From positions 5,834 through 69,833 of the IMG/VR virus record IMGVR_UViG_3300046531_000473: DNA of 64,000 nucleotides; one strand, written 5' to 3'. Source of the stretch: a virus (Duplodnaviria > Caudoviricetes). Each line of letters begins with the position of its first letter. Position 1 is the first letter of the stretch. This document shows, in pieces, positions 1 through 64,000 of this stretch. The notes under the pieces were generated by a model. The model made no database searches. It saw nothing but the letters and a program-made list of their open reading frames with translations, and was not told the DNA's origin. The position numbers and the translations under genes were made by a program.

Positions 1-3000
1 TGCTTAATCCAGTCAGCAACGGTGCCAGGAACATTGACAGGAGTACCAGCAGTGCCACCCATAGAAGCCATGAATGATGGCAAGAGCTTCCCTATCCAGT
101 CTAGTGCCCAATCCTTGACCTTGTTGAACATACCGGACGCGATGTTCTCCATACCAGGAAGATCCGGCGCTTTGATGTTCATGGTGCTGATGAGGCCATC
201 GAGTACACTCTTGGCACCTCCTGCAACCCAGCTCATGATGTTACCTGCTATGTCACCAATGCCACCTGCATAGCCTGGAATTTTGCCACCTGCCATCGCT
301 GCGAGGATGTCTTTTGTGTCTTTATTGCTAGCTACTTTTGTGCCCTTTGGAGCATGAAGTAGCTCGGGGCCTTCCTCGCCTACAATCATGAGACCGCCTG
401 GGTGCGCATCGGTACCCTGTGCATAGTGTGGAATCGGACTAAACCCCAATGTCTGGACAGTGCCTGTAGTGCCTAGAGCTTTTGCGAGGTCATTCAGTCC
501 TTTGCCGAAATAGTTAAGAAAATCAACAACTGCATGGACACCGCCGTTAAGCCTGTCAATAATGCCATTTATGATGTTATGGAATATATTCTGCACATCA
601 GTGCCTAGTTCATTGAATTTAGCGACTGCATTGGTTTTGAAGGTATTGAGGCCATTTGATATATCGTCCCACCATCCTTTGAAGGTCTTTGCTAACGGTG
701 TAAATATATCAACTATCTTGTTCCACGCGCTTTGGAATATATCGTGAAAGAAACCTGGTATTGCATTATAAACTGATACTACATTGCTCCACCATCCTTT
801 GAATGTATTTGCAAGTGGGGTGAATACCTCAACTATTTTGTTCCAACCTGCTTGAAATATATCATGGAAGAAGCCTGGAACAGCGTTATAAACAGATACT
901 ACATTGCTCCACCATCCTTTGAATGTATTAGCAAATGGCGTGAACACCTCAACTATTTTGTTCCAACCTGCTTGAAATATATCATGGAAGAAGCCTGCCA
1001 CCCCTGCAAGCACGTTCTTGGTATCATTCCACCTGTCGCCAAACCATTTACCCAAGAATCCGAAGAATTCTACAACATGATCCCATGCACCCTTGAAGAC
1101 ATCGTGGAAAAACGCTCCTACTCCACCGAAAGCATCCTTTGTCTGTTTCCATTTTTCTTGCCACCAAGCACCCCAAGATGCAAATGTTGCTGAAACTGCA
1201 TTATAGGCTTCGGTGAACCATTCATGAAACTTTGCACCAAGCTTACCCCACAGTGCAACCAATATATTCCATGTTGTTTGAAATACCTGTCCAATATAGT
1301 CTGTTATAGGCTTTAAAGGTGTTGTTATTTCACTCCATCGATCACCGAACCACTTACCTATATTGCCAAATAATCCTGTAATACCCTTATACATGCTAGA
1401 GCCAACATCGTTGAACCATTTCCCTGCTCCTCCCCACCAGTTTTGCACGTCATGCCATTTATCTTGAAAGAATTGGCCAACGCCTCCGAAAAAGTTTGTT
1501 ATCCCTTTCATCATAGAAGATCCAACATCGTTGAACCATTGACCTGCTCCACCCCACCATGTCTGCACTTTATGCCACTGCTCATTGAACCATCCACCAA
1601 GAGGCGCGAATGCCCATTGTATGCCGTGCCACGCGTCCACAGCTCTATCAGATATCCACTGCCATGCTGCTTGAAAACCATACTTGATGCCATCACCCAT
1701 TCGCACTATCCACGGCTTCTGTGCTTCCTCCATTTGAGCGTGTAGCTCCTTTTGTTTGGCAAGTTGTGCCTTCTTGTCATCGTCCGCTTTGTGTAAACGG
1801 TCAATTTGACCTTGCTCTTGATGTATGGTGATCGTTAGTTGATGTTGAAGTTCAGCTTTTTCAGTTGCATCATGGGTTTCAAGCAATTTCTGGATAATAC
1901 CTTGTCGCTCTTTTTCAAAATTATCAATAGCGGCTTGTGCACCCTTGGCAGTATTCTCGTCCTGCGCTATACGCATCTTGACATGAGATTGTTCAACGCT
2001 AATGCGAGTCTGCTCAGTTTTACCTGTGATCCATCCCATTATGTCGCCCCAGTGCTGCACAGCAAGGATGATGCCAGCGACTACAAGGGCAATTGCCGCA
2101 CCGATAGCAAACAATGGTAGAGTCGCGGCAATTGTGCCAGTAGCAGCTAGCCAAGCGGCACCTGCCCAAGCAACGAACCCAGCAACAAGAGCCGGAATGG
2201 TAGCAATAAAGGCCCCTATTTGAATAGCCGCTATTGCTACTCCAACACCTAAAAGAATGTCCTTAAATATTTGTGCTTTGATCGATCCTTCATTCAAAAA
2301 CGAATACAATCTTCCAAGATCAAAGACAAATATATCAATAGCCGGTAAAACTATAGTTGTAAGTATTGTTCCAAGTATTCCAAATGCGTCCTTAACAATA
2401 GGACCTATGAGTTTCAAATTAGAAAGATCGAGACGTATAATCTGATTGCCTAATGTCTCAAAATCCGCAAGTATACCTGAAAACTGATCAGATGAGAGAT
2501 ATGCTGCAATACTGCCAAATACCTCACCAATACCTTTGCCTATTTGGCTTAATAGAGGTAATATATCTTTGAAACTGATTATAAACCATCCGCCTATTTC
2601 TTGTACTACAGGTGCAAGGTTAGCAATAGTAGGGATAACTCTTGAAGTTATGAATTGTGTAATTGATTGAAGGGCTCCACCGACCTTCTCACCCATCGTC
2701 TTCGCAAAATCTTGAAATGATTGTGATGACACGAGATCACCAAGTTGTGTCAAGCCTACCTTTGCAGCATCAAATAGAGGACCGCTAAAGGATCGTAGTG
2801 CTGCATTTGCGTTATCCTTGAAAGTGCTGAGCAAGCCATTGAATGTCATGCTTTGTGCTTGCATGCCTCCGCCAAATGTCTTCTCCATTCCTGCCCTAAG
2901 TAGCTCTATGCCTTGATCGGCAGGGATGAGGCCAGCCGTTACCATCTCTTTGATTTGGGGGACAGTCTTCCCCATTCCATCGGCTAGAATCTGGAAACCA

Positions 3001-4046
3001 TTGATGCCAACACTCGTAAGCTGCATGAGATCTTGCGTCTGTATTTTACCAGCCGCATGCATTTGACCAAACACATCCACAACCTGCTCTAGATATGCTG
3101 GTGAGCTTTTACCTAGTCCGCTCAATGCATCGCCAATAGCCGTTATGATAGGAAATGTCTCTTTTGTAGTAAATTGAAATGCTAATAACTTTTGATCTGC
3201 TTCTGCAACATCAGGGAATTCAAAAGGTGTTGCCGCTGCAAAGTCTGATATTTTCTTTAATTCCTCGTGAGCCAGGCTAGCAGAGTGGAAGATGCTAGTA
3301 AACGCAACGGTCGTTTGCTCCATGCTGGCATTTGAACCGATCAGAAGATTGCCGACACCAACCGCCGTCTGAAAAACAGCTTGAACACCATTTATCGCAA
3401 GTCCAATCTTTCCAGCAAACTCCATTACCCCGCCAGCAGCACTTGCAAATCCTGAACCGATGTTACCTAGATGCTCTTTAATTCCACTTAAAACGCCTGA
3501 AAATATATTCGTGCTATTTGATGTTTTATTATTAGCCTCAGATAATTGAGTCATTTCAGCTTGAAGTCTCGACGCTTCTGATTGAACCTTGCTCATAGCG
3601 TTGCCAACTGTGTTTTCAGCAACACTGACTTTCTCAGCAGCAAGAGCTGCTTGATTTTGAGCCACAGTTATCTGCTCGACACTCGCTTTTCCACTAGCTA
3701 CCATGGCATTTGCCTTTTCCATAGCAGCAGCCGCTTGTGCCTGGACAACTCCAAATCGAGCAGCTGACTCACTCGCTTTTAGTTGAAGAGTGGTAAATTT
3801 TGAGACATCAAGGCCAGCAGCCTCAGCTTCTTTAGATAAGCTCTGCATGCCACTTGAGGCATTCTTCACTTCAGCCGTAAAGCGATTGGTCAGTACCGAA
3901 CTAACATCTTTTGTTGCAGTTTGAAGATTATCAAGCTTTTCTTGCGCAAGCTTTGAGCTATCTCCCATAGCAGAGAGATCTGCTTTTGCTTGTGATATAC
4001 CGTCTATCGATACTTTACCGACCAATTGACTTGCCACGATGCTCAA
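1..4046 (-). CDS. Tape measure protein (C-terminus runs off the left edge)
   Basis: Open minus frame from TTG at 4046 (RBS GAGGAGG), MSIVASQLVGKVSIDG. Contains a tape-measure N-terminal-type segment (FAAATPFEFPDV...GKIQTQDLMQL), W/F-rich periodic repeats and a YAQGT...VGEEGPEL motif. Follows the tail chaperone. Missing from the ORF track because no stop lies in the window. Confidence 0.93.
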   Translation of the reverse strand, partial: MSIVASQLVGKVSIDGISQAKADLSAMGDSSKLAQEKLDNLQTATKDVSSVLTNRFTAEVKNASSGMQSLSKEAEAAGLDVSKFTTLQLKASESAARFGVVQAQAAAAMEKANAMVASGKASVEQITVAQNQAALAAEKVSVAENTVGNAMSKVQSEASRLQAEMTQLSEANNKTSNSTNIFSGVLSGIKEHLGNIGSGFASAAGGVMEFAGKIGLAINGVQAVFQTAVGVGNLLIGSNASMEQTTVAFTSIFHSASLAHEELKKISDFAAATPFEFPDVAEADQKLLAFQFTTKETFPIITAIGDALSGLGKSSPAYLEQVVDVFGQMHAAGKIQTQDLMQLTSVGINGFQILADGMGKTVPQIKEMVTAGLIPADQGIELLRAGMEKTFGGGMQAQSMTFNGLLSTFKDNANAALRSFSGPLFDAAKVGLTQLGDLVSSQSFQDFAKTMGEKVGGALQSITQFITSRVIPTIANLAPVVQEIGGWFIISFKDILPLLSQIGKGIGEVFGSIAAYLSSDQFSGILADFETLGNQIIRLDLSNLKLIGPIVKDAFGILGTILTTIVLPAIDIFVFDLGRLYSFLNEGSIKAQIFKDILLGVGVAIAAIQIGAFIATIPALVAGFVAWAGAAWLAATGTIAATLPLFAIGAAIALVVAGIILAVQHWGDIMGWITGKTEQTRISVEQSHVKMRIAQDENTAKGAQAAIDNFEKERQGIIQKLLETHDATEKAELQHQLTITIHQEQGQIDRLHKADDDKKAQLAKQKELHAQMEEAQKPWIVRMGDGIKYGFQAAWQWISDRAVDAWHGIQWAFAPLGGWFNEQWHKVQTWWGGAGQWFNDVGSSMMKGITNFFGGVGQFFQDKWHDVQNWWGGAGKWFNDVGSSMYKGITGLFGNIGKWFGDRWSEITTPLKPITDYIGQVFQTTWNILVALWGKLGAKFHEWFTEAYNAVSATFASWGAWWQEKWKQTKDAFGGVGAFFHDVFKGAWDHVVEFFGFLGKWFGDRWNDTKNVLAGVAGFFHDIFQAGWNKIVEVFTPFANTFKGWWSNVVSVYNAVPGFFHDIFQAGWNKIVEVFTPLANTFKGWWSNVVSVYNAIPGFFHDIFQSAWNKIVDIFTPLAKTFKGWWDDISNGLNTFKTNAVAKFNELGTDVQNIFHNIINGIIDRLNGGVHAVVDFLNYFGKGLNDLAKALGTTGTVQTLGFSPIPHYAQGTDAHPGGLMIVGEEGPELLHAPKGTKVASNKDTKDILAAMAGGKIPGYAGGIGDIAGNIMSWVAGGAKSVLDGLISTMNIKAPDLPGMENIASGMFNKVKDWALDWIGKLLPSFMASMGGTAGTPVNVPGTVADWIK

Positions 4047-4060
4047 TTAATTACCTCCTC

Positions 4061-4291
4061 TCATGAATGTTGTTCCTTTTGCTTTCTAGCGCCATTCTCT
4101 GCACTGTTTGCTACAAGAGCCCTATCTCTCCACCAAACGCTTTGAGCAGCTAACTCCCATGGCGAACAATGGCACCTATCAGCCGCGATGAATAGCGGAT
4201 ACCAGTCTGGACAAAAGCCCATCATTCCGTCTGTTGCAAGGTACCTTTCCAGGCCTATTAATTCTGGGTCTGGGGTACCACTGCTTCCGGG
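4061..4291 (-). CDS. Tail assembly chaperone -1 frameshift extension (gpGT-like)
   Basis: -1 frame open from just after a TGA near 4300 to TGA at 4061 (GSGTPDPELIGLERYLATDG...KEQHS*). Candidate slippery heptamer CCCGGAA at 4285-4291. Canonical position between chaperone and tape measure. Confidence 0.6.
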   Translation of the reverse strand, partial: PGSSGTPDPELIGLERYLATDGMMGFCPDWYPLFIAADRCHCSPWELAAQSVWWRDRALVANSAENGARKQKEQHS

Positions 4292-4620
4292 CGGACATCA
4301 CTCATAATTGCGTACATGCATTTCATTTTGAATGAAAGCTCAAGTTGTGCAAGACGATCATGAGTTAACGGCCACATCACTTTCTGTTCATCGTCTTCAA
4401 AAAAGTCCCAAGATTTGATCAAACCCGAAAGCATCTCGTTGAGTCCAAGTAGAGCATCTCTTGCCATACTTACTGATGTAATACCATCGAAGCCTGCAAA
4501 CTTGACAAAGATCTCATCAGTCACTTTAGAAGGATAGTACACTATAGTCAGCGTTTCACCATAAGCTGCAATGGTGGTTGTCGCTTCGTTCTTCTGTATC
4601 TTTGCGTACGATAAAGGCAT
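4258..4620 (-). CDS. Tail assembly chaperone (gpG-like)
   Basis: 120 aa, located between tail tube and tape measure. Confidence 0.75.
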   Translation of the reverse strand: MPLSYAKIQKNEATTTIAAYGETLTIVYYPSKVTDEIFVKFAGFDGITSVSMARDALLGLNEMLSGLIKSWDFFEDDEQKVMWPLTHDRLAQLELSFKMKCMYAIMSDVRPEAVVPQTQN

Positions 4621-4627
4621 ATAACTC

Positions 4628-5899
4628 CTACAATGCTGTAATAAGATTTGTTACTGTTGCTTGGTGCGCATGGCCCCACACTGAATCCTCAAAGATGTCA
4701 CAAGTCCATTCAATAGCGTAGACGCCTGCACTGTCTTGCCATGCACTCGGAGCGCCTACTTTGATAGCCATGTCATGCTGGAATGTGTTATAGATCTGTG
4801 TTTGCGTGATTAAGAATGTGCCGCCTGTAAGACTTCCACCATTACCAGTTACTGCCGTAACATCAGTTGCAAGCGCTAGGAGGAAGGTGATTATGTAAGG
4901 TCCACCAGCACCACCTGTTACTGTTGCATTGCCAGCGCCGACAGTGGACAGAAGAAGGAAGGCTGTTTGGACAGTAGCGCCTGTTGCATTAAATGCAAGC
5001 GCGGTGGTTGTTTGACCTTTATATGTGAGAGTGAACGTACCTGCGCTAGGAGAACCAAGAGTGACCGTCTGGTTGTTGTCGATCAAGCTACCGACCACCT
5101 GCACACGTAGGTATTGCGTCGAGCCTGTACGCATGTTGCTGAGCAATGCCATTCCAGTTGAGTCAGCCTCGGTCATGATCTTGACACTGCTATTAGGATT
5201 AAGATCTACATGAGCTGCAAAGCTAGCGTTGGCTCTGTTGAGAGGCCAGAATGGACCATAGAGGTTGTCGATATTAAAGTCTACCGACAAGAACTTGAGA
5301 AGCTGTGTGACACCAAGGCCAGCAGAGGTAGTATCTAGATACAAGTTGGTTTGTTGTCCTGTCATTGGAGACAATGCAACAACAGTAGGACTTGATGTCA
5401 TGGTAATACCATCGGTTACCTGCTGAGCCATGATATTACCGGATATCGAAGCATCCTGTCGTGTGATCTTGTACCCAAGCTTCGTGATGAGACCATATGC
5501 GAACTTCTGTGCTCGTGTTGCTGTTTCACCTTGCTCTATGCTGTACGTCTGTGGTTGTCTTGATCCACTCAAGATGAAGTCATAAATCCAGTCTTTAGCA
5601 ATTGAGCTTGCCCCGTGTGCTACTGGCGTAACGATACCCGATGCTCCTGCTAGTGCGTAGAGAATGCCATTGAAGTCCATGGAACCAGTATAAGTTCCAT
5701 CGATGTACTCGCTGTTTAACTGCTGCACTGATGGATATTTGCGGCCTGTACCAGATGTAGTCTTGATTGATGGTTTTATGGTGAATGCCATAGTGTAGCA
5801 ATCAATACGCTTGTTGGCCGCTACCGCTGTTCCTGGCGTTGTTTCAGCTGCCATTTGGAGCGTCTGATTTACACTGGATCTTTCGGGATTAAACGTCAT
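4628..5899 (-). CDS. Major tail (tube) protein with inserted beta-rich domain
   Basis: Size, synteny and Thr/Gly-rich composition; start moved to ATG 5899 after GGAGA. Confidence 0.8.
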   Translation of the reverse strand: MTFNPERSSVNQTLQMAAETTPGTAVAANKRIDCYTMAFTIKPSIKTTSGTGRKYPSVQQLNSEYIDGTYTGSMDFNGILYALAGASGIVTPVAHGASSIAKDWIYDFILSGSRQPQTYSIEQGETATRAQKFAYGLITKLGYKITRQDASISGNIMAQQVTDGITMTSSPTVVALSPMTGQQTNLYLDTTSAGLGVTQLLKFLSVDFNIDNLYGPFWPLNRANASFAAHVDLNPNSSVKIMTEADSTGMALLSNMRTGSTQYLRVQVVGSLIDNNQTVTLGSPSAGTFTLTYKGQTTTALAFNATGATVQTAFLLLSTVGAGNATVTGGAGGPYIITFLLALATDVTAVTGNGGSLTGGTFLITQTQIYNTFQHDMAIKVGAPSAWQDSAGVYAIEWTCDIFEDSVWGHAHQATVTNLITAL

Positions 5900-5979
5900 T
5901 TGGTGTATCTCCATCACCCCAAGCTTAACATCTATTCAAAGGTGCTAGGCATGAGATACGAAAAGAACTTTTAACTATA

Positions 5980-6417
5980 CTACATTTGTTGCGAAATTAC
6001 GCGATACAAGCCGCCAAGATGCGTGTACTGTATACCTGATGCATCTTCATCATATTGTATAGAACTTTCTCTAAAAACACTTAATATGAAAGATCCAGTT
6101 ACTGCAATGTTTCGTAGCCCTTGATTACCTCCGAGTACCACATCAATCTGAGATGCAAGAGCAAACACATCGGATGCATTAATCATAGGACCGCTTGCTT
6201 TTACCTGATAAAGCGCTCTTACAAGGAGTCGTCTGCCATTAGCCGTTAAGGTATCAATTCCTGATTGAAAGGCAACGATCGTTACAGGCAAAGGTGCTTG
6301 TACAAGCGCGAACGCCCGACATACACCGCCTGGACTAAGACTCATCAATGTTGAATCTGATGAGAGCATCCCGATCAGGAACTGAATACCGCTTGCTGTT
6401 TCATGGACAGCAGTCAT
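5980..6417 (-). CDS. Tail completion/terminator protein
   Basis: 145 aa directly before the tail tube gene; C-terminal YTHLGGLYRVI. Confidence 0.65.
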   Translation of the reverse strand: MTAVHETASGIQFLIGMLSSDSTLMSLSPGGVCRAFALVQAPLPVTIVAFQSGIDTLTANGRRLLVRALYQVKASGPMINASDVFALASQIDVVLGGNQGLRNIAVTGSFILSVFRESSIQYDEDASGIQYTHLGGLYRVISQQM

Positions 6418-6815
6418 TTACCAGCATCCTCAAGTTTCTTAGCAATATCACTCATTGCATTATCCAGATCAGCTTTTGTCTCCTCGATTCCAGGCTCCCA
6501 AAATGGATTAGGCGCTTGGTGGATGGTCCCATAATTAGGGAACACAGCGTAATTTGCTGCAACACCGACAATAGCTTCATTGTCCCCTGATGGCTTTTCC
6601 TCTGCAAGAGCTTTATCGCCTCCTGCATAGTCGCTACCATTCGGCGTGCTGGCATAGACACTGTTCAGCATAAAGCCCGTCCTCACCTGATTATTGGCTT
6701 TTATATGATCCTGCACATGTCCCTTGCCAGCTTTTGCCACGTTCGTAACAGCTTCTTTACATGCAGGAACGAGAGCATCAGCTATGGTTTTCCAATTATT
6801 GAAATTAGTGTTCAT
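6414..6815 (-). CDS. HK97 gp10-like neck/tail component
   Basis: VRTGFMLNSV...ANYAVFPNYGTIHQAPNPFWEPG motif typical of the gp10 family. Confidence 0.8.
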   Translation of the reverse strand: MNTNFNNWKTIADALVPACKEAVTNVAKAGKGHVQDHIKANNQVRTGFMLNSVYASTPNGSDYAGGDKALAEEKPSGDNEAIVGVAANYAVFPNYGTIHQAPNPFWEPGIEETKADLDNAMSDIAKKLEDAGK

Positions 6816-7023
6816 CAGCTTTTACCTCGTAGCTTCTCCAAGCTCCTTGCGCTTGTATCGATCTTCCAAGCCGTGCCGTCAATTGAGTGAGCATCGAATT
6901 GGCAACAGCAGGATCAAGATGCATCAGTTCCTCTCTAATGAGTTTCCTAAGCAATCCTTGCAGCTCTGGGCTCTTGTCTAGAAGATCAAAGCTGACTTGC
7001 ACGCTCAATTCTGTTGATGCCAT
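6805..7023 (-). CDS. Hypothetical virion-module protein
   Basis: 72 aa, coupled to the gp10-like gene. Confidence 0.5.
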   Translation of the reverse strand: MASTELSVQVSFDLLDKSPELQGLLRKLIREELMHLDPAVANSMLTQLTARLGRSIQAQGAWRSYEVKADEH

Positions 7024-7048
7024 AGATCACCTCTATATATGCTAAGAA

Positions 7049-8110
7049 CTACTTCCAGACAATAGTAATATCCATTGTTCCAGTTGTTGTAATGCTCAAT
7101 CCAGTTGCAAAAGCAATGTCGTATATTGCTGTTAGCGGACCATTTTGAAGTAAAGTAGCAGGAAATGTAATCTTGCCAATGATGGGTGTTGTGTTTGTAA
7201 GTGCATCATCAAATTCAATTGTTCCACTTCCAACAGGAAGGTTGATAACAATTGAATGCAATACTCCTGCTCCTGTTTTAACAAGTGCAGTAGCTGCTGT
7301 GGTCATATGTGTGTAGTTGTATCCACCGATGGTAACGGTGCCTTGAACTCCTATAGTAATTGGCTTGAAAATTGCTGCTGCTGCCACCCATGGCTTAGAT
7401 GCTGCAATTGTTGCCTGCGGTATGATTGGAGAACATCCGGCAACAAACTGTGATAATGAAGCGAAGGAAAATAAACCTGCTGGAGTCACTGTGTTTAGTG
7501 ACGCGTCAACAGCCCAGCTTGTGCCTGTTACGGCGGTCACGGCCTCTGCTGTAGTTCCGACGCCAACACTTAGGAATGCCAAGGCATTAGGAGAAGAGGA
7601 AGCAATGGCTGATGTGGAAGCTGTTGTGCCAGTGGCAGTGCCTACCGATGACTGCTCAGGTTGCCCGATGACCTGTGCAAGCAAGCCGCTGACTTCATAA
7701 ATCTCCATGCCCATGGAAGCAGTGGCCCCTGCATTCGTAACAGTGACCGTATTAGCGCCCGCTACAATATTCACAGCAAAGAATATAGCTACTTCAAATG
7801 TAGTGCTAAGTGGCTCTATCACAGCCTGCATATAAGTGTTGCCTGCCGAGTCTGCTACCGTTGGCGCTGTCCCATTGCCAACGCCGCACGCAACAATGAT
7901 AGAGTTCCCTGCTGTATTGTTTGCAGCAAAAGCTTTTGCTAGTGTTGCGACGGAACCTGTGCTTACGTTGTTGGTTTTCTGCACAATGGCTGGTGTACAG
8001 GATGTGTTCAGTGATCCGTCTGCGTTGACCTTCATCTCTTGTGTGAAGTTTACTGAGTCAGCAATATTTATGTTTCCCGCCGGATTGGATGGAGGTACCG
8101 GATATGTCAT
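7049..8110 (-). CDS. Putative virion fibre/decoration protein
   Basis: 353 aa, Ala/Thr/Val-rich and beta-type, inserted in the neck gene block; RBS GGAG. Confidence 0.6.
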   Translation of the reverse strand: MTYPVPPSNPAGNINIADSVNFTQEMKVNADGSLNTSCTPAIVQKTNNVSTGSVATLAKAFAANNTAGNSIIVACGVGNGTAPTVADSAGNTYMQAVIEPLSTTFEVAIFFAVNIVAGANTVTVTNAGATASMGMEIYEVSGLLAQVIGQPEQSSVGTATGTTASTSAIASSSPNALAFLSVGVGTTAEAVTAVTGTSWAVDASLNTVTPAGLFSFASLSQFVAGCSPIIPQATIAASKPWVAAAAIFKPITIGVQGTVTIGGYNYTHMTTAATALVKTGAGVLHSIVINLPVGSGTIEFDDALTNTTPIIGKITFPATLLQNGPLTAIYDIAFATGLSITTTGTMDITIVWK

Positions 8111-8127
8111 TGGTTACTCCTTATGTA

Positions 8128-8508
8128 CTAAAGCGTTCCTTGTGATTGCAGAAGTTCCTCTGCGATGATCTCTATGGTTGTTTGAGCCTCTGCTGACACC
8201 ATAACATTGTGTATGGTGTAAATGCGAGTTTTATACAATATTCTCATTGATGCATCAATGCTCTGCGACGGTCGGTATCGTATCAATATCTTGGACAACT
8301 TCGTGTAATGGATCTGGTGCGCTATGGATACTGGAAAGCCTTTCCATGGCTCAATGTGTGCCATAGTCTTGATATAATTTGTCCAAGCTTTTATACTGCT
8401 CCCTGTTGCATCAATGGTGACAACGCTGCTTTGTATAGTTATAGGCTTGTTATATTGCCCTGATCCTACTGTTACATCTGCTGAACTTAGTACATCTACT
8501 CCTGACAT
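8128..8508 (-). CDS. Head-tail adaptor (head closure, SPP1 gp16-like)
   Basis: KILIRYRP..IDASMRILYKTRIYTIHNV motif; synteny. Confidence 0.85.
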   Translation of the reverse strand: MSGVDVLSSADVTVGSGQYNKPITIQSSVVTIDATGSSIKAWTNYIKTMAHIEPWKGFPVSIAHQIHYTKLSKILIRYRPSQSIDASMRILYKTRIYTIHNVMVSAEAQTTIEIIAEELLQSQGTL

Positions 8509-8509
8509 A

Positions 8510-9148
8510 TCATATCCAATCTACTCTCTTTGCGAGTAACTTATTCTGGATATCCTGGAATTGAGCAGGATTACCAGCGGCTTCGCGATACTGATAGAAG
8601 TAGGCTATAAGTTCTAAGATAGGCTGTTTTAAAACAGGCGTAATCTGATAGGATGCTGAATATCCAGCTACAAATGTAAAACGCCATTCATTTGCAGTAG
8701 GAGGAGATTGAAAGTACAGGCGTGCTGGCTCGTAATTGTTATCTAGCTGGTACACACCTGTGAATGGTGCATATGCATCAAATATAGTTATTCTGTATTC
8801 AACAGTGGTCAGTGATTGAGCAGGAGGTGCTGCTAAGTCGAAGTAGAACATAGCAGGCCCAAAGGGATTAGCACCTAATTGTTGTTGATAGGCGTACCAA
8901 TTGGGTCCCTCTTCCATCGGACCTGATACAGCACCTCCGCGTGGTCTTGATAGTGTGAATACCTGCTGGATAGTCTGGGTGGCGAATGCTCTGCTCGTAA
9001 TCGTCTCAGCATAAGATCTGGCCCGTGTGATGATATTCGCGATGGTAAAATCTTCATCGTCAAAATCGACACGTAAATGCTGTTTTGCCTCTGTAAGCGT
9101 AATTGGCTCTACGCTTGGTGGCACTGTGACAATATACGAGCTTGGCAT
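8510..9148 (-). CDS. Head-tail connector (gp6/gp15-like)
   Basis: PSVEPITLTEAKQHLRVDFDDED...FVAGY...LKQPILELIAYFYQYRE motifs. Confidence 0.9.
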   Translation of the reverse strand: MPSSYIVTVPPSVEPITLTEAKQHLRVDFDDEDFTIANIITRARSYAETITSRAFATQTIQQVFTLSRPRGGAVSGPMEEGPNWYAYQQQLGANPFGPAMFYFDLAAPPAQSLTTVEYRITIFDAYAPFTGVYQLDNNYEPARLYFQSPPTANEWRFTFVAGYSASYQITPVLKQPILELIAYFYQYREAAGNPAQFQDIQNKLLAKRVDWI

Positions 9149-9160
9149 TCGTTGCTACTC

Positions 9161-9601
9161 CTAGACCCTACTTGGTGCGATACGAGCACGTCCCGTGAAA
9201 CCGAATGCGTCAAACAGTACGCTTGCGGATGAAGAGGTGGACACAAGCCGAATGTACCGTTTAGCTCCGATGTATCCAACCGTCCAGTTGATAGCCGTTG
9301 CTGCGGTCGTAATGGCTGTTGGCTGTGCGCCACCAACGTGCACAGGAGTATGATCCGTTGGACTTGTTGCGCTCCATGCAATCAGATCAGAATTGGCAGC
9401 AGTGGTGGGGGTCGAAGCATCATCACTGTCCTGGATGACAGGAGTGAGAGATCCACTGGTATAGGTGCCGCATTCAATGTGTATCGCGCCGCCGTCGAAG
9501 CCAGCCAGATCAATCCATGGTCCTGTTTGGGTCGTTGTGATCGCAGGACAAGCCGTCAGCTGAGAGTAGAATGATCCAAGCTGGGTAATGTCTCTTGCCA
9601 T
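9161..9601 (-). CDS. Putative capsid decoration protein
   Basis: 146 aa directly after the major capsid gene; TVGYIGAKRYIRLV motif. Confidence 0.55.
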   Translation of the reverse strand: MARDITQLGSFYSQLTACPAITTTQTGPWIDLAGFDGGAIHIECGTYTSGSLTPVIQDSDDASTPTTAANSDLIAWSATSPTDHTPVHVGGAQPTAITTAATAINWTVGYIGAKRYIRLVSTSSSASVLFDAFGFTGRARIAPSRV

Positions 9602-9646
9602 GTTCTTTATCCTTTTACAATACTATAGTAGTACTATCTCCACTTA

Positions 9647-10951
9647 TCAGCTAACTGATGCCTTTAAAACCCGAAACGCTTCTGGCAAAATCAGGTCTCC
9701 CCCGACACGCATACGAGCGATAAAACCAACCAATCCCTGCTCTGCATAGAGTTCATCGAGTTTACGCATTGTCATCACAACGCGGTCAACGATCATGTAA
9801 TATTTGAAGTCTCCGAGGATGATGGGATAGAGGTTAGCGGCGATTTCATCTATGTCAGGCATTGTGATGTATGGGCGTCCGTAGATTGCGCCAGGGAGAT
9901 TGTCGCCTCCGAATGGCTGCCACAATGGACGGTTCAGAGCATCCTTGAATAATCGAATAGACCAAAGTGTGCCTCGTGTCATGGCAAAAGTGAGGTTTGG
10001 TTCGTAGTCTTCCTTTACGTCTCCAATGAGAGCAAGAATACTGTCAGCAGTGATGTTAGCCGCGACACCAGAGGGTACATAAGGAATGGCATCAGTGACG
10101 TTATTTTTACCTGCACTGCCACCTGTGTATCCTGAAGAAGCTTTGATAGGATAGCTTAGAATTCCACGAGCTTTACCGACACCGTTACCTCTAATAAATG
10201 CAGTGCCTTCGGTTTGTGCAAACTTGAGCATGAGACGCTCTTTAATCAAGCCCTCAAGATCGAACTGGCTGTCTTCAAGGTTTTGCTCTGATATGCGTAG
10301 ACGACCGCGAACTTCATGCACAGGTATGTTCAACATCTGAACATGAGGATCTGTAGACTCTGCGTAGCTGGCTTGCTCTGTTGCCCAGAATGCGCTTGCA
10401 TCATCGGTCAATGCTGGCATCTTGACGCTCTCACCTGAAGTCGTTTGGATACGAGCGAACTTGCGAACTTTAGAGATCAGCAACCGATATTCAAGCAATT
10501 CCTGAATATAATCTTGAGCTGCAAAGAAGCCACCAGCAACACTGTCTCCAGCATACAGAGCCTTCTGCTCTCTTTGCTCTGTTGTCATCTGATGATAGAG
10601 AATATTAGATTTATCTTCTTGATCTAGAAAGTCGACTTTACCAAGTTTACGCATCGCTTTCATGAAAGACTTGTGTTCTTTACTTCTCTCATTGCGCTTT
10701 TCAGCCATCTTGGGTCTAGCGGCTTCAATGCGCTCTTTCTCAACTTGAGCTATAAGCTCATCCATCTTGGCATTGAGAGCCTCATGAGCGGATTTGTACT
10801 CAGCAGGGATAGCATTCATTCCGATTTGAGATACGAGCTTATCCTGCTCTTCTCCGAGTTTCTTCATCTCCTTTTCGATCACATCCACACGGCTGTTTTG
10901 ATCGTGGTGGAGAGTTTTGACCTCGTTCATGAGGTCCTGTACAGTTGGCAT
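9647..10951 (-). CDS. Major capsid protein, HK97 fold
   Basis: N-terminal coiled delta domain, GGFFAAQDYIQELL, IKDALNRPLW...IYGRPY, GDFKYY...VGFIARMRVGG. Confidence 0.97.
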   Translation of the reverse strand: MPTVQDLMNEVKTLHHDQNSRVDVIEKEMKKLGEEQDKLVSQIGMNAIPAEYKSAHEALNAKMDELIAQVEKERIEAARPKMAEKRNERSKEHKSFMKAMRKLGKVDFLDQEDKSNILYHQMTTEQREQKALYAGDSVAGGFFAAQDYIQELLEYRLLISKVRKFARIQTTSGESVKMPALTDDASAFWATEQASYAESTDPHVQMLNIPVHEVRGRLRISEQNLEDSQFDLEGLIKERLMLKFAQTEGTAFIRGNGVGKARGILSYPIKASSGYTGGSAGKNNVTDAIPYVPSGVAANITADSILALIGDVKEDYEPNLTFAMTRGTLWSIRLFKDALNRPLWQPFGGDNLPGAIYGRPYITMPDIDEIAANLYPIILGDFKYYMIVDRVVMTMRKLDELYAEQGLVGFIARMRVGGDLILPEAFRVLKASVS

Positions 10952-10992
10952 ATTTTCACATCCTTATAAGTAGTTGTGCATACGTCTTGTCG

Positions 10993-12588
10993 TCAAGCGG
11001 CCATGAGATCTTTGATAAACGCAAATGCTTGTTCAAGCTCTCTTTCATCCTCATCAGCAGTGCTTTCATGCGAGTGCTCCGAGGTGCTACGTGCCTCTTC
11101 TTGTTGAGGCGGGGTAGCAGTATTGCTCTTACCTTCCTGTCGTCCATCGTCAGGTTTCCCTGGATCATCGCCTGCATAGGGCACTTCCGCACCTTGCATA
11201 GTTGTTGCAAAATCGTCTGCTGCGGTTCGTATGGCTTTTGTGTGCTCTTTCATGCTGCTCATGGCATTGTCAGCTAAAGATTTCAGGTTGCTCACATGAT
11301 CATCAATCCTTTGCTGATTAGCCGATGAAATAGGTTTACCAGCTTTCGATGCATGCCTTCGATTATTACTCATATACCCGTAATTAGGTTTGCTGTCAGA
11401 GCCATATTGCATAGTGTAATCTGCTGAGGAATGTGAATGGTCTGTTAAATATCCTGACAGATCACACTCAATAGCCTCTGTAACGAACTTGGAGAGCACT
11501 AATTCTTTAAAGTCATCAAGAGCAGCAGTTATGTCCGGTACGGGAGTATCACCGATCTTGAATGCATCTAGGATTGCGCAAGTGAGAGAGCAGAGAAATA
11601 CATCTTGCCAGTCTTCTAGCAGATCCTCGCACATTTCTTCTGCATAATGCTCTCCAAAGGTTTTCTTTTCTTTAGATTTTCTAGTCATATGCTCCCCTGT
11701 AGATTTGTCGTTATCATCCTCCCAAGGAGGCTTCATATCCATTTTCTTGTAGTAGGCTGCAATCTTTGCTTTGACTCCTGCTACATCGTCGATGCTGGCA
11801 CCGCCCATGGATCCTCGAACAACTCCAGCTCCCGATATAATGCCTTGCGGAATAGCTTTCATCTCATCGCCGTCTTTAGCGACAAATGGCAATTTGCAGT
11901 CACCAAGTTTTTCGGGTGGACTCTTGGCTACCCAGAAGAAGCATTGAGCAACTTTCGACCAATCATCACCCGCCCACTCCTGAATATCTTTCCGTGCCTG
12001 CCCCGCGTCCCACTTTGCATCTCGATCAGCAAGAGGCCATGACGTCTTACCCGATGCGGCTTTTACCCCTACGAGATAGGTTTCGTCATTCATGGCGAAT
12101 GTTACGGGGTCGATGCTCAAGAGGCGTAGTTCTGAGAGATCGCGAACACCGGATTTATCATAGGAGGCACCGTCTGGCATGACATCGTAAATAATGGAAA
12201 ACTCATCAATCATCCCTGCTTTTGCTAGCTCGTAGTATTCTTTGCCTCGCTGAGTAGCAAGAAGGACATCCCCGCTACATCGCAAGCCGAAATTGTCTTC
12301 ACTCAAGTCAGACCATCCACCAATTACCTCGTCAGTTTTATGCTGCCACAACATTTTGAGTAAGTACGGTTTGTCGCGTGCTTCTGCTCGTGATTTACTG
12401 TTTTTGATTGTGCGTGTAAACGATCCTGATAAGATACGGTCATTGCCTTCGTCAATATTATTGAACACAGCACCATATGCTTCAATTTTTCCTACTTCTT
12501 GTCCTTGGGCATTAGTTGATATCTCTACCGCTTTAACCTGAAATGAAAGTGTTTTTGTTTCTCTTGTAATAGTTGCCTTTTTACTCAT
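10993..12588 (-). CDS. HK97-family prohead protease with long C-terminal extension
   Basis: IEAYGAVFNNID..D.I..G.F, MLWQH, FSIIY, ELRLLSIDPVTFAMND. Confidence 0.92.
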   Translation of the reverse strand: MSKKATITRETKTLSFQVKAVEISTNAQGQEVGKIEAYGAVFNNIDEGNDRILSGSFTRTIKNSKSRAEARDKPYLLKMLWQHKTDEVIGGWSDLSEDNFGLRCSGDVLLATQRGKEYYELAKAGMIDEFSIIYDVMPDGASYDKSGVRDLSELRLLSIDPVTFAMNDETYLVGVKAASGKTSWPLADRDAKWDAGQARKDIQEWAGDDWSKVAQCFFWVAKSPPEKLGDCKLPFVAKDGDEMKAIPQGIISGAGVVRGSMGGASIDDVAGVKAKIAAYYKKMDMKPPWEDDNDKSTGEHMTRKSKEKKTFGEHYAEEMCEDLLEDWQDVFLCSLTCAILDAFKIGDTPVPDITAALDDFKELVLSKFVTEAIECDLSGYLTDHSHSSADYTMQYGSDSKPNYGYMSNNRRHASKAGKPISSANQQRIDDHVSNLKSLADNAMSSMKEHTKAIRTAADDFATTMQGAEVPYAGDDPGKPDDGRQEGKSNTATPPQQEEARSTSEHSHESTADEDERELEQAFAFIKDLMAA

Positions 12589-14432
12589 GCAAGGACCTCC
12601 TCCATAAATCGCCTGTACTGCTGCCTTGACATCGTTCTTGCCTTGTCCCGCCTTGATATCTGCAATAAAGACTTCTCTTCCTCATCATCATCATCCTCGT
12701 TTTCCTGATCCTGTTGTGCTGCGACATCCTTGTCATGGCGAGATGCAAGAAGAGCCACTCCGAACGCCACTGCAAGCGCTGCTATATCCCAATTATCAAT
12801 AGAGTCCTGATCCACACTGTCAGCGATGGATAGTTCATATGCTTGACAGCGGCAGAATCGGTGGCAATCATCAGGGACATCGCAACCATTGGGAAATGAG
12901 TCATCAATACCAACCATCACACCGTCATTATCCAAGCAGAACTCGCAAGCTCCTGCTGCACATTGCCAAATCTTGTAATTTGCTTGTTGACTCGCTTTGC
13001 GATAAGGCAGGCTAGTAATAGTTTTATGATCATTCACACGATGTTTGTTTCTTGGTTTATTTGCAGGAAGAGTATTATTCGGCTCCGATGTTTGCTCCTG
13101 TGGAGATTGCTGACTTGGTTGCGTTGGGTCAGGCAGTAGAGGTTCGGATTCTGGCTTTGGAGGTGCTGCTGGTTCCATAAGACTCTGCTCAGCATATTTG
13201 CCAAGTTCATCAAGCTTGACAAGAACAGATCCAAATCGAAACAGATCTCCATCAGTCCCGAGCGTCGGCAATCCACACATCTCGCGGCATTCATTTAGTG
13301 TTCCAATACCGTTCATCCACATCTCATTAGATCGCTCAGCTAGTGCTGTTTTCTGTGCCTGTATCATCTTCTGAACAACTTCAACACTCTCTTTGTCATA
13401 GTAGAGATATGCATTTTTGAGATCTGGATACATCGGTATAAGCCACCAGTTCCACAATGCATAGAGATCGTCGAGAGTTGGGAATATCTCTTCAGTATAT
13501 GATGCTGCTTTCGCTTGTTCCATATTGTCATAGGTGCTTGACGACGTATCACCAATAAGTTGAGGTGGCATATTGAGAATATTAGCAATTGAACCACCGT
13601 TGTACTTCAGAGAGTCAAGCCACTCCATTTGAGCAGGTTGCAATCCAGTCGGTTTCCAATCCAAGCCACCATCAAAGAGTGGAGATTTCCCTGCCTTTGT
13701 CGCACCTGCAAACTTCTCATTGAGCTTCTGCTCCAAGCTGTCTCGCTCATTCTTACCCATCAATGCAGGAACTTTCCATATGCCTGGTGGTCGAGCCCCG
13801 TTCTGCATTAGTGCCAAGTTCCACTTCTTCCCTGCAATCTGCATGTCGATATTGAGTGCAGCAGCCTCTACTGGACTCATTCCCATACCTTTTTGATTGT
13901 CATCGTCGGGATTCCAGTACTTGAGATGTCCGATATCTTGTGGTGAGATGTCTGCTCCGATGTTTTCATGTCGATACCCAACAATGCCCTTTTGTGGGAC
14001 TGCCAAGATCTGCATACGATCCGGTCTTAGTGCCCATAGCTCATCAGGAGGCCCGTTCTTTGTTCTTATGGCATATTGAAAGCTGTTGCCTGATAGGTAT
14101 TTGTAGCCAAGCACAGACTCGATGTAGGCAACTCCGCTTTGCTCAGGGTTGGGCCTATTGAGCTTATCCAATAGTGGATGCTTTTTTATTTTGTCTTCTT
14201 TATCTTGATTGGTGTACAGCACGGGAGGTATTGCAGCAGCATTGCGTATAAGGTAAGAGATGCATTTATAGAGAGTATCGCTATTTTTGTACCCTTCTTT
14301 GACATAGGTTTTGAAGTTGTTTGACATGCGTATAGCTTGCGGCACGTCGCTATAGACCGATAGATTATTCCATTCAGGATTTGTCTTTGCCTCTCTGGAG
14401 AAAGCGGATTTAACACGAGAGAAGAAATTCAT
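12585..14432 (-). CDS. HK97-family portal protein with C-terminal MuF-like Cys/His segment
   Basis: LWALRPDRM, NGARPPGI, LFDGGLDWKP, MPPQLIG, GTLNECRE; start moved to ATG 14432 (TAATG overlap with the terminase). Confidence 0.95.
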   Translation of the reverse strand: MNFFSRVKSAFSREAKTNPEWNNLSVYSDVPQAIRMSNNFKTYVKEGYKNSDTLYKCISYLIRNAAAIPPVLYTNQDKEDKIKKHPLLDKLNRPNPEQSGVAYIESVLGYKYLSGNSFQYAIRTKNGPPDELWALRPDRMQILAVPQKGIVGYRHENIGADISPQDIGHLKYWNPDDDNQKGMGMSPVEAAALNIDMQIAGKKWNLALMQNGARPPGIWKVPALMGKNERDSLEQKLNEKFAGATKAGKSPLFDGGLDWKPTGLQPAQMEWLDSLKYNGGSIANILNMPPQLIGDTSSSTYDNMEQAKAASYTEEIFPTLDDLYALWNWWLIPMYPDLKNAYLYYDKESVEVVQKMIQAQKTALAERSNEMWMNGIGTLNECREMCGLPTLGTDGDLFRFGSVLVKLDELGKYAEQSLMEPAAPPKPESEPLLPDPTQPSQQSPQEQTSEPNNTLPANKPRNKHRVNDHKTITSLPYRKASQQANYKIWQCAAGACEFCLDNDGVMVGIDDSFPNGCDVPDDCHRFCRCQAYELSIADSVDQDSIDNWDIAALAVAFGVALLASRHDKDVAAQQDQENEDDDDEEEKSLLQISRRDKARTMSRQQYRRFMEEVLA

Positions 14433-15931
14433 TACCAGTTCTCCCCCCATTTTCGATCAGCCCAAGAAAAAGCATCGACTGGCTTTGCAACGGGGCTCAC
14501 GACAAGTACAGGCTCGCTGTCATACATGATTGGTTGAGTGATGGGGAATGGCTGGTCTTTAGAGATAGCAGGAACTGTATTCATAGAAGTAGAATAATCA
14601 TCATCAGACATTGGAAGACGATATACCGATCTGTTAAGTCTCATTGCGATATATCTTGCAACATCGCAAGAGTGATCATTTACTTTGACAGGAACCTCTT
14701 TGATAGATTGACCATTTTTTGAGACAGGCCATGCGTATGCGTCAACTTCCTGTTCAAAACAGTAGGTCTCATGCACTGCTTCTCTCTTTTCATCCCGTTC
14801 TTTTAGAGAGTATTCATACACGTAGAAGCGAGGACGCCCATCCCCCGCAAGCTTGAGTCGGGATTGAAGCTCAGATATGCCAGGAGCTATATCATTGACA
14901 GCTCCAATAGAGGTTAGACCGTTTCCATTGAACTGGGAAATGTAGGAAGGTTCTGCCGGATCACAGATAAATTGCTCAATATCATACTCTTGTTGCAACT
15001 GCTTAGCTTGCTCAACCCACCAATCTATAACCTTTCCCGTTTGGTAAACCTCTCTTAGCAAATAAAGTCGTTCATCACCATCAACGCCATACACCTGTAT
15101 TACACCAGGATTTGTATAGCCCCAATCGACACCAGCCAATACTCGTTTTATAACATTGCGATTTAGCTTCTCGCTCTCATCCTGAAATACCCCCCACTGG
15201 ATAAGTTTTTGCTTGGAAACGAGATGGATTGATCTATCCCAGTCGTCATAAACCATACCTTCAGCAGCAGCCCATTTACCTAGCCTTAGACGTAAGTAGC
15301 GAACGCCAGTCAGCGCATCTAGAGTTGCAAGATACTCAGGAGTAACGGACGGATTGTCCTCATGTCGGCTCTCTAGCATGAGAGTAGCGCCACGATCACA
15401 ACGCCTCTTGAGCCAGTGAGTAGGAGGTCCTGGATTGCAGTCAGCTATGAGTTGCTGGTAGGGCATAACACCATTCCTAAGACGCGTCGTCAATGCTTCC
15501 CAGTCATCCTCAAATAATTCAGTGCCTTCCTGCACATAGGCCATATCGTATTCAGCAGACATTATCTTGGTGGATTTATCCATACCTCCAATTGCGATAA
15601 TGGAACCATTCGGGTAGCGATATTCCTGCTCCGATGTTCTGAAATGAATGAGATTGCCTAACCACCCTTGGGGAAGAACTTTGTTTTCATAAGTGACCAT
15701 GGCTGTTTGTGTAAGCGATTCACGTGTTTTGCGAACGATGATAGCGCGCATACCTGGATACTTATCAGCACAAAAATGAAGTTTTTCCAACAAGGCGCGT
15801 GACTTGCCCGTACCAGCAGGTCCAGCCATCACAACCTCGCGACGCCTGCTTTTCCATGCCGCGATAGCAGATCCAAACGGTTGATATGAACACCTCGCTT
15901 TCGACTGTGAGAGTGTTGATTGCTCTTTCAT
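14432..15931 (-). CDS. terL: Terminase large subunit
   Basis: Walker A AGPAGTGKS, YVQEGTE Walker B, nuclease motifs GVDWGYTNP and NDHSCDVARY. Confidence 0.95.
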   Translation of the reverse strand: MKEQSTLSQSKARCSYQPFGSAIAAWKSRRREVVMAGPAGTGKSRALLEKLHFCADKYPGMRAIIVRKTRESLTQTAMVTYENKVLPQGWLGNLIHFRTSEQEYRYPNGSIIAIGGMDKSTKIMSAEYDMAYVQEGTELFEDDWEALTTRLRNGVMPYQQLIADCNPGPPTHWLKRRCDRGATLMLESRHEDNPSVTPEYLATLDALTGVRYLRLRLGKWAAAEGMVYDDWDRSIHLVSKQKLIQWGVFQDESEKLNRNVIKRVLAGVDWGYTNPGVIQVYGVDGDERLYLLREVYQTGKVIDWWVEQAKQLQQEYDIEQFICDPAEPSYISQFNGNGLTSIGAVNDIAPGISELQSRLKLAGDGRPRFYVYEYSLKERDEKREAVHETYCFEQEVDAYAWPVSKNGQSIKEVPVKVNDHSCDVARYIAMRLNRSVYRLPMSDDDYSTSMNTVPAISKDQPFPITQPIMYDSEPVLVVSPVAKPVDAFSWADRKWGENW

Positions 15932-16425
15932 TCTTCACTCCCGTCGTCATCTGGCAAAATGTTAATGTATTCCTTTGGAAGGATATTGTTGATAATTGCA
16001 GCTTTGTCTCTGTATTCAGGCATTCTTGATTTCGCATGAAATATGAGCAGGGTATCACTTTTCTCTCGAATTGTGAGAGGTTTATTCTCGTGATAGACAA
16101 TCTTACCCATGCTAGTTATAAACCGTTCTTCCCCTATTACAGCACGCTTGAATATCTCGGCACGTATAGTATCGTTTACGTCTTCTTTTGCAAGATTATA
16201 TTGCATACTAAATATTTCATCATGTTCAGACCAATAGTGTACAGTCGTCCGTTCGATACCAGCATACATACATGCGGCTCTAACGTTGCCATTAGCGGCA
16301 AAAGATTTAAGAAATTTCTCTTGTACTTCTTTACGCTGTTCTTTATTGATTTTCTGCCCTTTCACGCGGACACTGGTACTTTTTCTAAATGTTGAAGATG
16401 TTGAAGATGAGGCTTTTTCAGGCAT
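15928..16425 (-). CDS. terS: Terminase small subunit
   Basis: HTH-like N-terminus (GNVRAACMYAGIERTTVHYW), SDTLLIFHAK motif, directly upstream of terL. Confidence 0.8.
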   Translation of the reverse strand: MPEKASSSTSSTFRKSTSVRVKGQKINKEQRKEVQEKFLKSFAANGNVRAACMYAGIERTTVHYWSEHDEIFSMQYNLAKEDVNDTIRAEIFKRAVIGEERFITSMGKIVYHENKPLTIREKSDTLLIFHAKSRMPEYRDKAAIINNILPKEYINILPDDDGSEE

Positions 16426-17725
16426 ATGCCACCTCCTCTATACGCTCTAGAAGTGTGGCTTCGTGTCCCGTGAGTTTTTCCCATCTGGAGATGATGATGT
16501 CAATGTACTCTGGGGAAAGCTCGCAACCGATCACAGTGCGATCCCCTGGCATCTTTTCAGCTGCGATCACAGCGATGCCGGAACCCAGGAATGGATCAAA
16601 GATGATATCGCCTTCCTTGCCATACTTCTCGAACGCCCACTCTGCAAGAGCACACGGTTTTTGTGTTGGGTGTACTCGCTTCTGCCCGTGCTCACTATCC
16701 TTGATCATCCCATTCCACATATGCTTGAATATGCGTACTGCGCTCTTGTCGCTGCACCATGCTAGCTCAGCATCGGCAAAGTTGCCCGTATTCTCTTTAT
16801 CCCAGACAATCCAGCAAGAAGAAGGAGGTAATGCATGAGCATAGTAATTGGCACCCCACCATATTTGCAAAGCTTTTGGAAATTCACTTAGACATAGGCC
16901 AGAAGAAGAGACTGCTGTGTCTGTACTGTTGTCCCCAATCACAGTGGCATATTTGCCCGCTTCAACCAGGTTAGAGGCACCGTCGGTGCCTCTAACCGCT
17001 TTCTTTCTATTCTTCACACCACCAAAAGGAATATTATACGCTTCACCCCCTCCGACCCATCCCTTCGTATCAACGATATCAATACCATAAGGTGGATCAG
17101 CCCATACAAAGTTTACATCAGTATCTCTTAGAAGCTTTTTATACGTTTCTGGGTCTGTAGAGCTGAGGCATGCAATAGTGTGGCGTCCTAGTTTCCATAT
17201 ATCTCCCAGATTTACCCGTGTCTGCTTCTCATCGGGCTCTTCGTCAAAATCATCATCCTCTTCGTCATCCTCATCACCTCCCAGGCACTCGTTACCCAGG
17301 CTCTCTAGCATCTGCCTCAATGACTCATCATCACTGCCGAGACTCGCAAGATCATACCCCGCATCTTGCTGCTCTTGCAGAAGCTCAGCTAATAGAGTCT
17401 CATCATCTTCGGCTTCTTGGCTATGCAAGTTATCCGCTAGCAAATATCCATCAACTTGCTCAGAAGTCCAATTTGCAGGGAGAATATCAGCTCTCAATTC
17501 TTTGTAATCAAGCTTCTTTGCAGCCTCGACAATTCCGTGCCCTGCAACAATGAGATAGCCTTGTGGCCCATCCTGGATAACAATGCTCCTTCCCTGCCCA
17601 AATCGTGTAAGGCTAGAAACAAGTTTTGCCACCTGTGAATCAGGATGGTTCCTGTAATTCCTAGGATGAGGATTGAGCTTATCGATTGGTACTATTCGAT
17701 TTTGCTTGAGAGGACTATCTGTCAT
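16418..17725 (-). CDS. ParB-like domain fused to N6/N4 DNA methyltransferase
   Basis: LNPHPRNYRNH...IVAGHG (ParB); WADPPYG and FDPFLGSG (MTase); start moved to 17725. Confidence 0.9.
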   Translation of the reverse strand: MTDSPLKQNRIVPIDKLNPHPRNYRNHPDSQVAKLVSSLTRFGQGRSIVIQDGPQGYLIVAGHGIVEAAKKLDYKELRADILPANWTSEQVDGYLLADNLHSQEAEDDETLLAELLQEQQDAGYDLASLGSDDESLRQMLESLGNECLGGDEDDEEDDDFDEEPDEKQTRVNLGDIWKLGRHTIACLSSTDPETYKKLLRDTDVNFVWADPPYGIDIVDTKGWVGGGEAYNIPFGGVKNRKKAVRGTDGASNLVEAGKYATVIGDNSTDTAVSSSGLCLSEFPKALQIWWGANYYAHALPPSSCWIVWDKENTGNFADAELAWCSDKSAVRIFKHMWNGMIKDSEHGQKRVHPTQKPCALAEWAFEKYGKEGDIIFDPFLGSGIAVIAAEKMPGDRTVIGCELSPEYIDIIISRWEKLTGHEATLLERIEEVAYA

Positions 17726-17806
17726 TGTTACCCTGTAAACAAAAACGGGCGTTGCTCTCGTGATGAGAAACAACGCCCGTGTGAAACACAATCTGAGCTG
17801 TTACTG

Positions 17807-18019
17807 TTATTTTGTTGTTCTTGTCGTTCTTATTCTTGATCGTCCAGAGACTTTATGTGAGTACATGTCTCTGTAGGTGATTGGGTGACCGTCCTGGAAT
17901 ATTATTTCAATTGATCCGTGTCCACCAATGGATTTGAAGTACTGTGACTTTTCCTCAATCCACTGTGACAATTCAGATGGAATACTGCCATCCTGATCAG
18001 CATCAATTGAAATATTCAT
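17807..18019 (-). CDS. Hypothetical protein (possible regulator of the packaging operon)
   Basis: 70 aa, GHGSIEIIFQDG motif, upstream of the late block. Confidence 0.5.
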   Translation of the reverse strand: MNISIDADQDGSIPSELSQWIEEKSQYFKSIGGHGSIEIIFQDGHPITYRDMYSHKVSGRSRIRTTRTTK

Positions 18020-18072
18020 AAATCCGTTACCTAATACTCTGTTCTATATCAACTGTAACACATACGTACAAA

Positions 18073-18324
18073 CTATGCAAGAGGTTGTGCGGACATAATT
18101 GGAAGAATAAGTGCAACCTCATCCCGATCATATTGCTTTTCGCGCTCTGACAATTGCGAGTATGGAGTATCTATCTGTTTTTGCAATGCTGCTACGTAGC
18201 CAGACGGGATGGTCAAGCTGCCATCTGGGTTTACTTCGCACTTGGAGAAAAGATACTGCATCCATCGGCTCCACGAATCATGCTCTTTGTCAGCTAGCAA
18301 TTCGATAAGATTTTCTTGTGTCAT
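18073..18324 (-). CDS. Conserved phage hypothetical protein
   Basis: LADKEHDSWSRW...PYSQLSEREKQYDR; RBS GAAGGAAAG. Confidence 0.65.
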   Translation of the reverse strand: MTQENLIELLADKEHDSWSRWMQYLFSKCEVNPDGSLTIPSGYVAALQKQIDTPYSQLSEREKQYDRDEVALILPIMSAQPLA

Positions 18325-18448
18325 ACATTCTTTCCTTCAAGCTCACGGCGTCAAAATCGTATTCTGATGACAATCAATGGCATTTTGTAAGAATGTCCAA
18401 TCTATCATCGTCATTTTGCAAAGCCGTTTCTCGATCATCTTAGTAATA

Positions 18449-18525
18449 GGCATGGAAAGGATTTGAACCTCTCGAAGAGTAAATCAAGTGTTGGGAGGAC
18501 GACCTGCTCTTAAACCTATCATGCC
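18449..18525 (-). ncRNA. Degenerate tRNA-like element (acceptor stem plus T-arm, D-arm defective)
   Basis: GGCATG/CATGCC acceptor-like pairing and AGAGG-TTCAAAT-CCTTT T-arm; no normal D or anticodon arm; no CCA. Confidence 0.5.
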
Positions 18526-18683
18526 TGTGCTGGCTGAAGCGAGAATAGAACTGCCAAGCCTTATCTCGCTCCGATCAGGAAAGGTAAGTCGGTGGTATCG
18601 TTCGTTGCCTCTGATAGACTAACTCTAAGTAGCAATTGCTACTCGACCAAATGATAGCATGTCTGCACGTCCATGTAAAGATG

Positions 18684-18941
18684 CTACTCGTCTTCAGAGC
18701 AGTATTCGTTCAGCGCTCTTTTAAGAGCAATCGCCAGGACTTTCAGTTCTTTAACATCCTCATAGAGTTCATTATCTCTTTTAGGCATGTGCTCTAGTAT
18801 TTCTGTCGCAATGTGGATAGCGTGGCTTTTGTCGTAATGATTTAGTTTGTCCCATGGCACATTGATTGGCGGTACATTGCTTTGTCCTGCATTGTAACGC
18901 GCATTTTGTATGATCTCTGCGAGTTTCTCTGGTGTTATCAT
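18684..18941 (-). CDS. Hypothetical protein
   Basis: 85 aa ORF with RBS. Confidence 0.55.
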   Translation of the reverse strand: MITPEKLAEIIQNARYNAGQSNVPPINVPWDKLNHYDKSHAIHIATEILEHMPKRDNELYEDVKELKVLAIALKRALNEYCSEDE

Positions 18942-18953
18942 TTTAATCCTCTG

Positions 18954-19070
18954 CTATTTTGCGATAAACAGAATATACACTAAACCAACTAAAGATGGCG
19001 ATGCTACAGCGATGCAATACAAGATGTCCATCACTGTTATTTTATGTTCCGGCGGGTATTCGTTATCCAT
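18954..19070 (-). CDS. Small membrane peptide (38 aa)
   Basis: MDNEYPPEHKITVMDILYCIAVASPSLVGLVYILFIAK*; not in the ORF track. Confidence 0.4.
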   Translation of the reverse strand: MDNEYPPEHKITVMDILYCIAVASPSLVGLVYILFIAK

Positions 19071-19296
19071 GCATTATTCTCCGATGCTGCAAAGTCTCTA
19101 TGCCAAAGTGTAGCATGTCCGTACGCCAAAGTAAAGCAGTACTGACGTTATGATGTTATACTCTTATGGCATAAACTTGGTTGTTTTTGTTCATGGCATA
19201 AAGTTATGGATCATTTGAGATATATTACTGTATGGAATATATTGATGTCTCATGATAAAATAATAGGTTCTGTAAACACCAATTTAGTCGAGTAAT

Positions 19297-19343
19297 CTAT
19301 AGTGTAGAGATTATTTATCTAATCTATAATCTCTACACTATAG
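19297..19343. repeat. Perfect 18-bp inverted repeat
   Basis: CTATAGTGTAGAGATTAT-N11-ATAATCTCTACACTATAG. Confidence 0.95.
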
Positions 19344-19362
19344 CCTAATTTACCAGCCTAAG

Positions 19363-20037
19363 CTAGACAACTTTTGTAGGAACAATCTTTGATAATGGTT
19401 CTCGCATTTTTATCTTCTCCGCATAGGCTAAAAGTAATTGTATCCTTCTGACATCCTCTTGCAGTATACCGAGTGCTTTATTACACTCGCCACAAAGGAG
19501 ACCCCTTACATACCCTGTATCGTGATCGTGGTCTACACAAAGGTTCATAATCGCACCTGTTTTAGACCTTGGCTCAATACGCGTCTCTGCATTTCCGCAG
19601 CAAGCACACACACCACACTGCCCCTCAAACATCTGATCATATTGCTCTTGTGTAAACCCATTGTAATTCGCTTGCAACTGCCTATCACGCGCTTTTGCTG
19701 AGTTATAATGGATTTCACGGTTCCTAATATTAGTGCATTGCTTGCAATGGGATGCCAACCCGTCTTTCCTTGAAGGTGCAATAGAAAATGCATCATAGTC
19801 GCACCACACTTTACAGCTTGGGCACCACTTTGTGTTAGGCGGATGATTTTCCTGCAGTGATAACTTGCTACCTTTCCTAGATCTTTTTAACGCAGTGGGG
19901 TTTTTATGGTAGTCTTGGCAACAGAGTCTACACCAATTTTGGAGACCGTCTGGAGAAGCTTTGCTCTTGCTAAACTCTTCGATATTTTTAACTTTGGTGC
20001 AACGCTTGCACGTCTTCTGGGGTATAATAGTATCCAT
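19363..20037 (-). CDS. Endonuclease VII-family (His-Me finger) nuclease with two N-terminal zinc ribbons
   Basis: CKRC..F.....DGLQNWCRLC twice; CACC...VDHDHDTGYVRGLLCGECNKALG; start 20037 after AGGAGG. Confidence 0.9.
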   Translation of the reverse strand: MDTIIPQKTCKRCTKVKNIEEFSKSKASPDGLQNWCRLCCQDYHKNPTALKRSRKGSKLSLQENHPPNTKWCPSCKVWCDYDAFSIAPSRKDGLASHCKQCTNIRNREIHYNSAKARDRQLQANYNGFTQEQYDQMFEGQCGVCACCGNAETRIEPRSKTGAIMNLCVDHDHDTGYVRGLLCGECNKALGILQEDVRRIQLLLAYAEKIKMREPLSKIVPTKVV

Positions 20038-20112
20038 GTAAGACCTCCTAAGTCTTGCATCACGGCTCAGGCTATGACAGTAGCGCTGGGCCACAACACG
20101 TTTTACCCTATT

Positions 20113-20123
20113 ATTATACCACA
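20113..20123 (-). promoter_or_regulatory. Extended -10 promoter for the endonuclease gene
   Basis: TGTGGTATAAT about 75 nt upstream of the ATG. Confidence 0.55.
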
Positions 20124-20989
20124 AACCAATGCTGCGAGCTATCTTTTCTTTCACTTTTTCTCCACTTATTGGTAGCTATTTTTAGGACTTGTTGATTATC
20201 ATTACTAATCAACAAGTATTGGAAGCTATTTTGAGACATGTAGCAGTACGCAATAAGGCTATCGTCAGGTGCACAGCATGACTGTACAGAACAACTCAAG
20301 ACAACAAAAAGCCCAGCCTTGCTCTTCGCTTAGCTGGGTCCTCTTGCTCTTCCTACGATAAAGCTCCAATAGATGAGATATCACGAGGCTATTGTACTGC
20401 TCATCGCTTTGCGCTGTCAACAAAAAGAGACCAACGGTACAAGTGTTGGCCTCGGTGCGTACTGAATTGTAAAATTGATACAATGCTGAGATCTCTTCAC
20501 CGGCAAAAGTAGTAAGTCTCAGCATTTACTTTTAGATGGGCGTGTGAGGTATTATGCCTTGGCGAGGGATGATACCTTCCAGTATACAGTGTGTATACGT
20601 CGCATGTCAATGAGAAGAGGTCAACCCTGTGTGATGCTGACCTCTTGTTGGGGATCGGACTTGGAGAACCATTGATAAGCATTGTACGCTTCGCCGATCG
20701 CCTTGTCAACTTGACGGGCCATTGTACAATGTGGTGAGAGCGGACCTCGTACATTCGATTTAGAAGATGATGGCTACAGCAGCAATACGTCCGCTCCTTC
20801 TTCTTAACTATCCAGTCTGTTTCTAAGCTTGTAGCTCTGCACTGGCTTAGGATAAATCGATGTGAGCCAGCGTTTGTTTAGCGCATTGTATTGAGCGATG
20901 CGAAGCTTGCACTGCTCGTAGTCTCCTTCGCAAGAGTAGGAGAAGACTTCTTCTCCTTTGGGAGCCTAACATACACTTTATCGCCTATT

Positions 20990-21295
20990 TCAGTTTTTCT
21001 CATTATTGATATCCTTTCGGTACTCATTGTACCTCCTCATAACGTGACGATCCTGTTCATCCATGAGGCATTCCCAAGCCTCCTGTACCCACCGTGGGGA
21101 TTTTCCAATGGAACTATATTGCTTCGAAAAAGAGCAATCTTCGCAACGCACTCCAACTTGACCCGTGGGTACCGCGTCGGTATGCCATCCTACGCCATCT
21201 TCGGGCGGTATCCCGTCCTCAAAATGAAATCCAGTGACGACGGACACATATTCAGACAATGTGAACTTTTTATGTTTACATCTCATTACTCCCAC
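20990..21295 (-). CDS. Hypothetical protein
   Basis: 101 aa with CKH and CEDC; coupled to neighbours. Confidence 0.55.
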   Translation of the reverse strand: MGVMRCKHKKFTLSEYVSVVTGFHFEDGIPPEDGVGWHTDAVPTGQVGVRCEDCSFSKQYSSIGKSPRWVQEAWECLMDEQDRHVMRRYNEYRKDINNEKN

Positions 21296-21501
21296 TCTCC
21301 TACTATTCGCTCACCATCCCATCTCATGCCATTTCCCCAATATCCTTTTCTTTTTTCAAGACGCAATGGCCCATTGCTATCATCAATGAAGTACCCCAAG
21401 TCGTTTAGGTGATTGTGGATCTCCCACTGAGGCCCCCATGAGCCATTATTACGTTTCTTATCTGCTACGATGTAGTCTTGCAGCAATTGCTGTGGTGTCA
21501 T
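21286..21501 (-). CDS. Hypothetical protein
   Basis: 71 aa, RBS AGAAAGG. Confidence 0.55.
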   Translation of the reverse strand: MTPQQLLQDYIVADKKRNNGSWGPQWEIHNHLNDLGYFIDDSNGPLRLEKRKGYWGNGMRWDGERIVGEWE

Positions 21502-21670
21502 GATTGTTACCTTTCTTGGGCCAGCCCGCTACTAACCTCTCAGCGCCTGTGCATATAACGCATTCAGCATCTTCATTTTCGGCCTCTGGAAGACCTTCTA
21601 GACCGAGATCTTCCGCACACTCTATGCAGACATAACCTCTGCCCGCATCATCAAAAAGAATATTGTTCAT
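21458..21670 (-). CDS. Small zinc-finger-like protein
   Basis: CIEC...CVIC; RBS GAAGGAG. Confidence 0.5.
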   Translation of the reverse strand: MNNILFDDAGRGYVCIECAEDLGLEGLPEAENEDAECVICTGAERLVAGWPKKGNNHDTTAIAARLHRSR

Positions 21671-21729
21671 GTCTCAACTCCTTCTTTAGGCCAGCCCTGC
21701 AGCCAGCCCGCTACTATAACTTTAAGACG

Positions 21730-22068
21730 CTAATATCCTATAGACTCCAAGTAACCTGCAATATGCTCTCGTGTCCAATGTTCCGTATCATTAAGCGATG
21801 TAATCAAATCGAGGATTTCAGGATGCATCCTGAACCCTTCACCAAAGCTTCCTGGTGGATAAGGGACATTGCAATCCTTTGTCCCTGTTGCACTATATAT
21901 GGTGGCTTTGACCATCCCATCATCTAGCCCATCAGGCATTGGCATTTTATTAGTAATTGCCTCATATGCAGCCCCTAATGCACAAGTGCAATTATCTTGA
22001 ATATAATCGCCGAATGCTTGTGGCCTCTTCTTTGCTCCTTCTCGGATGCACTCTGAAAGTTTTTGCAT
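21730..22068 (-). CDS. Conserved phage hypothetical protein
   Basis: CTCALGAAY...LNDTEHWTREHIAGYL; RBS AGGAGG. Confidence 0.7.
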   Translation of the reverse strand: MQKLSECIREGAKKRPQAFGDYIQDNCTCALGAAYEAITNKMPMPDGLDDGMVKATIYSATGTKDCNVPYPPGSFGEGFRMHPEILDLITSLNDTEHWTREHIAGYLESIGY

Positions 22069-22124
22069 TTGAAAATCCTCCTTTTGTGGGCTACCTTTCG
22101 ATAGCCCTGCTAACTCGCTAAAAT

Positions 22125-23054
22125 TTAAAACGGTGCCTCATCATGACTAGGAACATCACTGCCTTGTTTCCAAGGCTCATGAGTCTCAGCATCGGTGGCA
22201 ATGCGGCCTGATAACGCCTCCGCCCACGCAACGGCTTTCTCTGTGCATTCTCTAAAGTGTTCAATGTGCTCAACAGGTACTTCATGCTTTTGCAGGTATG
22301 ATACAGGTATTGCATCGGGTATCCCGCAAAGCATCGGGAATATTGGCTTGCTGTTCGCGCCCTGGCCGCGCTGTTCCTGCTTCTTGGATGCGCCGAATAT
22401 TGCAGAGTAGGACCAGAGAGGCAGTGCCATATCGCAACCTGCGCCGCGCAGAACCTCATGAGCTGCTGCGAGCACCTTGTACTGCTTGCGCATTGCAACA
22501 AGTGCATCGGCAGTCTGTGTGCTCTTCACCGTAAAGACCAATGGCTTATCGTAGTCAGGCAAGATCTGCCTGATGATGACTTGAGCATACAGCACAGTCT
22601 CTGACTTTTCAGAATTGCGCTTTGTGCGCCACTGGTACACAATGCCCATTTTCCCACTCGTTGTGGCAATCGATGGGACACCATCAGCCATCAGGAAAAG
22701 CGCTGGGCGCTCTATTGCCCAATGCTTCACGACTTCGCCACTGCCGTGAGATATCTCGATCCATGGGATGCTATGCTTTCTCATAGCATCGTCAAGCTCT
22801 TTATCCTTTTCACATGCTGTGAAGAATCCGGCATAATAGAGACTGTCCCATGCAACCTCACCAGTGTCCTCATCGATGACTTGACAGCCTTGCTCATCGA
22901 GCTTAGGTCGTTGTGCTGGCAGTCCTGTGGCGTACTGAAGCAATGCGTACTCCGGTGCTGGTGTCACTGCTTCTTTGCCAAGATCGACGGCGCGACCTCC
23001 AAAGGGGACATAAGACTCGAGGATTTTTCCTGTTATGGTGATTTCTGTTGACAT
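22125..23054 (-). CDS. Hypothetical protein, possible ssDNA-binding/recombination protein
   Basis: 309 aa; acidic C-terminal tail ending DEAPF. Confidence 0.6.
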   Translation of the reverse strand: MSTEITITGKILESYVPFGGRAVDLGKEAVTPAPEYALLQYATGLPAQRPKLDEQGCQVIDEDTGEVAWDSLYYAGFFTACEKDKELDDAMRKHSIPWIEISHGSGEVVKHWAIERPALFLMADGVPSIATTSGKMGIVYQWRTKRNSEKSETVLYAQVIIRQILPDYDKPLVFTVKSTQTADALVAMRKQYKVLAAAHEVLRGAGCDMALPLWSYSAIFGASKKQEQRGQGANSKPIFPMLCGIPDAIPVSYLQKHEVPVEHIEHFRECTEKAVAWAEALSGRIATDAETHEPWKQGSDVPSHDEAPF

Positions 23055-23134
23055 TATGTTTCTCGCTTTCGTGGTATGATGTTTTAAAACGATTTGGTTT
23101 TGCTGAGCGGAGGAAATGCAGTCCTTGCTCAGCT

Positions 23135-23332
23135 TTACTTTCTCCGACGTTCTTTATATGCTTCAAACGCTTTACGCTCCCCCACGTACGACGGTATCTT
23201 ATCGAATTGGCGTTGTGCCGACTGGGTGCGCATCGCCTCAATGTGATCATCACACATACCGTGAGACATCTCCTCATCGCCTTTTGCAGGCGGGACACAC
23301 CAGGGACACGGGCCGATCTTCACGCCTAACAC
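23135..23332 (-). CDS. Small CxxC protein
   Basis: CPWC...HGMCDDH. Confidence 0.6.
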   Translation of the reverse strand: MLGVKIGPCPWCVPPAKGDEEMSHGMCDDHIEAMRTQSAQRQFDKIPSYVGERKAFEAYKERRRK

Positions 23333-23526
23333 TTACGCTCTCCTTTATAAACGATCTTCCTTGTTTGCCGATCCATGACTCCAAATTGGAGTCCTCTCCA
23401 CCCGTTGTCCTCTTGGGACATATCAGCCGCTCTCTTGGCAAATTGAAGATCGTCCGTCTGGAGTCCTCCGTGTCCGTAGACAGGCTCAAATTTCCAAGAG
23501 ACTACGCTATAACGATACTGATGCAT
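23326..23526 (-). CDS. Hypothetical protein
   Basis: 66 aa, coupled to neighbours. Confidence 0.5.
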   Translation of the reverse strand: MHQYRYSVVSWKFEPVYGHGGLQTDDLQFAKRAADMSQEDNGWRGLQFGVMDRQTRKIVYKGERKC

Positions 23527-23683
23527 TATTTTCTCCTCTCAACTCTTACTGCTACTGTCAAGATTATTGACGCGACCGACCATGACGAGCATACCGCAGC
23601 AGTTGCGGCTATCCACAAAGGGAGACCATACACTGTCTCACTAAAGAATGTTACTATCCATTGAAACATTTGCTTATCCTTTC

Positions 23684-23899
23684 TTACTTGATAACTACAT
23701 TCTTCACATTTGGATGAAGAATATTAACTTTGCACTCAAAGCCATCTGCATCCTTGTAAGCCACAATTTGATCTTGCTCGTTACCTGCAAGGCCAGGAAC
23801 AAAGTCCTTATTTATTGTTGACTCTCCTATTGAGAGCACTATACCGCTACATTTGACGTATCGCATAGTTTGCGTGTAGTATCCATATGTGATTTTCAT
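23684..23899 (-). CDS. Hypothetical protein
   Basis: 71 aa, RBS AAGGAAA. Confidence 0.55.
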   Translation of the reverse strand: MKITYGYYTQTMRYVKCSGIVLSIGESTINKDFVPGLAGNEQDQIVAYKDADGFECKVNILHPNVKNVVIK

Positions 23900-23910
23900 G
23901 TCTGTTTCCT

Positions 23911-24480
23911 TTATCTCATTAATTGAAAGCCACGACTGGTTGTCAGTGCAGCGTTCATCATGTCAACAGAACGAGACTTGATTTCAGCGATCTCACCGAG
24001 CAATGCAGCTTTGTGCTCACGCTTCTCAGCGATGGCTGCCACATAGTCATAGCGCTCTTTCTTGCCCAGCGAAATGATCCGGTAAGTCTGCTTAGGTGCC
24101 TCAATAACCACCGGAGCAGGCTTCGCAATCGCCGCTAACTTCTCTCTGACTGCATCAGACATTACGTACTCTTGCACAGCCACCGGAGTAGCCTTGACCA
24201 CCTGAGCAGGCATCGCGTCAACCTTCCGAGCAGCATAGCGTGCATTTTGAGCTTCAGCCATCATATTTACATGATAGCAGCGATGCTTATACACTGCATT
24301 CCCTTCGCACGTACAGCTATGCGCTTTGTTGCGACGTAGAGTCGTGAAATACTCAGCGCCCTTGTCGCTCCTGATGTGGAGCACTACATCCCCTCTGTGC
24401 AATCCTTTAGGTGCGTAGTCCTTCTTTAATGAATAACGGGTGAGCACTAAAATTGTCCGTGTCGCTTGCTGCTTCGTCAT
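23911..24480 (-). CDS. SWIM zinc-finger protein
   Basis: HSCTCEGNAVYKHRCYH fits CxC-xn-CxH; first gene after a strong promoter. Confidence 0.75.
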   Translation of the reverse strand: MTKQQATRTILVLTRYSLKKDYAPKGLHRGDVVLHIRSDKGAEYFTTLRRNKAHSCTCEGNAVYKHRCYHVNMMAEAQNARYAARKVDAMPAQVVKATPVAVQEYVMSDAVREKLAAIAKPAPVVIEAPKQTYRIISLGKKERYDYVAAIAEKREHKAALLGEIAEIKSRSVDMMNAALTTSRGFQLMR

Positions 24481-24532
24481 TGTCGTCCTCGCTTTCTGCT
24501 TGGTGGTTTTGTGTTCCTCAACTTCTATACCT

Positions 24533-24561
24533 ATTATAACCTCTAGTTAAGCCAAAGTCAA
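24533..24561 (-). promoter_or_regulatory. sigma70-type leftward promoter
   Basis: TTGACT-17-TATAAT. Confidence 0.85.
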
Positions 24562-24589
24562 GGCTTTTCAAGACTAATTTGCCTTGCTA

Positions 24590-24618
24590 TTGACAAACTG
24601 ATTAAATTGGCTTAATAT
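24590..24618 (+). promoter_or_regulatory. sigma70-type rightward promoter
   Basis: TTGACA-17-TAATAT, divergent from the previous promoter. Confidence 0.75.
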
Positions 24619-24663
24619 TAAGGAAGATAAAGGAAATTACCAAGAAAGGGGACAACGACAACC

Positions 24664-24945
24664 ATGTTAGAGGAACAAAAAATCTATAGCATCCAGGATC
24701 TCTTTGATATGCTGCCTATCACATTGGCAGAGCTAGCACGCCGAAGCAAAATTAACGAGGTGACACTGGCACGAATACGTGATGGTAGATCTACGCGGAG
24801 AAGCACGGTCAACAAGCTCCTGATCACAATGTCGGATATCTACGGGCGCAACCTTACCATTAAGAATGTTATAGGAGTTAATTCAATGGTAAACAAAAGG
24901 ATAGAAGCCAAAGAAGCAAAGCCTGAAGAGGAAGTAGCAGCCTAA
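24664..24945 (+). CDS. Cro/XRE-type HTH regulator
   Basis: ITLAELARRSKINEVTLARIRDG. Confidence 0.85.
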   Translation: MLEEQKIYSIQDLFDMLPITLAELARRSKINEVTLARIRDGRSTRRSTVNKLLITMSDIYGRNLTIKNVIGVNSMVNKRIEAKEAKPEEEVAA

Positions 24946-25085
24946 CGGATGCATGGAACGTTGCCTAGAAACCAATTGCCATGCATCCGGTGCCTGTAGT
25001 AACTGAACTACAGAAGGATGGTAGTCGAGTTGCCAGTTGACACCTGACAACCAACTTAAAGGATACCTATGGAGATTATAGCATA

Positions 25086-28000
25086 ATGCTCAAAGAAGTT
25101 ACACAAGATACTGTTCAATGCCAAGAGTCACCTCTCGATATTGTTCTTTCGAGATTGCCAGTATACAAAAGTACAAGCAGAGGAGGGTACATGGCATGTT
25201 GCCCTGCTCATAACGATCGGCACCCAAGCCTTGAGATCTGGGAAGACATCACAGATGGGCATGCAGGTATCATGTGCTATGCAGGATGCTCACATCAGGC
25301 CATCTGTGATGCACTCAGCATTGATGAAACCAACCTCTATCGCAAGGATACAAACTTCAAAGCGCGTGCGCCGTATGCAAACATCACATTGCAAGAATTA
25401 GGCAGGGACAAAATCATAGACCCCAGGTTCCTAATCAATCTCGACATAACAGAATTTAAGGGCAAGATACGCATCACCTACTTCAATCTTGATGGGTCTA
25501 AATACGAACATTCTCGCTTCAGATGGGCGCTAAAGGCTAAAGACGGCACGAAATGGGAGAAGGGTGCTAAAGCTATTCCCTATGGGCTTGAACGATTAGC
25601 CATTGCTCGTGAGGCAGGTTACCTTGTCATTCCAGAAGGAGAGAGCGACTGTTGGACACTATGGCGACACAACATGCCAGCATTGGGTATCGCTGGTGCG
25701 AATATGTTCAACTGCTTGCAATCTGAGCACGTTGCAGCATTTCCACCTGTCGTCTACATCGTCAAAGAGCCACCTGAGAAGGGAAAGCCTGATGCAGGTA
25801 AACAATTTGGACACGGGACATCAAAGAGACTTGCGGACCTGGGCTATCAGGGAAAGGTGCTCGTGGTTGATTTGAAAGCATCACATGAGGTGAAGGACCC
25901 CAACGATTTGCATAAGAAACTTCATGTGCAAGGCAGGCTAAAGGACTTCTCCGCAGAACTCTGGAAAGCCCTTGATGCGGCTACTCCAATTGGCGGAGCT
26001 AATACTAGCAGCTCAGAGTCCTTGCTTCCTGAGATCATCCTTGGTGGCCAGCTACGCGATGTTACGCAGAAAGCTCTTGATGCCTTGCATACATATGAGG
26101 CAATAAAACGCCGAATGTTTGTGCATTTTTCAATGCTCTCTCGTGTTGTACGTGATGAAGATGATAGACCTATTGTACAGCAATTGAATGTTGCATCATT
26201 AAAAGGCGATCTATCATCTAGTGCTGACTTCTTTAGGACAAAAAGGATCAATCCAGAGGAGGTGACAATGATACCTGTGTCACCCAGTAACGAGGTAGCT
26301 GAACAGATCTTGGCTCTTCCTCCTTCTGACTGGAAGTTCCCTGTGCTTAAAGGTGTAACTGAGGCTCCTGTTGTAGCACCTGATGGATCAATTATTGATC
26401 AGCCAGGGTATGACAAGAAACTCAAAGTGTACTATGATCCATCGGAAGATTTGAAAGGCCTCAAGGTTCCTGAGAATGTTACACAAGAGGATGCTAAGAA
26501 TGCAGCGAAACTGCTGTCACGTCTCATTGAAGAGTTCCCTTTTGAGGGCCAAGCAGACAAGGCAAATATGATGGGGTTGTTCATCACTCCATTCATCAGA
26601 CATGCGTTCAAGGGAGATATCCAGCTAGCGCTGCTAGATGCGACCAATCCAGGGACAGGCAAGACTTTCCTCGCTCAACTCCTCGCTATCATTGCAACAG
26701 GGAAAAGGACTGAGGCAAGATCTCAAAAAGGAGACGATGATGAGTGGAGAAAGTTTATCCTGGCTGTACTGCTAAAGTGCCCACAGGTGGTCCTCATTGA
26801 TAATGTTCGTGGCACTCTTGCATCAGTCTCTCTAGAGGCAGCGCTAACCAGTGAGACAATCAGTGACCGACTCCTAGGAGTGTCGAAAGATGTTACTGCC
26901 ACGAACACGGCTGTATGGGTGGTGACAGGGAACAATCTCCTGATCGGAGGAGACTTATCACGAAGATGCTTTAGAATACGCCTGATAGCCAACGATGCCA
27001 ACCCTGATGAGAGAGACAACTATGAGATACCTCAGATCTTAGATTACTGCGAAGAGCATAGAAGAGAATTCGTAGAGGCTATCCTGATTATGATAAAAGC
27101 GTGGTTCCAAGCAGGGAAACCTGCTCCAAAGACAAAGATATCCAAAGCTGACTCGTTCGGCAACTGGATGAAGATGGTCGGCGGAATCCTTGACTATGCA
27201 GGAATTGAAGGATGGCAACAAAACAGAGAGGAGTTGAGGTCAAAGAATAACGAAGAAGCAAAAGAGTGGGAGCGTTTCCTAAGTGCGTGGCACAACAGGT
27301 ATGACAGCAATTGGGTGAAAACACTTGATGTGCAAAAAGATGTTATCAGTGGATCTCCCCACTCTGTTGCATTTGAGGTAGACAGTAGACTCTTTGAATC
27401 GCTCCCGTCATACCTCGCAAAGAAGTTCTCGGAGAAACGTGAAAGCTTCTATCTCTCGCTTGGACACTCGCTAACATTCCGCAAACAAACAGTCTTTGGG
27501 TCTGAAGGATTCCGTATCGAAGACATGGTAGACAGCCACACTGGAAATAAAGTTTGGCGAGTGACCAAAAAAGAGATTGAAAACAAACCACCGCAAACAG
27601 GACAATGTATCAATAACCAAAGTGGCTCTACAGGCGGATCTAACGGGTATGACAAAGAGGCTGCAGTGGATTGCAGTGGATCTAACCCCCTTGGCTACCG
27701 AGAGAAACTAAAATATTCTTCTCTTGATACTAATAATGTTTCTCCTGGGGCTTGGGTAGTTCAAACCACTGCAATCCACTGCAAGGGTCAAAATGACTCT
27801 ATTAATGAAGTGCCCTTAGATCGCTCTGCAAGCGGTGTTATGACCACTTTAGACCTAATGAAACAAAGTCCCATTTGCGGTGGTTTGAATTCAACTTTTA
27901 AAAGTGAGCATTCTAAAGAGGATGTCACCGAAACATCACCAAATATTGCATCTTCTGATATTCTTGCTGAGGATGCTTTACCACCGATGGCAGACACAGA

Positions 28001-28301
28001 TCTCCCTGCTCCTGTGGACTGTGCAACGAAATACGATGGTTTCCAATGTTGTGGCCACGAGCCAGCAACATACGAGGATGTGCTGCATCTCGACAACGAT
28101 GGGCGTGAATGGTGCTCAAAGTGTCTTGCTCATTGTCAGCTTATGAATATTGGTGAGAGGCTTGGCTACCCTGCTATCATGAGAGACAAAGGCGGCAAAG
28201 ACATCTTTGTGAGAGCTGGACAAGGGGCATGGCTGGCCTGTGCATCCCGTTGGGGGCATAGCCTGGTCAGTGAGGCTCTTCAGATTGCACTGAGCATGTA
28301 G
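25086..28301 (+). CDS. Primase-helicase fusion (Zn finger, TOPRIM, P-loop NTPase)
   Basis: CPAHND...CYAGC; IPEGESD...KDPND; NPGTGKT and VLIDNV; low-complexity region followed by a Cys-rich tail. Confidence 0.85.
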   Translation: MLKEVTQDTVQCQESPLDIVLSRLPVYKSTSRGGYMACCPAHNDRHPSLEIWEDITDGHAGIMCYAGCSHQAICDALSIDETNLYRKDTNFKARAPYANITLQELGRDKIIDPRFLINLDITEFKGKIRITYFNLDGSKYEHSRFRWALKAKDGTKWEKGAKAIPYGLERLAIAREAGYLVIPEGESDCWTLWRHNMPALGIAGANMFNCLQSEHVAAFPPVVYIVKEPPEKGKPDAGKQFGHGTSKRLADLGYQGKVLVVDLKASHEVKDPNDLHKKLHVQGRLKDFSAELWKALDAATPIGGANTSSSESLLPEIILGGQLRDVTQKALDALHTYEAIKRRMFVHFSMLSRVVRDEDDRPIVQQLNVASLKGDLSSSADFFRTKRINPEEVTMIPVSPSNEVAEQILALPPSDWKFPVLKGVTEAPVVAPDGSIIDQPGYDKKLKVYYDPSEDLKGLKVPENVTQEDAKNAAKLLSRLIEEFPFEGQADKANMMGLFITPFIRHAFKGDIQLALLDATNPGTGKTFLAQLLAIIATGKRTEARSQKGDDDEWRKFILAVLLKCPQVVLIDNVRGTLASVSLEAALTSETISDRLLGVSKDVTATNTAVWVVTGNNLLIGGDLSRRCFRIRLIANDANPDERDNYEIPQILDYCEEHRREFVEAILIMIKAWFQAGKPAPKTKISKADSFGNWMKMVGGILDYAGIEGWQQNREELRSKNNEEAKEWERFLSAWHNRYDSNWVKTLDVQKDVISGSPHSVAFEVDSRLFESLPSYLAKKFSEKRESFYLSLGHSLTFRKQTVFGSEGFRIEDMVDSHTGNKVWRVTKKEIENKPPQTGQCINNQSGSTGGSNGYDKEAAVDCSGSNPLGYREKLKYSSLDTNNVSPGAWVVQTTAIHCKGQNDSINEVPLDRSASGVMTTLDLMKQSPICGGLNSTFKSEHSKEDVTETSPNIASSDILAEDALPPMADTDLPAPVDCATKYDGFQCCGHEPATYEDVLHLDNDGREWCSKCLAHCQLMNIGERLGYPAIMRDKGGKDIFVRAGQGAWLACASRWGHSLVSEALQIALSM
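27662..27783. repeat. 18-bp perfect inverted repeat inside the primase-helicase gene (putative origin)
   Basis: TGCAGTGGATTGCAGTGG (27662-27679) and CCACTGCAATCCACTGCA (27766-27783). Confidence 0.85.
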
Positions 28302-28361
28302 AATAGTCAGCGGAGGATTGCGCGTTGCAGTCCTCTCGCTAGCACAGAAAGGACAACAAAG

Positions 28362-28538
28362 ATGGAGAGGTTAGAGAAGCTTTGTCAAGAGATTATAGAC
28401 TATTTCAGTGATTTCTTTAGTGGCATGTGGTACGGCGTAGTAAGGCTATTCGAGAAGACTGGGTGGCAAGGCATGGCGATATCCTTTGGGATTGCATTCT
28501 TGTTGGGAGTAGTGCTACCATCGTGTTCACACCGCTAG
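28362..28538 (+). CDS. Small membrane protein (58 aa)
   Basis: RBS AGAAAGGA; MERLEKL...GMAISFGIAFLLGVVLPSCSHR*. Confidence 0.55.
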   Translation: MERLEKLCQEIIDYFSDFFSGMWYGVVRLFEKTGWQGMAISFGIAFLLGVVLPSCSHR

Positions 28539-28742
28539 AAAGGACAACACCATGAGACCGATTGAATACCGAGCTTGGCACAAGCAAAAGCAGAAGAGGT
28601 GTGCAGTCACATCTTTATCCTGGAAGTGCGAAGCATCAGAACTAAGAGGCTCTCTATCCTTCCGGGTGAAAGTAGTCCCCCGTTCAGGTGTTGGCACCAA
28701 GTAAAATGCCCGAATACACACAAAGCAGAGAAAGGACTCTTG

Positions 28743-29207
28743 ATGAACAGCGTAAAAGGATATGTCCAGAGATGGATAGATCACAAATCGAGAGAAATAG
28801 AAACTCAGGTCCTTGGTGATTTCACAGAAGAGTATCACCAAGCAAAAATGGAGAATGACATGTACAAACTGTCTTGGTATCTTCTAGACGCTCTAAATAA
28901 TCCTTACCCGACTGATGACATGTATGCAGCAGAAGCGTTGCTGAGTGATGCTGATAAGAGACGCATTGATCTGACAGAGATGGATATAGGGGGTCATAAA
29001 ATAAGCATTTCCACTGTATTCCTTGTAATGGATCATAGCTATGGACATGTACCTACATTGTATGAAACAATGGTTTTCATAGATGATAACAATGCTGGTG
29101 TTAGCAAATTCACGAATAGGTATAGTACACGAGAAGAAGCAATATTAGGGCACCAAGAGATTGTAGATAGCATCAAACAGTTGCCATTGGACTTGCTGAT
29201 AGCCTGA
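28743..29207 (+). CDS. Hypothetical protein
   Basis: ISTVFLVMDH...LYETMVF...RYSTREEAILGH motif common in phage proteins; start moved to 28743. Confidence 0.7.
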   Translation: MNSVKGYVQRWIDHKSREIETQVLGDFTEEYHQAKMENDMYKLSWYLLDALNNPYPTDDMYAAEALLSDADKRRIDLTEMDIGGHKISISTVFLVMDHSYGHVPTLYETMVFIDDNNAGVSKFTNRYSTREEAILGHQEIVDSIKQLPLDLLIA

Positions 29208-29386
29208 TATGGCCAAAAACACGGGTTGAGACAAAGATTTCCCAGCTTGTTGGCAAAATCTGCACACTACTACGCAAAATGTAGACAAAAGTACTATAGT
29301 ACAGGCATGATTTGGGAGAAGATGGCAAAAAACACGAGAAAACAGAATCGATTGCCATCCAAGCCCGTTGCAAGAAAGGGCAATCT

Positions 29387-29623
29387 ATGATACACAAGGT
29401 AGGTAATGCATATGTCATTTCTAGCAATCAAGTAGCCATTCCAGGATGCTATGACAGCGAGAGAGCTGCAAAGTATGCATTCAGGTTTTCCGATGAAGAT
29501 CTGCAACTTCTGCAAGATCAAGTCAACAAGAGAGAATCATGCCATAAGAAGCGATTAATATCATTCGAAATGTTACAATCGTTAGTAAAAAGCAGGAAAG
29601 TATACAAGCATGAGAACACATGA
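29387..29623 (+). CDS. Hypothetical protein
   Basis: RBS AGAAAGGG; IPGCYDSERAAKYAF. Confidence 0.55.
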   Translation: MIHKVGNAYVISSNQVAIPGCYDSERAAKYAFRFSDEDLQLLQDQVNKRESCHKKRLISFEMLQSLVKSRKVYKHENT

Positions 29624-30068
29624 TGATATTGTTGCTCGTTGCAAAAAAGCTGATCATTTCTTCGATTTCACTCAAGAAGTACTTTTGCCATATCTCCCAG
29701 TTGAGAAGGCAAAAGCGTTTTTAAGAGATGACGCTGATCTATCAGGGTGGAAAGAACAACAACTCACACAAGACACTATTATCGCTGAGATGAAGGATTA
29801 CATGGAATTTGCATGGGAGAAGGTACAGGATCATCGCGGCCTAAGTACATCTCGTAGCATCGAAAAAATGGGGGCTTGGCTTTGGCTATTGGGGGATGAG
29901 GAAACGCTGTCCTTTGCTGAGTCAAATGAGAACTATGCCCAGTACGGTGCTCCAATTCTCAAAAGAATATGCGAAAAGTATGGCTTTTCGGTTCCAATAG
30001 GCGAAGACATAGACAATATGGCAAAAGGCAAACCATGTAGCTATGGATGCAAAGGATGCGGTGCATGA
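29610..30068 (+). CDS. Conserved phage hypothetical protein
   Basis: DYMEFAWEKVQDHRGLSTSRSIEKM..W.WL. Confidence 0.7.
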   Translation: MRTHDDIVARCKKADHFFDFTQEVLLPYLPVEKAKAFLRDDADLSGWKEQQLTQDTIIAEMKDYMEFAWEKVQDHRGLSTSRSIEKMGAWLWLLGDEETLSFAESNENYAQYGAPILKRICEKYGFSVPIGEDIDNMAKGKPCSYGCKGCGA

Positions 30069-30078
30069 CACAAAGAAA

Positions 30079-30107
30079 GCCCGACGTTTGATTAAGAGAC
30101 ATCGGGC
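30079..30107. terminator. Hairpin at a convergent junction (copy 1)
   Basis: GCCCGACG...CATCGGGC flanked by A- and T-rich tracts. Confidence 0.6.
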
Positions 30108-30117
30108 AATTTTGAAA

Positions 30118-30459
30118 CTATCCTATGAATTCCCGCCAAATGTCCATAAGATCCTCGTGGCTGGCGTCTTCATCAGCGTAGAGGCATATCCCGACCTCAT
30201 GCCAGAATATCTGCTCTGAGGCGTTGGCACTCGTGCGCCCTCGGCGGCCAACTAAACGTCGTCGGTACAGCTCAGGGATGCTCTCTTTGTCATATTTCGA
30301 GCTGAAGCCAAAGAGAGCATTGAGGATATCTGTAGAACGAGATGGGTCATATTGCCGCACCATCTCTCTCCACTCTGGGACATTTGCATCAAAAACAGCG
30401 ATACCTTTGAGTACTCTATTCCTTAATTCCTGATTGAATTGCGCATTCATGCTTTTCAC
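30118..30459 (-). CDS. Hypothetical protein
   Basis: 113 aa. Confidence 0.5.
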   Translation of the reverse strand: MKSMNAQFNQELRNRVLKGIAVFDANVPEWREMVRQYDPSRSTDILNALFGFSSKYDKESIPELYRRRLVGRRGRTSANASEQIFWHEVGICLYADEDASHEDLMDIWREFIG

Positions 30460-30467
30460 CTTCCTTG

Positions 30468-30929
30468 CTAATTTCTTGTCTCTAAAACAATCTGAGCCTG
30501 TCTATGGCGTCTAGGATGCAATGACCTGAAAGGCTCATCGACCTCTTCAGGTTCAGGCTGACTGCCGTCCTCATTGGGAACATACGGACCTTCAGCGATG
30601 ATCTTACGTAACGTCTCAATGGACATGGCTTTGCATTCTTCCGTCCATTGATAATCAGCACGGGTCTCTGCTAATGCCGATCTCTCGGCTTGCTCACGGT
30701 CGTACTGAGCAGCTTCTTCAGACGTTTCCTGCTTGATCCCAAATTGAGACCAATCTAATTTTGTCATCTCTTTTATAATCTCCTTATCTGTTGGATCGCT
30801 CACCCCTCGTTTTTCAAGACTCTTCATGGCCTCATCGAACTCGGGGCCTGACAATGAGACAACTCGCCGTGGATATTGTCCTCTTGCTGCATTTCTATTC
30901 TTCGGCTGGCCTCCCTTTCTCTTTTGCAT
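30468..30929 (-). CDS. Hypothetical protein with basic AT-hook-like N-terminus
   Basis: KRKGGQPKNRNA. Confidence 0.6.
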   Translation of the reverse strand: MQKRKGGQPKNRNAARGQYPRRVVSLSGPEFDEAMKSLEKRGVSDPTDKEIIKEMTKLDWSQFGIKQETSEEAAQYDREQAERSALAETRADYQWTEECKAMSIETLRKIIAEGPYVPNEDGSQPEPEEVDEPFRSLHPRRHRQAQIVLETRN

Positions 30930-31273
30930 TATTTACTCAATCCTTTGACGCGCCATACAATACTATATTGATCTGGGGATATTTGCGCTCTGAGCGGCGG
31001 AATTTCCTTCCTCAGCACCTCAGTGATGTCCTCTTGATATTGAGGAGGAGTACCAATCTGGATGCGCCTCCCTTCTATCCAAATTTTTGCATCCGTTTTC
31101 TCATTGATTGCCTTTTCAATGAGTTTCCTCATTTCCTGCGCATAGGGTGCAGGGAGCCCTTCACTTACGAGGATATTGACATTCTCTTCAGCCCAATCAA
31201 TGGCCTCATTTCGGATATCAGAGCCCCACTTCACTTGCTTTTCAGATCCAATCAATTGTGGTAACATTTTCAT
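30929..31273 (-). CDS. Hypothetical protein
   Basis: LPQLIGSEKQVKWGSDIR motif seen in many phage proteins; start moved to 31273. Confidence 0.7.
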   Translation of the reverse strand: MKMLPQLIGSEKQVKWGSDIRNEAIDWAEENVNILVSEGLPAPYAQEMRKLIEKAINEKTDAKIWIEGRRIQIGTPPQYQEDITEVLRKEIPPLRAQISPDQYSIVWRVKGLSK

Positions 31274-31311
31274 GTCCTTTCGTGTGTGTTCAATTAACTT
31301 TCTATGATTGG

Positions 31312-31340
31312 ATTGTAACACACGAAGATGGCTTTGTCAA
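31312..31340 (-). promoter_or_regulatory. sigma70-type leftward promoter
   Basis: TTGACA-17-TACAAT. Confidence 0.8.
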
Positions 31341-31419
31341 GGCTTTCTTTTCACCAACTTTTGCATCTCGGTGAACTCGCTATCGCCTGTATTGCAGCAT
31401 TGCAGAAGGCAAAAAGATA

Positions 31420-31448
31420 GCCCGACGCTCAATGAAGAGACATCGGGC
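31420..31448 (-). terminator. Hairpin (copy 2) after the HAD gene
   Basis: GCCCGACG...CATCGGGC, followed by a T-tract on the minus strand. Confidence 0.6.
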
Positions 31449-31453
31449 AATTG

Positions 31454-31924
31454 CTACTGAGCGAAGTACTTGTCAGCCAACATGAAGCGACATTGAGCAG
31501 CATTAGCCGCATCATTGTCCTCTTTGCGATCACCAACATATAGCGTCTCTTCTGGCGATACAGCAAAGTTATGCATGGCATCTAGCAGCATTCCTGGCCC
31601 TGGCTTGCGATTGATGCTATCAAATTTATACTTCTCAATAGAGGCTTTCGGGTGATCGAAGCAGATGTGCACATCTCTATCGGCTATGCCTGCTTCTCTG
31701 CACATCTTCATTAACTCCTCAATAATGTCTGTAGCATTCATGTATCCGAATGCCACACCGCCTTGATTTGTGGCAATTGCCACGCCGATGCCTTGCGCAA
31801 TGAGACTCTTGACCTTCTCAAGACGACCAGGGAGCCATTGCCAGTCATCGGCGCTCTTGCGGAATGCTGCGCCTGATTTGGTTGAAACTAAAGTCCCATC
31901 AACATCAAAGATACATAGTTTCAC
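31454..31924 (-). CDS. HAD-IIIA phosphatase (polynucleotide 3'-phosphatase/GmhB-like)
   Basis: FDVDGTL, TNQGG, RKPGPGM, YVGDRKED; TKSG..F...ADDW resembles PNK 3'-phosphatases. Confidence 0.85.
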   Translation of the reverse strand: MKLCIFDVDGTLVSTKSGAAFRKSADDWQWLPGRLEKVKSLIAQGIGVAIATNQGGVAFGYMNATDIIEELMKMCREAGIADRDVHICFDHPKASIEKYKFDSINRKPGPGMLLDAMHNFAVSPEETLYVGDRKEDNDAANAAQCRFMLADKYFAQ

Positions 31925-32307
31925 GTTGCCTCCTGAAGCGCAACTCTAATAGCCTCACGCTCTGCTTCAAAATCCTTGCTGTTGGGTCCACTTGCACGTA
32001 GACGATACTTCGCCAGCGTGATTGCCTCTACTTGATCCTGAGAGAGGCCAGATCGCTCTAGTTCAATTTGAACCTGAGAAAGATACACACGCTTTCCTCG
32101 TGACGCTAGGCAACAGGCATAGTACACGAGATCTGGCCATTCCTCTTCAGGATGATCGGATTGTTGAAGTTCCTCTTGCTCGTGCTCATATTTCTCAATG
32201 AGCACATCAACATCCTGTAATTCTCGCATGCCACGAACGTGGAACGCGATTTCTTTGGCAAGACGTACTATTTCTCCCGAAAAATCTGCTGAAAACTGAT
32301 ACGACAT
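31921..32307 (-). CDS. Hypothetical protein (MazG/dUTPase-like helical fold possible)
   Basis: E.EEL...EEWPDLVYY...AKYRLRA. Confidence 0.5.
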   Translation of the reverse strand: MSYQFSADFSGEIVRLAKEIAFHVRGMRELQDVDVLIEKYEHEQEELQQSDHPEEEWPDLVYYACCLASRGKRVYLSQVQIELERSGLSQDQVEAITLAKYRLRASGPNSKDFEAEREAIRVALQEAT

Positions 32308-32334
32308 AATTTCTCCTTCTTTCTTATCCAAGAC

Positions 32335-32631
32335 TTACAGATTCTCAGGATCAAGGACCTCAAAAAGACCCACTGATCCACTATCAAGTCTGTCTGAATC
32401 TGCTCTCATGCTAAAAGCAGAACTCAAAGCCTTGGCAACAATTTCAAGATGAATGTTGGGAGAATAATCTCTCCCAACACACTTCTCTTTGATGATAGAA
32501 AGAGACTCCGATCGAACTTGATCTCTCGCATCCTCTGCTGAAATTGCACTGATGATCAAAACATCTTTCCTGTGATAGATATCCACAGGATCATTTTTTA
32601 TTGAAACATACACAACGAATTGGGTTTGCAT
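32335..32631 (-). CDS. Hypothetical protein
   Basis: 98 aa, RBS AGAAAGAGG. Confidence 0.55.
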   Translation of the reverse strand: MQTQFVVYVSIKNDPVDIYHRKDVLIISAISAEDARDQVRSESLSIIKEKCVGRDYSPNIHLEIVAKALSSAFSMRADSDRLDSGSVGLFEVLDPENL

Positions 32632-32717
32632 TTGAATCCTCTTTCTTGTTTATCAAGCCAACAATTGACTTGCGCCTGCCGACTACTCACACAATCGGCA
32701 GAGACTAATCAACTAAA

Positions 32718-33007
32718 TTAATACCGTGCGAACTGACGTACACCGATGATCTTGCCCTCGACGCGATAGGCTGTTGGACCTGTATCAGGTGCCAAGATGT
32801 CGATACGTCCGCTAACAGCCTGAGCTACTGGCATACTCACCAGGATCAAGATTCCATCCTGTGGATCAGGAAGACCTTCGATTTTCCCAAATTTCGTCTG
32901 AAAGATCTTAATTCCTTCTACTTCTCCGATCTGCTAGGATACTCGCGGATAATTTGATTGTCCGCATCGACAACAGTAATGGTGTGTGGTGTAAGATTAA
33001 TGATCAT
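32718..33007 (-). pseudogene. Frameshifted small phage gene with N-terminal INLTPH motif
   Basis: MIINLTPHTITVV...EYPS in one frame; GEVEGIKIF...EGLPDPQDG..LVS...DILAPD...GKIIGVRQF* in another. Confidence 0.75.
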
Positions 33008-33035
33008 CTTGTCGGCCTTTCTGCTTTTGAGCTAT

Positions 33036-33092
33036 TCGGGTAATTTCACCCGAGACCGCGTACTACCTTCGCAATACGCGGGAACCGATGAA
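33036..33092 (-). ncRNA. Structured leader motif, copy A
   Basis: UUCAUCGGUUC, an 11-bp stem, UCU, then a CGGGU...ACCCG stem; homologous to the copies at 42.9-43.6 kb. Confidence 0.75.
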
Positions 33093-33112
33093 CTACTCGT
33101 GAGACTGTATAA

Positions 33113-33304
33113 CTATTGTCTCTGCCGCGCCCAGAACTGGCGATTTTTCAGCTCGTCGCGGGCTGCTCCGTACGTGTGATTGCCTTCGTAATCCTCGCCT
33201 CTATCCGCCCAGAGCCTGCCCTTCTGTGATAGCATAATCTCAGCAAGCTCTTTTTCAGCCTGCACTTCCATCTCCCTCGCTAGGGTGTCCCTGTTTTTGT
33301 CCAT
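33113..33304 (-). CDS. Hypothetical protein
   Basis: MDKNRDTLAREME...; RBS AGAAAGG. Confidence 0.45.
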   Translation of the reverse strand: MDKNRDTLAREMEVQAEKELAEIMLSQKGRLWADRGEDYEGNHTYGAARDELKNRQFWARQRQ

Positions 33305-33518
33305 TTTGTTTTGCCTTTCTCTTTTGCCGATTTGCCTGATACCTTTGATACCAGACTTCAAAATCTGACTGTTCCACGATGTACATGGTCGTCAGGGGGA
33401 CTTTCTGAGCTTCGAGGCCCCATGACTTGCCTTTAAAAAAATCTCGTATTGCATTATTGAGCACGGTGTGTTTGATCCCATACTCAGATGCATAGTACGA
33501 GACCGGATGATTACTCAT
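33255..33518 (-). CDS. HTH-like small DNA-binding protein
   Basis: VSYYASEYGIKHTVLNNAIR...YIVEQSDFEVW (excisionase/MerR-like layout). Confidence 0.6.
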   Translation of the reverse strand: MSNHPVSYYASEYGIKHTVLNNAIRDFFKGKSWGLEAQKVPLTTMYIVEQSDFEVWYQRYQANRQKRKAKQNGQKQGHPSEGDGSAG

Positions 33519-33942
33519 GAAATTGCTTCAGCTTCTTGACGACTTCATTAAGAAAGCCGGACTTGTGGAGCGCCTTCTTAATTGCCGTTGCTTTATCACT
33601 TTCGGCGGCAAGGCAGCGCTTTGCGTCGTGGAACGTCCATTTATCTTGCCCGTATATCGTGTCCCGTTTGAGAGTCATCGACTCTCCATGAGCCTCAAAG
33701 ACTTCTCTCGTTGCCTTTTCGAGATCCTCTAGAGGAATTTCCGTTTTATTGTTATTATCCACCGCAAGCTCAGGACGCCTCTTCAGAAGGTTCCTGACAT
33801 CCTCACGATCGAACTGATTAAACGTTGTATCTGAGCGATTTTCTCCTTCATAGTCATACGTAACTACAAAATTACCGTCTTGGAGACTCTCAACGCTTAG
33901 AATTATCTCCTCTGGGAGATTGTGATTCCCGACGTTAATCAT
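33511..33942 (-). CDS. Hypothetical acidic protein
   Basis: 143 aa, first gene after the promoter. Confidence 0.6.
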   Translation of the reverse strand: MINVGNHNLPEEIILSVESLQDGNFVVTYDYEGENRSDTTFNQFDREDVRNLLKRRPELAVDNNNKTEIPLEDLEKATREVFEAHGESMTLKRDTIYGQDKWTFHDAKRCLAAESDKATAIKKALHKSGFLNEVVKKLKQFHE

Positions 33943-33991
33943 CGTCTGTTCCTTTCTGTCATCCCGTAAGCCTCAATTAACTTACAATCCT

Positions 33992-34020
33992 AGTATAGCT
34001 CCAACGGTTGGAGTTGTCAA
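33992..34020 (-). promoter_or_regulatory. sigma70 promoter with palindromic operator in the spacer
   Basis: TTGACA-17-TATACT; spacer contains CTCCAAC-N-GTTGGAG (33999-34013). Confidence 0.85.
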
Positions 34021-34324
34021 TAGGCATAAGGTGTAATTGAGGCGATTTTTAGATTGCCTATCGTCTCGTTAGTACACGTAATGCACAAATATTGCACCCA
34101 ACGACATAACAGCAACACGGTGTAACGGTGACACCGTCGAGTACCGAGAGCCTCAGAGCGACAACACTCTAAAGCTGCTGCACGTTCAAACAGTATTGCT
34201 GCGGAACAGTGAAACTTTGGAACTGTGTTGCAGTCACAAAGGTTGCCCCTAGACGCAAAAAAGGACCGCGCCAATTTCTAGCACGGCCATGATGATGTTG
34301 CTGTTATGCTTCTTAAATGCTTTA

Positions 34325-34528
34325 TTAATTGTATGGTACAATATGCTCTTTCAAAAACCATTCTAACGACTCTACGAGAGCACAGAATGATTCTCTATTG
34401 ATATCTACGCCTACATGATAACCTTGCTTGTTCAGCAATATCTCTGCTTGTCTGATATCTACGCTTCCGCATTGACTGAAGAGTTTTCGCGTATTCTCGT
34501 CAATCTTATCGAATATATCGTATCTCAT
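34325..34528 (-). CDS. Hypothetical protein
   Basis: 67 aa, coupled to neighbours. Confidence 0.45.
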   Translation of the reverse strand: MRYDIFDKIDENTRKLFSQCGSVDIRQAEILLNKQGYHVGVDINRESFCALVESLEWFLKEHIVPYN

Positions 34529-34944
34529 TAATCAATGACACCTTTCACACCTGTAATATCACTGTTGATCGCATTGTAACCACTGACATTGATATTCTCA
34601 GGAACTTTGATAACAACATAGAGATCCGTTGTCGCTTGTGTCTTCATGACGCCACCATCAAAATGCTGTGTTACATTCTGATTATCACCAATGCACATGC
34701 CTTGTATTGTGCCACTTGTTGTTATGTTGTACTTAGGGTTTTGCTTGACAAGAACCGTGATAGCTGTTATATCTTTCTTCTGCACGAAAGATATCTCGTG
34801 TGCAAAACGCTCAGGGTTGTTGGTGCTAATCTCGATATTCTGTTGTTCATCACTGCCGATAACCTGAAAAACTATCGGTGAGTTGTTGATTACCAGCATT
34901 AGCGTTGAGGTTGCTGGTAGTGTGTGAATGAGTGTTCTAGCCAT
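34528..34944 (-). CDS. Hypothetical protein
   Basis: 138 aa, RBS GAAAGGA. Confidence 0.55.
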   Translation of the reverse strand: MARTLIHTLPATSTLMLVINNSPIVFQVIGSDEQQNIEISTNNPERFAHEISFVQKKDITAITVLVKQNPKYNITTSGTIQGMCIGDNQNVTQHFDGGVMKTQATTDLYVVIKVPENINVSGYNAINSDITGVKGVID

Positions 34945-34959
34945 GTCGTGGTCCTTTCG

Positions 34960-35538
34960 TCACTTCTTGATATTGATGCTAACTGAAGAATTACCACCTG
35001 CATCTTGTATTGTCCCGTCTTCTCCGATCTTTACAGGATAGGAGAATGCTAAGGCATCAGGTTCGCTGTACACCGGATCAATCTCAGAGCCTCCGCCTGG
35101 AAGAGTTCGAATGCAAAGCACCCAAGTGGCTGTTGAGGTACCAGTGTACAAACCATTGGGCTCTGCTTGAGGAATTACAGTATTTCCTCCGTACTGGCTA
35201 TGATCCGGCTGTACCTGAGAAGGATTCGTGAGCTGTGTTGTGTACGGTATTGGGTATCCTCTGCTAGGGCACACGAATACAGGTTTCCCCATACTGTATA
35301 TCACTGTCCATGTGTTTGTGAGCTTCATACGAGCATCGTAAATCTGCTGAAGCTCGTCACGCTCTGGTGAGTAATCATACTTGTGAAGTGGCTGGTTGTT
35401 GGCATACGTCGTTTGTTGATCGTTAACTTGATTTGACTCTGATGATGTTTGTGCAGGTGTATAATCGCAAGCACTTGCGGACAACACGATGCACAACAGG
35501 ATCAGCCATGGCGTAATCATAAATGCTTTATTTTTCAC
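34960..35538 (-). CDS. Phage lipoprotein
   Basis: Signal peptide with lipobox (LSASAC); SPERDEL, GYPIPYTTQLTNP, QAEPNGLY. Confidence 0.8.
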   Translation of the reverse strand: MKNKAFMITPWLILLCIVLSASACDYTPAQTSSESNQVNDQQTTYANNQPLHKYDYSPERDELQQIYDARMKLTNTWTVIYSMGKPVFVCPSRGYPIPYTTQLTNPSQVQPDHSQYGGNTVIPQAEPNGLYTGTSTATWVLCIRTLPGGGSEIDPVYSEPDALAFSYPVKIGEDGTIQDAGGNSSVSINIKK

Positions 35539-35548
35539 GTTTGTCTCC

Positions 35549-36040
35549 TTATCTTACTGGAAACTGCACAAAGAAGCCTTGCAGCTCTGGCATGTCTTTG
35601 ACAATTTCAGGACGTGAGCACTCAGAAGCATCAAGAGCATTGTAGATGTCACGTGCATTTTGTTTCTCTTGCGCTTTGAGTTGTGTCTTCAGTGTCTGAT
35701 CTTGTGTTGATGCAATGTCAACATTGTTGTTCGATATGGCATCAAGATCGTTGCTGATCCTTGCCTTGTTCGATACCAAGTATTGCATGCTACACGTTGT
35801 AACATGGCGTTCACTGTTTGCTAGAGGAACTGCAAGATGATAATTGTACCATACTGCAAAGCCTGTACTGCCGATAGTGAATAGTACTGCAAGTGCCATA
35901 GTCACCAGGCACCCCATGCTTAGCCCTAGGAATGTTGTTTGGTCTTCATTCACGATAAATCTCCTCATGCTCAATATGAGCACTATATTCGAGCCTCTTG
36001 ACTCGCCTCTGCCAAGCTTTTCAGACTTGGCAAAAGCCAA
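35549..36040 (-). CDS. Single-pass membrane protein with coiled C-terminus (partner of the lipoprotein)
   Basis: Hydrophobic segment LVTMALAVLFTIGSTGFAVWY; true start uncertain. Confidence 0.6.
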   Translation of the reverse strand: MAFAKSEKLGRGESRGSNIVLILSMRRFIVNEDQTTFLGLSMGCLVTMALAVLFTIGSTGFAVWYNYHLAVPLANSERHVTTCSMQYLVSNKARISNDLDAISNNNVDIASTQDQTLKTQLKAQEKQNARDIYNALDASECSRPEIVKDMPELQGFFVQFPVR

Positions 36041-36046
36041 CCAGCG

Positions 36047-36427
36047 CTAGATCCAATTCAAGAGAAACTTGGCACGTAACGTCTGCATTACAAGATTATA
36101 GCTGTATTGTGAAGTACCTGGATAAATCCACCAACGCGATGCATGCGATGGCAACCTTGCTTCGTCTTCCTCTGCATAATCCTGGCCAGCTAAGAATATC
36201 AGCTCAGTGCCGTGTGCATCGCGATAATGATACTGCGCTGGTAGCGTTGCCAGCTTTGATTGCTTCGAGAATGTCATCGGACGCATATCGAATGCAAGGT
36301 GGAAGCCAATCTCTTCAAGGATTGCTGTGACTTCGCTCACTGATGGACATACGAGGCAGAACGCTTCAAGATTTGCGAGTTGTGCTATTACTTGTGCTAA
36401 CATGTTGTTTTCCTTTACTTTCGCCAT
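36047..36427 (-). CDS. Hypothetical protein
   Basis: 126 aa. Confidence 0.55.
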   Translation of the reverse strand: MAKVKENNMLAQVIAQLANLEAFCLVCPSVSEVTAILEEIGFHLAFDMRPMTFSKQSKLATLPAQYHYRDAHGTELIFLAGQDYAEEDEARLPSHASRWWIYPGTSQYSYNLVMQTLRAKFLLNWI

Positions 36428-37626
36428 GAATTCGCATCGGCTTCTACTGATGCAATGTAGGCAGCTTCATCATTATTATCTGATGAGGGAGCATAGTGTG
36501 GAATTACTTGTTCTACAGTGGATGCATGAAATTGACCGATGTAGACTTCAGAGATCAGCTTAAACCAATCATGGATACCACCGTTCCACGTAGGATATGC
36601 TCTAAATCTTCCGATGCACGAATATCCCGATGAACAATTGATATTTCCAATGCTTAGTGTCCGTGTAGCAGCACCTTGTGTACCAAAGCTGCTCTCGTGC
36701 TTGAAGAACGCCAAGGCATAAACCGGATCGATGCCATATTTGACGCCATCATCATAGAAAGTCTGGCCAGCTCCACATGCAGGGCTACCGGCATTGCAGA
36801 GGATGCTGTTGATCTTCTCTGCTGATATCGATGGTGCTCCGACCACGGAAGAGCCTGATGCATGGTTGCTGACGGGATGGTCGCTCTTGATGACAGCTGC
36901 AAGACCTGTGTACTGTGCAGCAAATGTTGCACGGCTAAACGAAGTTCGATTCGTGGACCAACTATCAACAACGCGAATATGCGAACCATCGCCACCCGTA
37001 ACTACCAAGATATGACCGTTGGGCCAATCCGCATTACGCATTGAGATAACCACTGGAGAACCACTATTTGCGACGCGCACAATGCCATCAATACCACCTT
37101 GCACAGATGTGGCATGGTAACCAAGTGACCCAACGGTTTTTGATACACTCGTGAAACCATTGAGTAATCCTAAATCAGAGCTGATTTGTTGAGCGTTGAT
37201 CTCAGCAGTTAGCGTATCCTGAAGATGGTAGTGTCCACCCGCTGCATTGAGAGCATACGTCATGGCTGCTGCGCTGCAAGAGGAATGCCACCATTCGTTG
37301 TACTCTTGCGTGGTCGTGTATGCATTTGGACTCGTTTGGTCTACTCTTGACACTGCTATGATGGGTTGCTGAGGTACTGCTTGAACCGTCTGCTGAGGTG
37401 ACGGTTTCGGTGCGATCGAATTGAATAGGGATGGGAGTTTCGACCCAGGGAAGAACCATGCAACGCCGATAATCGTAATGATAAAGAAGGCCACCTCTAC
37501 TTGCTTTACCAATCCTCTCACGAATGACTGATGCCCATCTTGCGAAATGACAACCCTCACCTCACAAGGGTTATCAGTATCCTCTTCTAATGGTTGTATT
37601 CCAACCATTCGGCTAATATAATTCAA
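36415..37626 (-). CDS. Membrane-anchored cell-wall hydrolase (C39-like peptidase plus glucosaminidase)
   Basis: TM segment; SCSAAAM...GHILVVTG...VVDSW; YGIDPVYALAFFKHESSFG...NIGNI...YPTWNGGI. Confidence 0.85.
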   Translation of the reverse strand: MNYISRMVGIQPLEEDTDNPCEVRVVISQDGHQSFVRGLVKQVEVAFFIITIIGVAWFFPGSKLPSLFNSIAPKPSPQQTVQAVPQQPIIAVSRVDQTSPNAYTTTQEYNEWWHSSCSAAAMTYALNAAGGHYHLQDTLTAEINAQQISSDLGLLNGFTSVSKTVGSLGYHATSVQGGIDGIVRVANSGSPVVISMRNADWPNGHILVVTGGDGSHIRVVDSWSTNRTSFSRATFAAQYTGLAAVIKSDHPVSNHASGSSVVGAPSISAEKINSILCNAGSPACGAGQTFYDDGVKYGIDPVYALAFFKHESSFGTQGAATRTLSIGNINCSSGYSCIGRFRAYPTWNGGIHDWFKLISEVYIGQFHASTVEQVIPHYAPSSDNNDEAAYIASVEADANSWRK

Positions 37627-37704
37627 GGTGGTTAATCTCCTATTGAATCAGTCCAGAAACGCTCTCTCGAAACAGTATTTTCCCCCTTCCAAACTTCCAA
37701 ATGA

Positions 37705-37728
37705 AGGTCTATTTTCGAAAATAGACCT
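37705..37728. repeat. Perfect 24-bp palindrome
   Basis: AGGTCTATTTTCGAAAATAGACCT. Confidence 0.95.
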
Positions 37729-37849
37729 GTTTTCAGGACATCTATGAAACCGCTTGTCAAGCCATCCCATTCTATTTTTAGAAAGGCGGTGAGAAGACAA
37801 ACGAAAAATCCTTGTCAACATCCGATCATCGTTATCCCCTGGTTTCGAT

Positions 37850-38896
37850 TTACGCTTCCATCTCGATGTAATCATCTATAGAAACCACTTTTGTATCCGG
37901 CAAAGGAGCTATTTTCAGCCAGTCAATGACCGATGAAACGATGATCAAATCTTTATTTCGGTTATGCCGTTGAAAAGGAGCTTTGCAGAGCCTCCGTTTT
38001 GAATGGCCAGTGATCGTAGCAATCTCATCAATCGAGACAGTCTTCACTCCCTTCTCAATCCATTCTGAGATGACATTTGGGTAATCCTCTATTCCGGTCC
38101 TCTCTAGATTCTCTGCACGTTGCGCTAAACGCCTTGTCTGATTGGTGCTTTCGATCAAGCGGACATTGACGGTCTCCAGATCGTTTGTCAGGTTCTCAAT
38201 AATCGTTTCCAGTCTGTTCTTCTGCTCTTCAATGTCCGCTTGCATCTTCGCTTTCTGAGTGGCAATAGAAGCTTCCAAGTCGGCTATTTTGTTTTCTTTG
38301 GACGAAACAAAATCTGCATAATCAGGTTTGCCGATAAGAACAAAGAGCATAGACAAAAAACCGTAGAGATACCCAGATAAAGCGCGTGTGGCAATTATAA
38401 AAGGCGGCATCTCATATCCGATATGAAGTGAGGAAGATCCCAATGTCCACAAGCTTAATCCCATAAAAACAATCGTTGGTAAGCCAAACAATATCCCCCA
38501 AGTCAATGAGGATTTTTTCTTATGCAGACAGTAGGATTTTATATGCCCATATGTCGTCACGAAAGCCAAACCAACGATAATCTCTGGAAGACTCGTGAAT
38601 GAGGCAACCGATAACTGCGAAAGCGTTTCCGAAACAGCCTCACTCACTACTTTGAGCATGAGCGGATGAACCGTAGCATTCACACTTATCCAGAGTGAAG
38701 CCATCAAGAAAACGCATTCGGAAATAGTACCAGCCGAAACGACCAGCCAGTATAGGAATGACTTGACCCATTCCCATGAAAGGATGTATAGAGCCGTTGA
38801 CAGACTTTTCTCTCTATTAAGTTTATGCGTGGCTATAACAGCGACCAAAACGACTGCGATAGCCATGAACGTGATTGTCGTGATAAGAGCTATCAT
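37850..38896 (-). CDS. Multi-pass membrane protein with coiled coil and C-terminal HTH
   Basis: Several TM segments, coiled coil, VSIDEIATITGHSKRRL; start moved to 38896 (GAAGGAGG). Confidence 0.8.
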   Translation of the reverse strand: MIALITTITFMAIAVVLVAVIATHKLNREKSLSTALYILSWEWVKSFLYWLVVSAGTISECVFLMASLWISVNATVHPLMLKVVSEAVSETLSQLSVASFTSLPEIIVGLAFVTTYGHIKSYCLHKKKSSLTWGILFGLPTIVFMGLSLWTLGSSSLHIGYEMPPFIIATRALSGYLYGFLSMLFVLIGKPDYADFVSSKENKIADLEASIATQKAKMQADIEEQKNRLETIIENLTNDLETVNVRLIESTNQTRRLAQRAENLERTGIEDYPNVISEWIEKGVKTVSIDEIATITGHSKRRLCKAPFQRHNRNKDLIIVSSVIDWLKIAPLPDTKVVSIDDYIEMEA

Positions 38897-38918
38897 AATT
38901 TCCTCCTTCTCAAATTCG

Positions 38919-39029
38919 TGTCTGAGCGATGTCTGAAAAATGTACGAAATACTGTCTGTCCGTCCGAAACGTGTCCGATTTGAGCTTACGGACGCGACAA
39001 AGAGACATCGGACAGACAAAAATCGGACA
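38919..39029. repeat. Cluster of TGTC(C/T)GA-type direct and inverted repeats
   Basis: Direct copies at 38919, 38930, 38941, 38961, 38972; inverted copies at 38988, 39008, 39023. Confidence 0.75.
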
Positions 39030-40682
39030 TTAATTGATCAATTTCCTCCGCTTTAATTCTTTGATATACACCTCCCCTTGATACTTCGTTGTCTGCATTG
39101 CGGCCCCGAGTTCTCGGTAGGATGTAATTCCTTCTTGGTAAAGCCGCAATGCCTCTTGCAGTTCAGGAGAAACCCGATTACTCGGTCGATGCGACGGTGG
39201 CTGTCTTGGAGACAACGGCTCTATCACATCAGTTTCTTCTAACCTACGGGTACCCTTTGGATCAATATCCAATTCCTCCTCTGGCAGGATCATCGTTTGC
39301 ACGGATCGTGGCGATGTCTCTTTCATTCGAAGCCTCTTGATGCCAGGAGTCTCAGACAAATCGCGTGATTGCCTTGTGTCGAACTTCACAACCATGGGTT
39401 TTTGTGTGAACCCGAAAACAACTCCTGTCCCAACTGGCATGGACTCGATCTCTTGGCGTGTGACCACACCATTGACGATTTGTTCACACATGTCCAGGTC
39501 ATTTTTCTCTGCATGTCGCATGAGGATTTTGATCTGGCAACTCTTGATCATTGCTTTTGCAACATAGGTCAGAGATGGAGTAGCAAAACACATCGTGTAT
39601 CCATTGGATCGCCCATTACTGACTAATGCAAAGTAGGCATTATTGAGGCTTTCAAGGACATCTGAATTCTTTCGCGCTTCTGGTGGCAACATCTTTGGAT
39701 CTTGCGGAATATAGAGCTGTGCTTCGTCCTGAAAAACGAGGCATGGAATAAGAGGATTGCTAAGCTCTCTTTGCCGTGCTGAATAGCGCATAAGAGCTTG
39801 CCCCACAGCCGCCACAATCTCAGCACGATCAAGCCATCCGTCTCCATAGGATGGAAGATGGATAATAGCTTGATGTCTCCTTTCCATGATCAAGTGCACA
39901 AAGTCATCAGCATTATCGATAGACAACTCAAAGCAGCCCGCTTTAGATCGAAGACGATCAGATCCGGCCCTGATTCCATTCACGAATGGCAGGTCTACTA
40001 TTCCTGCATATTCACCTTTGTGGTCGAAAACGATGGCAGGAACACCGCATTTTGCGGCTTGCTCAATAATCAAGCCGCAAAGCATTGATTTGCCTGATCC
40101 TTGCACCGCAGCGACAATCATGCCCTTCCCAAAGAAATCATCAATCCATGGGTCAAACCGATACTTTTTCTTTGTCTCTGTTCCTAGTCTCAATGTTTCA
40201 TCCTCTGGATACTGAGGAAAGATGTTCCCCGCAAGAGATGAATCTTGCTGGTGAACTCCACGAACAGGGAGGATGTTCTTCCGCATTTCAGAGGGCTCAA
40301 ATCGCGTCTGCGGCATTGCTAGGGACCCCTCATTGCTGAACGACATAGCAGCCATCCTGCTGGAGACAGGATCTTCAATTTCAATCGCATCACTCACTTT
40401 AGAATCTCGTTTCCTGCCGAGCACCCTGTCACCAATGCCTCTTGACGTTGGCACCTTGACCGCCTTACCCATAAATTGCTTACCCGAACCGATAATTTGA
40501 TCACCATGCCGGAAAGCAACAAGAGTCAGGCAACCAGCGGCAACTAGCCCGAATGTCCCAAAGTGCATTAATGAAGGAATAGAAATCAGTCCTGTGCCCA
40601 GTGCAGCACCACCGTTAGTGGTAAGCCCCCATTTGTCTTGAACTTCTAATGCCTCAACAGTTTCCTCATCACGCGTATCCAT
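39030..40682 (-). CDS. HerA/FtsK/TraB-like DNA translocase ATPase with N-terminal TM and C-terminal wHTH
   Basis: AVQGSGKS, VFDHKGEY, VFQDEAQLYIP, NGRSNG..CFATP; C-terminal ELGAAMQTTKYQGEVYIKEL. Confidence 0.85.
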   Translation of the reverse strand: MDTRDEETVEALEVQDKWGLTTNGGAALGTGLISIPSLMHFGTFGLVAAGCLTLVAFRHGDQIIGSGKQFMGKAVKVPTSRGIGDRVLGRKRDSKVSDAIEIEDPVSSRMAAMSFSNEGSLAMPQTRFEPSEMRKNILPVRGVHQQDSSLAGNIFPQYPEDETLRLGTETKKKYRFDPWIDDFFGKGMIVAAVQGSGKSMLCGLIIEQAAKCGVPAIVFDHKGEYAGIVDLPFVNGIRAGSDRLRSKAGCFELSIDNADDFVHLIMERRHQAIIHLPSYGDGWLDRAEIVAAVGQALMRYSARQRELSNPLIPCLVFQDEAQLYIPQDPKMLPPEARKNSDVLESLNNAYFALVSNGRSNGYTMCFATPSLTYVAKAMIKSCQIKILMRHAEKNDLDMCEQIVNGVVTRQEIESMPVGTGVVFGFTQKPMVVKFDTRQSRDLSETPGIKRLRMKETSPRSVQTMILPEEELDIDPKGTRRLEETDVIEPLSPRQPPSHRPSNRVSPELQEALRLYQEGITSYRELGAAMQTTKYQGEVYIKELKRRKLIN

Positions 40683-40695
40683 TTATCGCCCCTTT

Positions 40696-41202
40696 CTAGG
40701 AGAATATATCTCCTATTGCTGATAGAGCAATTTCTGCTCCCTTCTTGCCGCACACTACAATGACAAACGTGCACATGATCGAAACAAGCCACTGATATTC
40801 CCATGGTAGAATTCGCAAGTAGTTGTAATTTGCGAACGCATCCAGCGATAGGATAATCAGACAAACCGTTTTGAAGAATTTGTCTTCGCCTCTCTCATCC
40901 GGCGTAACGATTTCGGCAATTCCGGTGGCGATGAGGAGAATGTAAACTCCCCAAGCGCCTAAGACTGCCACCGTCTGGACGTCACCATGAATGTTGCCAT
41001 TCATGAGATCCCACAATTGTGTGAGGCATTGCCAACTTAGGACAAAGCTTCCACCATGCCCCCTTTTGATGAGATCCTCCGTTGTGAGGATCGAAAAGGA
41101 CGAGAATACAATCCAGAGGACAATGAGGATTATTCCGATGCCTAATCGAAATAAAGGTACGTCTTGTATTTTTGTTGGTAGTCTGTTGTTTGGCATTGTC
41201 AT
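40696..41202 (-). CDS. Four-TM membrane protein
   Basis: Four hydrophobic segments. Confidence 0.75.
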   Translation of the reverse strand: MTMPNNRLPTKIQDVPLFRLGIGIILIVLWIVFSSFSILTTEDLIKRGHGGSFVLSWQCLTQLWDLMNGNIHGDVQTVAVLGAWGVYILLIATGIAEIVTPDERGEDKFFKTVCLIILSLDAFANYNYLRILPWEYQWLVSIMCTFVIVVCGKKGAEIALSAIGDIFS

Positions 41203-41381
41203 CTCCTAACTGCCTTGCTTGTATTATATTGCATCACCGCAACAACTTTTTCAACGTCAACCTGCTCTCCATATTGCCTTGCAAATGCAGCAACACCTTC
41301 CGATGTAATACACCACTTATTAGCAATGAATAGCTTGATAATGTTATTAATCAACTCTCGCTCTTTGTCACTAATCATCAC
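41199..41381 (-). CDS. Hypothetical protein
   Basis: 60 aa, coupled to neighbours. Confidence 0.4.
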   Translation of the reverse strand: MMISDKERELINNIIKLFIANKWCITSEGVAAFARQYGEQVDVEKVVAVMQYNTSKAVRR

Positions 41382-41390
41382 TGTATCCTT

Positions 41391-41969
41391 TCAAACCTGT
41401 GTAGCCGATAACTCTCCATTAACGTCGGCGTACACACGAAACTCTCCAACTGTCTTTATTACAGAATTGCCGTATGCACTGCGTATGAATGGGATATTCA
41501 TCCAATCGTCTGTTTTTTCGTACAGAGCGAAACCACCCAGATTAATCGGTGCGCTTGTCTTATTGGATGTACTATCGAATTGACCGTTTAATCTTGTCAA
41601 TGAGTAAACACTCTTCATGCCGATGAAGTGCATGTATGGCTGTAACTCTACAACAGCGACTTGTAGGAACCAGCGATCACCTGCAATCTCATAGGTTTCC
41701 GCTTCTGTTCTCTCCGCCCTTTTCAGGGTTATCAGCAGAGTATGCGGTTTATTTTCAACAGCCACAGCGGTTACTGTTGCAACAAGCGTTTTCTGTGAGA
41801 ATGCAACGAATGTTTGGATGAAGAAGAAAACGGCAACGGCAAGGACGACTGCTATCAATCCAAAGAATTGCCTGCCAGACTTGCCAATCTTCATCCACAG
41901 CCATATCACTGCAATGACAGTCCAAATGGCAACGATCATTGGTATCCAGTCTTGAAAGTTCTTCATCAA
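41391..41969 (-). CDS. Membrane protein
   Basis: Two N-terminal TM segments followed by a soluble domain. Confidence 0.7.
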   Translation of the reverse strand: MMKNFQDWIPMIVAIWTVIAVIWLWMKIGKSGRQFFGLIAVVLAVAVFFFIQTFVAFSQKTLVATVTAVAVENKPHTLLITLKRAERTEAETYEIAGDRWFLQVAVVELQPYMHFIGMKSVYSLTRLNGQFDSTSNKTSAPINLGGFALYEKTDDWMNIPFIRSAYGNSVIKTVGEFRVYADVNGELSATQV

Positions 41970-42178
41970 TAATCCTCATCGGCATGAATATGCGGCTTGT
42001 CGCTAAAAATCTCGCATTCATCGCACCAATGCGTTTCTTTCACTTTTACAGCAACTACAGGCTCTTCCTTGATGCCCAGCAAAGCTTTGGCCGCTGATGT
42101 TGGCGTGGCCTTTGCTTTAGGCTGTACTGGCGTTGATGTAATGCCCATGCCTTTTCTGAGCAAATCTTTGTAACTCAT
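41966..42178 (-). CDS. Small protein with C-terminal CxxC/His motif
   Basis: HWCDECEIFSDKPHIH. Confidence 0.55.
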   Translation of the reverse strand: MSYKDLLRKGMGITSTPVQPKAKATPTSAAKALLGIKEEPVVAVKVKETHWCDECEIFSDKPHIHADEDY

Positions 42179-42315
42179 GGTTTTCTCCTCTTACTCCTAG
42201 ATGTCCTTCGTTTCTTCTGCCATTTTCTTTGCCACCTTTTGTGCTTGATGTATCCAAGAGTAAACGGCAGCATGAGGAGCGCATAGAGCACAAGGCCTAG
42301 CTGCTGATGTGACAT
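42175..42315 (-). CDS. 46-aa membrane peptide with polybasic tail
   Basis: MSHQQLGLVLYALLMLPFTLGYIKHKRWQRKWQKKRRTSRSKRRKP*; RBS AAAGGAG; ATGA overlap with the next gene. Confidence 0.55.
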   Translation of the reverse strand: MSHQQLGLVLYALLMLPFTLGYIKHKRWQRKWQKKRRTSRSKRRKP

Positions 42316-42365
42316 GCGCTTCTCCTTTGCTGCTCCACTAAAGATCTATCTCGTATTGATAATAC

Positions 42366-42626
42366 TTATAATGCGACCCTGCTCAGCTCACAATTCTGAT
42401 CGTAGCCGATCCATACACCCAGTATCCAGTCAGCTATGAAATTTCTGCTGTCTGTCTCGATCTCGATCACTTCTCCTACATGTAACTTTCCGGCTAGTTT
42501 GCCCGCTAGTGCTTCGTTTTTAAGCAGGAAAGTTCTGATCTTTCCGTTTCCCATACAAAGATCGATATGCGCTCTTACCTTCCCGCATCCGAATGCGATT
42601 ATGGTTCCTTTTGTTATTTCTTCCAT
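42366..42626 (-). CDS. Hypothetical protein
   Basis: MEEITKG...; RBS AGAAAGGA. Confidence 0.5.
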   Translation of the reverse strand: MEEITKGTIIAFGCGKVRAHIDLCMGNGKIRTFLLKNEALAGKLAGKLHVGEVIEIETDSRNFIADWILGVWIGYDQNCELSRVAL

Positions 42627-42697
42627 GTTAGTGCTCCGATCCTTTCTTGTGTCGAAGTTGGGCGCAATAGGCAGCGCCCGTGCCACTGATCGACGCG

Positions 42698-42892
42698 CTA
42701 TGCAGATTGTTGGCCGGACCGGATAATCTTAATGGCATACCCAATCCCATCACGCTCTTCCATTTTTTCAGCACTGGGGCGCTTGGCAAAGCTTTCCTCA
42801 GCAATCCTATGCATACGCTCTAATTTCTCAAGCGAAACTTCGCCTTTTTCAAATTTAGATAGCGCTATATCGCGAAAACTTGGTATCTCCAT
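42698..42892 (-). CDS. Small helical protein, array member 1 (ends QSA*)
   Basis: 64 aa; paralogous to 42993-43193. Confidence 0.75.
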   Translation of the reverse strand: MEIPSFRDIALSKFEKGEVSLEKLERMHRIAEESFAKRPSAEKMEERDGIGYAIKIIRSGQQSA

Positions 42893-42900
42893 GGTTTTAC

Positions 42901-42990
42901 CTTCTTTCTGCTATTTATAGCAATTGCCGGGTGAGCACATTGCACCCGATACTGCCAGCAACCATAGCCACTGGCAGGAACCGATGAAAG
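42901..42990 (-). ncRNA. Structured leader motif, copy B
   Basis: UUCAUCGGUUC, an 11-bp stem with three G-U pairs, UAU, CGGGUG/CACCCG, then GCUAUAAAUAGC and AGAAAGAAGG. Confidence 0.8.
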
Positions 42991-42992
42991 CG

Positions 42993-43193
42993 CTACGCAG
43001 ACTGATCTTTCCTTAAATGCACAAGTGCATCTGCAAGTGCATTACGTTGGTCTACAAGATCAGCGTCAACCGGATTGGCCCTGCACCTCTGAGAGGCTTC
43101 TGAATGCATCTTCTCGACGGTATCCATGGTAAATTTGCCACTTTTGACGAGCTTAATCGCCGTGTCGCGTCGAATCTCTTTGTCAGTTCTCAT
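42993..43193 (-). CDS. Small helical protein, array member 2 (ends QSA*)
   Basis: 66 aa; paralogous to 42698-42892. Confidence 0.75.
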   Translation of the reverse strand: MRTDKEIRRDTAIKLVKSGKFTMDTVEKMHSEASQRCRANPVDADLVDQRNALADALVHLRKDQSA

Positions 43194-43200
43194 TGTTTTT

Positions 43201-43290
43201 CTTCTTTCTGCTATTTATAGCAATTGCCGAATGAATACATTTCACCCGATGCTCTCAGCTCTCGATTGAAAACTGAGAGAAACCGATGAA
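43201..43290 (-). ncRNA. Structured leader motif, copy C
   Basis: Same architecture with a 12-bp first stem; 86/90 identical to copy D. Confidence 0.8.
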
Positions 43291-43294
43291 TGCG

Positions 43295-43510
43295 CTACGC
43301 AGACTGCTGAGGCTCTTGATCAAGCTCCCAGCCGGTTGATCCGTATGCTGCTAGGAAATCAATTTCCCGATCTGAATACAAATTCAGCACAGCTATATCC
43401 TTGAAATGTTCACCGCCTACTGAGGATGGTAGGATATCCCTAAGATGCTTCATTTCCTCTTCTTTTGAGGAAATGTCCTTATACACTTTAAAGTAATTGA
43501 ATTTTGGCAT
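43295..43510 (-). CDS. Small protein, array member 3 (ends QSA*)
   Basis: 71 aa. Confidence 0.75.
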   Translation of the reverse strand: MPKFNYFKVYKDISSKEEEMKHLRDILPSSVGGEHFKDIAVLNLYSDREIDFLAAYGSTGWELDQEPQQSA

Positions 43511-43515
43511 GGTCC

Positions 43516-43605
43516 CTTCTTTCTGCTATTTCTAGCACTTGTCGGATGAATACATTTCACCCGATGCTCTCAGCTCTCGATTGAAAACTGAGAGAAACCG
43601 ATGAA
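43516..43605 (-). ncRNA. Structured leader motif, copy D
   Basis: Near-identical to copy C. Confidence 0.8.
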
Positions 43606-43610
43606 ACGTT

Positions 43611-43880
43611 CTAGATCTTTTGTCTGCTCGATTGAAGAGACTGAAGCTGAGCCATGATATCCGTAATTCTATCTTGAGGGCTGGATGGAGCACTGTCTCC
43701 AAACGTATCCGAGGTTAGGTGGCGCTCCATGCACGATCCCAATTCGGGATGCGCTTGTCTTCGTACGCATTCATTTATCCAATAGTTGATGCTTCTGTCT
43801 GTCATGCGAGCGTTGACAATCCACTCGCTTTCGTTGATAAAGAGCTGCGTTGCCAGCCATGCTTCTGTTGGTGCTTTCAT
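43611..43880 (-). CDS. Small protein, array member 4
   Basis: MKAPTEAW...; start 43880 after the shared GCTAGAAATAGCAGAAAGAAGG block. Confidence 0.7.
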   Translation of the reverse strand: MKAPTEAWLATQLFINESEWIVNARMTDRSINYWINECVRRQAHPELGSCMERHLTSDTFGDSAPSSPQDRITDIMAQLQSLQSSRQKI

Positions 43881-43925
43881 TGTTTTGTCCTTCTTTCTGC
43901 TATTTCTAGCGCTTTTGTGTTGTTC

Positions 43926-43966
43926 CTCAGCACGATACTGAGAATTGGCAACTTGCGTCATGAACG
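43926..43966 (-). repeat. Second leader-motif family, copy E
   Basis: 30/41 identical to 45112-45152, with compensatory changes. Confidence 0.65.
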
Positions 43967-44004
43967 CTATGGAGCCTTGGCTATGCTCTAGTTGCCTGAT
44001 AGAT

Positions 44005-44205
44005 TTACGACCTTCTGAATTTTGAAGCTTCTTCTGGGTATGCCCTAGACAACTCATTTTGTTGTCTCTCGTACTCCTTAAAGGAGATTTCATCTTTTGA
44101 GAATTTTACGGTGATAATCGCACATTTCTTGGCAAACTTTTCAGAGACATGAAAATTATTCATGTAAGTTGCCATGGACGACTTTATCTCTTTAGACTCG
44201 AACAT
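44005..44205 (-). CDS. Hypothetical small protein
   Basis: 66 aa, RBS AAGAGG. Confidence 0.55.
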   Translation of the reverse strand: MFESKEIKSSMATYMNNFHVSEKFAKKCAIITVKFSKDEISFKEYERQQNELSRAYPEEASKFRRS

Positions 44206-44306
44206 TTGTGACCTCTTATAGCTACCTGGCTATGCTCTAGCTGCCTGTGTTTGCGCTACGCACTACAAATCTATCCTCAAATCGCCTAAGATGCTATTGA
44301 AAGAGA

Positions 44307-44579
44307 CTACACCACAGAGTCGGTATCAAGCTCTATTAGTAGATCTAGCATTTGTACTGCCTTCGAGTATTTCTCTAGTAATTCTTTTCTAGTGCTTGGT
44401 GTTGCGCCCCGTAGATCGTATTTATCCTGATCTACAAGGAAATCTCTACAGTACTTCGCGAACATGAGATACATCCTTGGTGGTGCATCATGCAAAATTT
44501 CATTTGCGACTTTTGTTGCCTCATCCTCACTAATTAACAACGCTTCATCCATTGTTCGTGTAAATTCTAATTCTGTCAT
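44307..44579 (-). CDS. Hypothetical protein
   Basis: 90 aa. Confidence 0.6.
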   Translation of the reverse strand: MTELEFTRTMDEALLISEDEATKVANEILHDAPPRMYLMFAKYCRDFLVDQDKYDLRGATPSTRKELLEKYSKAVQMLDLLIELDTDSVV

Positions 44580-44683
44580 TGTATGGCCTCTTTCTTGTTA
44601 TTATCTGCAACTATTGCAGAAGTGGCGAACGCAGCCATGAACTGCCGCTGTCATTAGCAGTATCGCCTTTTATCGTTGCTTGC

Positions 44684-45079
44684 TTACAGATCCTGCTTTA
44701 CTGCAACCAAGCAAACCTTGTCAATGCCTTTATTCCGTGCACATATCTCTATTGCTTCCTTTTCGTCTAGTGCAAACTGAGTTTCGATCAATTTCAGCTC
44801 TGCTCTCTCCTTGTGCTCTATCGCCAGCTTCACACTATCGTACTTCTGATACACTTTGAACTTCATGAACTTCTTAACTACATTTCTGTTCTTTGACTTC
44901 ACGCATGTTATACACCTTAATGCATAGCCATCGTGACTCTGCTTGTCCTTGTGGAAGTGCTTTTTATTGGCAGGTTTTGAGCAGCCACATACCTCACAGC
45001 GCTTCATCAAAAGCCCTTTATGACTTGCAGTCTGCTCAGGAATGCCAATGCCTTTTGTGTATTTATCTAAGAAAGCCAT
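44684..45079 (-). CDS. Zinc-ribbon protein
   Basis: KRCEVCG.SKP...F......DGYALRCITC, same ribbon type as the endonuclease N-terminus. Confidence 0.65.
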   Translation of the reverse strand: MAFLDKYTKGIGIPEQTASHKGLLMKRCEVCGCSKPANKKHFHKDKQSHDGYALRCITCVKSKNRNVVKKFMKFKVYQKYDSVKLAIEHKERAELKLIETQFALDEKEAIEICARNKGIDKVCLVAVKQDL

Positions 45080-45111
45080 GTGATTGATATGCCTCTCTCG
45101 TTATGCTTTAT

Positions 45112-45152
45112 CTCAACACCGTGTTGAGAATTGGTGACTCACGCAATGAACG
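45112..45152 (-). repeat. Second leader-motif family, copy F
   Basis: Covaries with copy E. Confidence 0.65.
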
Positions 45153-45352
45153 TGAAGAACGGCTGTCCGTTGTCACCTGTCTATCCTCTCGCGTTTAACC
45201 CGAACCTTCACACTTATTAAGGTATTGAGCATTGTAGGGGTATACTTCAGTAAGAATGCTGCGAGAAGCGCGATATTCTGTTGTGAATGTTCTACGGCAT
45301 GTTGCCCGATACTGCACACCAGTTGCCCAATGTGCAGGAACCGACAAACGCA

Positions 45353-45574
45353 CTATGCCACTTGACCAGCGATATACCGCGAGATATCCTCGCCTTGCAG
45401 CACGGTTACCTCAGTGGCATCGACCCACTGTCCACCGACAAACTCATACCATTCATAGTGCTTGTTTTGACGATCAAGCTTTGTGATGAGAGGCAATGCG
45501 GCCTCAAAGCTCTCAAACTCTACATTTTTCATGACGCCGTTGTTGTCACGGTATACGATCTCTTGCCTTGTCAT
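45353..45574 (-). CDS. Hypothetical protein
   Basis: 73 aa, coupled to neighbours. Confidence 0.5.
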   Translation of the reverse strand: MTRQEIVYRDNNGVMKNVEFESFEAALPLITKLDRQNKHYEWYEFVGGQWVDATEVTVLQGEDISRYIAGQVA

Positions 45575-45822
45575 TATTTTGCTCCTCTACTAAAGGAATA
45601 CCGAGTAAGTTCTCTGCCGATATCCTCTTCGCAGATATCGAACGCCTCTTGCTCACCATCAGCCTCTTCATCATCTACGAGGAGCTCAATATCTGCACCA
45701 ACGACTGTTATGTGATAATATCCGTCTACCATCCACTCAACGGTGATCGGCATCTCTTCGCCATCATGTGGGCGATACACTCCAAACACATTATTATCGT
45801 AAAGTTTTTGTCCTGTAATCAT
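45574..45822 (-). CDS. Small acidic protein
   Basis: 82 aa, D/E-rich. Confidence 0.55.
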   Translation of the reverse strand: MITGQKLYDNNVFGVYRPHDGEEMPITVEWMVDGYYHITVVGADIELLVDDEEADGEQEAFDICEEDIGRELTRYSFSRGAK

Positions 45823-45824
45823 TG

Positions 45825-45998
45825 TTACTCTCCGTAGATACCGAATGCTGCTACAAATGCAGCTCTACGCTCCGATGCTGTCAGCTCTGCTTCTGATGCC
45901 AACTCGACAAACTCGAAGCGATCGTTGACGCGCCGGATCACGCGGATTGGCATTGGCTGCTCGGTGGTGTCGATGGTTGCTTCAATGGTTGGTGTCAT
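45825..45998 (-). CDS. Hypothetical small protein
   Basis: MTPTIEAT...; RBS GGAGAAGGA. Confidence 0.55.
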   Translation of the reverse strand: MTPTIEATIDTTEQPMPIRVIRRVNDRFEFVELASEAELTASERRAAFVAAFGIYGE

Positions 45999-46087
45999 GG
46001 TATCCTTCTCCGTGAATCGTTTTCGATTCGCTTGCCTCGTTCGCTGGAAACTTTGATGTGGTACACCAGCGATCGGGGTTCTTCTTT

Positions 46088-46279
46088 TTAACTCGCTACT
46101 GGCAATACAGAACGAAACTTCTCTAAATCCGATTGCTTGTATAGCGACCACTTGCATGCTTCCATCCTGTATATCTGCATTCTTGCTTTTACGTTGTAGT
46201 AAAACATGAAGCGAGAAATGCGTAGGTATCTTGCGGCTGATGCAGCATTGTAGTACATCTCTCCGTCGATCTCGATCAT
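46088..46279 (-). CDS. Excisionase-like HTH protein
   Basis: YYNAASAARYLRISRFMFY...LYKQSDLE. Confidence 0.8.
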   Translation of the reverse strand: MIEIDGEMYYNAASAARYLRISRFMFYYNVKARMQIYRMEACKWSLYKQSDLEKFRSVLPVAS

Positions 46280-46307
46280 GTTTTTGTCCTACACTTTCAA
46301 CACTTTT

Positions 46308-46336
46308 ATTATAACTGACAGAAATGCGCTTGTCAA
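46308..46336 (-). promoter_or_regulatory. Perfect consensus sigma70 promoter (leftward)
   Basis: TTGACA-17-TATAAT. Confidence 0.92.
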
Positions 46337-46387
46337 TACTTTTTTGAACCAATATTTGCAATGTCAAAGAAATTGGTGTGAACTAGT

Positions 46388-46417
46388 TTGCAAACCTATA
46401 GCTACTCGTGTTATACT
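46388..46417 (+). promoter_or_regulatory. Rightward promoter
   Basis: TTGCAA-18-TATACT with extended TG. Confidence 0.65.
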
Positions 46418-46450
46418 AAGAAAAATTCATAGTTACTCAGGAGGACAATC

Positions 46451-47287
46451 ATGATACGCCGTAGAGGCCCTAAATCAAAGCAGACACCACCAGGCTACGT
46501 ACGCTTTGCTGAAGCTGCAAAACTCTTTGAACCGTTTACCAAGAACGCTTTCAATTATCGTGTAAGAGCAGGTGACATCACTGTTGCAGAAGACGATGGT
46601 GGAAAGATGTATGAGGTTGCTAGCGTTATATCAACAAAAAAAAGTCTTCTACATGAAGAGACGGAAAAGAAAGCCGCATTATCGAAGCATTATATCAGGT
46701 GGACGACTCCAAATGATGTTATCGCTTCGATGAAACTAGACAGGGACATCTACCATGAAGAATACTTGGCAGATACGGAACACTACAGAGAGCGCAAGTC
46801 GAAGAACCCCTACACATCGATAGCAGTTTTTGATAGTGAGAAGGAAGATACGATGTATGCCTACATTAGTCTCCTTCCTCTACCTGAAGAAACCATTATG
46901 GATATCCTTCTAGGCAAGCGAGATGAGACTGAACTCACATCAAAGGATATCCTGACCTACGATGAGCCTGGAGAGTACACGCTACTCGTTAGCAGTATAG
47001 CGCAACACCCTAACTATAAGAACCTCCTAATAGGCCTCATTCGAGAGTATACAGACTTCTGGGTCGACCTCTATCCTCAGAAAAGGATCAAGCGCATTTA
47101 CGCACAAACGGTCTCTGATGATGGCAGAAGAATGGTGCAGCAGCTACGGATGTCAGGAATGTACACAGTAAGCAATGGTAGTTTAGAGCGTATCAAAGAC
47201 GCCTACGTTCTGGACATGGATGAGCCAGCAGTATCAAGAGTTATCAGAGATTTTCAAGAAAGATTGAAAGAGCAGCAAAATGCATAG
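46451..47287 (+). CDS. HTH plus GNAT-like domain regulator
   Basis: N-terminal YVRFAEAAKL..NAFNYRVRAG; C-terminal YAYISLLPL...LLVSSIAQHP...RIYAQTVSDDGRRMV. Confidence 0.7.
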   Translation: MIRRRGPKSKQTPPGYVRFAEAAKLFEPFTKNAFNYRVRAGDITVAEDDGGKMYEVASVISTKKSLLHEETEKKAALSKHYIRWTTPNDVIASMKLDRDIYHEEYLADTEHYRERKSKNPYTSIAVFDSEKEDTMYAYISLLPLPEETIMDILLGKRDETELTSKDILTYDEPGEYTLLVSSIAQHPNYKNLLIGLIREYTDFWVDLYPQKRIKRIYAQTVSDDGRRMVQQLRMSGMYTVSNGSLERIKDAYVLDMDEPAVSRVIRDFQERLKEQQNA

Positions 47288-47326
47288 CGTACACAATACA
47301 CCTTTCGATTGTTTTGAGAGTGGTAT

Positions 47327-47827
47327 TCAGTAGGGAACGACGTATTCCTGATGCGTATAAGCTCCACCAGTATCTAGAGTGAGGCTGCGATTTAGGTTGA
47401 TGGCATTCGGGTCAAGGTTAATCGCGCCACTTGATGGGTCGGTAACTTTGACCAAGATCCTTCCCGCTGTGTACGAATCACTTGCCTCTTTTTCATCGTG
47501 ATAAGCAAACACAACAGATCCGCAAGAGTTGTCGAGATGCTGAGCATAGAAGTAAGCAAGTAAATCCTCTGCGAGTTGCTGACCAGTCAGGCTTGGATCA
47601 ACTGTCACCCTGTGCTTTGGCTGGGGACAACTCCCCATAAGGTCACCACTACTGATTTGAAACTTATGTATTGCTCGATAATCACCTTTTGCAGCAAGGA
47701 ATAGAAGATCGGTCACTGTTGCCGGTGGATAGTGGACTAATTGTGCAGCAGATGTTGGTGAAGGAGATTCGCTGCAACTAGCAAGCAGTAAAAGGACAAG
47801 AGGTAATATCAAGAATAACCGTCTCAA
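47327..47827 (-). CDS. Lipoprotein
   Basis: MRRLFLILPLVLLLLASC lipobox. Confidence 0.75.
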   Translation of the reverse strand: MRRLFLILPLVLLLLASCSESPSPTSAAQLVHYPPATVTDLLFLAAKGDYRAIHKFQISSGDLMGSCPQPKHRVTVDPSLTGQQLAEDLLAYFYAQHLDNSCGSVVFAYHDEKEASDSYTAGRILVKVTDPSSGAINLDPNAINLNRSLTLDTGGAYTHQEYVVPY

Positions 47828-47927
47828 TGTATGTCCCTCGTTTCAGGCAATGATGCAATGTGTGCACATATGTTACAACGAGTAAAGATGGCAAGGATAA
47901 CAATAGCGCATATGTTCGAGTTTTTGT

Positions 47928-47970
47928 GCAAGAAGGAACCCGTTCAGCAATCAAGCGGGCTCCTTCTTGC
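47928..47970. terminator. Strong hairpin/terminator
   Basis: GCAAGAAGGA-A-CCCG...CGGG-C-TCCTTCTTGC. Confidence 0.7.
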
Positions 47971-47996
47971 TAACAGCTTGTAACAGACTTTTGTGC

Positions 47997-48248
47997 TTAT
48001 AGATCAAACTTGTGGAGGCTGTGGAGATGCTGATGGCCCGCCGCATCTTGTCTGTCAGGCGTCCACCATTCGCACTCCTTGCACGTATAACCCTTTACAT
48101 TAATGCATTGCATCAAACACAAAATAAAGCCGATGATGAGCAACAGCCCAATGATAGCCATAGGATCGCAGCCAAAGATCAAAGTGGGCTGAGAGTTGCT
48201 TGGGGCACCTCCTGCTGCTAGAGTAAGTAACATTAACACGAGAAACAC
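47997..48248 (-). CDS. Membrane protein with C2H2-type zinc finger
   Basis: Hydrophobic N-terminal half; C-x2-C-x12-H-x3-H. Confidence 0.6.
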   Translation of the reverse strand: MFLVLMLLTLAAGGAPSNSQPTLIFGCDPMAIIGLLLIIGFILCLMQCINVKGYTCKECEWWTPDRQDAAGHQHLHSLHKFDL

Positions 48249-48356
48249 TTTCCTTTTTAGAACTAAATATCAACATACGCCGAATTCGACATATTGCTCA
48301 ACGAGTATGAGTTTTAATAGTCACAGGACAGGACAGAAGTGCTAGAGTGGACAACG

Positions 48357-48397
48357 AAAAGCCACCAGGTCAAGCACTGCTCAGTCTGGTGGCTTTT
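48357..48397. terminator. Bidirectional intrinsic terminator
   Basis: AAAAGCCACCAG...CTGGTGGCTTTT. Confidence 0.8.
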
Positions 48398-48410
48398 GCG
48401 TGGATGCACG

Positions 48411-48977
48411 TTACCTACAATGCCAAGAGAAGATGCCATTCTCCTCTACAAGAAAACGACTCTCATTCTCGAACTCACAGAACATCTCGATCAGGACATT
48501 CTCTACCATCTTATACAACTCAGGATAGAACTTCTTCTCCGACCACATATTGCCTGATATCGCTCGTGTATAGACGGCCTCGAACTCTACGATGCGTCCG
48601 TTGCTATTCTGATGCTCAGCATGTGCGAGGATATCGCTGACAATCTCTTTTGTCATCTCTTCGCCGTCCTGAAATTGAGATGATATGAACTCACGGATCA
48701 TAGCTGGAATATTTCTTTTACCATCAAGTCCGCTAATGGGCTTGTAGTTCCTGATTTCATACATAACCTCCCAATGAGGAGTGACACGATTAACCGAGCG
48801 ATCAGAGTTCGGTTTAACCCAAATCACTCTGTACTTGCGCCCATCGGGGCCCCAGGCATAGCGCCGATCTTCGCGAGGATTAATCACCGTCTCGACCTGG
48901 ATCTTAGTGACTACGCGGCTTCTGTTACCACGCTCATCCTCAATGAACTTACCAGTCTCGTGATGAATTGTTGTCAT
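48411..48977 (-). CDS. Hypothetical protein
   Basis: 188 aa, RBS AGAAAGG. Confidence 0.6.
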   Translation of the reverse strand: MTTIHHETGKFIEDERGNRSRVVTKIQVETVINPREDRRYAWGPDGRKYRVIWVKPNSDRSVNRVTPHWEVMYEIRNYKPISGLDGKRNIPAMIREFISSQFQDGEEMTKEIVSDILAHAEHQNSNGRIVEFEAVYTRAISGNMWSEKKFYPELYKMVENVLIEMFCEFENESRFLVEENGIFSWHCR

Positions 48978-48994
48978 TGTTTTGCCTTTCTATG

Positions 48995-49189
48995 CTATAG
49001 CGTCTTTAACAAGCTCAAAAGCTCACTTTGAGCATCTCTTAGCTTATCGATGATCTGCCGCGTTCTCTCAGTGTCACCCTGAGTAACGTTCAAACCTCCG
49101 TCAAACATATTGCTAAGTACACTGCACGCGCTATTTATCTTCTCATTCGTGATTTCAACGATAGCGACTTTATCAACTGTGTGTGACAT
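48995..49189 (-). CDS. Hypothetical protein
   Basis: 64 aa. Confidence 0.5.
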   Translation of the reverse strand: MSHTVDKVAIVEITNEKINSACSVLSNMFDGGLNVTQGDTERTRQIIDKLRDAQSELLSLLKTL

Positions 49190-49281
49190 TTTGGTTTACC
49201 TTTCTTGATTTGTGGTAGAATACTGATGTACCTTCTTTTGGCTTCAGCACTGGGTTGCTCTACTATCCAGTGCTGCTTTTG

Positions 49282-49725
49282 TCATTTCTGCGCTATTTCA
49301 ATGACTCTCTTGCTATTCCACTGTTTCTCGTCGCTAAGTCCGAGCATCGCAACTTGTCCTATCCGCAAATTACGGGCCCGCTCAACGAGAGACGAATCCA
49401 CATCGATGCAGCCTGGCATGAACGATCCCTGCCTCATAATCTCTAGCGATTTTCCGTCATCCATGATGTCTAAAATCTGGTATTTTTCAGTCTTCATTGT
49501 CTTCTCCTTCATAGCAGAGGCTATGATCTCTTCTGCAATTCTAACCGTTTCGGATGCTTCTGCTGCTGTTTGTGCTCTACGCTGCAATTCAAAGGCGGCA
49601 TCACGGCTTGCCCAACGATTTCGGAGTGCAAGGACCTTGGCATGCGATACTAGCCATTGAAGATATTTTGTGTCGCACTCGCTGATTTGGTGCCCTTTGT
49701 ATTTCTTTCCGAAATCGATGATCAT
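49282..49725 (-). CDS. Protein with FGK-x-G...YLxW motif (DUF3820/ExoX-C-like)
   Basis: IDFGKKYKGHQISECDTKYLQWL. Confidence 0.7.
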   Translation of the reverse strand: MIIDFGKKYKGHQISECDTKYLQWLVSHAKVLALRNRWASRDAAFELQRRAQTAAEASETVRIAEEIIASAMKEKTMKTEKYQILDIMDDGKSLEIMRQGSFMPGCIDVDSSLVERARNLRIGQVAMLGLSDEKQWNSKRVIEIAQK

Positions 49726-49787
49726 TTCGATGCTCCTTCTCGCTAGTGTTTCTTCAGGAGGACCGTTACCTCACTGCTTCTATATGA

Positions 49788-49816
49788 ATAATAACATTTA
49801 TAGTGCTATTTGTCAA
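49788..49816 (-). promoter_or_regulatory. sigma70-type leftward promoter
   Basis: TTGACA-17-TATTAT. Confidence 0.8.
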
Positions 49817-49944
49817 TAGCTTTTAGCGTGCTTTTTGAAAACTGATAAAAATTGGTTTTCCACTCTAGAGGACTTGACAAACCACCACCTTACAAGTTAT
49901 TATTCTCATATCACTTAAAGTGCTTTTTAAAAGGAGACGAATCC

Positions 49945-50226
49945 ATGAATGAAAACATCAACCTTAGCGAGTGGTATAGTGCCACAGCTGCTGCAGAGAG
50001 ACTTAGTAGAAATAGCGGCAAGCCCATTAGCTCTTCATACCCACGCAAACTAGCAGAATACGGAAGAGTACGAACTCTCAAGATAAGTGAGAGGAATGTT
50101 CTCTATAAGAAAGAGGATATTGATCCTTATATTGTTGAGGAAAGAGGCGAAAAATCCGCACGAGCAAAGAGGCAGTCGGCACGACCTAAAACCAGGAGAG
50201 ATAGGCCGACTAAGAATGCGGCATAG
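49945..50226 (+). CDS. HTH (excisionase-like) protein
   Basis: WYSATAAAERL...LYKKEDID; start 49945 after AAGGAG. Confidence 0.75.
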   Translation: MNENINLSEWYSATAAAERLSRNSGKPISSSYPRKLAEYGRVRTLKISERNVLYKKEDIDPYIVEERGEKSARAKRQSARPKTRRDRPTKNAA

Positions 50227-50439
50227 CCTATAAACGTTGAAGAGTCTTTTCAGACCGTGATACACGCGGAAGGACAACATAGTGAACAAACCTGATACCT
50301 GACGGGCCAAGACGTTAGCTCCCAACAAACAAAAAAGATTACCAGCAACTCATAATTCTTGGCAGAGTTTGTCGCTGATAATCTTCCAGTTGAAACCTTG
50401 GAGGTTTCAAAGTAACCCGATATAAGGATTATAGCATAC

Positions 50440-51777
50440 ATGACAAACGTTACACAAGAACCCGCCTACAGTCCAGCCATTGATCAAGTCATACAGTGGG
50501 TGCTAGAAGACATCCTTGATCACAATCAACAACCATCAGCAGATATCATAGCAATGGTTGAACCAGGAAGTGAAGCATCTAACATCATCTCTTCACTTAG
50601 CAGTATACTGCGCGATAGTGATGAAGCAGGCCTTAGACACGCATTTATGGGACTTTGCAAGAAACATCCATGGCTAGGAGAACTGAAAACCAAGCTAGTA
50701 CCTCCACGGCCTGGAACTGAGGGAGAGCAGAAGACAGGGGGAACAAAGGAACGGCAATATCAGCTTCAACCTCTGAGCTACTTCAAAGGCAGGCCAAAGC
50801 GCGAGTGGGGCGTCGATCAGATTATATTTGACCGAGGATCATCCATTTTTGTAGGTGCCAGTGGAAGCGGCAAATCTACTTTTGTACTTGACATGTTTCT
50901 GAGCAGAGCTTGCGAAGTGGCCTTTATCAATAGGCTCACGAAACCAGCATTTCTCGTGTGGATAGCAGGTGAAAGCGCTGATGAGCTGTACCCACGTGTT
51001 GCGGCATTTCTCGCTTGCCACAAGATACCGGAAGAGCAACTCAAGAACTTTCTTGCATTGGATGACCGGATGCCATTCAACAATGTTGCTGAAGTCCAGA
51101 TATTCATAGAAGAAGTAAGAGAGCAGTTAGTGTTAATAGGAGTCACACCAGAGACACATTCAATTGTTTTTGTGTTTGATACCTACGCCAAATGTACGCC
51201 AGGAGCAGATGAGAATAGCACCCAAGAAACGAAGATCATAACGTCATCCATAGATGAGATAGGAAAGACGTTCAATGCGCACATATCAATCATCCACCAT
51301 ATGAACGCACAAGGAAAGATAAGAGGTAGCACAGCATTCAAAAGCTCTGTAGACACCGTTTGGAATGTGAGCAAAGAAGGCGATATTATGTCGCTGCACT
51401 GCGATAAAATGCGAGGAGTACGAGAACCTGAAGATTTTACGGTGGAAGTACGCAATATTATTCTTGACCAGGACAATATTGGGGACCCTGATAGTTCTGC
51501 TCCCGTCATTTATCCAAGCAACGCAAAGAGTGACAATTTTACACCGTTAGCACATTTACAGATGCTGCGAATTTTGAGCGCAAAATCACAACTTGCTAGT
51601 GGTGAATGGCAGAAACTTTGTGAAGAGGGACATAACATTTCACGGCCTACATTCCACAGACATTTAAAGTTGTTAGTTGCCAATGACCTTGTTAACGCGC
51701 CTGCTGAAGAAGAAAAAGAACTTGGCAGAAAAGTGTATTATTCTCTTTCACCGAAAGGTGTCTTATTGCTTGGATAA
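50440..51777 (+). CDS. AAA_25/RepA-type helicase with C-terminal wHTH
   Basis: GASGSGKS, VFDTYAKC..GADEN, IIHH....IRGSTAF. Confidence 0.88.
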   Translation: MTNVTQEPAYSPAIDQVIQWVLEDILDHNQQPSADIIAMVEPGSEASNIISSLSSILRDSDEAGLRHAFMGLCKKHPWLGELKTKLVPPRPGTEGEQKTGGTKERQYQLQPLSYFKGRPKREWGVDQIIFDRGSSIFVGASGSGKSTFVLDMFLSRACEVAFINRLTKPAFLVWIAGESADELYPRVAAFLACHKIPEEQLKNFLALDDRMPFNNVAEVQIFIEEVREQLVLIGVTPETHSIVFVFDTYAKCTPGADENSTQETKIITSSIDEIGKTFNAHISIIHHMNAQGKIRGSTAFKSSVDTVWNVSKEGDIMSLHCDKMRGVREPEDFTVEVRNIILDQDNIGDPDSSAPVIYPSNAKSDNFTPLAHLQMLRILSAKSQLASGEWQKLCEEGHNISRPTFHRHLKLLVANDLVNAPAEEEKELGRKVYYSLSPKGVLLLG

Positions 51778-51780
51778 AGT

Positions 51781-51879
51781 AGTCTCACTAGTCTCAAAGC
51801 AGTCTCATGAGACTGGTGAGACTCGCTAAAAAAGTAGTCTCACTAGTCTCATCATCTATAGGATGAGACTAGTGAGACT
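51781..51879. repeat. Origin-like iteron cluster (AGTCTCA x5, TGAGACT x4)
   Basis: Includes a perfect 18-bp inverted repeat, 51836-51853 and 51862-51879. Confidence 0.9.
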
Positions 51880-51914
51880 GGTTAGCCGGAACTTTCTGAG
51901 AAAGGAAACTGAAA

Positions 51915-53210
51915 ATGAGATTTGACCTACTTGCTGAGATGGAACGTGATGGTTTTAGTTCGTCTCGTAAGTCCACGAGCAGAAGTGGGCAGATAAACGG
52001 TAACTGCATATTCGGTTGTGGTGGTCTTGGGACAGACAGGCTAAGAGTACAGCCGAATTATGGTGAGCATGGTTGGTTTATATGCGAACACTGCAACACG
52101 AAAGGGACAAGCATAGACTATCTTATGATTAAGAGAGGCAAGAGTAAGAATGAAGCACTTGCTGAGGTAGGATGGAAACCAAAGGACGGCAGTGAGCCAA
52201 AGTTGCTTGTACCTAAGAGTATGTCGGAAGTTGTGCCTACTCACAACCCACCGTCTAAATTGTGGCAAGAAAGCGCTAGGGCATTTACTCAGTACTGTGA
52301 AGGTATTCTATGGAATGATCTAGGACAGACGGCTCTAGCCTATCTACGTGGCCGTGGGCTAAATGATGAGACAATCATGGCGGCCCGTCTTGGCTACAAT
52401 CCTGTTGAGATGAGGCAGACGGCTTCTAAATGGGGACGTGAGCAGCATAGCAAACTCTGGCAAGGGATCATCATTCCCTGGCTTATTGGAGAGGACTTGT
52501 GGCGTATCACTATTCGTGATGAGAAGGCAGTAGATAAGTCAGATCGATACAGACAAGTAGCTGGTGGCTCCAATGGATTATATCTAGCCGACTCGCTTAC
52601 CTATCATCGGCCTGTCGTTCTCGTGGAAGGAGAGTTTAGCGCCTTATCCGTTGCTCAGGAGTGCGGACGGTATGTAGCCGTATGTGCAACGGGCTCAACT
52701 AGTGGTTCCCACGCTGACCGATGGGTTACCTCACTCGCTGCTCAGGAGTTGGTACTTGTCGCCTTTGATGCTGAGGAGAGCGGAGACCTAGCCTCCAAGT
52801 GGTGGCTAGACTTGGACAATGCGCAAAGGTTACGCCCATTTTGGGATGATCCTAATCAGATGTTGCAGGACGGCGTAGATCTGTGGGCTAATTGGATTGA
52901 ACCCCGACTTCAATCTATTCTTGTCGAGAAAGAGAAGATGCAAGCGGAGACCAATCTATCCGATCTGCAACATCTAGCTGAAGAGGCATTCTGCTGTGTC
53001 TGTTTGGACCTGGGCAAAGATACATTCGCGCCGTATGAGGACGATGGTTTCATGTATTGTGATGAACACTGCCCACAACGGGATACAGAGTCAGCAACCT
53101 CTGACATCATCCCTGGCTGTACCTTTGGCCCAACAGGCACCATTGAAGCACGGGGCGAGCAGATGGAAGCAGAGAGCAAACAGAAGTGGTTGCAAGGCTA
53201 TGTCAAATAG
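51915..53210 (+). CDS. DNA primase (Zn finger plus TOPRIM)
   Basis: CIFGC...DRL...CEHC; YLRGRGL; VLVEGEFSAL; AFDAEESG. Confidence 0.85.
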   Translation: MRFDLLAEMERDGFSSSRKSTSRSGQINGNCIFGCGGLGTDRLRVQPNYGEHGWFICEHCNTKGTSIDYLMIKRGKSKNEALAEVGWKPKDGSEPKLLVPKSMSEVVPTHNPPSKLWQESARAFTQYCEGILWNDLGQTALAYLRGRGLNDETIMAARLGYNPVEMRQTASKWGREQHSKLWQGIIIPWLIGEDLWRITIRDEKAVDKSDRYRQVAGGSNGLYLADSLTYHRPVVLVEGEFSALSVAQECGRYVAVCATGSTSGSHADRWVTSLAAQELVLVAFDAEESGDLASKWWLDLDNAQRLRPFWDDPNQMLQDGVDLWANWIEPRLQSILVEKEKMQAETNLSDLQHLAEEAFCCVCLDLGKDTFAPYEDDGFMYCDEHCPQRDTESATSDIIPGCTFGPTGTIEARGEQMEAESKQKWLQGYVK

Positions 53211-53381
53211 CACAGGATAGCGCTGCTAATCACTGAGAAGGACGACAGTGCCGATGCTGATTGGCAGACTGCTGATTGGCTATGCAGTTTGCCAAGGGCT
53301 CGGTGATGGCTCACAGTGAGCATTGCCGGTTGTGCCGAGTTAGGCTAATATAGGAGAAACTAAGCAGGAGGAACACTCTCC

Positions 53382-54158
53382 ATGGGCCAAGTATGGGTAA
53401 ACGGTCATTGGCGCAAAAAGCCAACCAGGAAACGCGGTGGTGGTGATTTATCTTCGATAGGCTGTATGGCTCCGATGGTTTTGTTGGGAGGAATCCTAGT
53501 ACTCTTGCTCTATCCTTTGTTCATCCTATATCTATTTGTCTCCTCGCATCCAGAAATAGTAGGATTGTTTGTTGTATTGGCTCTTGTTGCAATTGTAGGA
53601 TTTGTCATTTTCAGATCTAATAGAGACAAGATTGAGGAGAGAAAGAGAAGGGATTTTCAAGCTTATCAGCAATACACAGCCCAAGTGCAGGCTCAAAAGG
53701 ATGCTGAGCAACACCATCAACAAATGGTTTACCGAGGACAAGAACTAGCACGTAGAGAGCGTGAACGCTTTGTCAGGGTAAAAACCCTGGGGGATATGCT
53801 GATGCTGACACCCACAGAATTTGAAGAAGCCATTGGAAGAATGTTAGCGTCGAAGGGGCTTCACCACGTCCAACGAATTGGTGGCAGTGGTGACTTGGGC
53901 ATTGATCTCCTAGCTAACGATACGCACGGCAACCGTATTGTCATACAGTGCAAGCGATACGCGCCAGGGAGGTCTATTGGCACTCCAGATTTGCAAAAGT
54001 TTATCGGCATGATGTTTGTCCATCATAAAGCGCAAAAGGGTATTTTTGTTACCACTTCAATATTTAAGCAAACAGCAATAGACTTGGCTCATGATAATGA
54101 TATATTGCTCATCGATGGCAATTCTCTTGTCAATCTTATGCAAGGCATAACGATGTAA
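53382..54158 (+). CDS. Membrane-anchored Mrr-like restriction endonuclease domain protein
   Basis: Two TM segments; EFEEAI...GDLGIDL...VIQCKRY...FVTTS. Confidence 0.9.
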   Translation: MGQVWVNGHWRKKPTRKRGGGDLSSIGCMAPMVLLGGILVLLLYPLFILYLFVSSHPEIVGLFVVLALVAIVGFVIFRSNRDKIEERKRRDFQAYQQYTAQVQAQKDAEQHHQQMVYRGQELARRERERFVRVKTLGDMLMLTPTEFEEAIGRMLASKGLHHVQRIGGSGDLGIDLLANDTHGNRIVIQCKRYAPGRSIGTPDLQKFIGMMFVHHKAQKGIFVTTSIFKQTAIDLAHDNDILLIDGNSLVNLMQGITM

Positions 54159-54272
54159 CTAGTGCTGCTCAGCACTGAGAGCCACGACAAAGCCACTGTG
54201 GTGATGTTGACAGGCGAAGCGATGTGCCGCTATGATGATGCCACTACAACGACTACAGAGAGGAACGGTGCC

Positions 54273-54542
54273 ATGATAGGCGAGGTGATAGGCGAGGTGA
54301 TACAGCATATTCTTGATAAAGGTTTCTTTGTTAGGTTTACCTATGACATCCAAGACTGCTATCGTTTAAGGGCTTGGAAATATTATAATGATGATATGTG
54401 CACATGTGAATGGGAAGTTAGTGATTTTTCAGTTAGTCAGAGTATCGTTAAGGAAGTATCAATTATGGAAGCAGATAGGTATTTAAAGCAAGTAGATGAT
54501 AATATTGCACAGCGTCGATTGATTGATAGTGCATTGAGATGA
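54273..54542 (+). CDS. Hypothetical protein
   Basis: Start moved to 54273 (GAGAGGAA). Confidence 0.5.
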   Translation: MIGEVIGEVIQHILDKGFFVRFTYDIQDCYRLRAWKYYNDDMCTCEWEVSDFSVSQSIVKEVSIMEADRYLKQVDDNIAQRRLIDSALR

Positions 54543-54868
54543 AAAAGACTGAGGAGATACAGCCAAACTACGCACCAATATACGCAGCAGCTCTCTATCC
54601 TAAGCTTTGCAAGCTTTTTCAGAAGCACGGGTATGCCCTTGCCATTCATGGGAGCTTAGCAAGAGATTTTGATATAATTGCTGTACCATGGGGTGAGAAG
54701 CTATCAAGTCCAGACGATATAATCAAAGAGATGACAGAGAGATTTGTTTTTAGGCAAATTGGAGAGCCTGACGAAAAACGCTATGGCAGGATTGCCTATA
54801 CTATCTCGATAGGGTTTGGAGAGTGCGCATTGGATTTATCGTTCTTCCCTAGCGCCACTAATCACTGA
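54539..54868 (+). CDS. Nucleotidyltransferase-like hypothetical protein
   Basis: GYALAIHGSLARDFDIIAVPW (GS...DxD pattern). Confidence 0.6.
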   Translation: MKKTEEIQPNYAPIYAAALYPKLCKLFQKHGYALAIHGSLARDFDIIAVPWGEKLSSPDDIIKEMTERFVFRQIGEPDEKRYGRIAYTISIGFGECALDLSFFPSATNH

Positions 54869-54969
54869 GAACCACGACAAAGCCGCTGTGCCAGCAAAGA
54901 CAGCCAAGTACTTCTCAGCAATCCAATGTTGGCACAGCGGCTTCTCGATTAGCATCGAAAGGAACATCA

Positions 54970-55164
54970 GTGCAAAAAATAATAACATATGCATCAGGAT
55001 CATCGACACATTACTATCATGAAAAGTGCTTTGAAGAGACATTGAAGAAATTGTCTATGAGGATAGGCGATACAGGCTATAATGCAACAATTGGCATGGT
55101 GAGCTCGATAAACATCAAGGATGATATCGTATGCGTGAGATGCGGTAAGGATGTTAAGAATTAG
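54970..55164 (+). CDS. Small Zn-binding protein
   Basis: HEKC...CVRCG; GTG start. Confidence 0.45.
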   Translation: MQKIITYASGSSTHYYHEKCFEETLKKLSMRIGDTGYNATIGMVSSINIKDDIVCVRCGKDVKN

Positions 55165-55195
55165 CGCTTGTCCTACGATCTTAGACAAGAAATAT

Positions 55196-55238
55196 CGAAC
55201 ATAATTTCGTTGACAGGGAATTGATAGCAGACGACAAT
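55196..55238 (+). promoter_or_regulatory. Promoter with adjacent LexA-box-like site
   Basis: CGAAC-ATAA-TTTCG abutting TTGACA-17-GACAAT. Confidence 0.45.
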
Positions 55239-55255
55239 GGAGCAAAGGAGGACCT

Positions 55256-56059
55256 ATGATTGACAACGAAACAGAACAAACACCAGCGCCGCGTGATCCT
55301 TTCTCACAAGCAGAGACTGCTACGATCATCGCCGATGCCCTCGGAGAAACAGCGTTCAGCGCTCGTGCTCAGATTACGCGAATTGTGAGAGCCCTGGGGC
55401 GCACACAGTCCCGTGAGCTGCTTGCCAAGACACTGGAGATCGAAACCAACGGCGGCGTAATGCTCCCTGACAACTCACGTCGCAAAACACCTGGTGGCAT
55501 CTTCTTTCATTTGGCCTACACCACTGGCAAACCCAAACCAGGCAAAACACTAGAAAGGCCACAGGATCGTGTTAAGAAGCCCAAGAATGGCGCTGCTCAG
55601 TCATCGCAGTCCAATGACACGCCGAAAGCACAGAAGGCCACAGAGAAGCCTCAGCATCCAGCCATGGTATTTACATGGGACAATCGCATAGCTATTATCA
55701 AAGAAGCAGAAGAGACGAAAGGAACAGCAAACGTGAAAATCACTCTCATTGGGCGTCCAGGCAAGATCATCGACAAAGGCCAGTTTGTGATGACAGTCAT
55801 GGAGTCATCGAAAGTGCCAATGCTCCCCAAAGGACTCCCAATGCCAACCAACATGACCACGAAATATGGCGTCTACATCGCAACAAAGCAGTGGAACAAA
55901 GTAGTAGAGGCAATACAAGATCCAGAGGACGCATTGATCATCGAAGGCTTCCCAAAGATCGATACAGAGACCAGCACAATTGCTGTCTTTGCAACGAATA
56001 TAACAACGAAGAAACAGCAAATGGCGAAGAAACAGCCTCAGACAGCCAGTGGTAGCTAA
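55256..56059 (+). CDS. PHAX-type RNA-binding domain protein
   Basis: ITRIVRALG....RELL..TLEIETNGGVMLPDNSRRKTPGGIFFHL matches the PHAX RNA-binding signature; second domain VKITLIGRPGK...KQW. Confidence 0.75.
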   Translation: MIDNETEQTPAPRDPFSQAETATIIADALGETAFSARAQITRIVRALGRTQSRELLAKTLEIETNGGVMLPDNSRRKTPGGIFFHLAYTTGKPKPGKTLERPQDRVKKPKNGAAQSSQSNDTPKAQKATEKPQHPAMVFTWDNRIAIIKEAEETKGTANVKITLIGRPGKIIDKGQFVMTVMESSKVPMLPKGLPMPTNMTTKYGVYIATKQWNKVVEAIQDPEDALIIEGFPKIDTETSTIAVFATNITTKKQQMAKKQPQTASGS

Positions 56060-56081
56060 ATTGTAGAAAGGACTCTTGGTG

Positions 56082-56219
56082 ATGATAGAGCGTATTGCAC
56101 GCATTGTATTCATAGCGATCATGTCAATACTGATACTCGCATGCATCGCGTTTGCTTTGCTTGCAATATACTTTGCATTTCACCCGCGGTGCTTCGTTTG
56201 CGGATCGCAAAAGTCTTGA
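56082..56219 (+). CDS. 45-aa membrane peptide with CxxC
   Basis: MIERIARIVFIAIMSILILACIAFALLAIYFAFHPRCFVCGSQKS*. Confidence 0.5.
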   Translation: MIERIARIVFIAIMSILILACIAFALLAIYFAFHPRCFVCGSQKS

Positions 56220-56246
56220 TATTGTTGCACAAGAAACATTGCCTCG

Positions 56247-56276
56247 TTGACACTCAATATCCTAATCTGTTATACT
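56247..56276 (+). promoter_or_regulatory. sigma70 promoter for the Y RNA-Ro60 operon
   Basis: TTGACA-18-TATACT. Confidence 0.8.
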
Positions 56277-56283
56277 TGGTAAC

Positions 56284-56406
56284 GTTCTGGGCCGTATGAT
56301 GTAGGTTCTCTATTGTCACAAGTTCGATCCTTGTCTCAGGGGTTCCTCTGAGTAGCTCAGTGGTAGAGCACAGATTTTTCCCTATATCGCCACTTTTGCC
56401 TAGCAC
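56284..56406 (+). ncRNA. yrlA: YrlA-type Y RNA (circularly permuted tRNA mimic)
   Basis: T-arm ACAAG-TTCGATC-CTTGT; loop-closed acceptor CTCAGGG-GTTC-CTCTGAG; D-arm TA-GCTC-AGTGGTA-GAGC; terminal stems CTGGGC/GCCTAG and TGATGTAGG/CCTATATCG; upstream of Ro60. Confidence 0.9.
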
Positions 56407-56416
56407 ACGGAATTAT

Positions 56417-56487
56417 TGTCCTGAGCCGATATCTTTGGGTTATCGCTTTATATACCCCATGGATGCAAACTTGCTCAGGACATTTTT
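56417..56487 (+). ncRNA. Second Y-like RNA (Ro-binding stem with bulged C)
   Basis: TGTCCTGAGC-C-GA...ACTT-GCTCAGGACA-TTTTT. Confidence 0.65.
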
Positions 56488-56504
56488 ATTAGAAAGAAAC
56501 GACA

Positions 56505-58115
56505 ATGCATTATCTTGGTTTTGGTAAAAGATCGCAGTCTACACCACAGAGCGAGCCTATCCCAGGCTCTACTCAGATTGCAAATAATGCTGGGGGATTT
56601 TCGTGGTCGGTAGACGATTTGACGAGGCTAAATAGATTTCTTGTGTTAAGCAGTAACTCAGGTACATATTATGTCGGAGAAAGAAAGCTCACTCGTGAGA
56701 ATTTAGATGCAGTAGAGCGTATGCTCAAAAATGGTCAAGGAAAGCTTGTGGTCAATACCATTGCTGAGATATCTAAAGCTGGTCGGGCACCGTCAAACGA
56801 TCCTGCTCTCTTTGCTCTAGCTCGTTGTGCTGCTGCCGATGATCAAGAAGTACGCCAATATGCATTGTCAATCCTTCCACAAGTAGCGCGTACCGGAACT
56901 CACTTGCTGCATTTTGTTGCTTACACGAAGCAGTTTAGAGGATGGGGCCGTGCTTACAGACGTGCTGTTGCCTCGTGGTTTAATGAGAGGAGAGAGCAGA
57001 ATTTGGCTTACCAGCTTGTGAAGTATCAGCAGAGAGATGGGTACAGCCAACGGGATCTATTGAGACTTGCGCACCCAAAGGCCACAACGGATACATACAA
57101 TGCACTCTACCACTGGGTAACAAAGGGTTGGGAGAATGTAGGGAACGAACCTCATCCTGATCAGGCTCTCCAGATCATCTGGGCATACGAAAAGGCGAAA
57201 AGGGCTCAGGATGATAAAGAAGTGGCCTTACTCATCAAGGAGTACAGATTGCCTCGTGAAGCTGTACCGACTCAATTCTTGCACTCTACACGCGTATGGG
57301 AGGCACTTCTGGAAGAGATGCCAATGGAGGCGATGACTCGCAATCTCGCAACAATGACCCGTGAAGCAGTGATATTGCCGATGGGCGATATGACGCGGCA
57401 GATTGCAGAGCGGCTACGGAATCGAGATGCTATCATAAAGGCGCGATTGCATCCGATTAAGATTTTGTCTGCATTGACGACCTACCAGAGTGGCAAGAGC
57501 GTTCGTGGAAGCAATACTTGGACTCCTGTTCAGGCAATTGTTGACGCGCTAAACGATGCCTTCTATCTGTCTTTCAATAATGTAGATCCAACGGGAAAGC
57601 GCATTTTGCTGGCAATTGACACAAGCGGATCAATGCGTGGCGCTACTGTCAATGGTATCCCAAATCTTGCAGTCCATACAGCGGCTGGTGCCATGGCTTT
57701 AGTCCTGGCAAATAGCGAGACTAACTATCATATTATTGGTGTTGATACTTCAGTCCAAGATGTCCCTATTTCTCCAAAGCAACGGCTTGACAATGCTGTG
57801 CAGATCTTAAAGCAATACGGTGGCGGCGGCACAAATTTAGCATTACCGATGGAATATGCTCTACATAAGAACCTAGAAGTTGATGCATTTGTCATTTTAT
57901 CGGACAGCGAAACTTGGCAAGGCCATCAGCATCCTGTGCAGGCACTTCAAGAGTATAGAAGACAGATCAATGCAGAAGCGCGTATCATCAATGTCCAGAT
58001 GACAGCGACTCACGTTACCAACAACGCACCTGATGACAAAAGAGCATTAGAAGTATGTGGCTTTGATACGGCTATCCCAGAAATCATATCAGGCTTCATT
58101 CGTGGCGAGTTTTAG
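56505..58115 (+). CDS. rsr: Ro60/Rsr TROVE-domain RNA-binding protein with vWA domain
   Basis: NNAGGFSW...LNRFLVLSS..GTYY; RTGTHLLHF; GWGRAYRRAV; KYQQRDGYSQRDLLRLAHPK; LAIDTSGSM (MIDAS); VCGFD. Confidence 0.97.
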   Translation: MHYLGFGKRSQSTPQSEPIPGSTQIANNAGGFSWSVDDLTRLNRFLVLSSNSGTYYVGERKLTRENLDAVERMLKNGQGKLVVNTIAEISKAGRAPSNDPALFALARCAAADDQEVRQYALSILPQVARTGTHLLHFVAYTKQFRGWGRAYRRAVASWFNERREQNLAYQLVKYQQRDGYSQRDLLRLAHPKATTDTYNALYHWVTKGWENVGNEPHPDQALQIIWAYEKAKRAQDDKEVALLIKEYRLPREAVPTQFLHSTRVWEALLEEMPMEAMTRNLATMTREAVILPMGDMTRQIAERLRNRDAIIKARLHPIKILSALTTYQSGKSVRGSNTWTPVQAIVDALNDAFYLSFNNVDPTGKRILLAIDTSGSMRGATVNGIPNLAVHTAAGAMALVLANSETNYHIIGVDTSVQDVPISPKQRLDNAVQILKQYGGGGTNLALPMEYALHKNLEVDAFVILSDSETWQGHQHPVQALQEYRRQINAEARIINVQMTATHVTNNAPDDKRALEVCGFDTAIPEIISGFIRGEF

Positions 58116-58148
58116 GAAAGTTACTGTTTGCGCTGTGCCGTGAGGCTG

Positions 58149-58177
58149 TTGCACAGGACGAACAGCCATGCTATAAT
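58149..58177 (+). promoter_or_regulatory. Promoter downstream of ro60, overlapped by a palindrome
   Basis: TTGCAC-17-TATAAT with extended TG; GGCTGTT-N10-AACAGCC at 58144-58167. Confidence 0.75.
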
Positions 58178-58237
58178 GGTAGCAGTAACTAATTAGCACA
58201 CGCTAGAACTATCTTAGAAGGCCTTTCTTCTCTGCCA

Positions 58238-58275
58238 AAGACTCCAGGTCAAGCATCGCTCAGCCTGGAGTTCTT
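58238..58275. terminator. Hairpin terminator at a convergent junction
   Basis: GACTCCAGG...CCTGGAGTT. Confidence 0.75.
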
Positions 58276-58289
58276 CGTACTCACTTCAA

Positions 58290-58637
58290 TCATCCCACGA
58301 GATCAGGATTTTCCCAGATATTCCCGATGACTTCCATGCGGTTGTTGTCATAGCTCAAGTTCCAATCCTCGCACCATTTGCCCTCATTGTGATAATAGTC
58401 TAATCCAAACTCTGGCGGCCTCTCCCAAAAGACAACTTTGGCAGTGGCATCTTCTATTTCTACGATATCTCCCTCGTATACTTCATTACCGTGTTTATCA
58501 AGCAATCCAGTGAACTGACTGAAGACAACACCTTCGATGCGTGACCTGAGATTGCCGTTGTCATCGATAAATGCCACTTCTCTAGCAAGTGGTAGGAACT
58601 CTTTGCCGTCCCATGCGCGAAACTTTATTGACCTCAT
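58290..58637 (-). CDS. yopX: YopX family protein
   Basis: IKFRAWD...QFTGLLDKHGNEVYEGDIV...EVIGNIWENPDL. Confidence 0.92.
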   Translation of the reverse strand: MRSIKFRAWDGKEFLPLAREVAFIDDNGNLRSRIEGVVFSQFTGLLDKHGNEVYEGDIVEIEDATAKVVFWERPPEFGLDYYHNEGKWCEDWNLSYDNNRMEVIGNIWENPDLVG

Positions 58638-58834
58638 ATCTTCAAAACCTCTCGTATTTCGCCATGCCACTCAACAAGTATTTTGCATCCCTGTGCTTGT
58701 GTATCCTGAAACCACTTAGCAAGTGCTATTGCGTCACGGATAGCCTCTGCCATAGACTGATGACTCTCGTCTGCTATGTGTTTTAGAGCATCGTAGGTGC
58801 TTTGCGAGAAGTCGGCGATCATACGCTTTGTCAT
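58634..58834 (-). CDS. Ribbon-helix-helix (CopG-like) regulator
   Basis: KRMIADFSQSTYDALKHIA...SMAEAIRDAI. Confidence 0.75.
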   Translation of the reverse strand: MTKRMIADFSQSTYDALKHIADESHQSMAEAIRDAIALAKWFQDTQAQGCKILVEWHGEIREVLKI

Positions 58835-59235
58835 TATGGCTCCTCGTTTTGCGCTATGTCCTGCGGTGCTCTATCACTGCTCAGGTATTGCTTGACACGA
58901 TGCTCTGCTGTGCCATATCCCTCACGTCGTCTTGTACTGCACGCTTTGCAGCTTGGTACCACATTGTCATACACAAGGCCTTTTGATAGTTCTACCATTT
59001 CAATGATACTATAGGTGTACTCTTGGCACCATGCACAAAGTCCTTTAAAATCAGAAATGACTGATAACCATTCGCGAAGTGTTAGTGTGAATTTAAGATC
59101 GTTTTTACACGCTTTGTGTCTAGCACTGTCCAAGCGATCCATCTCACGTGCAGTATCACGCGTGAAGCAAGACGTGCATAAACCGTAACTGTGCCTTGCC
59201 ACGAAGTCGGTGCCACAGATGCAGCAGATGCTCAT
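58834..59235 (-). CDS. Zn-finger/HNH-like protein
   Basis: CCIC...CTSC; LTLREW...CAWC...NVVPSCKACS. Confidence 0.65.
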   Translation of the reverse strand: MSICCICGTDFVARHSYGLCTSCFTRDTAREMDRLDSARHKACKNDLKFTLTLREWLSVISDFKGLCAWCQEYTYSIIEMVELSKGLVYDNVVPSCKACSTRRREGYGTAEHRVKQYLSSDRAPQDIAQNEEP

Positions 59236-59816
59236 TGTGCATACCTCCGAGCATCTTGGCCCAGCTCTGCTAACCGTCGGATGAGCGATGCAGTTGACAG
59301 TGCGTCTCCGCGTGCTCTATGGGCTTGCTCAACAATGACACCCTGTTGTTCACAGGCATTCCCTAGTTTCTGATATGCAAAGCCATCATGTCGACCAGGA
59401 GCCGCATAGAACTCGGCGTATTTCAACAGCAAGCATCGCCACTCCAAGGCAGGCAAGGACACGCCGTGTATCTTCGCTGTATGCTCTAGTCGTTGCTTGT
59501 CGAAGTCCACGTTGTAGGCGATGATCACGCGGCTATCCAGTGCTGCATGGATCTCTTGCCACTCCTCTGCAAATGTCTTCGCATCGGTCACCATAGCCTC
59601 GGTGATCCCATGCACGCCCATCGCTCCTTCCTCGATCTTACACTTTGGTCTCAACAACTTGTCGAAGAGGATATTGCCGTTAATGTCTACAATGGCCAGC
59701 TCAATGACTTCTCCGTAGAGTCCAGTCGTCTCGGTGTCCAAGACCGCGTACTTTCCTGGATTGCCAACGACATGCTTGCATTGCAGTGGAAACTTCGATA
59801 TTGTTTGCATCAGCAT
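59232..59816 (-). CDS. DEDDh 3'-5' exonuclease (DnaQ-like)
   Basis: VLDTETTG, AYNVDFD, AHRARGDA. Confidence 0.92.
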   Translation of the reverse strand: MLMQTISKFPLQCKHVVGNPGKYAVLDTETTGLYGEVIELAIVDINGNILFDKLLRPKCKIEEGAMGVHGITEAMVTDAKTFAEEWQEIHAALDSRVIIAYNVDFDKQRLEHTAKIHGVSLPALEWRCLLLKYAEFYAAPGRHDGFAYQKLGNACEQQGVIVEQAHRARGDALSTASLIRRLAELGQDARRYAQ

Positions 59817-59856
59817 CTTTCATAACTCCTTTCGCTGTCACAGATGCAACACGTGC

Positions 59857-60501
59857 TCATATCTCCTCACCATTCCCGTAGTAAGGCAGTCCCTTTATCG
59901 TAGGAGGATCTATAGTGGTTCTCAGTCTTTGAGGTTTCCCGTCAATCTCTCTCCAATGCAAGAGCACAAGATCTAGCCTTTTGAGTTCATCAAAGTCAAA
60001 GCACAGAAAGGGCTGGTCAGAGCGAGTGTTCTCAGGTATCCACTCCTTTGGCTTTAAAGATCCGTCAAGGATGCAATTACGCATCCTCTGACAGTCTGTT
60101 ACGATTACCTCAACAAGCCGATTAACAAGATAATCATAGTACCCATAGACAAAAAGCAATGCTAGAAGCTTTGATAACTCTCCTGGCTTTCCTGAAGCAT
60201 TATTAAGCAGAGTGATGGTTAGATCTTGATAGCGTTGATAATTTGTAGCATCCCTATATCGATACTGTGAAGTAAATTTCATGGGATGCTTGAAATTAGG
60301 GAACTTAAGCCAGAATGAGAAGTCTATTCCTTGCTCAGTATCGAGATATGTTCGAATTTCTTCAGGAATAGCATCCTCATCATAGATCGCATCTATCCCT
60401 TTTAATCCATAAGCAGGAGGGTAAATGAGATCTTTGTATCTGTCGTTAATCTGATCAGAATAAACCTTTTGCTCAGGTAAAAATGGAGTTTGTCCCATCA
60501 T
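59857..60501 (-). CDS. Hypothetical protein
   Basis: Start moved to 60501, coupled to the MTase stop. Confidence 0.6.
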   Translation of the reverse strand: MMGQTPFLPEQKVYSDQINDRYKDLIYPPAYGLKGIDAIYDEDAIPEEIRTYLDTEQGIDFSFWLKFPNFKHPMKFTSQYRYRDATNYQRYQDLTITLLNNASGKPGELSKLLALLFVYGYYDYLVNRLVEVIVTDCQRMRNCILDGSLKPKEWIPENTRSDQPFLCFDFDELKRLDLVLLHWREIDGKPQRLRTTIDPPTIKGLPYYGNGEEI

Positions 60502-61925
60502 TTCACTTCCTCTGCTTTTTGTCCTGAAACGGCTTCCCAGCGCTTGATGATTGACTCGCAATACTCGACACTCAATTCAGCTCCGACGCATTGACGCCCT
60601 AGCAGCTCACAGGCTATGAGGGTTGTGCCTGTTCCTAGAAATGGGTCAATAACCGTCTCTTCCTGCTTCGTGAACATCTCGATAATGTGTTTCATGAGGT
60701 TAATGGGTTTGCGGCCTTTGTGCTTTAGAGGGTCTTGATCGCCACCAGAAATACTAATTGATTCTTTATCCTGGTCCCATTGCTCATCTGGGTCAATCCG
60801 CTCTAGGTCCTGTTCATTGCGATAGAGAGACTGCTCTGTGAATAGTGCGACATACATCCAATTTCCAAAACCGAGAGCGCCGCGTGTCATACCGTTATTG
60901 ATCCAATAGGACATAGACCATTTGTAGGGCATATCTGTAGTACGCATGAAATCTTTGATAGCTGAGATACCTGGGGTTACGGCTACGATAGGGGCCAGAT
61001 CTGAGAGATAGTCATGCTTCCATTCAAAGTTGACATCCCACTCATCAACACCCGCATTGTAGGGAGGATCGGCAAAAGCGAACGAGGGCTGGAGGTCCCG
61101 TGCCTTGCTTGTAAATTCGTCTGAAGAGCTATTTCCACAGTAGAGCAGGTGCAGGCCTAGCTTCCACCACGAGCCTAGGGTTATGCCTCTGTCTGGCATG
61201 GTTTCGATTTTTTTGAGTTCTTCTTCAAGCTGTTGTGCTTTAAGCCTCGCTTCCTCCTCTTCTCGCTCCCGATCCAGTCTTTCTTTCTCTTCAGCTTTTA
61301 CTATCTTGTCAAGCGTATTCCAAGCGGATGTGATGCTTTGCTCATTCAGTTGTGTACGCAATATTTCTGCATAGCGGTGGTAGTCACCAATTCGCAGTTC
61401 CATATCAATGCGCTCTACTACATCCTTGCCTTTTTCGTAGGTCTTGCCAGAGCCTAAGCCGACACGACGTGCGATGATGTCGCTAATACGCCCGTCATCA
61501 AGTGGGAAAATTTTCTCACTTGAAAATCCCTCACTCTTTCTATCTCCGCCATGTCTGCCTTTACCTTTCTCTACATCCTCCCACGTCATACCCTCCCTGA
61601 TTTGCTGTTCCGGCGTCTTGCCTCGGTTTTCGTTTTCCCGCAAGAGACGCTCTATCTCAGCTTCTGGAGATGCGAATACTTCAATCACAACGGGAAGCGC
61701 TGTATAGCCAAGCGCCATAGCCACACGAAAGCGCCTGTGCCCACTGACAACCACATACTCAGGAGTCACGGTAAGCGGCTTGATCCATCCTGACTCTGCA
61801 ATGCTTTGTTGCAGTTCCATGACATCCTCATCGCCATAGATCTCGACATTGCGAGGATGTGGCTTCAGGAGATTGATATCGATTTGCTCTATGACCACGT
61901 TTGATGGTGTTATATCTACTGCCAT
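60498..61925 (-). CDS. Second ParB-like plus N6/N4 DNA methyltransferase fusion
   Basis: LKPHPRN...VVSGHRR (ParB); FADPPYN; VIDPFLGTG. Confidence 0.9.
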   Translation of the reverse strand: MAVDITPSNVVIEQIDINLLKPHPRNVEIYGDEDVMELQQSIAESGWIKPLTVTPEYVVVSGHRRFRVAMALGYTALPVVIEVFASPEAEIERLLRENENRGKTPEQQIREGMTWEDVEKGKGRHGGDRKSEGFSSEKIFPLDDGRISDIIARRVGLGSGKTYEKGKDVVERIDMELRIGDYHRYAEILRTQLNEQSITSAWNTLDKIVKAEEKERLDREREEEEARLKAQQLEEELKKIETMPDRGITLGSWWKLGLHLLYCGNSSSDEFTSKARDLQPSFAFADPPYNAGVDEWDVNFEWKHDYLSDLAPIVAVTPGISAIKDFMRTTDMPYKWSMSYWINNGMTRGALGFGNWMYVALFTEQSLYRNEQDLERIDPDEQWDQDKESISISGGDQDPLKHKGRKPINLMKHIIEMFTKQEETVIDPFLGTGTTLIACELLGRQCVGAELSVEYCESIIKRWEAVSGQKAEEVK

Positions 61926-61926
61926 G

Positions 61927-62322
61927 TTATTTCTCCTGTCCTTCTAACTCATCATAATGATCATCCTGGTCAATGGTGACTTCAATGCCTTTGTTATGCT
62001 CTTGGAGATCGTTTCTGTTATTCCAAGTGCCCCAGCCCACTGAATTATACGTGTGCTCAGCATCTTTGACTTCAAGCTCAAATCCTTGTTCTTCTCCGCA
62101 CTCTGTATGGATATACAGCGCCCCTTGGCTGTATCTTAGCTTAATAGCAGCATTACTATGATCATCATCAAATTGCTCTTCACGCAGTTGAATGTTTTCA
62201 GAAATGCTGAAGTCCACTTCATAGTCCTCTGATATCGGAAGCTCAAAATCGAATATAGTGTCTTCACAATCAGTATATGAAACTTCAAGTGTGGCCTTCT
62301 TTTCTGCAATATCTACTGCCAT
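61927..62322 (-). CDS. Acidic hypothetical protein
   Basis: 131 aa, very D/E-rich. Confidence 0.6.
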   Translation of the reverse strand: MAVDIAEKKATLEVSYTDCEDTIFDFELPISEDYEVDFSISENIQLREEQFDDDHSNAAIKLRYSQGALYIHTECGEEQGFELEVKDAEHTYNSVGWGTWNNRNDLQEHNKGIEVTIDQDDHYDELEGQEK

Positions 62323-62326
62323 GCTG

Positions 62327-62599
62327 TTATTCTCCTAATGCTTGTGTTATCATATCATCTTCTAACAGCACTTCAAGTCCACTAGAGCCGTGATGACTTC
62401 CATTATCGATCATACACATCTCATCAGTTATAGCACATTCAATGGCCTCAGTGCCCATTCTAGCGGCTTCTTCGTAGGTGTTGCCGTGTGTGAGGGCATT
62501 CCAGTTCATGATGTGAAATTCTGCCAATTTTGGTACACTGACAAGGTACACTTGATCCTCATCAGACCAGTAGATCATCATTGTGTAGTGCATGTCCAT
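62327..62599 (-). CDS. hicB: HicB-like antitoxin domain protein
   Basis: YTMMIYWSDEDQVYLVSVPKL...THGNTYEEA. Confidence 0.8.
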   Translation of the reverse strand: MDMHYTMMIYWSDEDQVYLVSVPKLAEFHIMNWNALTHGNTYEEAARMGTEAIECAITDEMCMIDNGSHHGSSGLEVLLEDDMITQALGE

Positions 62600-62603
62600 A
62601 CTA

Positions 62604-62798
62604 TTATTCTCCTATCTGTTCTGTTTGCTTTGTGAGTGTATCAATGATCACTTTGGCCTCATGCTGCATGAGATGTGCGATGGCTAACAAGCCTTTGTTT
62701 GTGTCTGTGTGCTCTTTCGAGTACGCTGCTAGAGCGCGAAGTATGTTGATAAAGTCTTGTATGCCAGATAAGTATTCTTCCTTGGTAGTTATCTGCAT
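62604..62798 (-). CDS. Hypothetical protein
   Basis: 64 aa, RBS AGGAGAAT. Confidence 0.5.
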   Translation of the reverse strand: MQITTKEEYLSGIQDFINILRALAAYSKEHTDTNKGLLAIAHLMQHEAKVIIDTLTKQTEQIGE

Positions 62799-62805
62799 TA
62801 CGCTC

Positions 62806-63012
62806 TTATTCTCCTATAACTTCTTCGAATATCACGGTTACGTCGAGATCACTGTTGTTGTGCACTATCGACTCCAAGTGCTCGTAGATGTCTTTCGCAA
62901 GAGCACCGAGTGTGTAGTACTTGCTGCTCCTCATACCTTGCACGAAGTATGGTGCTGGGTATTGTTCGCCAAAGACTTTCTTGTATGTCACTGTGGTTGT
63001 TGTCGTCTTCAT
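62806..63012 (-). CDS. Hypothetical protein
   Basis: 68 aa, RBS GAGGAG. Confidence 0.5.
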   Translation of the reverse strand: MKTTTTTVTYKKVFGEQYPAPYFVQGMRSSKYYTLGALAKDIYEHLESIVHNNSDLDVTVIFEEVIGE

Positions 63013-63027
63013 TATTGTGCTGCTCCT

Positions 63028-63639
63028 CTATACAAGTTGTCGTATGCTCCTGACAAGATTATCACGCTCTTCTTCAGCTTTGATGCATCTATCTGAGATT
63101 TCCTTTAGTTCCATCCTTAACTCTTCTATTTTTCTTTGCACTTCCTGTGGCCTGTTGTGATGAGCACTCTGTAAGTTAGCGTGGTCTTGAAACTCTTGAA
63201 GAGTGACCTTGCTGCCTGTTATTTGTTTTGATGCACGGATCTCCTGTATTGCGTCAAGGCTTGGCACATAACCACCAGCTTCGATGCGCTCAAGAATGAA
63301 CGATGGATACGAAGGAAATGTCAGCTCGTATAGCGTCGTATATGGAACATGCTTCAGTGACTCGTATTTGTCTCTAAATACTCTTACGATTCTCATGTAA
63401 CATGCTGCAACGCCTTTGGACATCTTCACTTCATCTGAGATCCATGCATAAAATAACCTCTTAGGCATCGTCCTTGACCTGATGTCAAGCAATATGCTCC
63501 CGATGGCAAAGTAATCCTCACCAGGAACACGGCTACCCTCCATCTTGGGCAGCATAGAGCGTATCTCGTGTGTCTTTAGTCTGACATATGCTCTATCTGC
63601 ATCAGACTCTAAATATGTATACTTAAATCTTATGGGCAT
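63028..63639 (-). CDS. DUF3102-like phage protein
   Basis: AIGSILLDIR...FYAWI.....MSKGVAACYMRI; start moved to 63639. Confidence 0.65.
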   Translation of the reverse strand: MPIRFKYTYLESDADRAYVRLKTHEIRSMLPKMEGSRVPGEDYFAIGSILLDIRSRTMPKRLFYAWISDEVKMSKGVAACYMRIVRVFRDKYESLKHVPYTTLYELTFPSYPSFILERIEAGGYVPSLDAIQEIRASKQITGSKVTLQEFQDHANLQSAHHNRPQEVQRKIEELRMELKEISDRCIKAEEERDNLVRSIRQLV

Positions 63640-63643
63640 AGTG

Positions 63644-63826
63644 TTATCCTTTCTCTTCTCTTGTGTCTTCTTGGATATTTGATGTAGCATAGCTCTTTTC
63701 AAGTCGCCACATCACCTCTTGATTGAACGAGCGCCGATTGACTTTAGAGCTCTCATGGAGTTTATCAAGCAACACGAGATCAACATATATCGTAGCCCGT
63801 TTGTATTCCTCATGTTTATGTCTCAT
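63644..63826 (-). CDS. Arc/Mnt-like ribbon-helix-helix repressor
   Basis: TIYVDLVLLDKL...NRRSFNQEVMWRLEKS. Confidence 0.8.
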   Translation of the reverse strand: MRHKHEEYKRATIYVDLVLLDKLHESSKVNRRSFNQEVMWRLEKSYATSNIQEDTREEKG

Positions 63827-63888
63827 GGCGTCATGGTAGCACGCGATATTTACCTTGAAAAGAGAGGTAAAGGTCCTACAGGATTTTT

Positions 63889-63929
63889 CATTAGAGAAAA
63901 ATCTCTAATGAATTTTCTCTAGAGAAATT
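63889..63929. promoter_or_regulatory. Tandem palindromes (putative operators)
   Basis: CATTAGAGA-AAA-TCTCTAATG and TTTCTCTAGAGAAA upstream of the Arc-like gene. Confidence 0.6.
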
Positions 63930-64000
63930 TCCTGAGAGTAAAGGTGTACATGAGATATTTAGAGCATGATAGTACACACAGACGCTTTGCTTGAACGAGA

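Follow-up and report, generated by a model that had tools for sequence, protein, structure and literature searches.

Gene block and its surroundings

The window (the whole stretch of DNA analysed, 64,000 nucleotides) belongs to a genuine siphovirus-type contig, with genes for the tape measure, major tail, major capsid, protease, portal, and TerL proteins at positions 3 to 15931. At 77% completeness, the contig breaks off within the tail genes and shows neither an integrase nor a partition gene. Positions 36415 to 42178 of the minus strand hold a block of membrane-protein, ATPase, and hydrolase genes (Table 1). The preliminary description had named four kinds of protein here (small membrane proteins, an anchored ATPase, a multi-TM protein with a coiled coil and HTH, and an anchored wall hydrolase), and each was confirmed in its place on that strand. 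The description also called the run co-transcribed. The genes are indeed mostly tightly packed, with overlaps or spacings of 9 to 13 bp. However, there are two larger gaps, of 133 bp (38897 to 39029) and 223 bp (37627 to 37849), and because each contains an inverted repeat, co-transcription of the whole run is only plausible. The palindrome in the second gap may serve as an operator or form a terminator-like hairpin. Judged by a consensus scan, the perfect sigma-70 consensus is the likely start of a leftward operon containing the module.

Table 1. Features of the block and its flanks (positions in the window; strand as assigned)
Position	Strand	Feature	Remarks
34264-34288		Terminator-like site	Consensus scan only
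34960..36427	-	Three further closely spaced genes, for products of 126 aa, 163 aa (TM helix), and 192 aa (signal/lipoprotein-like N terminus)	
36415..37626	-	TM-anchored bifunctional wall hydrolase, predicted C39-type cysteine peptidase and GH73-type glucosaminidase domains	
37705..37728	.	Perfect 24-bp palindrome	Lies ahead of the hydrolase gene, in the 223-bp gap; unique in the window
37850..38896	-	348-aa protein, five TM helices, ~70-aa coiled coil, C-terminal winged HTH	Alignment A2
38897..39029	.	Candidate cis site, imperfect long inverted repeat	Arms, reiterated TGTCYGA/TCRGACA 7-mers; centre, GCTCAA
39030..40682	-	Membrane-anchored HerA-superfamily ATPase, 550 aa	TM helix, disordered linker, RecA-like core, C-terminal HTH
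40696..41202	-	168-aa multi-TM protein (at least 2 TM helices), family c2	Conserved ATPase partner; alignment A7
41199..41381	-	60-aa small protein, no TM helix	
41391..41969	-	192-aa protein, two N-terminal TM helices and ~120-aa C-terminal domain	TM prediction
41966..42178	-	70-aa small protein, no TM helix	Opens the tightly packed run; stop overlaps next start by 4 bp
46308..46336	-	Perfect sigma-70 consensus: TTGACA, 17 nt, TATAAT	Consensus scan only

Among the small proteins, family c2 is a conserved companion of the ATPase, with homologues encoded immediately upstream of it in six other loci (L002, L004, L005, L006, G108, and L112). The 192-aa protein with two TM helices has a homologue of 39% identity in L110, in the same relative slot two genes ahead of the ATPase. 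The 70-aa protein matched no family in Pfam or PHROGs, and the 60-aa protein had no homologue among the fetched loci. The three genes at 34960 to 36427 possibly encode accessory envelope proteins and are putative module members; their homologues are absent from the fetched loci, and the 192-aa product matches phrog_24725, a family of unknown function.

Motor, partner protein, and wall hydrolase

The ATPase matched the Pfam DUF87/HerA model PF01935 (E 1.5e-6; score 28.9 bits, cut-off 23.2), as did 42 of the 43 members of its family. A hydrophobic helix is predicted at about residues 38 to 56, and the nucleotide-binding motifs are Walker A GSGKS (195 to 199) and Walker B DEAQ (319 to 322). The AF2 model (mean pLDDT, 78.8) consists of a single long helix (21 to 74), a disordered segment (75 to 150), a confident RecA-like core (150 to 460), and a three-helix HTH (505 to 545; pLDDT >90). 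The anchor, the ATPase core, and the C-terminal HTH proposed in the preliminary description therefore stand. The wing proposed there is not modelled, so that "HTH" is a safer term than "wHTH" for this protein; HTH and wHTH Pfam families of assorted kinds match the C termini of family members.

Assignment to the TraB/FtsK family was rejected. None of the 43 members matched FtsK_SpoIIIE (PF01580) at an E value of 1 or below, and in the structural ranking (VIA-align) the core was nearest to HerA (Z 28.5), followed by VirB4 and TrwB, versus 17.3 for the FtsK motor. The family kinship with TraB suggested earlier was thus not borne out. The individual scores were 28.5 to 4d2i and 27.8 to 9c1m. Weak TrwB_AAD_bind/TraG-D_C matches were seen in 4 of the 43 members.

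HerA-type ATPases act in HerA-NurA repair and in the SIR2-HerA/Nezha, DUF4297-HerA, TdpAB, and DndFGH defence systems, and they provide the best structural match to the core, with DUF87 above threshold. The closest folds include the anti-phage HerA proteins of DUF4297-HerA and SIR2-HerA systems as well as TdpA and DndH, the best PADLOC match was mad8 (E 1.4e-10) with HerA models matched too, and the family occurs sporadically, in 15 of 169 genomes. Such a profile would suit a defence or superinfection-exclusion cargo of phages and islands, in which the anchored ATPase and its membrane partners sense or expel incoming foreign DNA. However, no nuclease or effector partner (NurA, SIR2, DUF4297, or TdpB) was found in the ten neighbouring proteins with Pfam and PHROGs or in the six scanned with PADLOC. 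The N-terminal HAS barrel of HerA is absent from the model, in which residues 1 to 150 form the TM helix and disordered linker, and the module instead combines a membrane anchor and a C-terminal HTH in the motor with membrane partners and a repeat site linked to the motor gene itself. A repeat site that tracks the HTH of the ATPase would be unexpected for a defence sensor. In addition, the module of the Thermosporothrix hazakensis element L002 lies in a backbone operon, between regulatory and replication genes, rather than in a variable cargo spot. We consider a defence function improbable.

The gene behind the ATPase lies in an open reading frame spanning 37850 to 39019. An AAGGAGG ribosome-binding site precedes M42 at 38896, which is most likely the true start and gives 348 aa, like the database gene P0064. 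The AF2 model of the product has helices at 2 to 39, 42 to 74, 86 to 125, 128 to 157, and 165 to 266, the fifth extending as a ~70-aa coiled coil, followed by a helix/strand winged HTH at 273 to 329, in agreement with the architecture first proposed for it. Homologues with 43 to 56% identity are encoded directly behind a P-loop ATPase in L103, L104, L110, L112, and L114, whose ATPases share about 28% identity or less with that of the window. This architecture is shared by the c3 proteins encoded at chromosomal loci.

The hydrolase has one predicted TM helix, and Peptidase_C39_2 is recorded for this protein itself. Its own match to Glucosaminidase PF01832 is below threshold (E 3.8e-4), but its homologues bear that domain. 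A glucosaminidase gene comes after the same three genes in L114, and another lies near a distant DUF87 ATPase in L102. Membrane-anchored hydrolases combining a glycosidase and a peptidase, namely CwlT of ICEBs1, TcpG of pCW3, and PrgK of pCF10, are found within transfer operons. The present enzyme is likewise anchored, two-domain, and encoded within the block. However, its domains are a C39-type peptidase and a GH73-type glucosaminidase, and no Pfam family of VirD4 coupling proteins, VirB4 ATPases, or relaxases is present in the block.

Two catalytic domains are also common among endolysins, and no further endolysin was found in the examined portion of the contig. The block might on these grounds be a lysis or wall-remodelling unit, with the hydrolase as a signal-anchor endolysin, the small membrane proteins as holin- or spanin-like components, and the ATPase unrelated. 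However, the hydrolase gene is about 30 kb from the tail genes, within an early-type operon, and none of the block proteins matched a holin family in Pfam or PHROGs. The relative phage L112 carries a separate holin and GH25 lysis cassette adjoining its tail genes besides the module, and the core genes of the module also occur in elements without virion genes. Lysis is in our judgement very unlikely to be the function. The preliminary description had argued from the missing holin-endolysin layout, and this argument is weak, since the missing part of this incomplete contig adjoins the tail genes, the expected site of a lysis cassette. The same point also counts against the block being that cassette.

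The inverted-repeat site behind the ATPase gene

The gap behind the ATPase gene is occupied by an inverted repeat whose centre, GCTCAA, is 45 nt past the ATPase stop. The arm motif TGTCYGA has 5 exact copies in 111 bp versus 18 in 64 kb. Folded as RNA, the repeat reaches -41.3 kcal/mol (z -4.0), and a hairpin of this strength might act in RNA processing or attenuation, or as an operator, and not in transfer.

The inverted-repeat design with locus-specific 6- to 7-mer arms recurs at other loci. Ten of 19 loci have the centre (TTGAGC/GCTCAA) at +32 to +47 nt past the ATPase stop, whereas its background frequency is about one per kb. The arm motifs vary from locus to locus, yet are complementary inside each. 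In 6 of the 19 loci, the ATPase 3' end is the densest hexamer-repeat cluster of the whole locus. In the T. hazakensis element, a 515-bp stretch has 17 copies of GGAAAC spread over all three reading frames, indicating that the repeat is at the DNA rather than the peptide level. Arrays were unremarkable in L004, L006, L102, and L111.

The window and L103 have the arm motif and the HTH sequence in common, though their ATPases are only 28.6% identical, whereas both the arm motif and the HTH differ in L104 and L110. The arms thus follow the HTH sequence of the ATPase, as in the logic of TraB and clt, which makes the repeat a candidate recognition site. A clt-like inverted repeat behind the ATPase gene is a new observation.

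Occurrence in phages and integrative elements and possible roles

The small multi-TM protein, the ATPase, and the TM/coiled-coil/HTH protein form a triad that recurs in Ktedonobacteria phages, and its genes have the same order in the window, L002, G108, L097, L098/L099, and L100. The four-gene order including the glucosaminidase is repeated in L114. This recurrence of gene order in unrelated contigs goes beyond chance and supports a conserved module over a lysis unit or an arbitrary collection of membrane genes, and the conserved set of membrane proteins, motor, wall enzyme, and repeat site was previously undescribed. The preliminary description had coupled two findings that would count against it, grouping of the ATPase with HerA clades and a lack of conserved membrane genes beside it. 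The ATPase is nearest to HerA, but the membrane genes are conserved alongside, so that only half of this pair holds.

Recurrence in plasmids or ICEs of the host phylum had been proposed as a check, and integrative elements of the inferred host class were indeed found to carry the module. L002 is an integrated, replicative T. hazakensis element of about 21 kb, bounded by a direct repeat of about 70 bp at the tmRNA 3' end, with genes for Int, Xis, a Rep protein, DnaB, and XRE regulators as well as iterons; no virion genes were detected in it with Pfam and PHROGs. Two integrases are encoded on the G108 island, where Pfam identified no virion family. The contig that carries the distant DUF87 relative and the glucosaminidase of L102 also encodes a VirD4 protein and a relaxase-like one. 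VirD4-type systems are present in 42 of the 169 genomes of the class, so there is no obvious gap in its conjugation machinery. The filamentous host expected earlier agrees with the inferred class, Ktedonobacteria of the soil Chloroflexota, whose members are filamentous and spore forming (PMC9689679).

Of the triad, phages L004, L005, and L006 have the small TM protein and the ATPase alone, beside a ParM/ALP-like gene, and a ParA gene lies nearby in L004 and L111. For this pair, segregation fits as well as transfer. The motor would then pump or tether extrachromosomal prophage or element DNA at septa for every compartment and spore, like SpoIIIE, FtsK, or SffA, without spread to other individuals. 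The repeat array could serve as a loading or centromere site, and the complete 102-kb phage G002, with terminal repeats, has no tyrosine integrase. However, segregation through a closing septum needs no wall hydrolase, yet such an enzyme accompanies the module in the window and L114. Being integrated, the T. hazakensis and G108 elements would be inherited along with the chromosome. Segregation as the only role is in our judgement unlikely. FtsK with KOPS and SpoIIIE with SRS are membrane-anchored septal DNA pumps whose C-terminal HTH-type domain reads short oriented words. The module motor is similar in its membrane anchor, its C-terminal HTH, and the short repeated words nearby, but it belongs to another ATPase clade, and its words are clustered at one gene-adjacent site rather than chromosome-wide.

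In layout, the module parallels the TraB, clt, and Spd systems of Streptomyces (pSVH1, pIJ101, and AICEs such as pSAM2). These rely on one membrane-anchored motor of the ring-ATPase type that ends in a DNA-binding domain, with short repeats at the motor gene or behind it and an operon of overlapping genes for poorly conserved small membrane proteins, and they are carried by small integrative, replicative elements in a mycelial, sporulating host (PMC4447253, PMC2440964). The module has the same succession of TM anchor (38 to 56), motor, and C-terminal HTH (505 to 545), together with gene-adjacent repeats, poorly conserved small membrane proteins, overlapping genes, small integrative and replicative carriers, and a mycelial, sporulating host. 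In contrast, its motor is of the HerA clade (DUF87) and not FtsK_SpoIIIE, its site has inverted arms around a conserved centre whereas clt consists of direct 8-bp repeats only, and it has a dedicated bifunctional wall hydrolase. It is also found in tailed phages, its host belongs to the Chloroflexota rather than the Actinomycetota, and its function is putative. The main transfer protein of AICEs has an FtsK-SpoIIIE domain (PMC2440964). L002 is AICE-like in its tyrosine integrase, tmRNA 3'-end att site, and replication and XRE regulation modules, but it has no such transfer protein, its sole large ATPase being the DUF87-type P0018, and the 77% complete contig of the window has no integrase.

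The presence of the triad in small integrating elements without virion genes suggests that the module most likely pumps element DNA across membranes or septa. We tentatively favour a sequence-addressed, membrane-embedded dsDNA translocon of mobile elements of mycelial Ktedonobacteria, serving conjugation-like transfer or intramycelial spread. The N-terminal TM helix would tether the ATPase, which may form a HerA-like ring, and the C-terminal HTH would bind DNA and load the motor onto the repeat array that overlaps or closely follows the ATPase gene. As the membrane conduit, the small multi-TM protein may assemble with it and with the TM/coiled-coil/wHTH protein, and the anchored peptidase/glucosaminidase would open the wall locally. 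Element DNA could then cross a septal cross-wall or pass between touching hyphae, in a mode comparable to that of TraB, clt, and Spd but on a HerA-clade motor. The conserved gene set, the non-phage carriers, the cis element, the TraB-like layout, the separate lysis cassette of L112, and the filamentous host class count for this translocon. The anti-phage HerA, TdpA, and DndH folds, the mad8 match, the hairpin, the patchy arrays, the ParM neighbours, the existing VirD4 systems, and the lack of an integrase or partition gene on the incomplete contig count against it, leaving it somewhat short of an even chance.

A broader and more doubtful proposal is that mycelial Chloroflexota have their own single-motor dsDNA conjugation and spreading system, derived from a HerA-clade ATPase independently of TraB and common to AICE-like elements and tailed phages. 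Its address site would be self-encoded, the variable arms being read by the HTH of the motor and the conserved TTGAGC centre by the wHTH of the partner. If this were true, some phages could travel through the mycelium as naked DNA without virions.

Small TM proteins next to a translocase-type ATPase have been described in a phage before. In SPP1 (gp31.1, gp31.2, and gp32) and Geobacillus phage GBK2, the early region encodes small TM proteins and a TrwB/VirB4/FtsK-like ATPase; gp31.2 and gp32 of SPP1 are dispensable for growth, and a possible trans-membrane translocon of unknown role was proposed (PMC6316719). The module described here differs in that the ATPase itself is TM anchored and has an HTH, and in its TM/coiled-coil/wHTH partner, wall hydrolase, and cis repeat. 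A tblastn search of 50,697 phage records gave no gp32-like homology in cultured phages, SPP1 included; the sole match was to an uncultured Caudoviricetes record labelled "hera helicase" and was weak (23.6% identity, E 2e-4).

The gene run and its motor

The preliminary description had placed membrane proteins, an ATPase, and a wall hydrolase together in this phage, and open reading frames and transmembrane (TM) predictions bore out that block on the minus strand. In order of transcription, the run encodes proteins of 70, 192 (two TM), 60, and 168 (multi-TM) aa, a 550-aa ATPase, a TM/coiled-coil/helix-turn-helix (HTH) protein, and the hydrolase, mostly as overlapping genes or with gaps of 9 to 13 bp. 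The likeliest start of the TM/coiled-coil/HTH gene lies behind an AAGGAGG site and gives a product of 348 aa, the predicted model of which has five long helices, the last extending into a coiled coil of ~70 residues, and then a small winged HTH (wHTH). Neither the 168-aa nor the 348-aa protein had relatives of use in the protein atlas, where the sole lead was a resemblance of the 348-aa C terminus to HTH_17/excisionase-like domains. A complex prediction for the ATPase and the 168-aa membrane protein scored 0.00, which speaks neither for nor against binding. Peptidase_C39_2 is recorded for this very hydrolase, and its C-terminal third is 50 to 55% identical to many Ktedonobacteria proteins carrying Glucosaminidase (PF01832), its own PF01832 match being subthreshold. 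By eye, its translation has Cys (SSCSAAAM) and His (GHILVV) at the positions of a C39-type catalytic dyad and an E-S-x-x-G stretch at that of the GH73 catalytic Glu. The 223-bp gap before the hydrolase gene holds a perfect palindrome, which could be an operator or attenuator; the hydrolase may in that case be under separate control.

The ATPase scored 28.9 bits against Pfam DUF87/HerA (cutoff, 23.2), and in an alignment of 43 relatives, Walker A residues G195, G197, K198, and S199 and Walker B residues D319 and E320 were invariant. Its AF2 model (mean pLDDT, 78.8) consists of a long helix (residues 21 to 74), a disordered linker to ~150, and, both confidently modeled, a RecA-like core (150 to 460) and a three-helix HTH (505 to 545); the HerA N-terminal barrel is absent from the model. 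The C-terminal wHTH described earlier thus stands as an HTH, but the wing is absent from the model. Pfam detected DUF87 in 42 of the 43 family members and FtsK_SpoIIIE in none, with weak matches to Zot, HerA_C, TrwB_AAD_bind, and TraG-D_C and with assorted HTH types at the C termini. A structure search made without Foldseek ranked the core closest to HerA (4d2i; Z 28.5) and the HerA of a DUF4297-HerA system (Z 27.8), followed by TdpA (Z 24.9), DndH (Z 24.6), VirB4 (Z 22.5), TrwB (Z 20.8), STIV2 B204 (Z 18.9), TcpA (Z 18.5), EccC (Z about 18), and FtsK (Z 17.3), and Foldseek was consistent with this ranking. Together, these results indicate that the core belongs to the HerA clade and not to the TraB/FtsK clade, so that the likeness to TraB first suggested was not upheld at the level of family.

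The nearest folds, together with a patchy distribution, would fit a defense or exclusion device. We consider this improbable, since the effector is missing (Pfam and PADLOC on neighboring proteins revealed no nuclease or other effector adjoining the ATPase) and since neither the membrane partners nor a site linked to the motor's own gene would be explained. The top PADLOC match of the ATPase was mad8 of the MADS system (E = 1.4e-10), treated here as a superfamily-level likeness; MAD7-MAD8 is classed as an ATPase-nuclease module (PMC13662399).

Several other assignments were rejected. A packaging ATPase of a membrane-containing virus, as STIV2 B204 might suggest, is at odds with the window's own TerL and HK97-type capsid and with the lack of a capsid candidate in the 21-kb Thermosporothrix hazakensis element described below. 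A weak phrog "terminase large subunit" match and the NCBIfam CedD and VirB4_plasma matches span little beyond the P-loop.

Features of the window and of related loci (L, fetched locus; G, genome or contig)
Feature	Position	Strand	Remark
Tape measure protein	3-4046	-	PHROGs
Major tail protein	4628-5917	-	PHROGs
Major capsid protein	9647-10951	-	PHROGs
Head protease	10993-12588	-	PHROGs
Portal	12585-14450	-	PHROGs
Large terminase	14432-15931	-	PHROGs
ParB-N-domain/DNA methyltransferase fusion genes	16418-17791 and 60498-61925		Two separate genes
Terminator-like hairpin	34264-34288		Tail of ~12-kb leftward gene run
Module	42178-36415	-	Seven genes
Hydrolase gene	36415-37626	-	
Palindrome	37705-37728		24 bp, unique in window
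TM/coiled-coil/HTH gene	Start 38896	-	
Repeat element	38897-39029		133-bp gap
ATPase gene	39030-40682	-	
Divergent region	46.3-46.45 kb		
Sigma-70 consensus promoter	46308-46336	-	12/12 match; heads the ~12-kb run with the module
Mrr-type restriction endonuclease gene	53382-54158		
T. hazakensis element	L002:1-20800 with G003:C55:3001-3069		~21 kb
Four iterons, T. hazakensis element	L002:16576-16723		Palindrome-like word ATTGTTCAAAATTTGAACGA
Distant relative on 26-kb contig	G117:C101:7000-26207		Locus L102
Phage_holin_6_1 and GH25 lysis cassette	L112:13191-14601		Canonical; adjoins tail genes
Hydrolase homologue region	L115:8282-12852		Full-length C39/glucosaminidase

Repeat element behind the ATPase gene

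The strongest new point of the analysis is a candidate cis element in the gap after the ATPase stop codon. Five exact TGTCYGA words occur there within 111 bp, three on one strand and two on the opposite strand; the count over all 64 kb of the window is 18, as expected by chance. Folding of the gap gives an imperfect long hairpin (-41.3 kcal/mol, z -4.0), which does not duplicate the repeated hairpin element at 42.7 to 43.9 kb. At the same position, other loci have the same design with different arm words.

Arm words of the repeat element at the ATPase 3' end in related loci
Locus	Arm word	Folding	Remark
L103	CAGACA/TGTCTG		
L104	GATTGA	z -4.6	
L097	TGTCTGTCGTC	-56.9 kcal/mol, z -5.0	
L101	GAGTGA	z -5.4	
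G096	TGGTAAACC	z -6.9	
L114	CAAACAAATAGA	z -3.8	
L100	TGTGTG		By-eye reading of ORF translation
G108	ATTCAC		Within 3' coding part
L005	CACTTC		5 forward, 6 inverted, within 3' coding part
L002	GGAAAC		12 forward, 5 inverted in 515 bp, within 3' coding part

In the T. hazakensis locus (L002), GGAAAC uses all three frames of the disordered linker, indicating that the repetition is selected at the nucleic acid level and not at the peptide level. The ATPase 3' end was the densest hexamer cluster of the entire 12- to 40-kb locus in 6 of 19 loci. Near-stop positions make up ~2.5% of windows (a hand estimate, not a tool test), and by hand arithmetic on that share, six top ranks are far beyond chance. 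Repeat arrays were not evident in L004, L006, L102, and L111, but L004 has the center word.

That center, the hexamer TTGAGC/GCTCAA, lies +32 to +47 nt past the ATPase stop in 10 of 19 loci (9 of 18 with the near-identical loci L098 and L099, from two genomes, taken as one), against a background of about one per kb. Its occurrence in both orientations relative to transcription is more in keeping with a DNA site than with an RNA loop. The window and L103 have an arm word in common and similar HTH sequences, yet their ATPases are only 28.6% identical; in L104 and L110, the HTH sequences differ and so do the arms. The partner wHTH is nearly identical across all four. From covariation in these four loci, we infer that the ATPase HTH would read the variable arms, and the partner wHTH may read the conserved center.

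Recurrence in phages and in elements without virion genes

ORFs in the fetched loci were called with a simple longest-ORF script and clustered by BLASTP. A triad recurs with its gene order kept in the T. hazakensis chromosome, a second island (G108), L097, L098/L099, and L100: a small multi-TM protein (170 to 230 aa), the ATPase, and a third protein of 370 to 490 aa in which a TM domain at the N terminus precedes a long coiled coil and an HTH at the C terminus. A plain HMM of the third proteins of these chromosomal loci did not find the window's 348-aa protein; profile-profile comparison joined them over the TM domain with 48% probability (E = 1.9e-4), and architecture and position suggest homology. 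Homologues of the 348-aa protein (43 to 56% identity) directly follow a P-loop ATPase in L103, L104, L110, L112, and L114, and in L111, the gene ahead of a homologue (46%) encodes 508 aa and has a faint, transposase-like match (UPF0236). The ATPases preceding the five former homologues fall into at least two barely alignable groups: those of L103 and L114 are ~28% identical to the window's, and those of L104, L110, and L112 match it around the P-loop only. The partnership has thus persisted while the motor diverged strongly or was replaced. In L110, five genes stand in the window's order, that of the 192-aa two-TM protein among them, and L114 has a small TM protein, the ATPase, the TM/coiled-coil/HTH protein, and a glucosaminidase, ordered as in the window.

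In the phage contigs L004, L005, and L006, the set comprises only the genes for the small TM protein and the ATPase, and a ParM/ALP-like gene comes next; L006 comes from a complete 102-kb genome with terminal repeats, in which no tyrosine integrase was found. ParM/ParA neighbors in several phages could mean that the module serves segregation only. This seems unlikely to us, as it would leave the hydrolase and the presence in integrated elements unexplained. A lysis unit is less probable still: the related phage L112, which also carries the ATPase module, has a separate holin and GH25 cassette, and some carriers are virion-less.

One of these is in T. hazakensis, where the integrase gene abuts the tmRNA gene. 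The draft assembly has, on a second contig, an imperfect ~70-bp copy (82% identity) of the stretch across the tmRNA 3' end, about 150 to 210 bp to the left of where L002 starts, and this direct repeat at both ends bounds the element at ~21 kb. It encodes XRE-type regulators, a clamp-like protein, the triad, a PAPS-reductase-like protein, an O/DnaD-type Rep protein, DnaB, Xis, and Int. Precomputed Pfam matches and a PHROGs scan of ten of its proteins revealed no family of capsid, portal, terminase, or tail proteins. Its iterons, within or just 5' of the Rep-like gene preceding DnaB, are likely the replication origin. The element is a cultured, testable carrier of the module. The G108 region, flanked by the host genes RsgA and Lon, has two integrases, endonuclease VII, and regulators, and no virion Pfam family among its 36 ORFs. 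Three more islands (L097, L099, and L100) are flanked by host genes; 25 of 38 Pfam families are among the matches listed for them, so integrases or virion genes are possible there and their virion-less status is less certain. The L102 contig encodes a distant DUF87 ATPase (380 aa, without a TM helix) beside an HNH gene, with an adjoining glucosaminidase 43% identical to the window hydrolase's C terminus. It also has a Tn3 transposase, a clear VirD4, ParA, a primase-polymerase-like gene, and a weak relaxase-like match, and is plasmid- or ICE-like. The block, proposed earlier as a conjugation- or spread-like transfer module, therefore recurs in plasmids or ICEs of the host phylum: in the 21-kb element, the G108 region, and further islands and, as a relative, in L102.

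On locus L115, the hydrolase homologue lies between a ParM/ALP-like gene and GerE and NUDIX genes, with a distant DUF87-like ATPase 8 kb beyond. Nudix proteins are typical of AICEs (PMC2440964).

Members of the ATPase family are metagenome proteins, T. hazakensis (class Ktedonobacteria, phylum Chloroflexota), and one Ktedonobacteraceae MAG, and the hydrolase relatives include Ktedonobacteraceae and Reticulibacter. These affinities point to Ktedonobacteria as the probable host of the phage. Ktedonobacteria are filamentous and Gram positive, with actinomycete-like sporulation (PMC9689679). The family is rare: 150 cluster representatives at E ≤ 1e-30 among 1.84 billion, most aligning with the profile end to end, and 15 of 169 genomes of the class. 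Cultured phages and plasmid records showed no counterpart beyond weak P-loop-level matches, and a single-sequence scan of viral and genome contigs gave next to no relatives; an alignment-based genome scan, flooded by distant alphaproteobacterial DUF87 genes, was set aside. The relatives are mostly on short metagenome contigs. VirD4-type systems are present in 42 of the 169 genomes, a tally that takes in G079 (flagged unpublished); the AAA_10 tally takes in G079 and G118, and these genomes enter into none of the other claims.

Likeness to single-motor DNA transfer, and the phage background

In Streptomyces plasmids and AICEs, double-stranded DNA (dsDNA) is moved by one membrane-anchored FtsK-like motor, TraB, which binds 8-bp repeats in clt, and spread through septal cross-walls requires Spd proteins, which bind membranes, DNA, and peptidoglycan (PMC4447253, PMC2440964). 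The module likewise has a motor anchored in the membrane and bearing a DNA-binding tail, with a repeat site at the motor's own gene; small, poorly conserved membrane proteins from a tightly packed operon; a further membrane protein that has a DNA-binding domain; and a wall hydrolase. Its carriers are integrative, replicative elements of a mycelial host. Because the parts list is the same, we tentatively read the module as a dsDNA translocon, addressed by sequence, that would serve conjugation-like transfer or intramycelial spread. It would work in the manner of TraB, clt, and Spd, though its motor lies outside the TraB family. The motor module would bind DNA and form a complex, the motor would assemble as a ring, and element DNA would be transferred.

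A literature search gave no description of such a module in Chloroflexota and, for Ktedonobacteria, no relevant work on conjugation or on phages. Among published phage systems, SPP1 gp31.1/31.2/gp32 comes closest, with small TM proteins and a TrwB/VirB4/FtsK-like ATPase; its gp31.2 and gp32 are dispensable for growth, and a translocon of unknown role was proposed for the set (PMC6316719); no sequence link of the module ATPase to SPP1 was found. A HerA-clade motor that follows TraB-like logic, in another phylum and common to phages and ICE-like elements, would be new. If the translocon reading is true, single-motor dsDNA conjugation would be no actinomycete peculiarity: two branches of the FtsK-HerA superfamily would each have given rise to it, as a convergent answer to mycelial life. 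Tailed phages would gain a second, virion-free route of spread, blurring the phage/ICE boundary and bearing on prophage persistence in multicellular bacteria. Phage modules of a TM protein and a VirD4/FtsK/HerA-like ATPase, such as that of SPP1, would gain a testable model with a defined cis site and a cultured carrier. Even in a defense or segregation device, a self-linked, covarying repeat site would be an undescribed feature of a HerA-type motor.

The source contig is linear (69,833 bp; CheckV completeness, 77%), and the window has a GC content of ~45%. Searches of this 77% complete contig for a tyrosine integrase, a serine recombinase, and ParA found none. The 5.8 kb outside the window contains the rest of the tape measure gene and, reaching to where the contig ends, two ORFs in the leftward direction that presumably encode tail proteins, so a lysis cassette at the usual posttail place would be off the contig. 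The window has a siphovirus-type structural block, two ParB-N-domain/DNA methyltransferase fusion genes, an Mrr-type endonuclease gene, and, at the head of the leftward run, a divergent region that looks like a phage regulatory switch.

What the first reader, a model, noticed from the sequence alone, without database searches (positions are those of the whole stretch)
42698..43910. Array of short genes separated by a repeated, covarying two-hairpin RNA leader with switch-like architecture
Seen in sequence: three ~90-nt intergenic units (42901-42990, 43201-43290, 43516-43605) and a distant fourth copy (33036-33092) share, on the mRNA strand, UUCAUCGGUUY - stem 1 - YMU - CGGGUG(A/C)AAU..CG stem 2. 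The array copies continue with GCUA(U/G)AAAUAGC and the SD AGAAAGAAG(G); copy A has only a partial version of this block. Stem 1 differs in sequence between copies (CCGCGUAUUGC/GUAGUACGCGG; CUGCCAGUGGC/GUUGCUGGCAG; CUCUCAGUUUUC/GAGAGCUGAGAG) but keeps 11-12 bp. Its imperfect pairs are G-U on the minus strand and would be A-C on the plus strand, pointing to an RNA (or ssDNA) structure on the sense strand. The 5' UUCAUCGG mimics the 3' arm of stem 2, so the left arm UCGGGUGAA has two mutually exclusive partners. In the array the element starts a few nt after the upstream stop codon. Inference: a cis-regulatory RNA (translation-coupled switch, protein-binding or processing site, or antiterminator) and/or a recombination unit for shuffling small gene cassettes. 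I recognise no named RNA family here.
Basis: partly seen in the sequence, partly recalled or inferred. Interest (0 to 1): 0.88.

Follow-up and report, generated by a model that had tools for sequence, protein, structure and literature searches.

The report
Two-state RNA hairpin between phage genes
An uncultivated soil phage and its relatives carry a repeated, strand-specific RNA element right after the stop codons of genes inside long operons; one conserved segment can pair with either of two partners, and the element most resembles the RNase III cutting sites between the early genes of phage T7, although its function has not been tested.

Summary
The window belongs to a 69.8-kb IMG/VR tailed-phage contig. 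It holds seven copies of the element, not four. All lie on the minus (coding) strand, 0-7 nt after a stop codon, inside two operons driven by consensus sigma-70 promoters. Eight more copies occur in two related ~95-kb phage contigs and one metagenome fragment.

Across the 15 copies, a long irregular hairpin (lower helix P1 plus an 11-12 bp stem 1) is 96% paired, and 15 of 18 pairs show changes on both sides. The alternative stem 2 uses the same 3' box as P1 and also changes in a compensatory way. The "two mutually exclusive partners" architecture is therefore under selection.

There is no Rfam match, no -35/-10 promoter, no U-tract terminator, and no conserved loop core as expected of a riboswitch or ribozyme. 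Nucleotide similarity between phages stops exactly at the flanking stop and start codons, and the flanking genes are unrelated.

Best reading (about 0.4): a T7-like intercistronic mRNA processing and stability signal that refolds after cleavage or when a terminating ribosome melts P1. It also serves as a recombination junction for small ORFan cassettes. The function is inferred, not shown. I rate it a new variant of a known kind.

The parts
45281..45357 (-). Copy E (type I core only). Stop codon, 5' box, stem 1, 3' box and a short stem 2. It has no small hairpin or SD, and about 200 nt of non-coding sequence follow before the next gene (ATG at 45079).
   Evidence: (66 bits). Its stem 1 is identical to copy G of L135. 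Its box changes are compensatory for both P1 and stem 2.
43540..43615 (-). Copy D core (type I): stop codon, 5' box, stem 1, 3' box, stem 2.
   Evidence: (78 bits).
43511..43539 (-). Start-associated block of copy D: a 4-bp hairpin with a GAAA loop, then the purine-rich SD, ending at ATG 43510.
43225..43299 (-). Copy C core (type I). It is 96% identical to D over 90 nt. C and D flank the 71-aa gene as direct repeats.
   Evidence: (84 bits).
43194..43224 (-). Start-associated block of copy C (hairpin with UAAA loop plus SD), ending at ATG 43193.
42925..42997 (-). Copy B core (type I). Its stem 1 is identical to copy F in metagenome contig L135.
   Evidence: 93% identity over 90 nt to L135; 87.6 bits.
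42893..42924 (-). Start-associated block of copy B, ending at ATG 42892.
43881..43910 (-). Orphan start-associated block (small hairpin plus SD) before the 89-aa gene, without the stop-associated core. It shows that the two modules are separable.
   Evidence: (family D2).
42627..42697 (-). Possible degenerate relative after the last QSA gene. It has the same UAGCGC stop context and a shorter irregular hairpin, but no stem 2. The models do not detect it.
   Evidence: sequence. No hit.
35987..36053 (-). Copy L (type III), directly after the in-frame TAG of a 126-aa gene in the same operon. A third hairpin and a GAGGAG SD follow.
   Evidence: (21.4 bits, E 7e-4).
33034..33102 (-). Copy A (type I). 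The stop codon abuts the 5' box, and the 3' block is only partial.
   Evidence: (64 bits).
32651..32722 (-). Copy A' (type II boxes), one gene downstream of A. It is 89% identical over 75 nt to copy J of related phage G001.
   Evidence: 59 bits.
42698..43880 (-). Four small ORFan genes separated by copies B, C and D: 64, 66, 71 and 89 aa. The 64- and 66-aa proteins are diverged paralogues. Three of the four end in QSA.
46308..46336 (-). Consensus sigma-70 promoter (12 of 12 matches) that heads the operon containing E, D, C, B and L.
33992..34020 (-). Sigma-70 promoter (11 of 12 matches) that heads the operon containing A and A'. It is preceded by an intrinsic terminator at 34264-34288.

Best explanation
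The element is a cis-acting intercistronic RNA in polycistronic phage transcripts made by the host RNA polymerase. Shown: the 5' box sits 0-7 nt after the upstream stop codon. It pairs with the 3' box (helix P1, 6-12 bp) around a small internal loop and a sequence-variable 11-12 bp stem 1. Together these form a long irregular hairpin of about 16-22 bp. The same 3' box can instead pair with a downstream arm to form stem 2. Both pairings are kept by compensatory change. Inferred: the long hairpin is a processing signal of the kind RNase III cuts in T7 early mRNA. A cut on the 3' side of the internal loop would leave the upstream cistron ending in stem 1, which would protect its 3' end. The downstream cistron would then begin exactly with stem 2, a 5'-terminal hairpin, followed by the small hairpin and the purine-rich ribosome site. 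A ribosome terminating at the adjacent stop codon must melt P1, which favours stem 2, so translation of the upstream gene could gate or time the cut. Because the 75-110 nt units are near-identical repeats bounded by a stop and a start codon, they also serve as homologous-recombination junctions at which small ORFan genes are swapped.
For: Structure: with 15 copies, 96.2% of cells are paired against 72.6% in shuffles and at most 46% when partners are slid. 15 of 18 pairs change on both sides, and 0 of 500 shuffles reach any of the five measures. For stem 2, all of the first six pairs are canonical in the 14 copies tabulated, with compensatory changes at positions 2, 3, 5 and 6. Two states: masking 13-16 nt after the stop codon flips the minimum-energy fold from P1 to stem 2 in the copies that fold P1 when free; three (F, G, K) already lack it. 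The cost is 2-8 kcal/mol. Context: all copies lie on the coding strand, inside operons with 11-12 of 12 sigma-70 promoters and true terminators elsewhere. Copy E keeps its position at the stop codon although the next gene lies about 200 nt away. Direct comparison: the T7 intergenic regions known to hold sites R0.5, R1, R1.1 and R1.3 fold the same way. They have a lower stem starting at the stop codon, an internal loop and a roughly 10-bp upper stem, with the SD and AUG 20-40 nt further on, and they are repeated between small early genes. Mosaic junctions: similarity to L135 and G001 is confined to the element (89-93% nucleotide identity), while flanking ORFs share no detectable protein similarity. 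In G007 the element follows a gene that has none after it in G001.
Against: No RNA ends, no cleavage data and no host are known. Some type III copies have only a 7-9 bp stem 1 and a weak P1, which is short for RNase III. T7 sites conserve the sequence of the upper stem, whereas here it is the variable part. The invariant U.G pair, the purine-purine mismatch and the recurring wobble pairs near the top of stem 1 (U.G at pair 8 in 10 of the 13 copies aligned there) are not known RNase III determinants, and they could mark a different protein partner. Covariation rests on few independent lineages, and the alignments were fitted to the model. The evidence from metagenome contigs for variants is low-depth and could include assembly joins at repeats.
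Confidence: 0.4

Rival explanations
1. It is a translation-termination-coupled switch with no cleavage. The ribosome finishing the upstream ORF opens P1, the 3' box moves into stem 2, and this change sets how efficiently the next cistron is translated (coupling or insulation of neighbouring cistrons).
For: The stop codon lies 0-7 nt from P1 in all 15 copies. UAG is the stop in 11 of 15, often followed by C. Masking the ribosome footprint flips the fold. Both pairings covary.
Against: The predicted accessibility of the SD and start codon changes inconsistently between the two states: it rises in A, B, C, G and K, and stays flat or falls in A', D, H and J. Copy E has no downstream SD to control.
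Confidence: 0.2
2. It is a binding site (RNA operator) for a phage- or host-encoded RNA-binding protein that recognises the invariant features: a G-C pair, a purine-purine mismatch, a U.G wobble and the wobble pairs in stem 1.
For: The G-C pair and the U.G pair of P1 are invariant in 15 of 15 copies. The neighbouring mismatch changes from G.G to A.A in concert. U.G occurs at stem-1 pair 8 in 10 of the 13 copies aligned there. Element sequence is more conserved between phages (89-93%) than the neighbouring genes.
Against: No candidate protein is linked to the element. The three sequence types coexist in one genome, which would need a tolerant binder or several binders. The second pairing (stem 2) is left unexplained.
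Confidence: 0.12
3. It is a passive 3'-exonuclease barrier or mRNA stabiliser like bacterial REP elements. Stem 1 alone matters, and the box pairings are by-products.
For: Stem 1 is a stable hairpin placed right after stop codons, and only its structure is conserved.
Against: This does not explain the three-way covariation of the 5' box, 3' box and 3' arm, or the conserved geometry of the internal loop.
Confidence: 0.1
4. It is primarily a DNA-level element: a mobile or recombination cassette boundary (PeSL-like, MITE-like or attC-like) whose hairpins act in single-stranded DNA or as a promoter-terminator pair.
For: The unit runs from stop codon to start codon, as PeSLs do (PMC2839356). The flanking genes differ between phages. 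Contigs from other rhizosphere samples break or join at the elements.
Against: The scans find no sigma-70 -35/-10 pair in the element, while the phage has consensus promoters elsewhere, and no U-tract follows any stem. The candidate extended -10 lacks the final T. No attC core motifs were seen by eye. All 15 copies have one orientation relative to translation, with G.U pairs on the sense strand only. No transposase or integrase lies next to the array.
Confidence: 0.08

Closest known systems
RNase III processing signals of phage T7 early mRNA (R0.3, R0.5, R1, R1.1, R1.3)
   Same: Both are repeated between small early genes in an operon read by host RNA polymerase from strong sigma-70 promoters. 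Both begin at or next to the upstream stop codon. Both form an irregular hairpin with a lower stem, an internal loop and a roughly 10-bp upper stem, followed by the SD and AUG (folds of T7 intergenic regions).
   Different: T7 conserves the sequence of the upper stem, whereas here it is hypervariable and only its shape and wobble positions are kept. Here the 3' strand of the lower stem has a second, covarying partner (stem 2). Cleavage has not been shown.
PeSL regulatory cassettes of T4-type phages (PMC2839356, PMC4122927)
   Same: Both are composite intergenic cassettes running from the upstream stop codon to the downstream SD and start. Both contain a stem-loop with G-T/G-U pairs, are concentrated among small ORFan genes, and sit at junctions of insertions, deletions and replacements between related phages.
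   Different: PeSLs are defined by a strong sigma-70 early promoter plus a terminating stem-loop. This element has no -35/-10 pair and no U-tract, and it lies inside operons.
SAS/ESAS repeats of Cluster K mycobacteriophages (PMC3203893; function still open in PMC12699233)
   Same: Both have a conserved block containing the SD just upstream of start codons, often preceded by an inverted repeat with a variable spacer. Both are repeated many times per genome, in one orientation, with unknown function.
   Different: ESAS inverted repeats are conserved in sequence, at 17 bp each. Here the main stem varies and the conserved parts are the flanking boxes. The core here is tied to the stop codon rather than the start. 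No alternative pairing is described for ESAS.
Bacterial REP/BIME elements
   Same: Both are repeated extragenic hairpins between cistrons that can stabilise upstream mRNA. When close to a stop codon they interact with the terminating ribosome (from general knowledge, not tested here).
   Different: REPs are about 35-nt palindromes conserved in sequence and mobilised by RAYT transposases. This phage shows no such enzyme or consensus.

Membership tests
Any Rfam 15 family | Score at or above the family's gathering threshold | tested here: not met
   0 matches in the whole window at gathering thresholds. On 42600-43950, only chance-level hits with E above 1 to unrelated snoRNA and lncRNA models.
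T7-type RNase III processing signal | Irregular hairpin of about two helical turns with an internal loop, between cistrons of a polycistronic mRNA | tested here: met
   P1 (6-12 bp), an internal loop and stem 1 (11-12 bp) in types I and II. T7 sites folded for comparison. Some type III copies are shorter.
T7-type RNase III processing signal | Cleavage by RNase III at a defined position | not testable with these tools
   No RNA run holds the sequence. In vitro cleavage or end mapping is needed.
PeSL (T4-type promoter-early stem-loop) | Sigma-70 consensus -35 and -10 boxes within the cassette | tested here: not met
   Promoter scans give no hit inside any copy, while the same scan finds 11-12 of 12 promoters elsewhere in the phage.
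PeSL (T4-type promoter-early stem-loop) | Located at junctions of gene insertion, deletion or replacement between related phages | tested here: met
   Similarity to L135, G001 and G007 is limited to the element, and the flanking ORFs are unrelated or rearranged.
Intrinsic terminator | GC-rich hairpin followed by a U-tract | tested here: not met
   No terminator-like site on the minus strand in 41500-45500. Stem 1 is followed by three variable nucleotides and the 3' box, not by a run of U.
SAS/ESAS (Cluster K mycobacteriophages) | 13-nt SAS consensus with at most two mismatches, next to start codons; 17-bp sequence-conserved inverted repeats | tested here: not met
   The SD block and the boxes here differ in sequence, and the main stem is not sequence-conserved. 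The definition is taken from PMC12699233 and PMC3203893.
Riboswitch or self-cleaving ribozyme | Conserved unpaired core nucleotides forming a ligand pocket or active site | tested here: not met
   Loops and linkers vary. The stem-1 loops differ between copies and the 3' linker shows nine different sequences. The conserved positions lie in helices.
Integron attC site | R''/R' core sites (RYYYAAC and GTTRRRY) and a nearby IntI integrase | tested here: not met
   Inspection of copies B and C on both strands shows no such cores. No integrase-like protein was found among the large ORFs scanned.

The most novel reading that the evidence does not exclude
The element is a ribosome-sensing, bistable RNA "punctuation mark". 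Termination of the upstream ORF decides which of two covarying helices forms, and this decides whether the junction is cut or bound and how long each neighbouring cistron survives. The same unit is the portable linker by which this phage group shuffles ORFan genes. It would be a modular stop-associated regulatory RNA class with several coexisting specificity types (I, II, III).
Probability: 0.2. Interest if true: 0.8.

Novelty: new variant of a known kind. Interest (0 to 1): 0.6.

Why it matters
Intercistronic control in phage operons is known mechanistically from only a few model phages, such as the T7 RNase III sites, T4 RegB and the PeSLs. Here an uncultivated soil-phage group shows a well-supported RNA structure family in which three segments covary, so two exclusive folds are both maintained. 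The element is welded to stop codons and sits at mosaic junctions. It gives a concrete, testable case for how translation, mRNA processing and gene shuffling can be tied together in one roughly 100-nt unit. It also provides a covariance model for finding more members in viromes.

Tried and rejected
Rfam gave no family, either at gathering thresholds on the whole window or in permissive mode on the array.

Loose two-box patterns in IMG/VR, metagenomes and GTDB genomes returned mostly chance hits. These lack the hairpin and score only 12-27 bits because they were selected for the boxes. Only L135 was a true hit.

Strict type I patterns and the 3'-block pattern found nothing in IMG/VR. Type II and type III pattern scans returned 13 stretches; apart from the two in already-known G001, only one (in G007) was real.

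Relative L124 (62% aa identity in the neighbouring ATPase) and four portal-related contigs have no copy, but these are fragments.

No RNA holder is listed among sequencing runs. Laid DNA contigs are short and low-depth.

SD sequestration in either state is not consistent. Read-through of the stop codon was considered: the frames after the stop differ between copies, and D ends within the 3' box, so no conserved extension exists.

The small proteins have no Pfam or PHROG family. The host could not be named: the nearest isolate portal proteins are at most 37% identical.

Full report
WHAT THE WINDOW IS. The window is bases 5834-69833 of a linear 69.8-kb IMG/VR virus record estimated to be 77% complete. 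It encodes a portal protein, a large terminase, a head protease, primase-helicases, ParB-methyltransferases and a Ro60-like RNA-binding protein. The nearest isolated phages share at most 37% portal identity, so the host is unknown.

THE OBSERVATION. The repeat finder returns the three 90-nt units with 300 and 315 nt spacing. The minus-strand sequence shows each unit filling the gap between two small genes. The fourth copy is at 33092-33036. The two-box pattern occurs four times on the minus strand of the whole record and never in the reversed control.

Three further copies came from comparison with a relative and from covariance models:
- E at 45357-45281
- A' at 32722-32651
- L at 36053-35987
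These rest. A search of the whole record finds these seven and no others.

An isolated copy of the 3' block (a 4-bp hairpin with a G/UAAA loop, then the purine-rich SD) precedes the 89-aa gene at 43910-43889. Copy E has the core but no 3' block. The unit is therefore built from a stop-associated core and a separable start-associated block.

GENOMIC CONTEXT. The phage has textbook sigma-70 promoters on the minus strand at 46336-46308 (12 of 12 matches, with an A-rich upstream region), 34020-33992 and 31340-31312. It also has true hairpin-plus-T-run terminators, for example at 34288-34264. No promoter-like or terminator-like site lies inside any copy. E, D, C, B and L lie in the operon that starts at 46336. 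A and A' lie in the one that starts at 34020. The elements are therefore intercistronic parts of long mRNAs.

RELATIVES. A strict pattern scan of metagenomes gave one true hit among chance hits: contig L135, 3.5 kb. L135 carries two type I copies, F and G. Their stem 1 sequences are identical to those of window copies B and E respectively. L135 also carries two diverged copies, H and I.

BLAST of L135 against the window aligns only the elements: 93% identity over 90 nt and 92% over 52 nt. None of the L135 ORFs has protein similarity to the window.

Portal-related IMG/VR contigs were searched with the models. G001 (94.5 kb, portal 62% identical) has copies J and K. J is 89% identical to A' over 75 nt. 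That similarity starts after the stop codon and ends before the start codon. The two adjacent genes are different, although the wider neighbourhood is syntenic at 56-74% aa identity.

G007 (95.5 kb) has copies M and N. M directly follows the homologue of a gene that has no element after it in G001.

STRUCTURE. Aligned to the model, the 15 copies give 96.2% standard pairs, against 72.6% in column shuffles and 26-46% when partners are slid by 1-3 columns. 15 of 18 pairs change on both sides, and 0 of 500 shuffles reach the observed values (smaller sets).

Stem 1 (11 pairs) is 98.7% paired, and all 11 pairs show double changes. Pair 8 is U.G in 10 of the 13 copies aligned there, and pair 10 is a G.U or U.G wobble in 13 of 14.

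Read from the stem-1 side, P1 is:
- an invariant G-C pair
- a purine-purine mismatch (G.G, or A.A in type II)
- a C-G or U-A pair
- an invariant U.G pair
- Watson-Crick pairs that covary (A-U/G-C and C-G/G-C/U-A)

Three sequence types exist. The boxes are UUCAUCGG with CGGGUGAA in type I, UUGAUUAG with CAAGUCAA in type II, and a UUGG-ending box with CGAGUC in type III.

Stem 2 pairs the same 3' box with a downstream arm. In the 14 copies tabulated, the first six pairs are all canonical. Exchanges occur at position 2 (G-C/A-U), position 3 (G-C/A-U), position 5 (U-A/U.G/C-G) and position 6 (G-C/C-G). Copy E keeps a bulged version.

The three segments therefore change in concert. This is the signature expected if both folds matter. 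Two caveats apply. The number of independent lineages is small, and the alignments were fitted to the model.

ENERGETICS. RNAfold prefers P1 plus stem 1 in most copies and stem 2 in a few. Forbidding pairing of the first 13-16 nt after the stop codon imitates a terminating ribosome. It switches to stem 1 plus stem 2 every copy that folds P1 when free (F, G and K already lack it), at a cost of 2-8 kcal/mol. The predicted accessibility of the SD and start codon does not change in a consistent direction.

WHAT IT IS NOT.
- It matches no Rfam family.
- It is not a sigma-70 promoter or an intrinsic terminator.
- It is unlikely to be a riboswitch or ribozyme, because loops and linkers are not conserved.
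- It is not an attC site: the cores are absent by inspection and no integrase was found.
- A DNA cruciform or protein site read on both strands is unlikely, because the wobble pairs exist only on the sense strand and all copies share one orientation relative to translation.

WHAT IT MOST RESEMBLES. I folded the T7 intergenic regions that hold the classical RNase III sites. They show the same layout:
- a lower stem that starts at the stop codon
- an internal loop
- a roughly 10-bp upper stem
- an SD and AUG shortly after
- repetition between small early genes transcribed by host polymerase

That T7 transcripts are cut there, and that the 3' hairpin stabilises the upstream message, is established knowledge (Dunn and Studier). 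It was not tested here.

On this analogy the long hairpin would be the processing signal. If the cut falls in the 3' linker, as in T7 R1.1, the downstream RNA would begin exactly with the first base of stem 2. This offers a reason for keeping the second pairing: it would form a protective 5'-terminal hairpin. The closeness of P1 to the stop codon means a terminating ribosome must open it, so translation could gate the event. These steps are inference.

SECOND ROLE. PeSL cassettes of T4-type phages also run from stop codon to SD and start, contain stem-loops with G-T pairs, cluster among ORFans and mediate modular shuffling (PMC2839356). The present element shares the placement and the mosaic junctions, but not the promoter that defines a PeSL.

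Cluster K SAS/ESAS repeats are another start-linked repeat of unknown function (PMC3203893 and PMC12699233).

Contigs from four rhizosphere or root metagenomes carry parts of the array at 90-100% identity. They break off or join differently at or beside the elements, for example at 42933, 43541 and 45354, with joints 43997 to 45353 and 43504 to 43943. These are short, low-depth contigs, and repeats invite assembly joins, so I treat this as weak support only.

VERDICT. The switch-like architecture is supported by covariation. The function is open. My ranking:
- T7-like processing and stability signal with refolding, about 0.4
- termination-coupled translational switch, about 0.2
- protein operator, about 0.12
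- passive exonuclease barrier, about 0.1
- DNA-level cassette element, about 0.08
The remainder is unassigned. I rate it a new variant of a known kind.

Noticed in passing
window 32718-33007 (-): The gene after copy A is split. An ATG at 33007 opens a 29-codon frame that ends in TAG near 32920. The rest of the protein continues in another frame to the stop at 32718. This could be a frameshift, a pseudogene or a sequencing error.
   Followed up: partly
window 43978-43998 and 44227-44247: A second intercistronic repeat of 21 nt (95% identical) lies after the stop codons of two other small genes. One metagenome contig joins 43998 to 44263, which skips the 66-aa gene between the two repeats.
   Followed up: partly
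window 46308-46345 (-), 49788-49816 (-), 49874-49903 (+), 31312-31340 (-): Near-perfect sigma-70 consensus promoters. The one at 46336 has an A-rich upstream tract. The host polymerase therefore probably reads canonical -35/-10 promoters.
   Followed up: partly
L124 2484-2530 (+): A relative lacking the element has an exact copy of the 10-nt 5' box followed by a 9-bp hairpin, but on the strand opposite to the flanking genes. This may be chance (expected about 0.04 per locus) or a remnant.
   Followed up: no
window 44684-45079 (-): The 131-aa protein downstream of copy E has weak PHROG matches to endonuclease VII and Lar-like zinc-ribbon proteins (E 1e-5).
   Followed up: no
all 15 copies (alignment A7): The upstream stop codon is UAG in 11 of 15 copies, often in the context UAGCGC. 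In L135 copy G this hexamer is kept although the gene appears to end at a TAA just before it.
   Followed up: partly
window 56505-58115 (+): The Ro60-like protein matches PHROG 850 'RNA-binding protein' (E 6e-74). The phage therefore invests in RNA metabolism. No link to the element was found.
   Followed up: no

What the first reader, a model, noticed from the sequence alone, without database searches (positions are those of the whole stretch)
55256..58275. Phage RNA-protein module: PHAX-domain protein, two Y-like RNAs, Ro60 and a downstream small RNA
Seen: one co-oriented block with a PHAX-signature protein, a promoter, a YrlA-type tRNA mimic, a second Y-like RNA, full-length Ro60, then a promoter-terminator unit with no ORF. 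Established: bacterial Ro60 (Rsr) binds Y RNAs, works with PNPase in structured-RNA decay and often lies near rtcB; some actinophages encode Ro60 and YrlA. Unusual here: no rtcB in the window, two Y RNA types, and an adjacent PHAX-type RNA-binding domain (best known from eukaryotic snRNA export). Inference: a phage ribonucleoprotein system that may counter tRNA-cleaving defences or remodel host RNA decay.
Basis: partly seen in the sequence, partly recalled or inferred. Interest (0 to 1): 0.82.

Follow-up and report, generated by a model that had tools for sequence, protein, structure and literature searches.

The report
Phage Ro60/Y-RNA cassette beside unrelated PHAX-OB gene
An uncultured soil phage of Chloroflexota carries an ordinary, portable Ro60 gene with its two small "Y" RNAs, and the PHAX-like RNA-binding gene next to it is real and undescribed in bacteria but is not a regular partner of Ro60.

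Summary
They are a PHAX_RNA-bd protein (55256-56059), a strong promoter, a YrlA-type tRNA-like RNA (56289-56395), a second hairpin Y RNA (56417-56482), full-length Ro60 (56505-58115), and a promoter-plus-hairpin unit with no ORF (58150-58270).

They do not form one module. Promoter, YrlA, mini-Y and Ro60 make a known kind of cassette; two Y RNAs per Ro60 locus is normal (Chen 2014; Thermus phage phiLo 2025). The same cassette sits in unrelated flanks in other viral contigs. A model of the mini-Y hairpin found 31 further copies, all on the Ro60 strand, and none in 1.5 Mb of PHAX loci.

The PHAX gene encodes a true PHAX-RBD homologue fused to an OB fold. Its family is sporadic in Chloroflexota and often lies near ParA/ParB, antirepressor or protelomerase genes. 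Apart from the window:
- Ro60 is near PHAX in 1 of 160 PHAX loci (convergent).
- PHAX is near Ro60 in 0 of 85 viral Ro60 loci.
- PHAX is absent from all 54 Ro60 virus records searched whole.

The closest PHAX relative lacks the cassette but keeps the downstream promoter-hairpin unit. Verdict: known Ro60-Y RNA cassette, adjacent by indel to an independent, undescribed nucleic-acid-binding gene.

The parts
55210..55238 (+). Promoter-like site ahead of the PHAX-OB gene (TTGACA-17-GACAAT)
   Evidence: 10 of 12 matches. Homology with relative L083 begins at 55176, so the promoter region is shared.
55256..56059 (+). PHAX-RBD + disordered basic linker + C-terminal OB-fold protein (267 aa); an independent gene, not part of the Ro60 cassette
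   Evidence: Pfam PF10258 at 59.1 bits. PDB profile hit to human PHAX at E 4e-16. AF2 model and fold searches: residues 15-102 match PHAX-RBD (Z 8.7-9.6); residues 155-259 match the SSB/PriB/aaRS-N OB fold (Z 7-8.6). The family has 1510 clusters at 50% identity and is centred on Chloroflexota.
56076..56219 (+). 47-aa hydrophobic ORF with a TTG start; coding status uncertain. It lies inside the roughly 2.06-kb segment that relative L083 lacks
   Evidence: ORF list. No PHROG family. Absent from L083.
56247..56276 (+). Sigma-70-type promoter of the Y RNA/Ro60 unit (TTGACA-18-TATACT, extended -10)
   Evidence: 11 of 12 matches, the best site in the region.
56289..56395 (+). YrlA-type tRNA-like Y RNA; the closing stem extends to about 56286-56406
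   Evidence: Rfam RF02553 at 36.1 bits, E 2e-5, model positions 1-114 of 114. Fold with T-arm, closed acceptor-like stem and D-arm. Homologues in L163 (40.7 bits) and L166.
56417..56490 (+). Mini-Y hairpin RNA (YrlB/Yrn2 type) with 5' motif GAGCCGA...GGGUUAUC and a 3' U-tract
   Evidence: Rfam sbRNA family ceN72-3_ceN74-2 at 28.4 bits, E 0.007. Fold z-score -5.1. Compensatory changes in 8 of 23 pairs. Model R1 finds 31 further copies, all on the Ro60 strand, and none in 1.5 Mb of PHAX loci.
56505..58115 (+). Ro60 (TROVE + vWA with a DxSxS MIDAS motif), 536 aa
   Evidence: Pfam. NCBIfam Rsr model at 476 bits, full length. PDB: 9nen at 1e-118, 1yvp at 9e-117, 2nvo at 3e-108. 86-90% identical copies sit in unrelated flanks in L163 and L166.
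58150..58177 (+). Promoter-like site (TGCACA-16-TATAAT with TG by the scan; read as TTGCAC-17-TATAAT in the alignment). It belongs to the phage backbone
   Evidence: Both hexamers and the 17-nt spacing are kept in L083 directly after its PHAX gene, while the spacer sequence diverges.
58238..58270 (.). Hairpin between the convergent Ro60 and YopX genes; probably a bidirectional terminator
   Evidence: Folds on both strands. A 39-nt match at 95% identity in L083, with the loop inverted. The T-run is weak and the terminator scan did not call it.

Best explanation
The stretch holds two independent units that are neighbours through an indel.

Unit 1, about 56247-58115, is a standard portable phage Ro60 cassette. 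One strong promoter drives a tRNA-like YrlA RNA, then a mini-Y hairpin ending in a U-tract, then Ro60 by read-through or processing. By analogy with Deinococcus, Salmonella and Thermus phage phiLo, the two RNAs bind the outer face of the Ro60 ring through their shared 5' motif (G[A/G]GCCG...GGGUUAUC). The tRNA-like part then tethers the ring to a host 3'-5' exoribonuclease (PNPase), so that structured RNAs are degraded or remodelled during infection.

Unit 2, 55256-56059 with its own promoter, encodes a PHAX-RBD plus OB-fold single-stranded nucleic-acid-binding protein. Its family is sporadic in Chloroflexota chromosomes and mobile elements. It most likely serves the replication, partition or establishment of the element, as an SSB-like protein, and not the Ro60 particle.

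The promoter-hairpin unit after Ro60 is backbone sequence that follows the PHAX gene when the cassette is absent.

Shown: the identities, the RNA structure and covariation, the conservation of the cassette, and the lack of conserved PHAX-Ro60 linkage. Inferred: RNA-protein binding, PNPase recruitment, and the DNA-side role of the PHAX-OB protein.
For: Cassette identity:
- Protein, RNA and structure matches.
- DNA homology with L166 spans only 56288-58114, and with L163 only 56407-58087. No flanking window gene is shared.
- The mini-Y model gives 31 extra hits, all on the Ro60 strand and 27 within 1 kb of the gene. There are no hits in 1.5 Mb of PHAX loci.
- The literature shows two Y RNAs per locus as the norm, and a phage Ro60 with two upstream Y-like RNAs that assembles with host PNPase (PMC4201824, PMC12135203).

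Independence of the PHAX gene:
- Ro60 is found in 0 of 80 genome loci and 1 of 80 metagenome loci carrying a PHAX homologue.
- 126 of 161 PHAX loci have at least 2 kb of flank on one side or the other.
- 0 of 85 viral Ro60 loci have a PHAX or OB homologue by HMM at E <= 1.
- 0 of 54 Ro60 virus records, 15 of them at least 90% complete, have one anywhere. The positive control worked.
- L083, whose PHAX is 74% identical, runs from its PHAX stop codon straight into the conserved promoter and hairpin, with no cassette.

DNA-side context of the family:
- Neighbours in 161 loci: ParA in 16, P22 antirepressor N-domain in 13, ParB in 6, ResT/TelK protelomerase in 5, RuvA in 5.
- No Pfam SSB in the phage record.
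- The window gene lies among primase, nuclease, exonuclease and ParB-methylase genes.
Against: - One metagenome contig, L111, also has PHAX-OB (54% identical) next to Ro60 (74-76% identical). They are convergent, with a small ORF between them. By itself that is more than chance for random genomic places.
- In 301 Chloroflexota genomes the two families overlap in 3 genomes against 0.52 expected (p = 0.011). The signal disappears when only full-length PHAX-OB matches are counted (p = 0.22).
- Both proteins bind RNA in their characterised relatives. In the window they are co-oriented, with no called terminator between them.
- Many PHAX loci are short contigs.
- The DNA-side role of PHAX-OB rests only on neighbourhood and fold.
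- The phage record is 77% complete, so an SSB or RtcB could lie off-contig.
Confidence: 0.72

Rival explanations
1. In this phage lineage the PHAX-OB protein is an accessory component of the Ro60 particle. It might be a chaperone or adaptor that binds single-stranded parts of the Y RNAs or of Ro60 substrates, so that the three-part module is functional even though it is lineage-restricted.
For: Adjacent and co-oriented in the window, with no called terminator between the genes. A second PHAX-OB/Ro60 adjacency in L111. Genome-level overlap of 3 against 0.52 expected. A bona fide RNA-binding domain.
Against: No linkage in 159 other PHAX loci, 85 viral Ro60 loci or 54 whole Ro60 virus records. 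The closest relatives on each side lack the partner. L111 is convergent with an intervening ORF, so the two genes there are separate transcription units. No Y-like RNAs occur near PHAX-OB elsewhere. The Y RNAs have their own promoter.
Confidence: 0.12
2. PHAX-OB is an RNA-binding regulator or anti-defence factor that acts independently of Ro60, for example by sequestering host or phage small RNAs or tRNA fragments. Separately, the tRNA-like YrlA may act as a decoy for tRNA-targeting defences.
For: The PHAX-RBD binds ssRNA in eukaryotes (2xc7 entry title). The OB fold also resembles the anticodon-binding domains of Lys/Asp/Asn-tRNA synthetases. Sporadic distribution and several copies per genome are typical of conflict genes.
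Against: No PADLOC or PHROG family matches. The neighbours are DNA partition, replication and telomere genes, not defence or RNA-repair genes. No RtcB or other RNA-repair gene is in the record. No direct evidence.
Confidence: 0.12
3. The downstream promoter-hairpin unit (58150-58270) encodes a roughly 90-nt small RNA that belongs to the Ro60 system.
For: Promoter-like site at 10 of 12 matches with TG, followed by a stable hairpin. No ORF.
Against: The same promoter (both hexamers and the 17-nt spacing conserved) and the same hairpin follow the PHAX gene in L083, which has no Ro60. The sequence between promoter and hairpin is not conserved. Ro60 in L163 and L166 is followed by a different, canonical terminator. 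Promoter-like sites number 11 against 6.1 +/- 2.3 in shuffles, so a single site carries little weight.
Confidence: 0.05

Closest known systems
Thermus phage phiLo Ro60 with Yrl1/Yrl2 (PMC12135203) and the mycobacteriophage Ro60-YrlA loci (PMC4201824)
   Same: A phage-encoded Ro60 with two Y-like RNAs just upstream on the same strand. No phage PNPase or RtcB. Expected to co-opt the host PNPase.
   Different: This Ro60 is far from phiLo's in sequence (E 1e-6) and close to canonical Ro60 of animals and Deinococcus (E 1e-108 to 1e-118). The best match among cultured phages is 43% identical. The host lineage is Chloroflexota (Ktedonobacteria-like), for which the literature searches made here (YrlA with phage; PHAX, Ro60, bacteria and Y RNA) turned up no described phage Ro60.
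Bacterial Y RNA pairs: YrlA plus YrlB (Salmonella, M. smegmatis) and Yrn1 plus Yrn2 (D. radiodurans)
   Same: One tRNA-like Y RNA plus one long hairpin with a small U-rich loop, encoded upstream of Ro60 and probably processed from one precursor.
   Different: YrlA here scores below Rfam's gathering score (36 against 69 bits). Its 5' motif reads GCCGUA, not GNCGAA. The mini-Y RNA is only about 66 nt and carries GGGUUAUC, a motif described for nematode sbRNAs and vertebrate Y RNAs (PMC4726728).
Salmonella rsr-yrlBA-rtcBA RNA repair operon
   Same: Ro60 with two Y RNAs in one co-oriented block.
   Different: No RtcB in the record (RtcA and RtcR were not searched). A sigma-70-type promoter, not sigma-54.
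Eukaryotic PHAX RNA-binding domain (PDB 2xc7, 8pnt; Cryptosporidium 2w4s)
   Same: The N-terminal 90 residues are clearly homologous, with 31-39% identity and the shared motif NGG...GSRRRTPGGVF.
   Different: Only the RBD is shared. The alignment covers human residues 220-347, so the N-terminal CBC- and CRM1-binding regions have no counterpart. Here the domain is fused to an OB fold. The genomic context is prokaryotic mobile elements.
Bacterial and phage SSB/PriB OB-fold proteins
   Same: The C-terminal domain folds like SSB and PriB (Z 7-8.6). A disordered linker is present. The gene lies in a replication-gene region of a record with no Pfam SSB.
   Different: No sequence-level SSB match. The OB fold is C-terminal, not N-terminal. 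The tail is basic, not acidic. The Z-scores fall within the range the tool warns may reflect only a common fold.

Membership tests
Ro60 / TROVE family | TROVE (HEAT-repeat ring) domain | tested here: met
   PF05731 at 151.7 bits against a cut-off of 23.
Ro60 / TROVE family | C-terminal vWA domain with a MIDAS DxSxS motif | tested here: met
   PF25045 at 161.5 bits. D372, S374 and S376 are invariant in alignment A3.
Ro60 / TROVE family | Full-length similarity to solved Ro60 proteins | tested here: met
   9nen at 1.1e-118, 1yvp at 8.8e-117, 2nvo at 2.6e-108, each covering about residues 11-535.
Ro60 / TROVE family | NCBIfam Rsr equivalog cut-off | tested here: not met
   NF041674 at 476 bits against a cut-off of 900. 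It is a full-length homologue but not an Rsr equivalog by that threshold.
Ro60 / TROVE family | Binds Y RNA | not testable with these tools
   Needs EMSA or a pull-down.
YrlA (Rfam RF02553) | Reaches Rfam's gathering score | tested here: not met
   36.1 bits against 69; E 2e-5 in a 4.1-kb search; full model length.
YrlA (Rfam RF02553) | Encoded next to Ro60 on the same strand | tested here: met
   It ends 110 nt upstream of the Ro60 start.
YrlA (Rfam RF02553) | tRNA-like T-arm and D-arm with a closed acceptor-like stem | tested here: met
   GUUCGAUCC T-loop, AGCUCAGUGGUAGAGC D-arm and a 7-bp closed stem appear in the cmscan alignment and the fold.
YrlA (Rfam RF02553) | GNCGAAN0-1G motif near the 5' end (PMC4201824) | tested here: inconclusive
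   The sequence reads GCCGUAUG, that is GNCG followed by UA where the motif has AA.
Hairpin Y RNA (YrlB / Yrn2 type) | Long hairpin with a small U-rich loop, next to Ro60, with conserved structure | tested here: met
   Fold z-score -5.1. 8 of 23 pairs have compensatory changes. 31 further copies lie beside Ro60 on the same strand.
PHAX_RNA-bd (PF10258) | Pfam gathering score and the PHAX-RBD fold | tested here: met
   59.1 bits against 25. 2w4s at Z 9.6 and 2xc7 at Z 8.7. Profile against PDB at E 4e-16.
Full-length PHAX (snRNA export adaptor) | CBC-binding, NES/CRM1-binding and phospho-cluster regions N-terminal to the RBD (PMC12350170) | tested here: not met
   The alignment covers only human residues 220-347. 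The phage protein has 14 residues ahead of the domain.
SSB (PF00436) | Sequence match to the SSB family | tested here: not met
   PF00436 found no match anywhere in the record. Pfam reports only PHAX_RNA-bd for this protein.
SSB (PF00436) | OB fold of the SSB/PriB type | tested here: inconclusive
   Z 7-8.6 over residues 155-259. aaRS anticodon-binding OB folds score equally well.
Ro60-RtcB RNA repair operon | RtcB encoded with Ro60 | tested here: not met
   No PF01139 match in the 69.8-kb record, which is 77% complete.

The most novel reading that the evidence does not exclude
PHAX-RBD plus OB-fold proteins are an undescribed family of prokaryotic single-stranded nucleic-acid-binding proteins. 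They are the closest bacterial and phage relatives of the eukaryotic snRNA export adaptor's RNA-binding domain and are carried mainly by Chloroflexota mobile elements. In the lineage represented by this phage and contig L111 they have been recruited beside Ro60 and work with the Ro60-Y RNA particle as a third component.
Probability: 0.12. Interest if true: 0.75.

Novelty: new member of a known kind. Interest (0 to 1): 0.4.

Why it matters
The Ro60-Y RNA cassette extends a known phage strategy, an RNA-decay particle that borrows host exoribonucleases, to phages of soil Chloroflexota. It also shows that the cassette moves as a unit between unrelated phage backbones.

Two by-products may be of more use.
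- Phage Y RNAs share a compact 5' signature (G[A/G]GCCG...GGGUUAUC, on the Ro60 strand 106 times against 3 on the opposite strand). It includes the UUAUC motif known from animal Y RNAs and sbRNAs, and it gives a simple handle for finding Y RNAs that Rfam misses.
- A true PHAX-RBD homologue, 31-39% identical to the human domain and fused to an OB fold, is widespread in Chloroflexota mobile elements and has no literature. This bears on the origin of a domain regarded as eukaryotic.

The report also shows that this adjacency alone should not be read as a three-part system.

Tried and rejected
The metagenome scan supplied L083 and L084 in their place.
- PHAX searches of IMG/VR with the single protein and with the alignment found no relatives. 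tblastn of 50,697 cultured phages found none.
- No PHROG, NCBIfam or PADLOC family matches PHAX-OB. The ESM Atlas returned only its own PHAX clusters, at scores below 0.8.
- Rfam at gathering thresholds and ARAGORN found nothing in the window. The Y RNAs appear only at E-value thresholds.
- Literature searches for PHAX with Chloroflexota, and for PF10258, returned nothing. The 2010 PHAX-RBD structure paper is not held.
Most hits are probably chance: only 5 of the motif loci had Ro60.
- I considered whether contigs C47 (Ro60) and C56 (PHAX-OB) of a Dictyobacter-like MAG adjoin, which would reproduce the L111 arrangement. They share no overlapping sequence, so this cannot be decided. One protein comparison failed on the reading frame.
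- L099 has PHAX-OB and an exonuclease homologue, but in a different orientation, so it is not a syntenic empty site.


Full report
**Source and layout**

The window is most of a 69.8-kb IMG/VR virus record, 77% complete. Earlier notes of this scan place it with phages of filamentous soil Chloroflexota.

On the + strand the region reads as follows:
- a promoter-like site at 55210-55238;
- a 267-aa ORF at 55256-56059;
- a 47-aa hydrophobic ORF at 56076-56219;
- a strong sigma-70-type promoter at 56247-56276 (11 of 12 matches, with TG);
- about 230 nt with no ORF;
- a 536-aa ORF at 56505-58115;
- 174 nt with no ORF, followed by convergent minus-strand genes: YopX, a small ORF, an RNase T-type exonuclease and a ParB-methyltransferase.

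Upstream lie a primase-like gene and a membrane-anchored Mrr-type nuclease.

**Observation check: proteins**

The first ORF matches Pfam PHAX_RNA-bd at 59.1 bits against a cut-off of 25. A profile of the family matches human PHAX in the PDB at E 4e-16, with a near-identical NGG...GSRRRTPGGVF core.

An AlphaFold2 model (mean pLDDT 72) has three parts:
- a helical domain at residues 18-90, at pLDDT around 90;
- a disordered linker at 104-145;
- a beta-rich domain at 160-259.

The first domain matches the Cryptosporidium PHAX-like domain 2w4s (Z 9.6) and human PHAX-RBD 2xc7 (Z 8.7; Foldseek gives 39% identity over 75 columns). The last domain matches OB folds: SSB, PriB, RPA, and the anticodon-binding domains of Lys/Asp/Asn-tRNA synthetases, at Z 7-8.6.

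The second ORF is a full-length Ro60 with TROVE and vWA_Ro60 domains and an intact DxSxS motif. It matches animal Ro60 and Deinococcus Rsr structures at E 1e-108 to 1e-118. It matches Thermus phage phiLo Ro60 only at E 1e-6.

**Observation check: RNAs**

At gathering thresholds Rfam finds nothing. A local E-value search finds two RNAs:
- YrlA at 56289-56395 (36.1 bits, E 2e-5, full model), with tRNA-like T- and D-arms;
- a match at 56417-56481 to the nematode stem-bulge RNA family ceN72-3_ceN74-2 (28.4 bits, E 0.007). Stem-bulge RNAs are Y RNA homologues (PMC4726728).

The second RNA folds into a long hairpin, -26.2 kcal/mol with z-score -5.1, followed by a U-tract 15 nt before the Ro60 start.

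Four IMG/VR contigs carry Ro60 at 61-90% identity, and all keep this hairpin. In the five-sequence alignment, 8 of 23 pairs show compensatory double changes, while GAGCCG and GGGUUAUC stay fixed.

A covariance model built from these five sequences found 31 additional hits in 0.99 Mb of Ro60 loci. All are on the Ro60 strand and 27 are within 1 kb of the gene. The same model found none in 1.5 Mb of PHAX loci. Both RNAs are therefore real and both belong to Ro60.

**Is two Y RNAs unusual?**

No. Chen et al. [quoted passage not shown] In M. smegmatis both lie upstream of rsr and are processed from one precursor. Thermus phage phiLo has two Y-like RNAs upstream of its Ro60, and the particle assembles with host PNPase (PMC12135203).

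Ro60 is also common in cultured actinophages: 357 records, with a best identity of 43%. The absence of RtcB simply places this locus with the phage type and not with the Salmonella rsr-yrlBA-rtcBA operon.

**Is the PHAX gene part of the module?**

The family is large. It has 1510 clusters at 50% identity at E <= 0.001, and 366 near-length homologues in the word-indexed search. Almost all named members are Chloroflexota: Ktedonobacteria, Chloroflexia, Anaerolineae and Caldilineae. It is sporadic, present in 13 of 301 sampled genomes of the phylum, with 1-4 matching places in each of five genomes searched whole.

I tested linkage in both directions.

From PHAX to Ro60:
- None of 80 loci from species-representative genomes (flanks up to 10 kb) contains a Ro60 homologue.
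- Of the 80 best metagenome loci, only L111 does.
- 126 of the 161 PHAX loci have at least 2 kb of flank on one side or the other.

From Ro60 to PHAX:
- HMMs of the whole protein, the PHAX domain and the OB domain found nothing at E <= 1 in 85 viral Ro60 loci with flanks up to 6 kb.
- The profile found nothing anywhere in 54 complete or partial Ro60 virus records, 15 of them at least 90% complete.
- The same search does find the gene in the window's own record.

**The nearest relatives separate the two units**

Contigs L166 and L163 carry Ro60 at 86% and 90% identity. They share DNA homology with the window only over 56288-58114 and 56407-58087 respectively, and none of the window's flanking genes. 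The cassette therefore sits in different backbones.

Conversely, L083 has a PHAX protein 74% identical, and its homology with the window starts 80 nt upstream of the gene. It runs from the PHAX stop codon through about 25 nt into a promoter, then the same hairpin, then a convergent gene. That promoter keeps the window's hexamers (TTGCTC against TTGCAC, and TATGAT against TATAAT) and the same 17-nt spacing as the site at about 58150-58177.

So a segment of roughly 2.06 kb, about 56060-58145, is an indel relative to that backbone. It holds ORF47, the promoter, YrlA, the mini-Y RNA and Ro60. In L163 and L166, Ro60 is followed by a different, canonical terminator.

**Evidence that keeps a link alive**

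- L111, a 3-kb soil contig, has PHAX-OB (54% identical), then an 83-aa ORF, a hairpin, and a convergent Ro60 (74-76% identical). This is probably a relative of the present phage, so it is not an independent event. The genes there lie in separate transcription units.
- At genome level, PHAX-family and TROVE matches overlap in 3 of 301 Chloroflexota genomes against 0.52 expected (p = 0.011). Two of the three are partial, weak matches with other architectures. With full-length PHAX-OB only, the overlap is 1 (p = 0.22).
- The one clear case is a MAG whose PHAX contig matches the Dictyobacter sp. record behind L009 in length and in the position of the gene. It has a YrlA-like RNA and Ro60 (62% identical) on one contig and PHAX-OB on another. 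Adjacency there cannot be decided.

I put the chance of a real functional partnership at about 0.12.

**What the PHAX-OB protein most likely does**

No neighbour is conserved across the family. The recurrent neighbours are ParA (16 loci), a P22-antirepressor N-domain protein (13, mostly immediately upstream on the same strand), ParB (6), a ResT/TelK protelomerase (5) and RuvA (5). In Anaerolineae, housekeeping genes such as acylphosphatase also recur.

Several things point to a single-stranded nucleic-acid-binding protein serving the DNA side of mobile-element biology, that is replication, partition or establishment:
- this neighbourhood;
- the SSB/PriB-like OB fold;
- the position of the window gene among primase, nuclease, exonuclease and ParB-methylase genes;
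- the lack of any Pfam SSB in the record.

This is inference. An RNA role independent of Ro60 remains possible.

**Mechanism of the cassette**

This part is inferred from characterised systems. Transcription from the 56247 promoter yields YrlA and the mini-Y RNA. Read-through past the mini-Y U-tract, or processing, gives Ro60 mRNA. Both RNAs present the same 5' strand (G[A/G]GCCG-N-GG[G]UUAUC) to the outer surface of Ro60. The tRNA-like module of YrlA tethers the ring to host PNPase for decay of structured RNA during infection. Only the parts list, the structures and the conserved linkage are shown here.

**Novelty and score**

The cassette is a new member of a known kind. The PHAX-OB family is undescribed in the literature I could search and is the more surprising item. 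Its connection to Ro60, which was the core of the finding, is not supported. Interest: 0.4.

Noticed in passing
window 56289-56320 and 56421-56445; also loci L163-L166 and L284-L359: Phage Y RNAs of both types share a 5' signature, G[A/G]GCCG-N6-13-G[G/U]UUAUC. In 80 viral Ro60 loci it occurs 106 times on the Ro60 strand against 3 on the opposite strand, in 48 loci, and 34 of 39 model hits contain UUAUC. UUAUC is described as a functional motif of nematode sbRNAs and vertebrate Y RNAs (PMC4726728). It is not mentioned in the bacterial Y RNA paper.
   Followed up: partly
loci L003-L162 (e.g. L109:5286-7157, L141:7829-8911, L013:8631-9503): PHAX-OB genes in Chloroflexota often lie beside ParA, ParB, a P22-antirepressor N-domain protein or a ResT/TelK protelomerase. 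This hints at linear plasmid-prophage-like elements in this phylum.
   Followed up: partly
L361:1-670 (contig of a Dictyobacter-like MAG, downstream of its PHAX-OB gene): A dense cluster of short repeats (TGTCCGA-type and TCTGACA-type).
   Followed up: no
alignment A1 (P0005, P0016, P0028, P0041): Some family members of about 350-410 aa carry two tandem PHAX-RBD domains ahead of the OB fold. Other genomes have the PHAX domain alone in about 347-aa proteins.
   Followed up: no
window 53382-54158 (+): A phage-encoded Mrr-type (type IV restriction-like) nuclease with an N-terminal transmembrane region. It matches PADLOC mREase_IV at E 9e-23.
   Followed up: no
window 56076-56219 (+): A 47-aa strongly hydrophobic ORF with a TTG start, between the PHAX gene and the Y RNA promoter. 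It lies inside the indel segment, has no family match, and its coding status is unknown.
   Followed up: no
L165:4228-4600 and L164:5629-5900: In L165, three tRNA genes directly precede the Y RNAs and Ro60. L164 has three tandem Y-like 5' motifs upstream of Ro60.
   Followed up: no
window 56505-58115: This phage Ro60 scores slightly higher against animal Ro60 structures (9nen, 1yvp) than against Deinococcus Rsr, and far higher than against Thermus phage phiLo Ro60.
   Followed up: no
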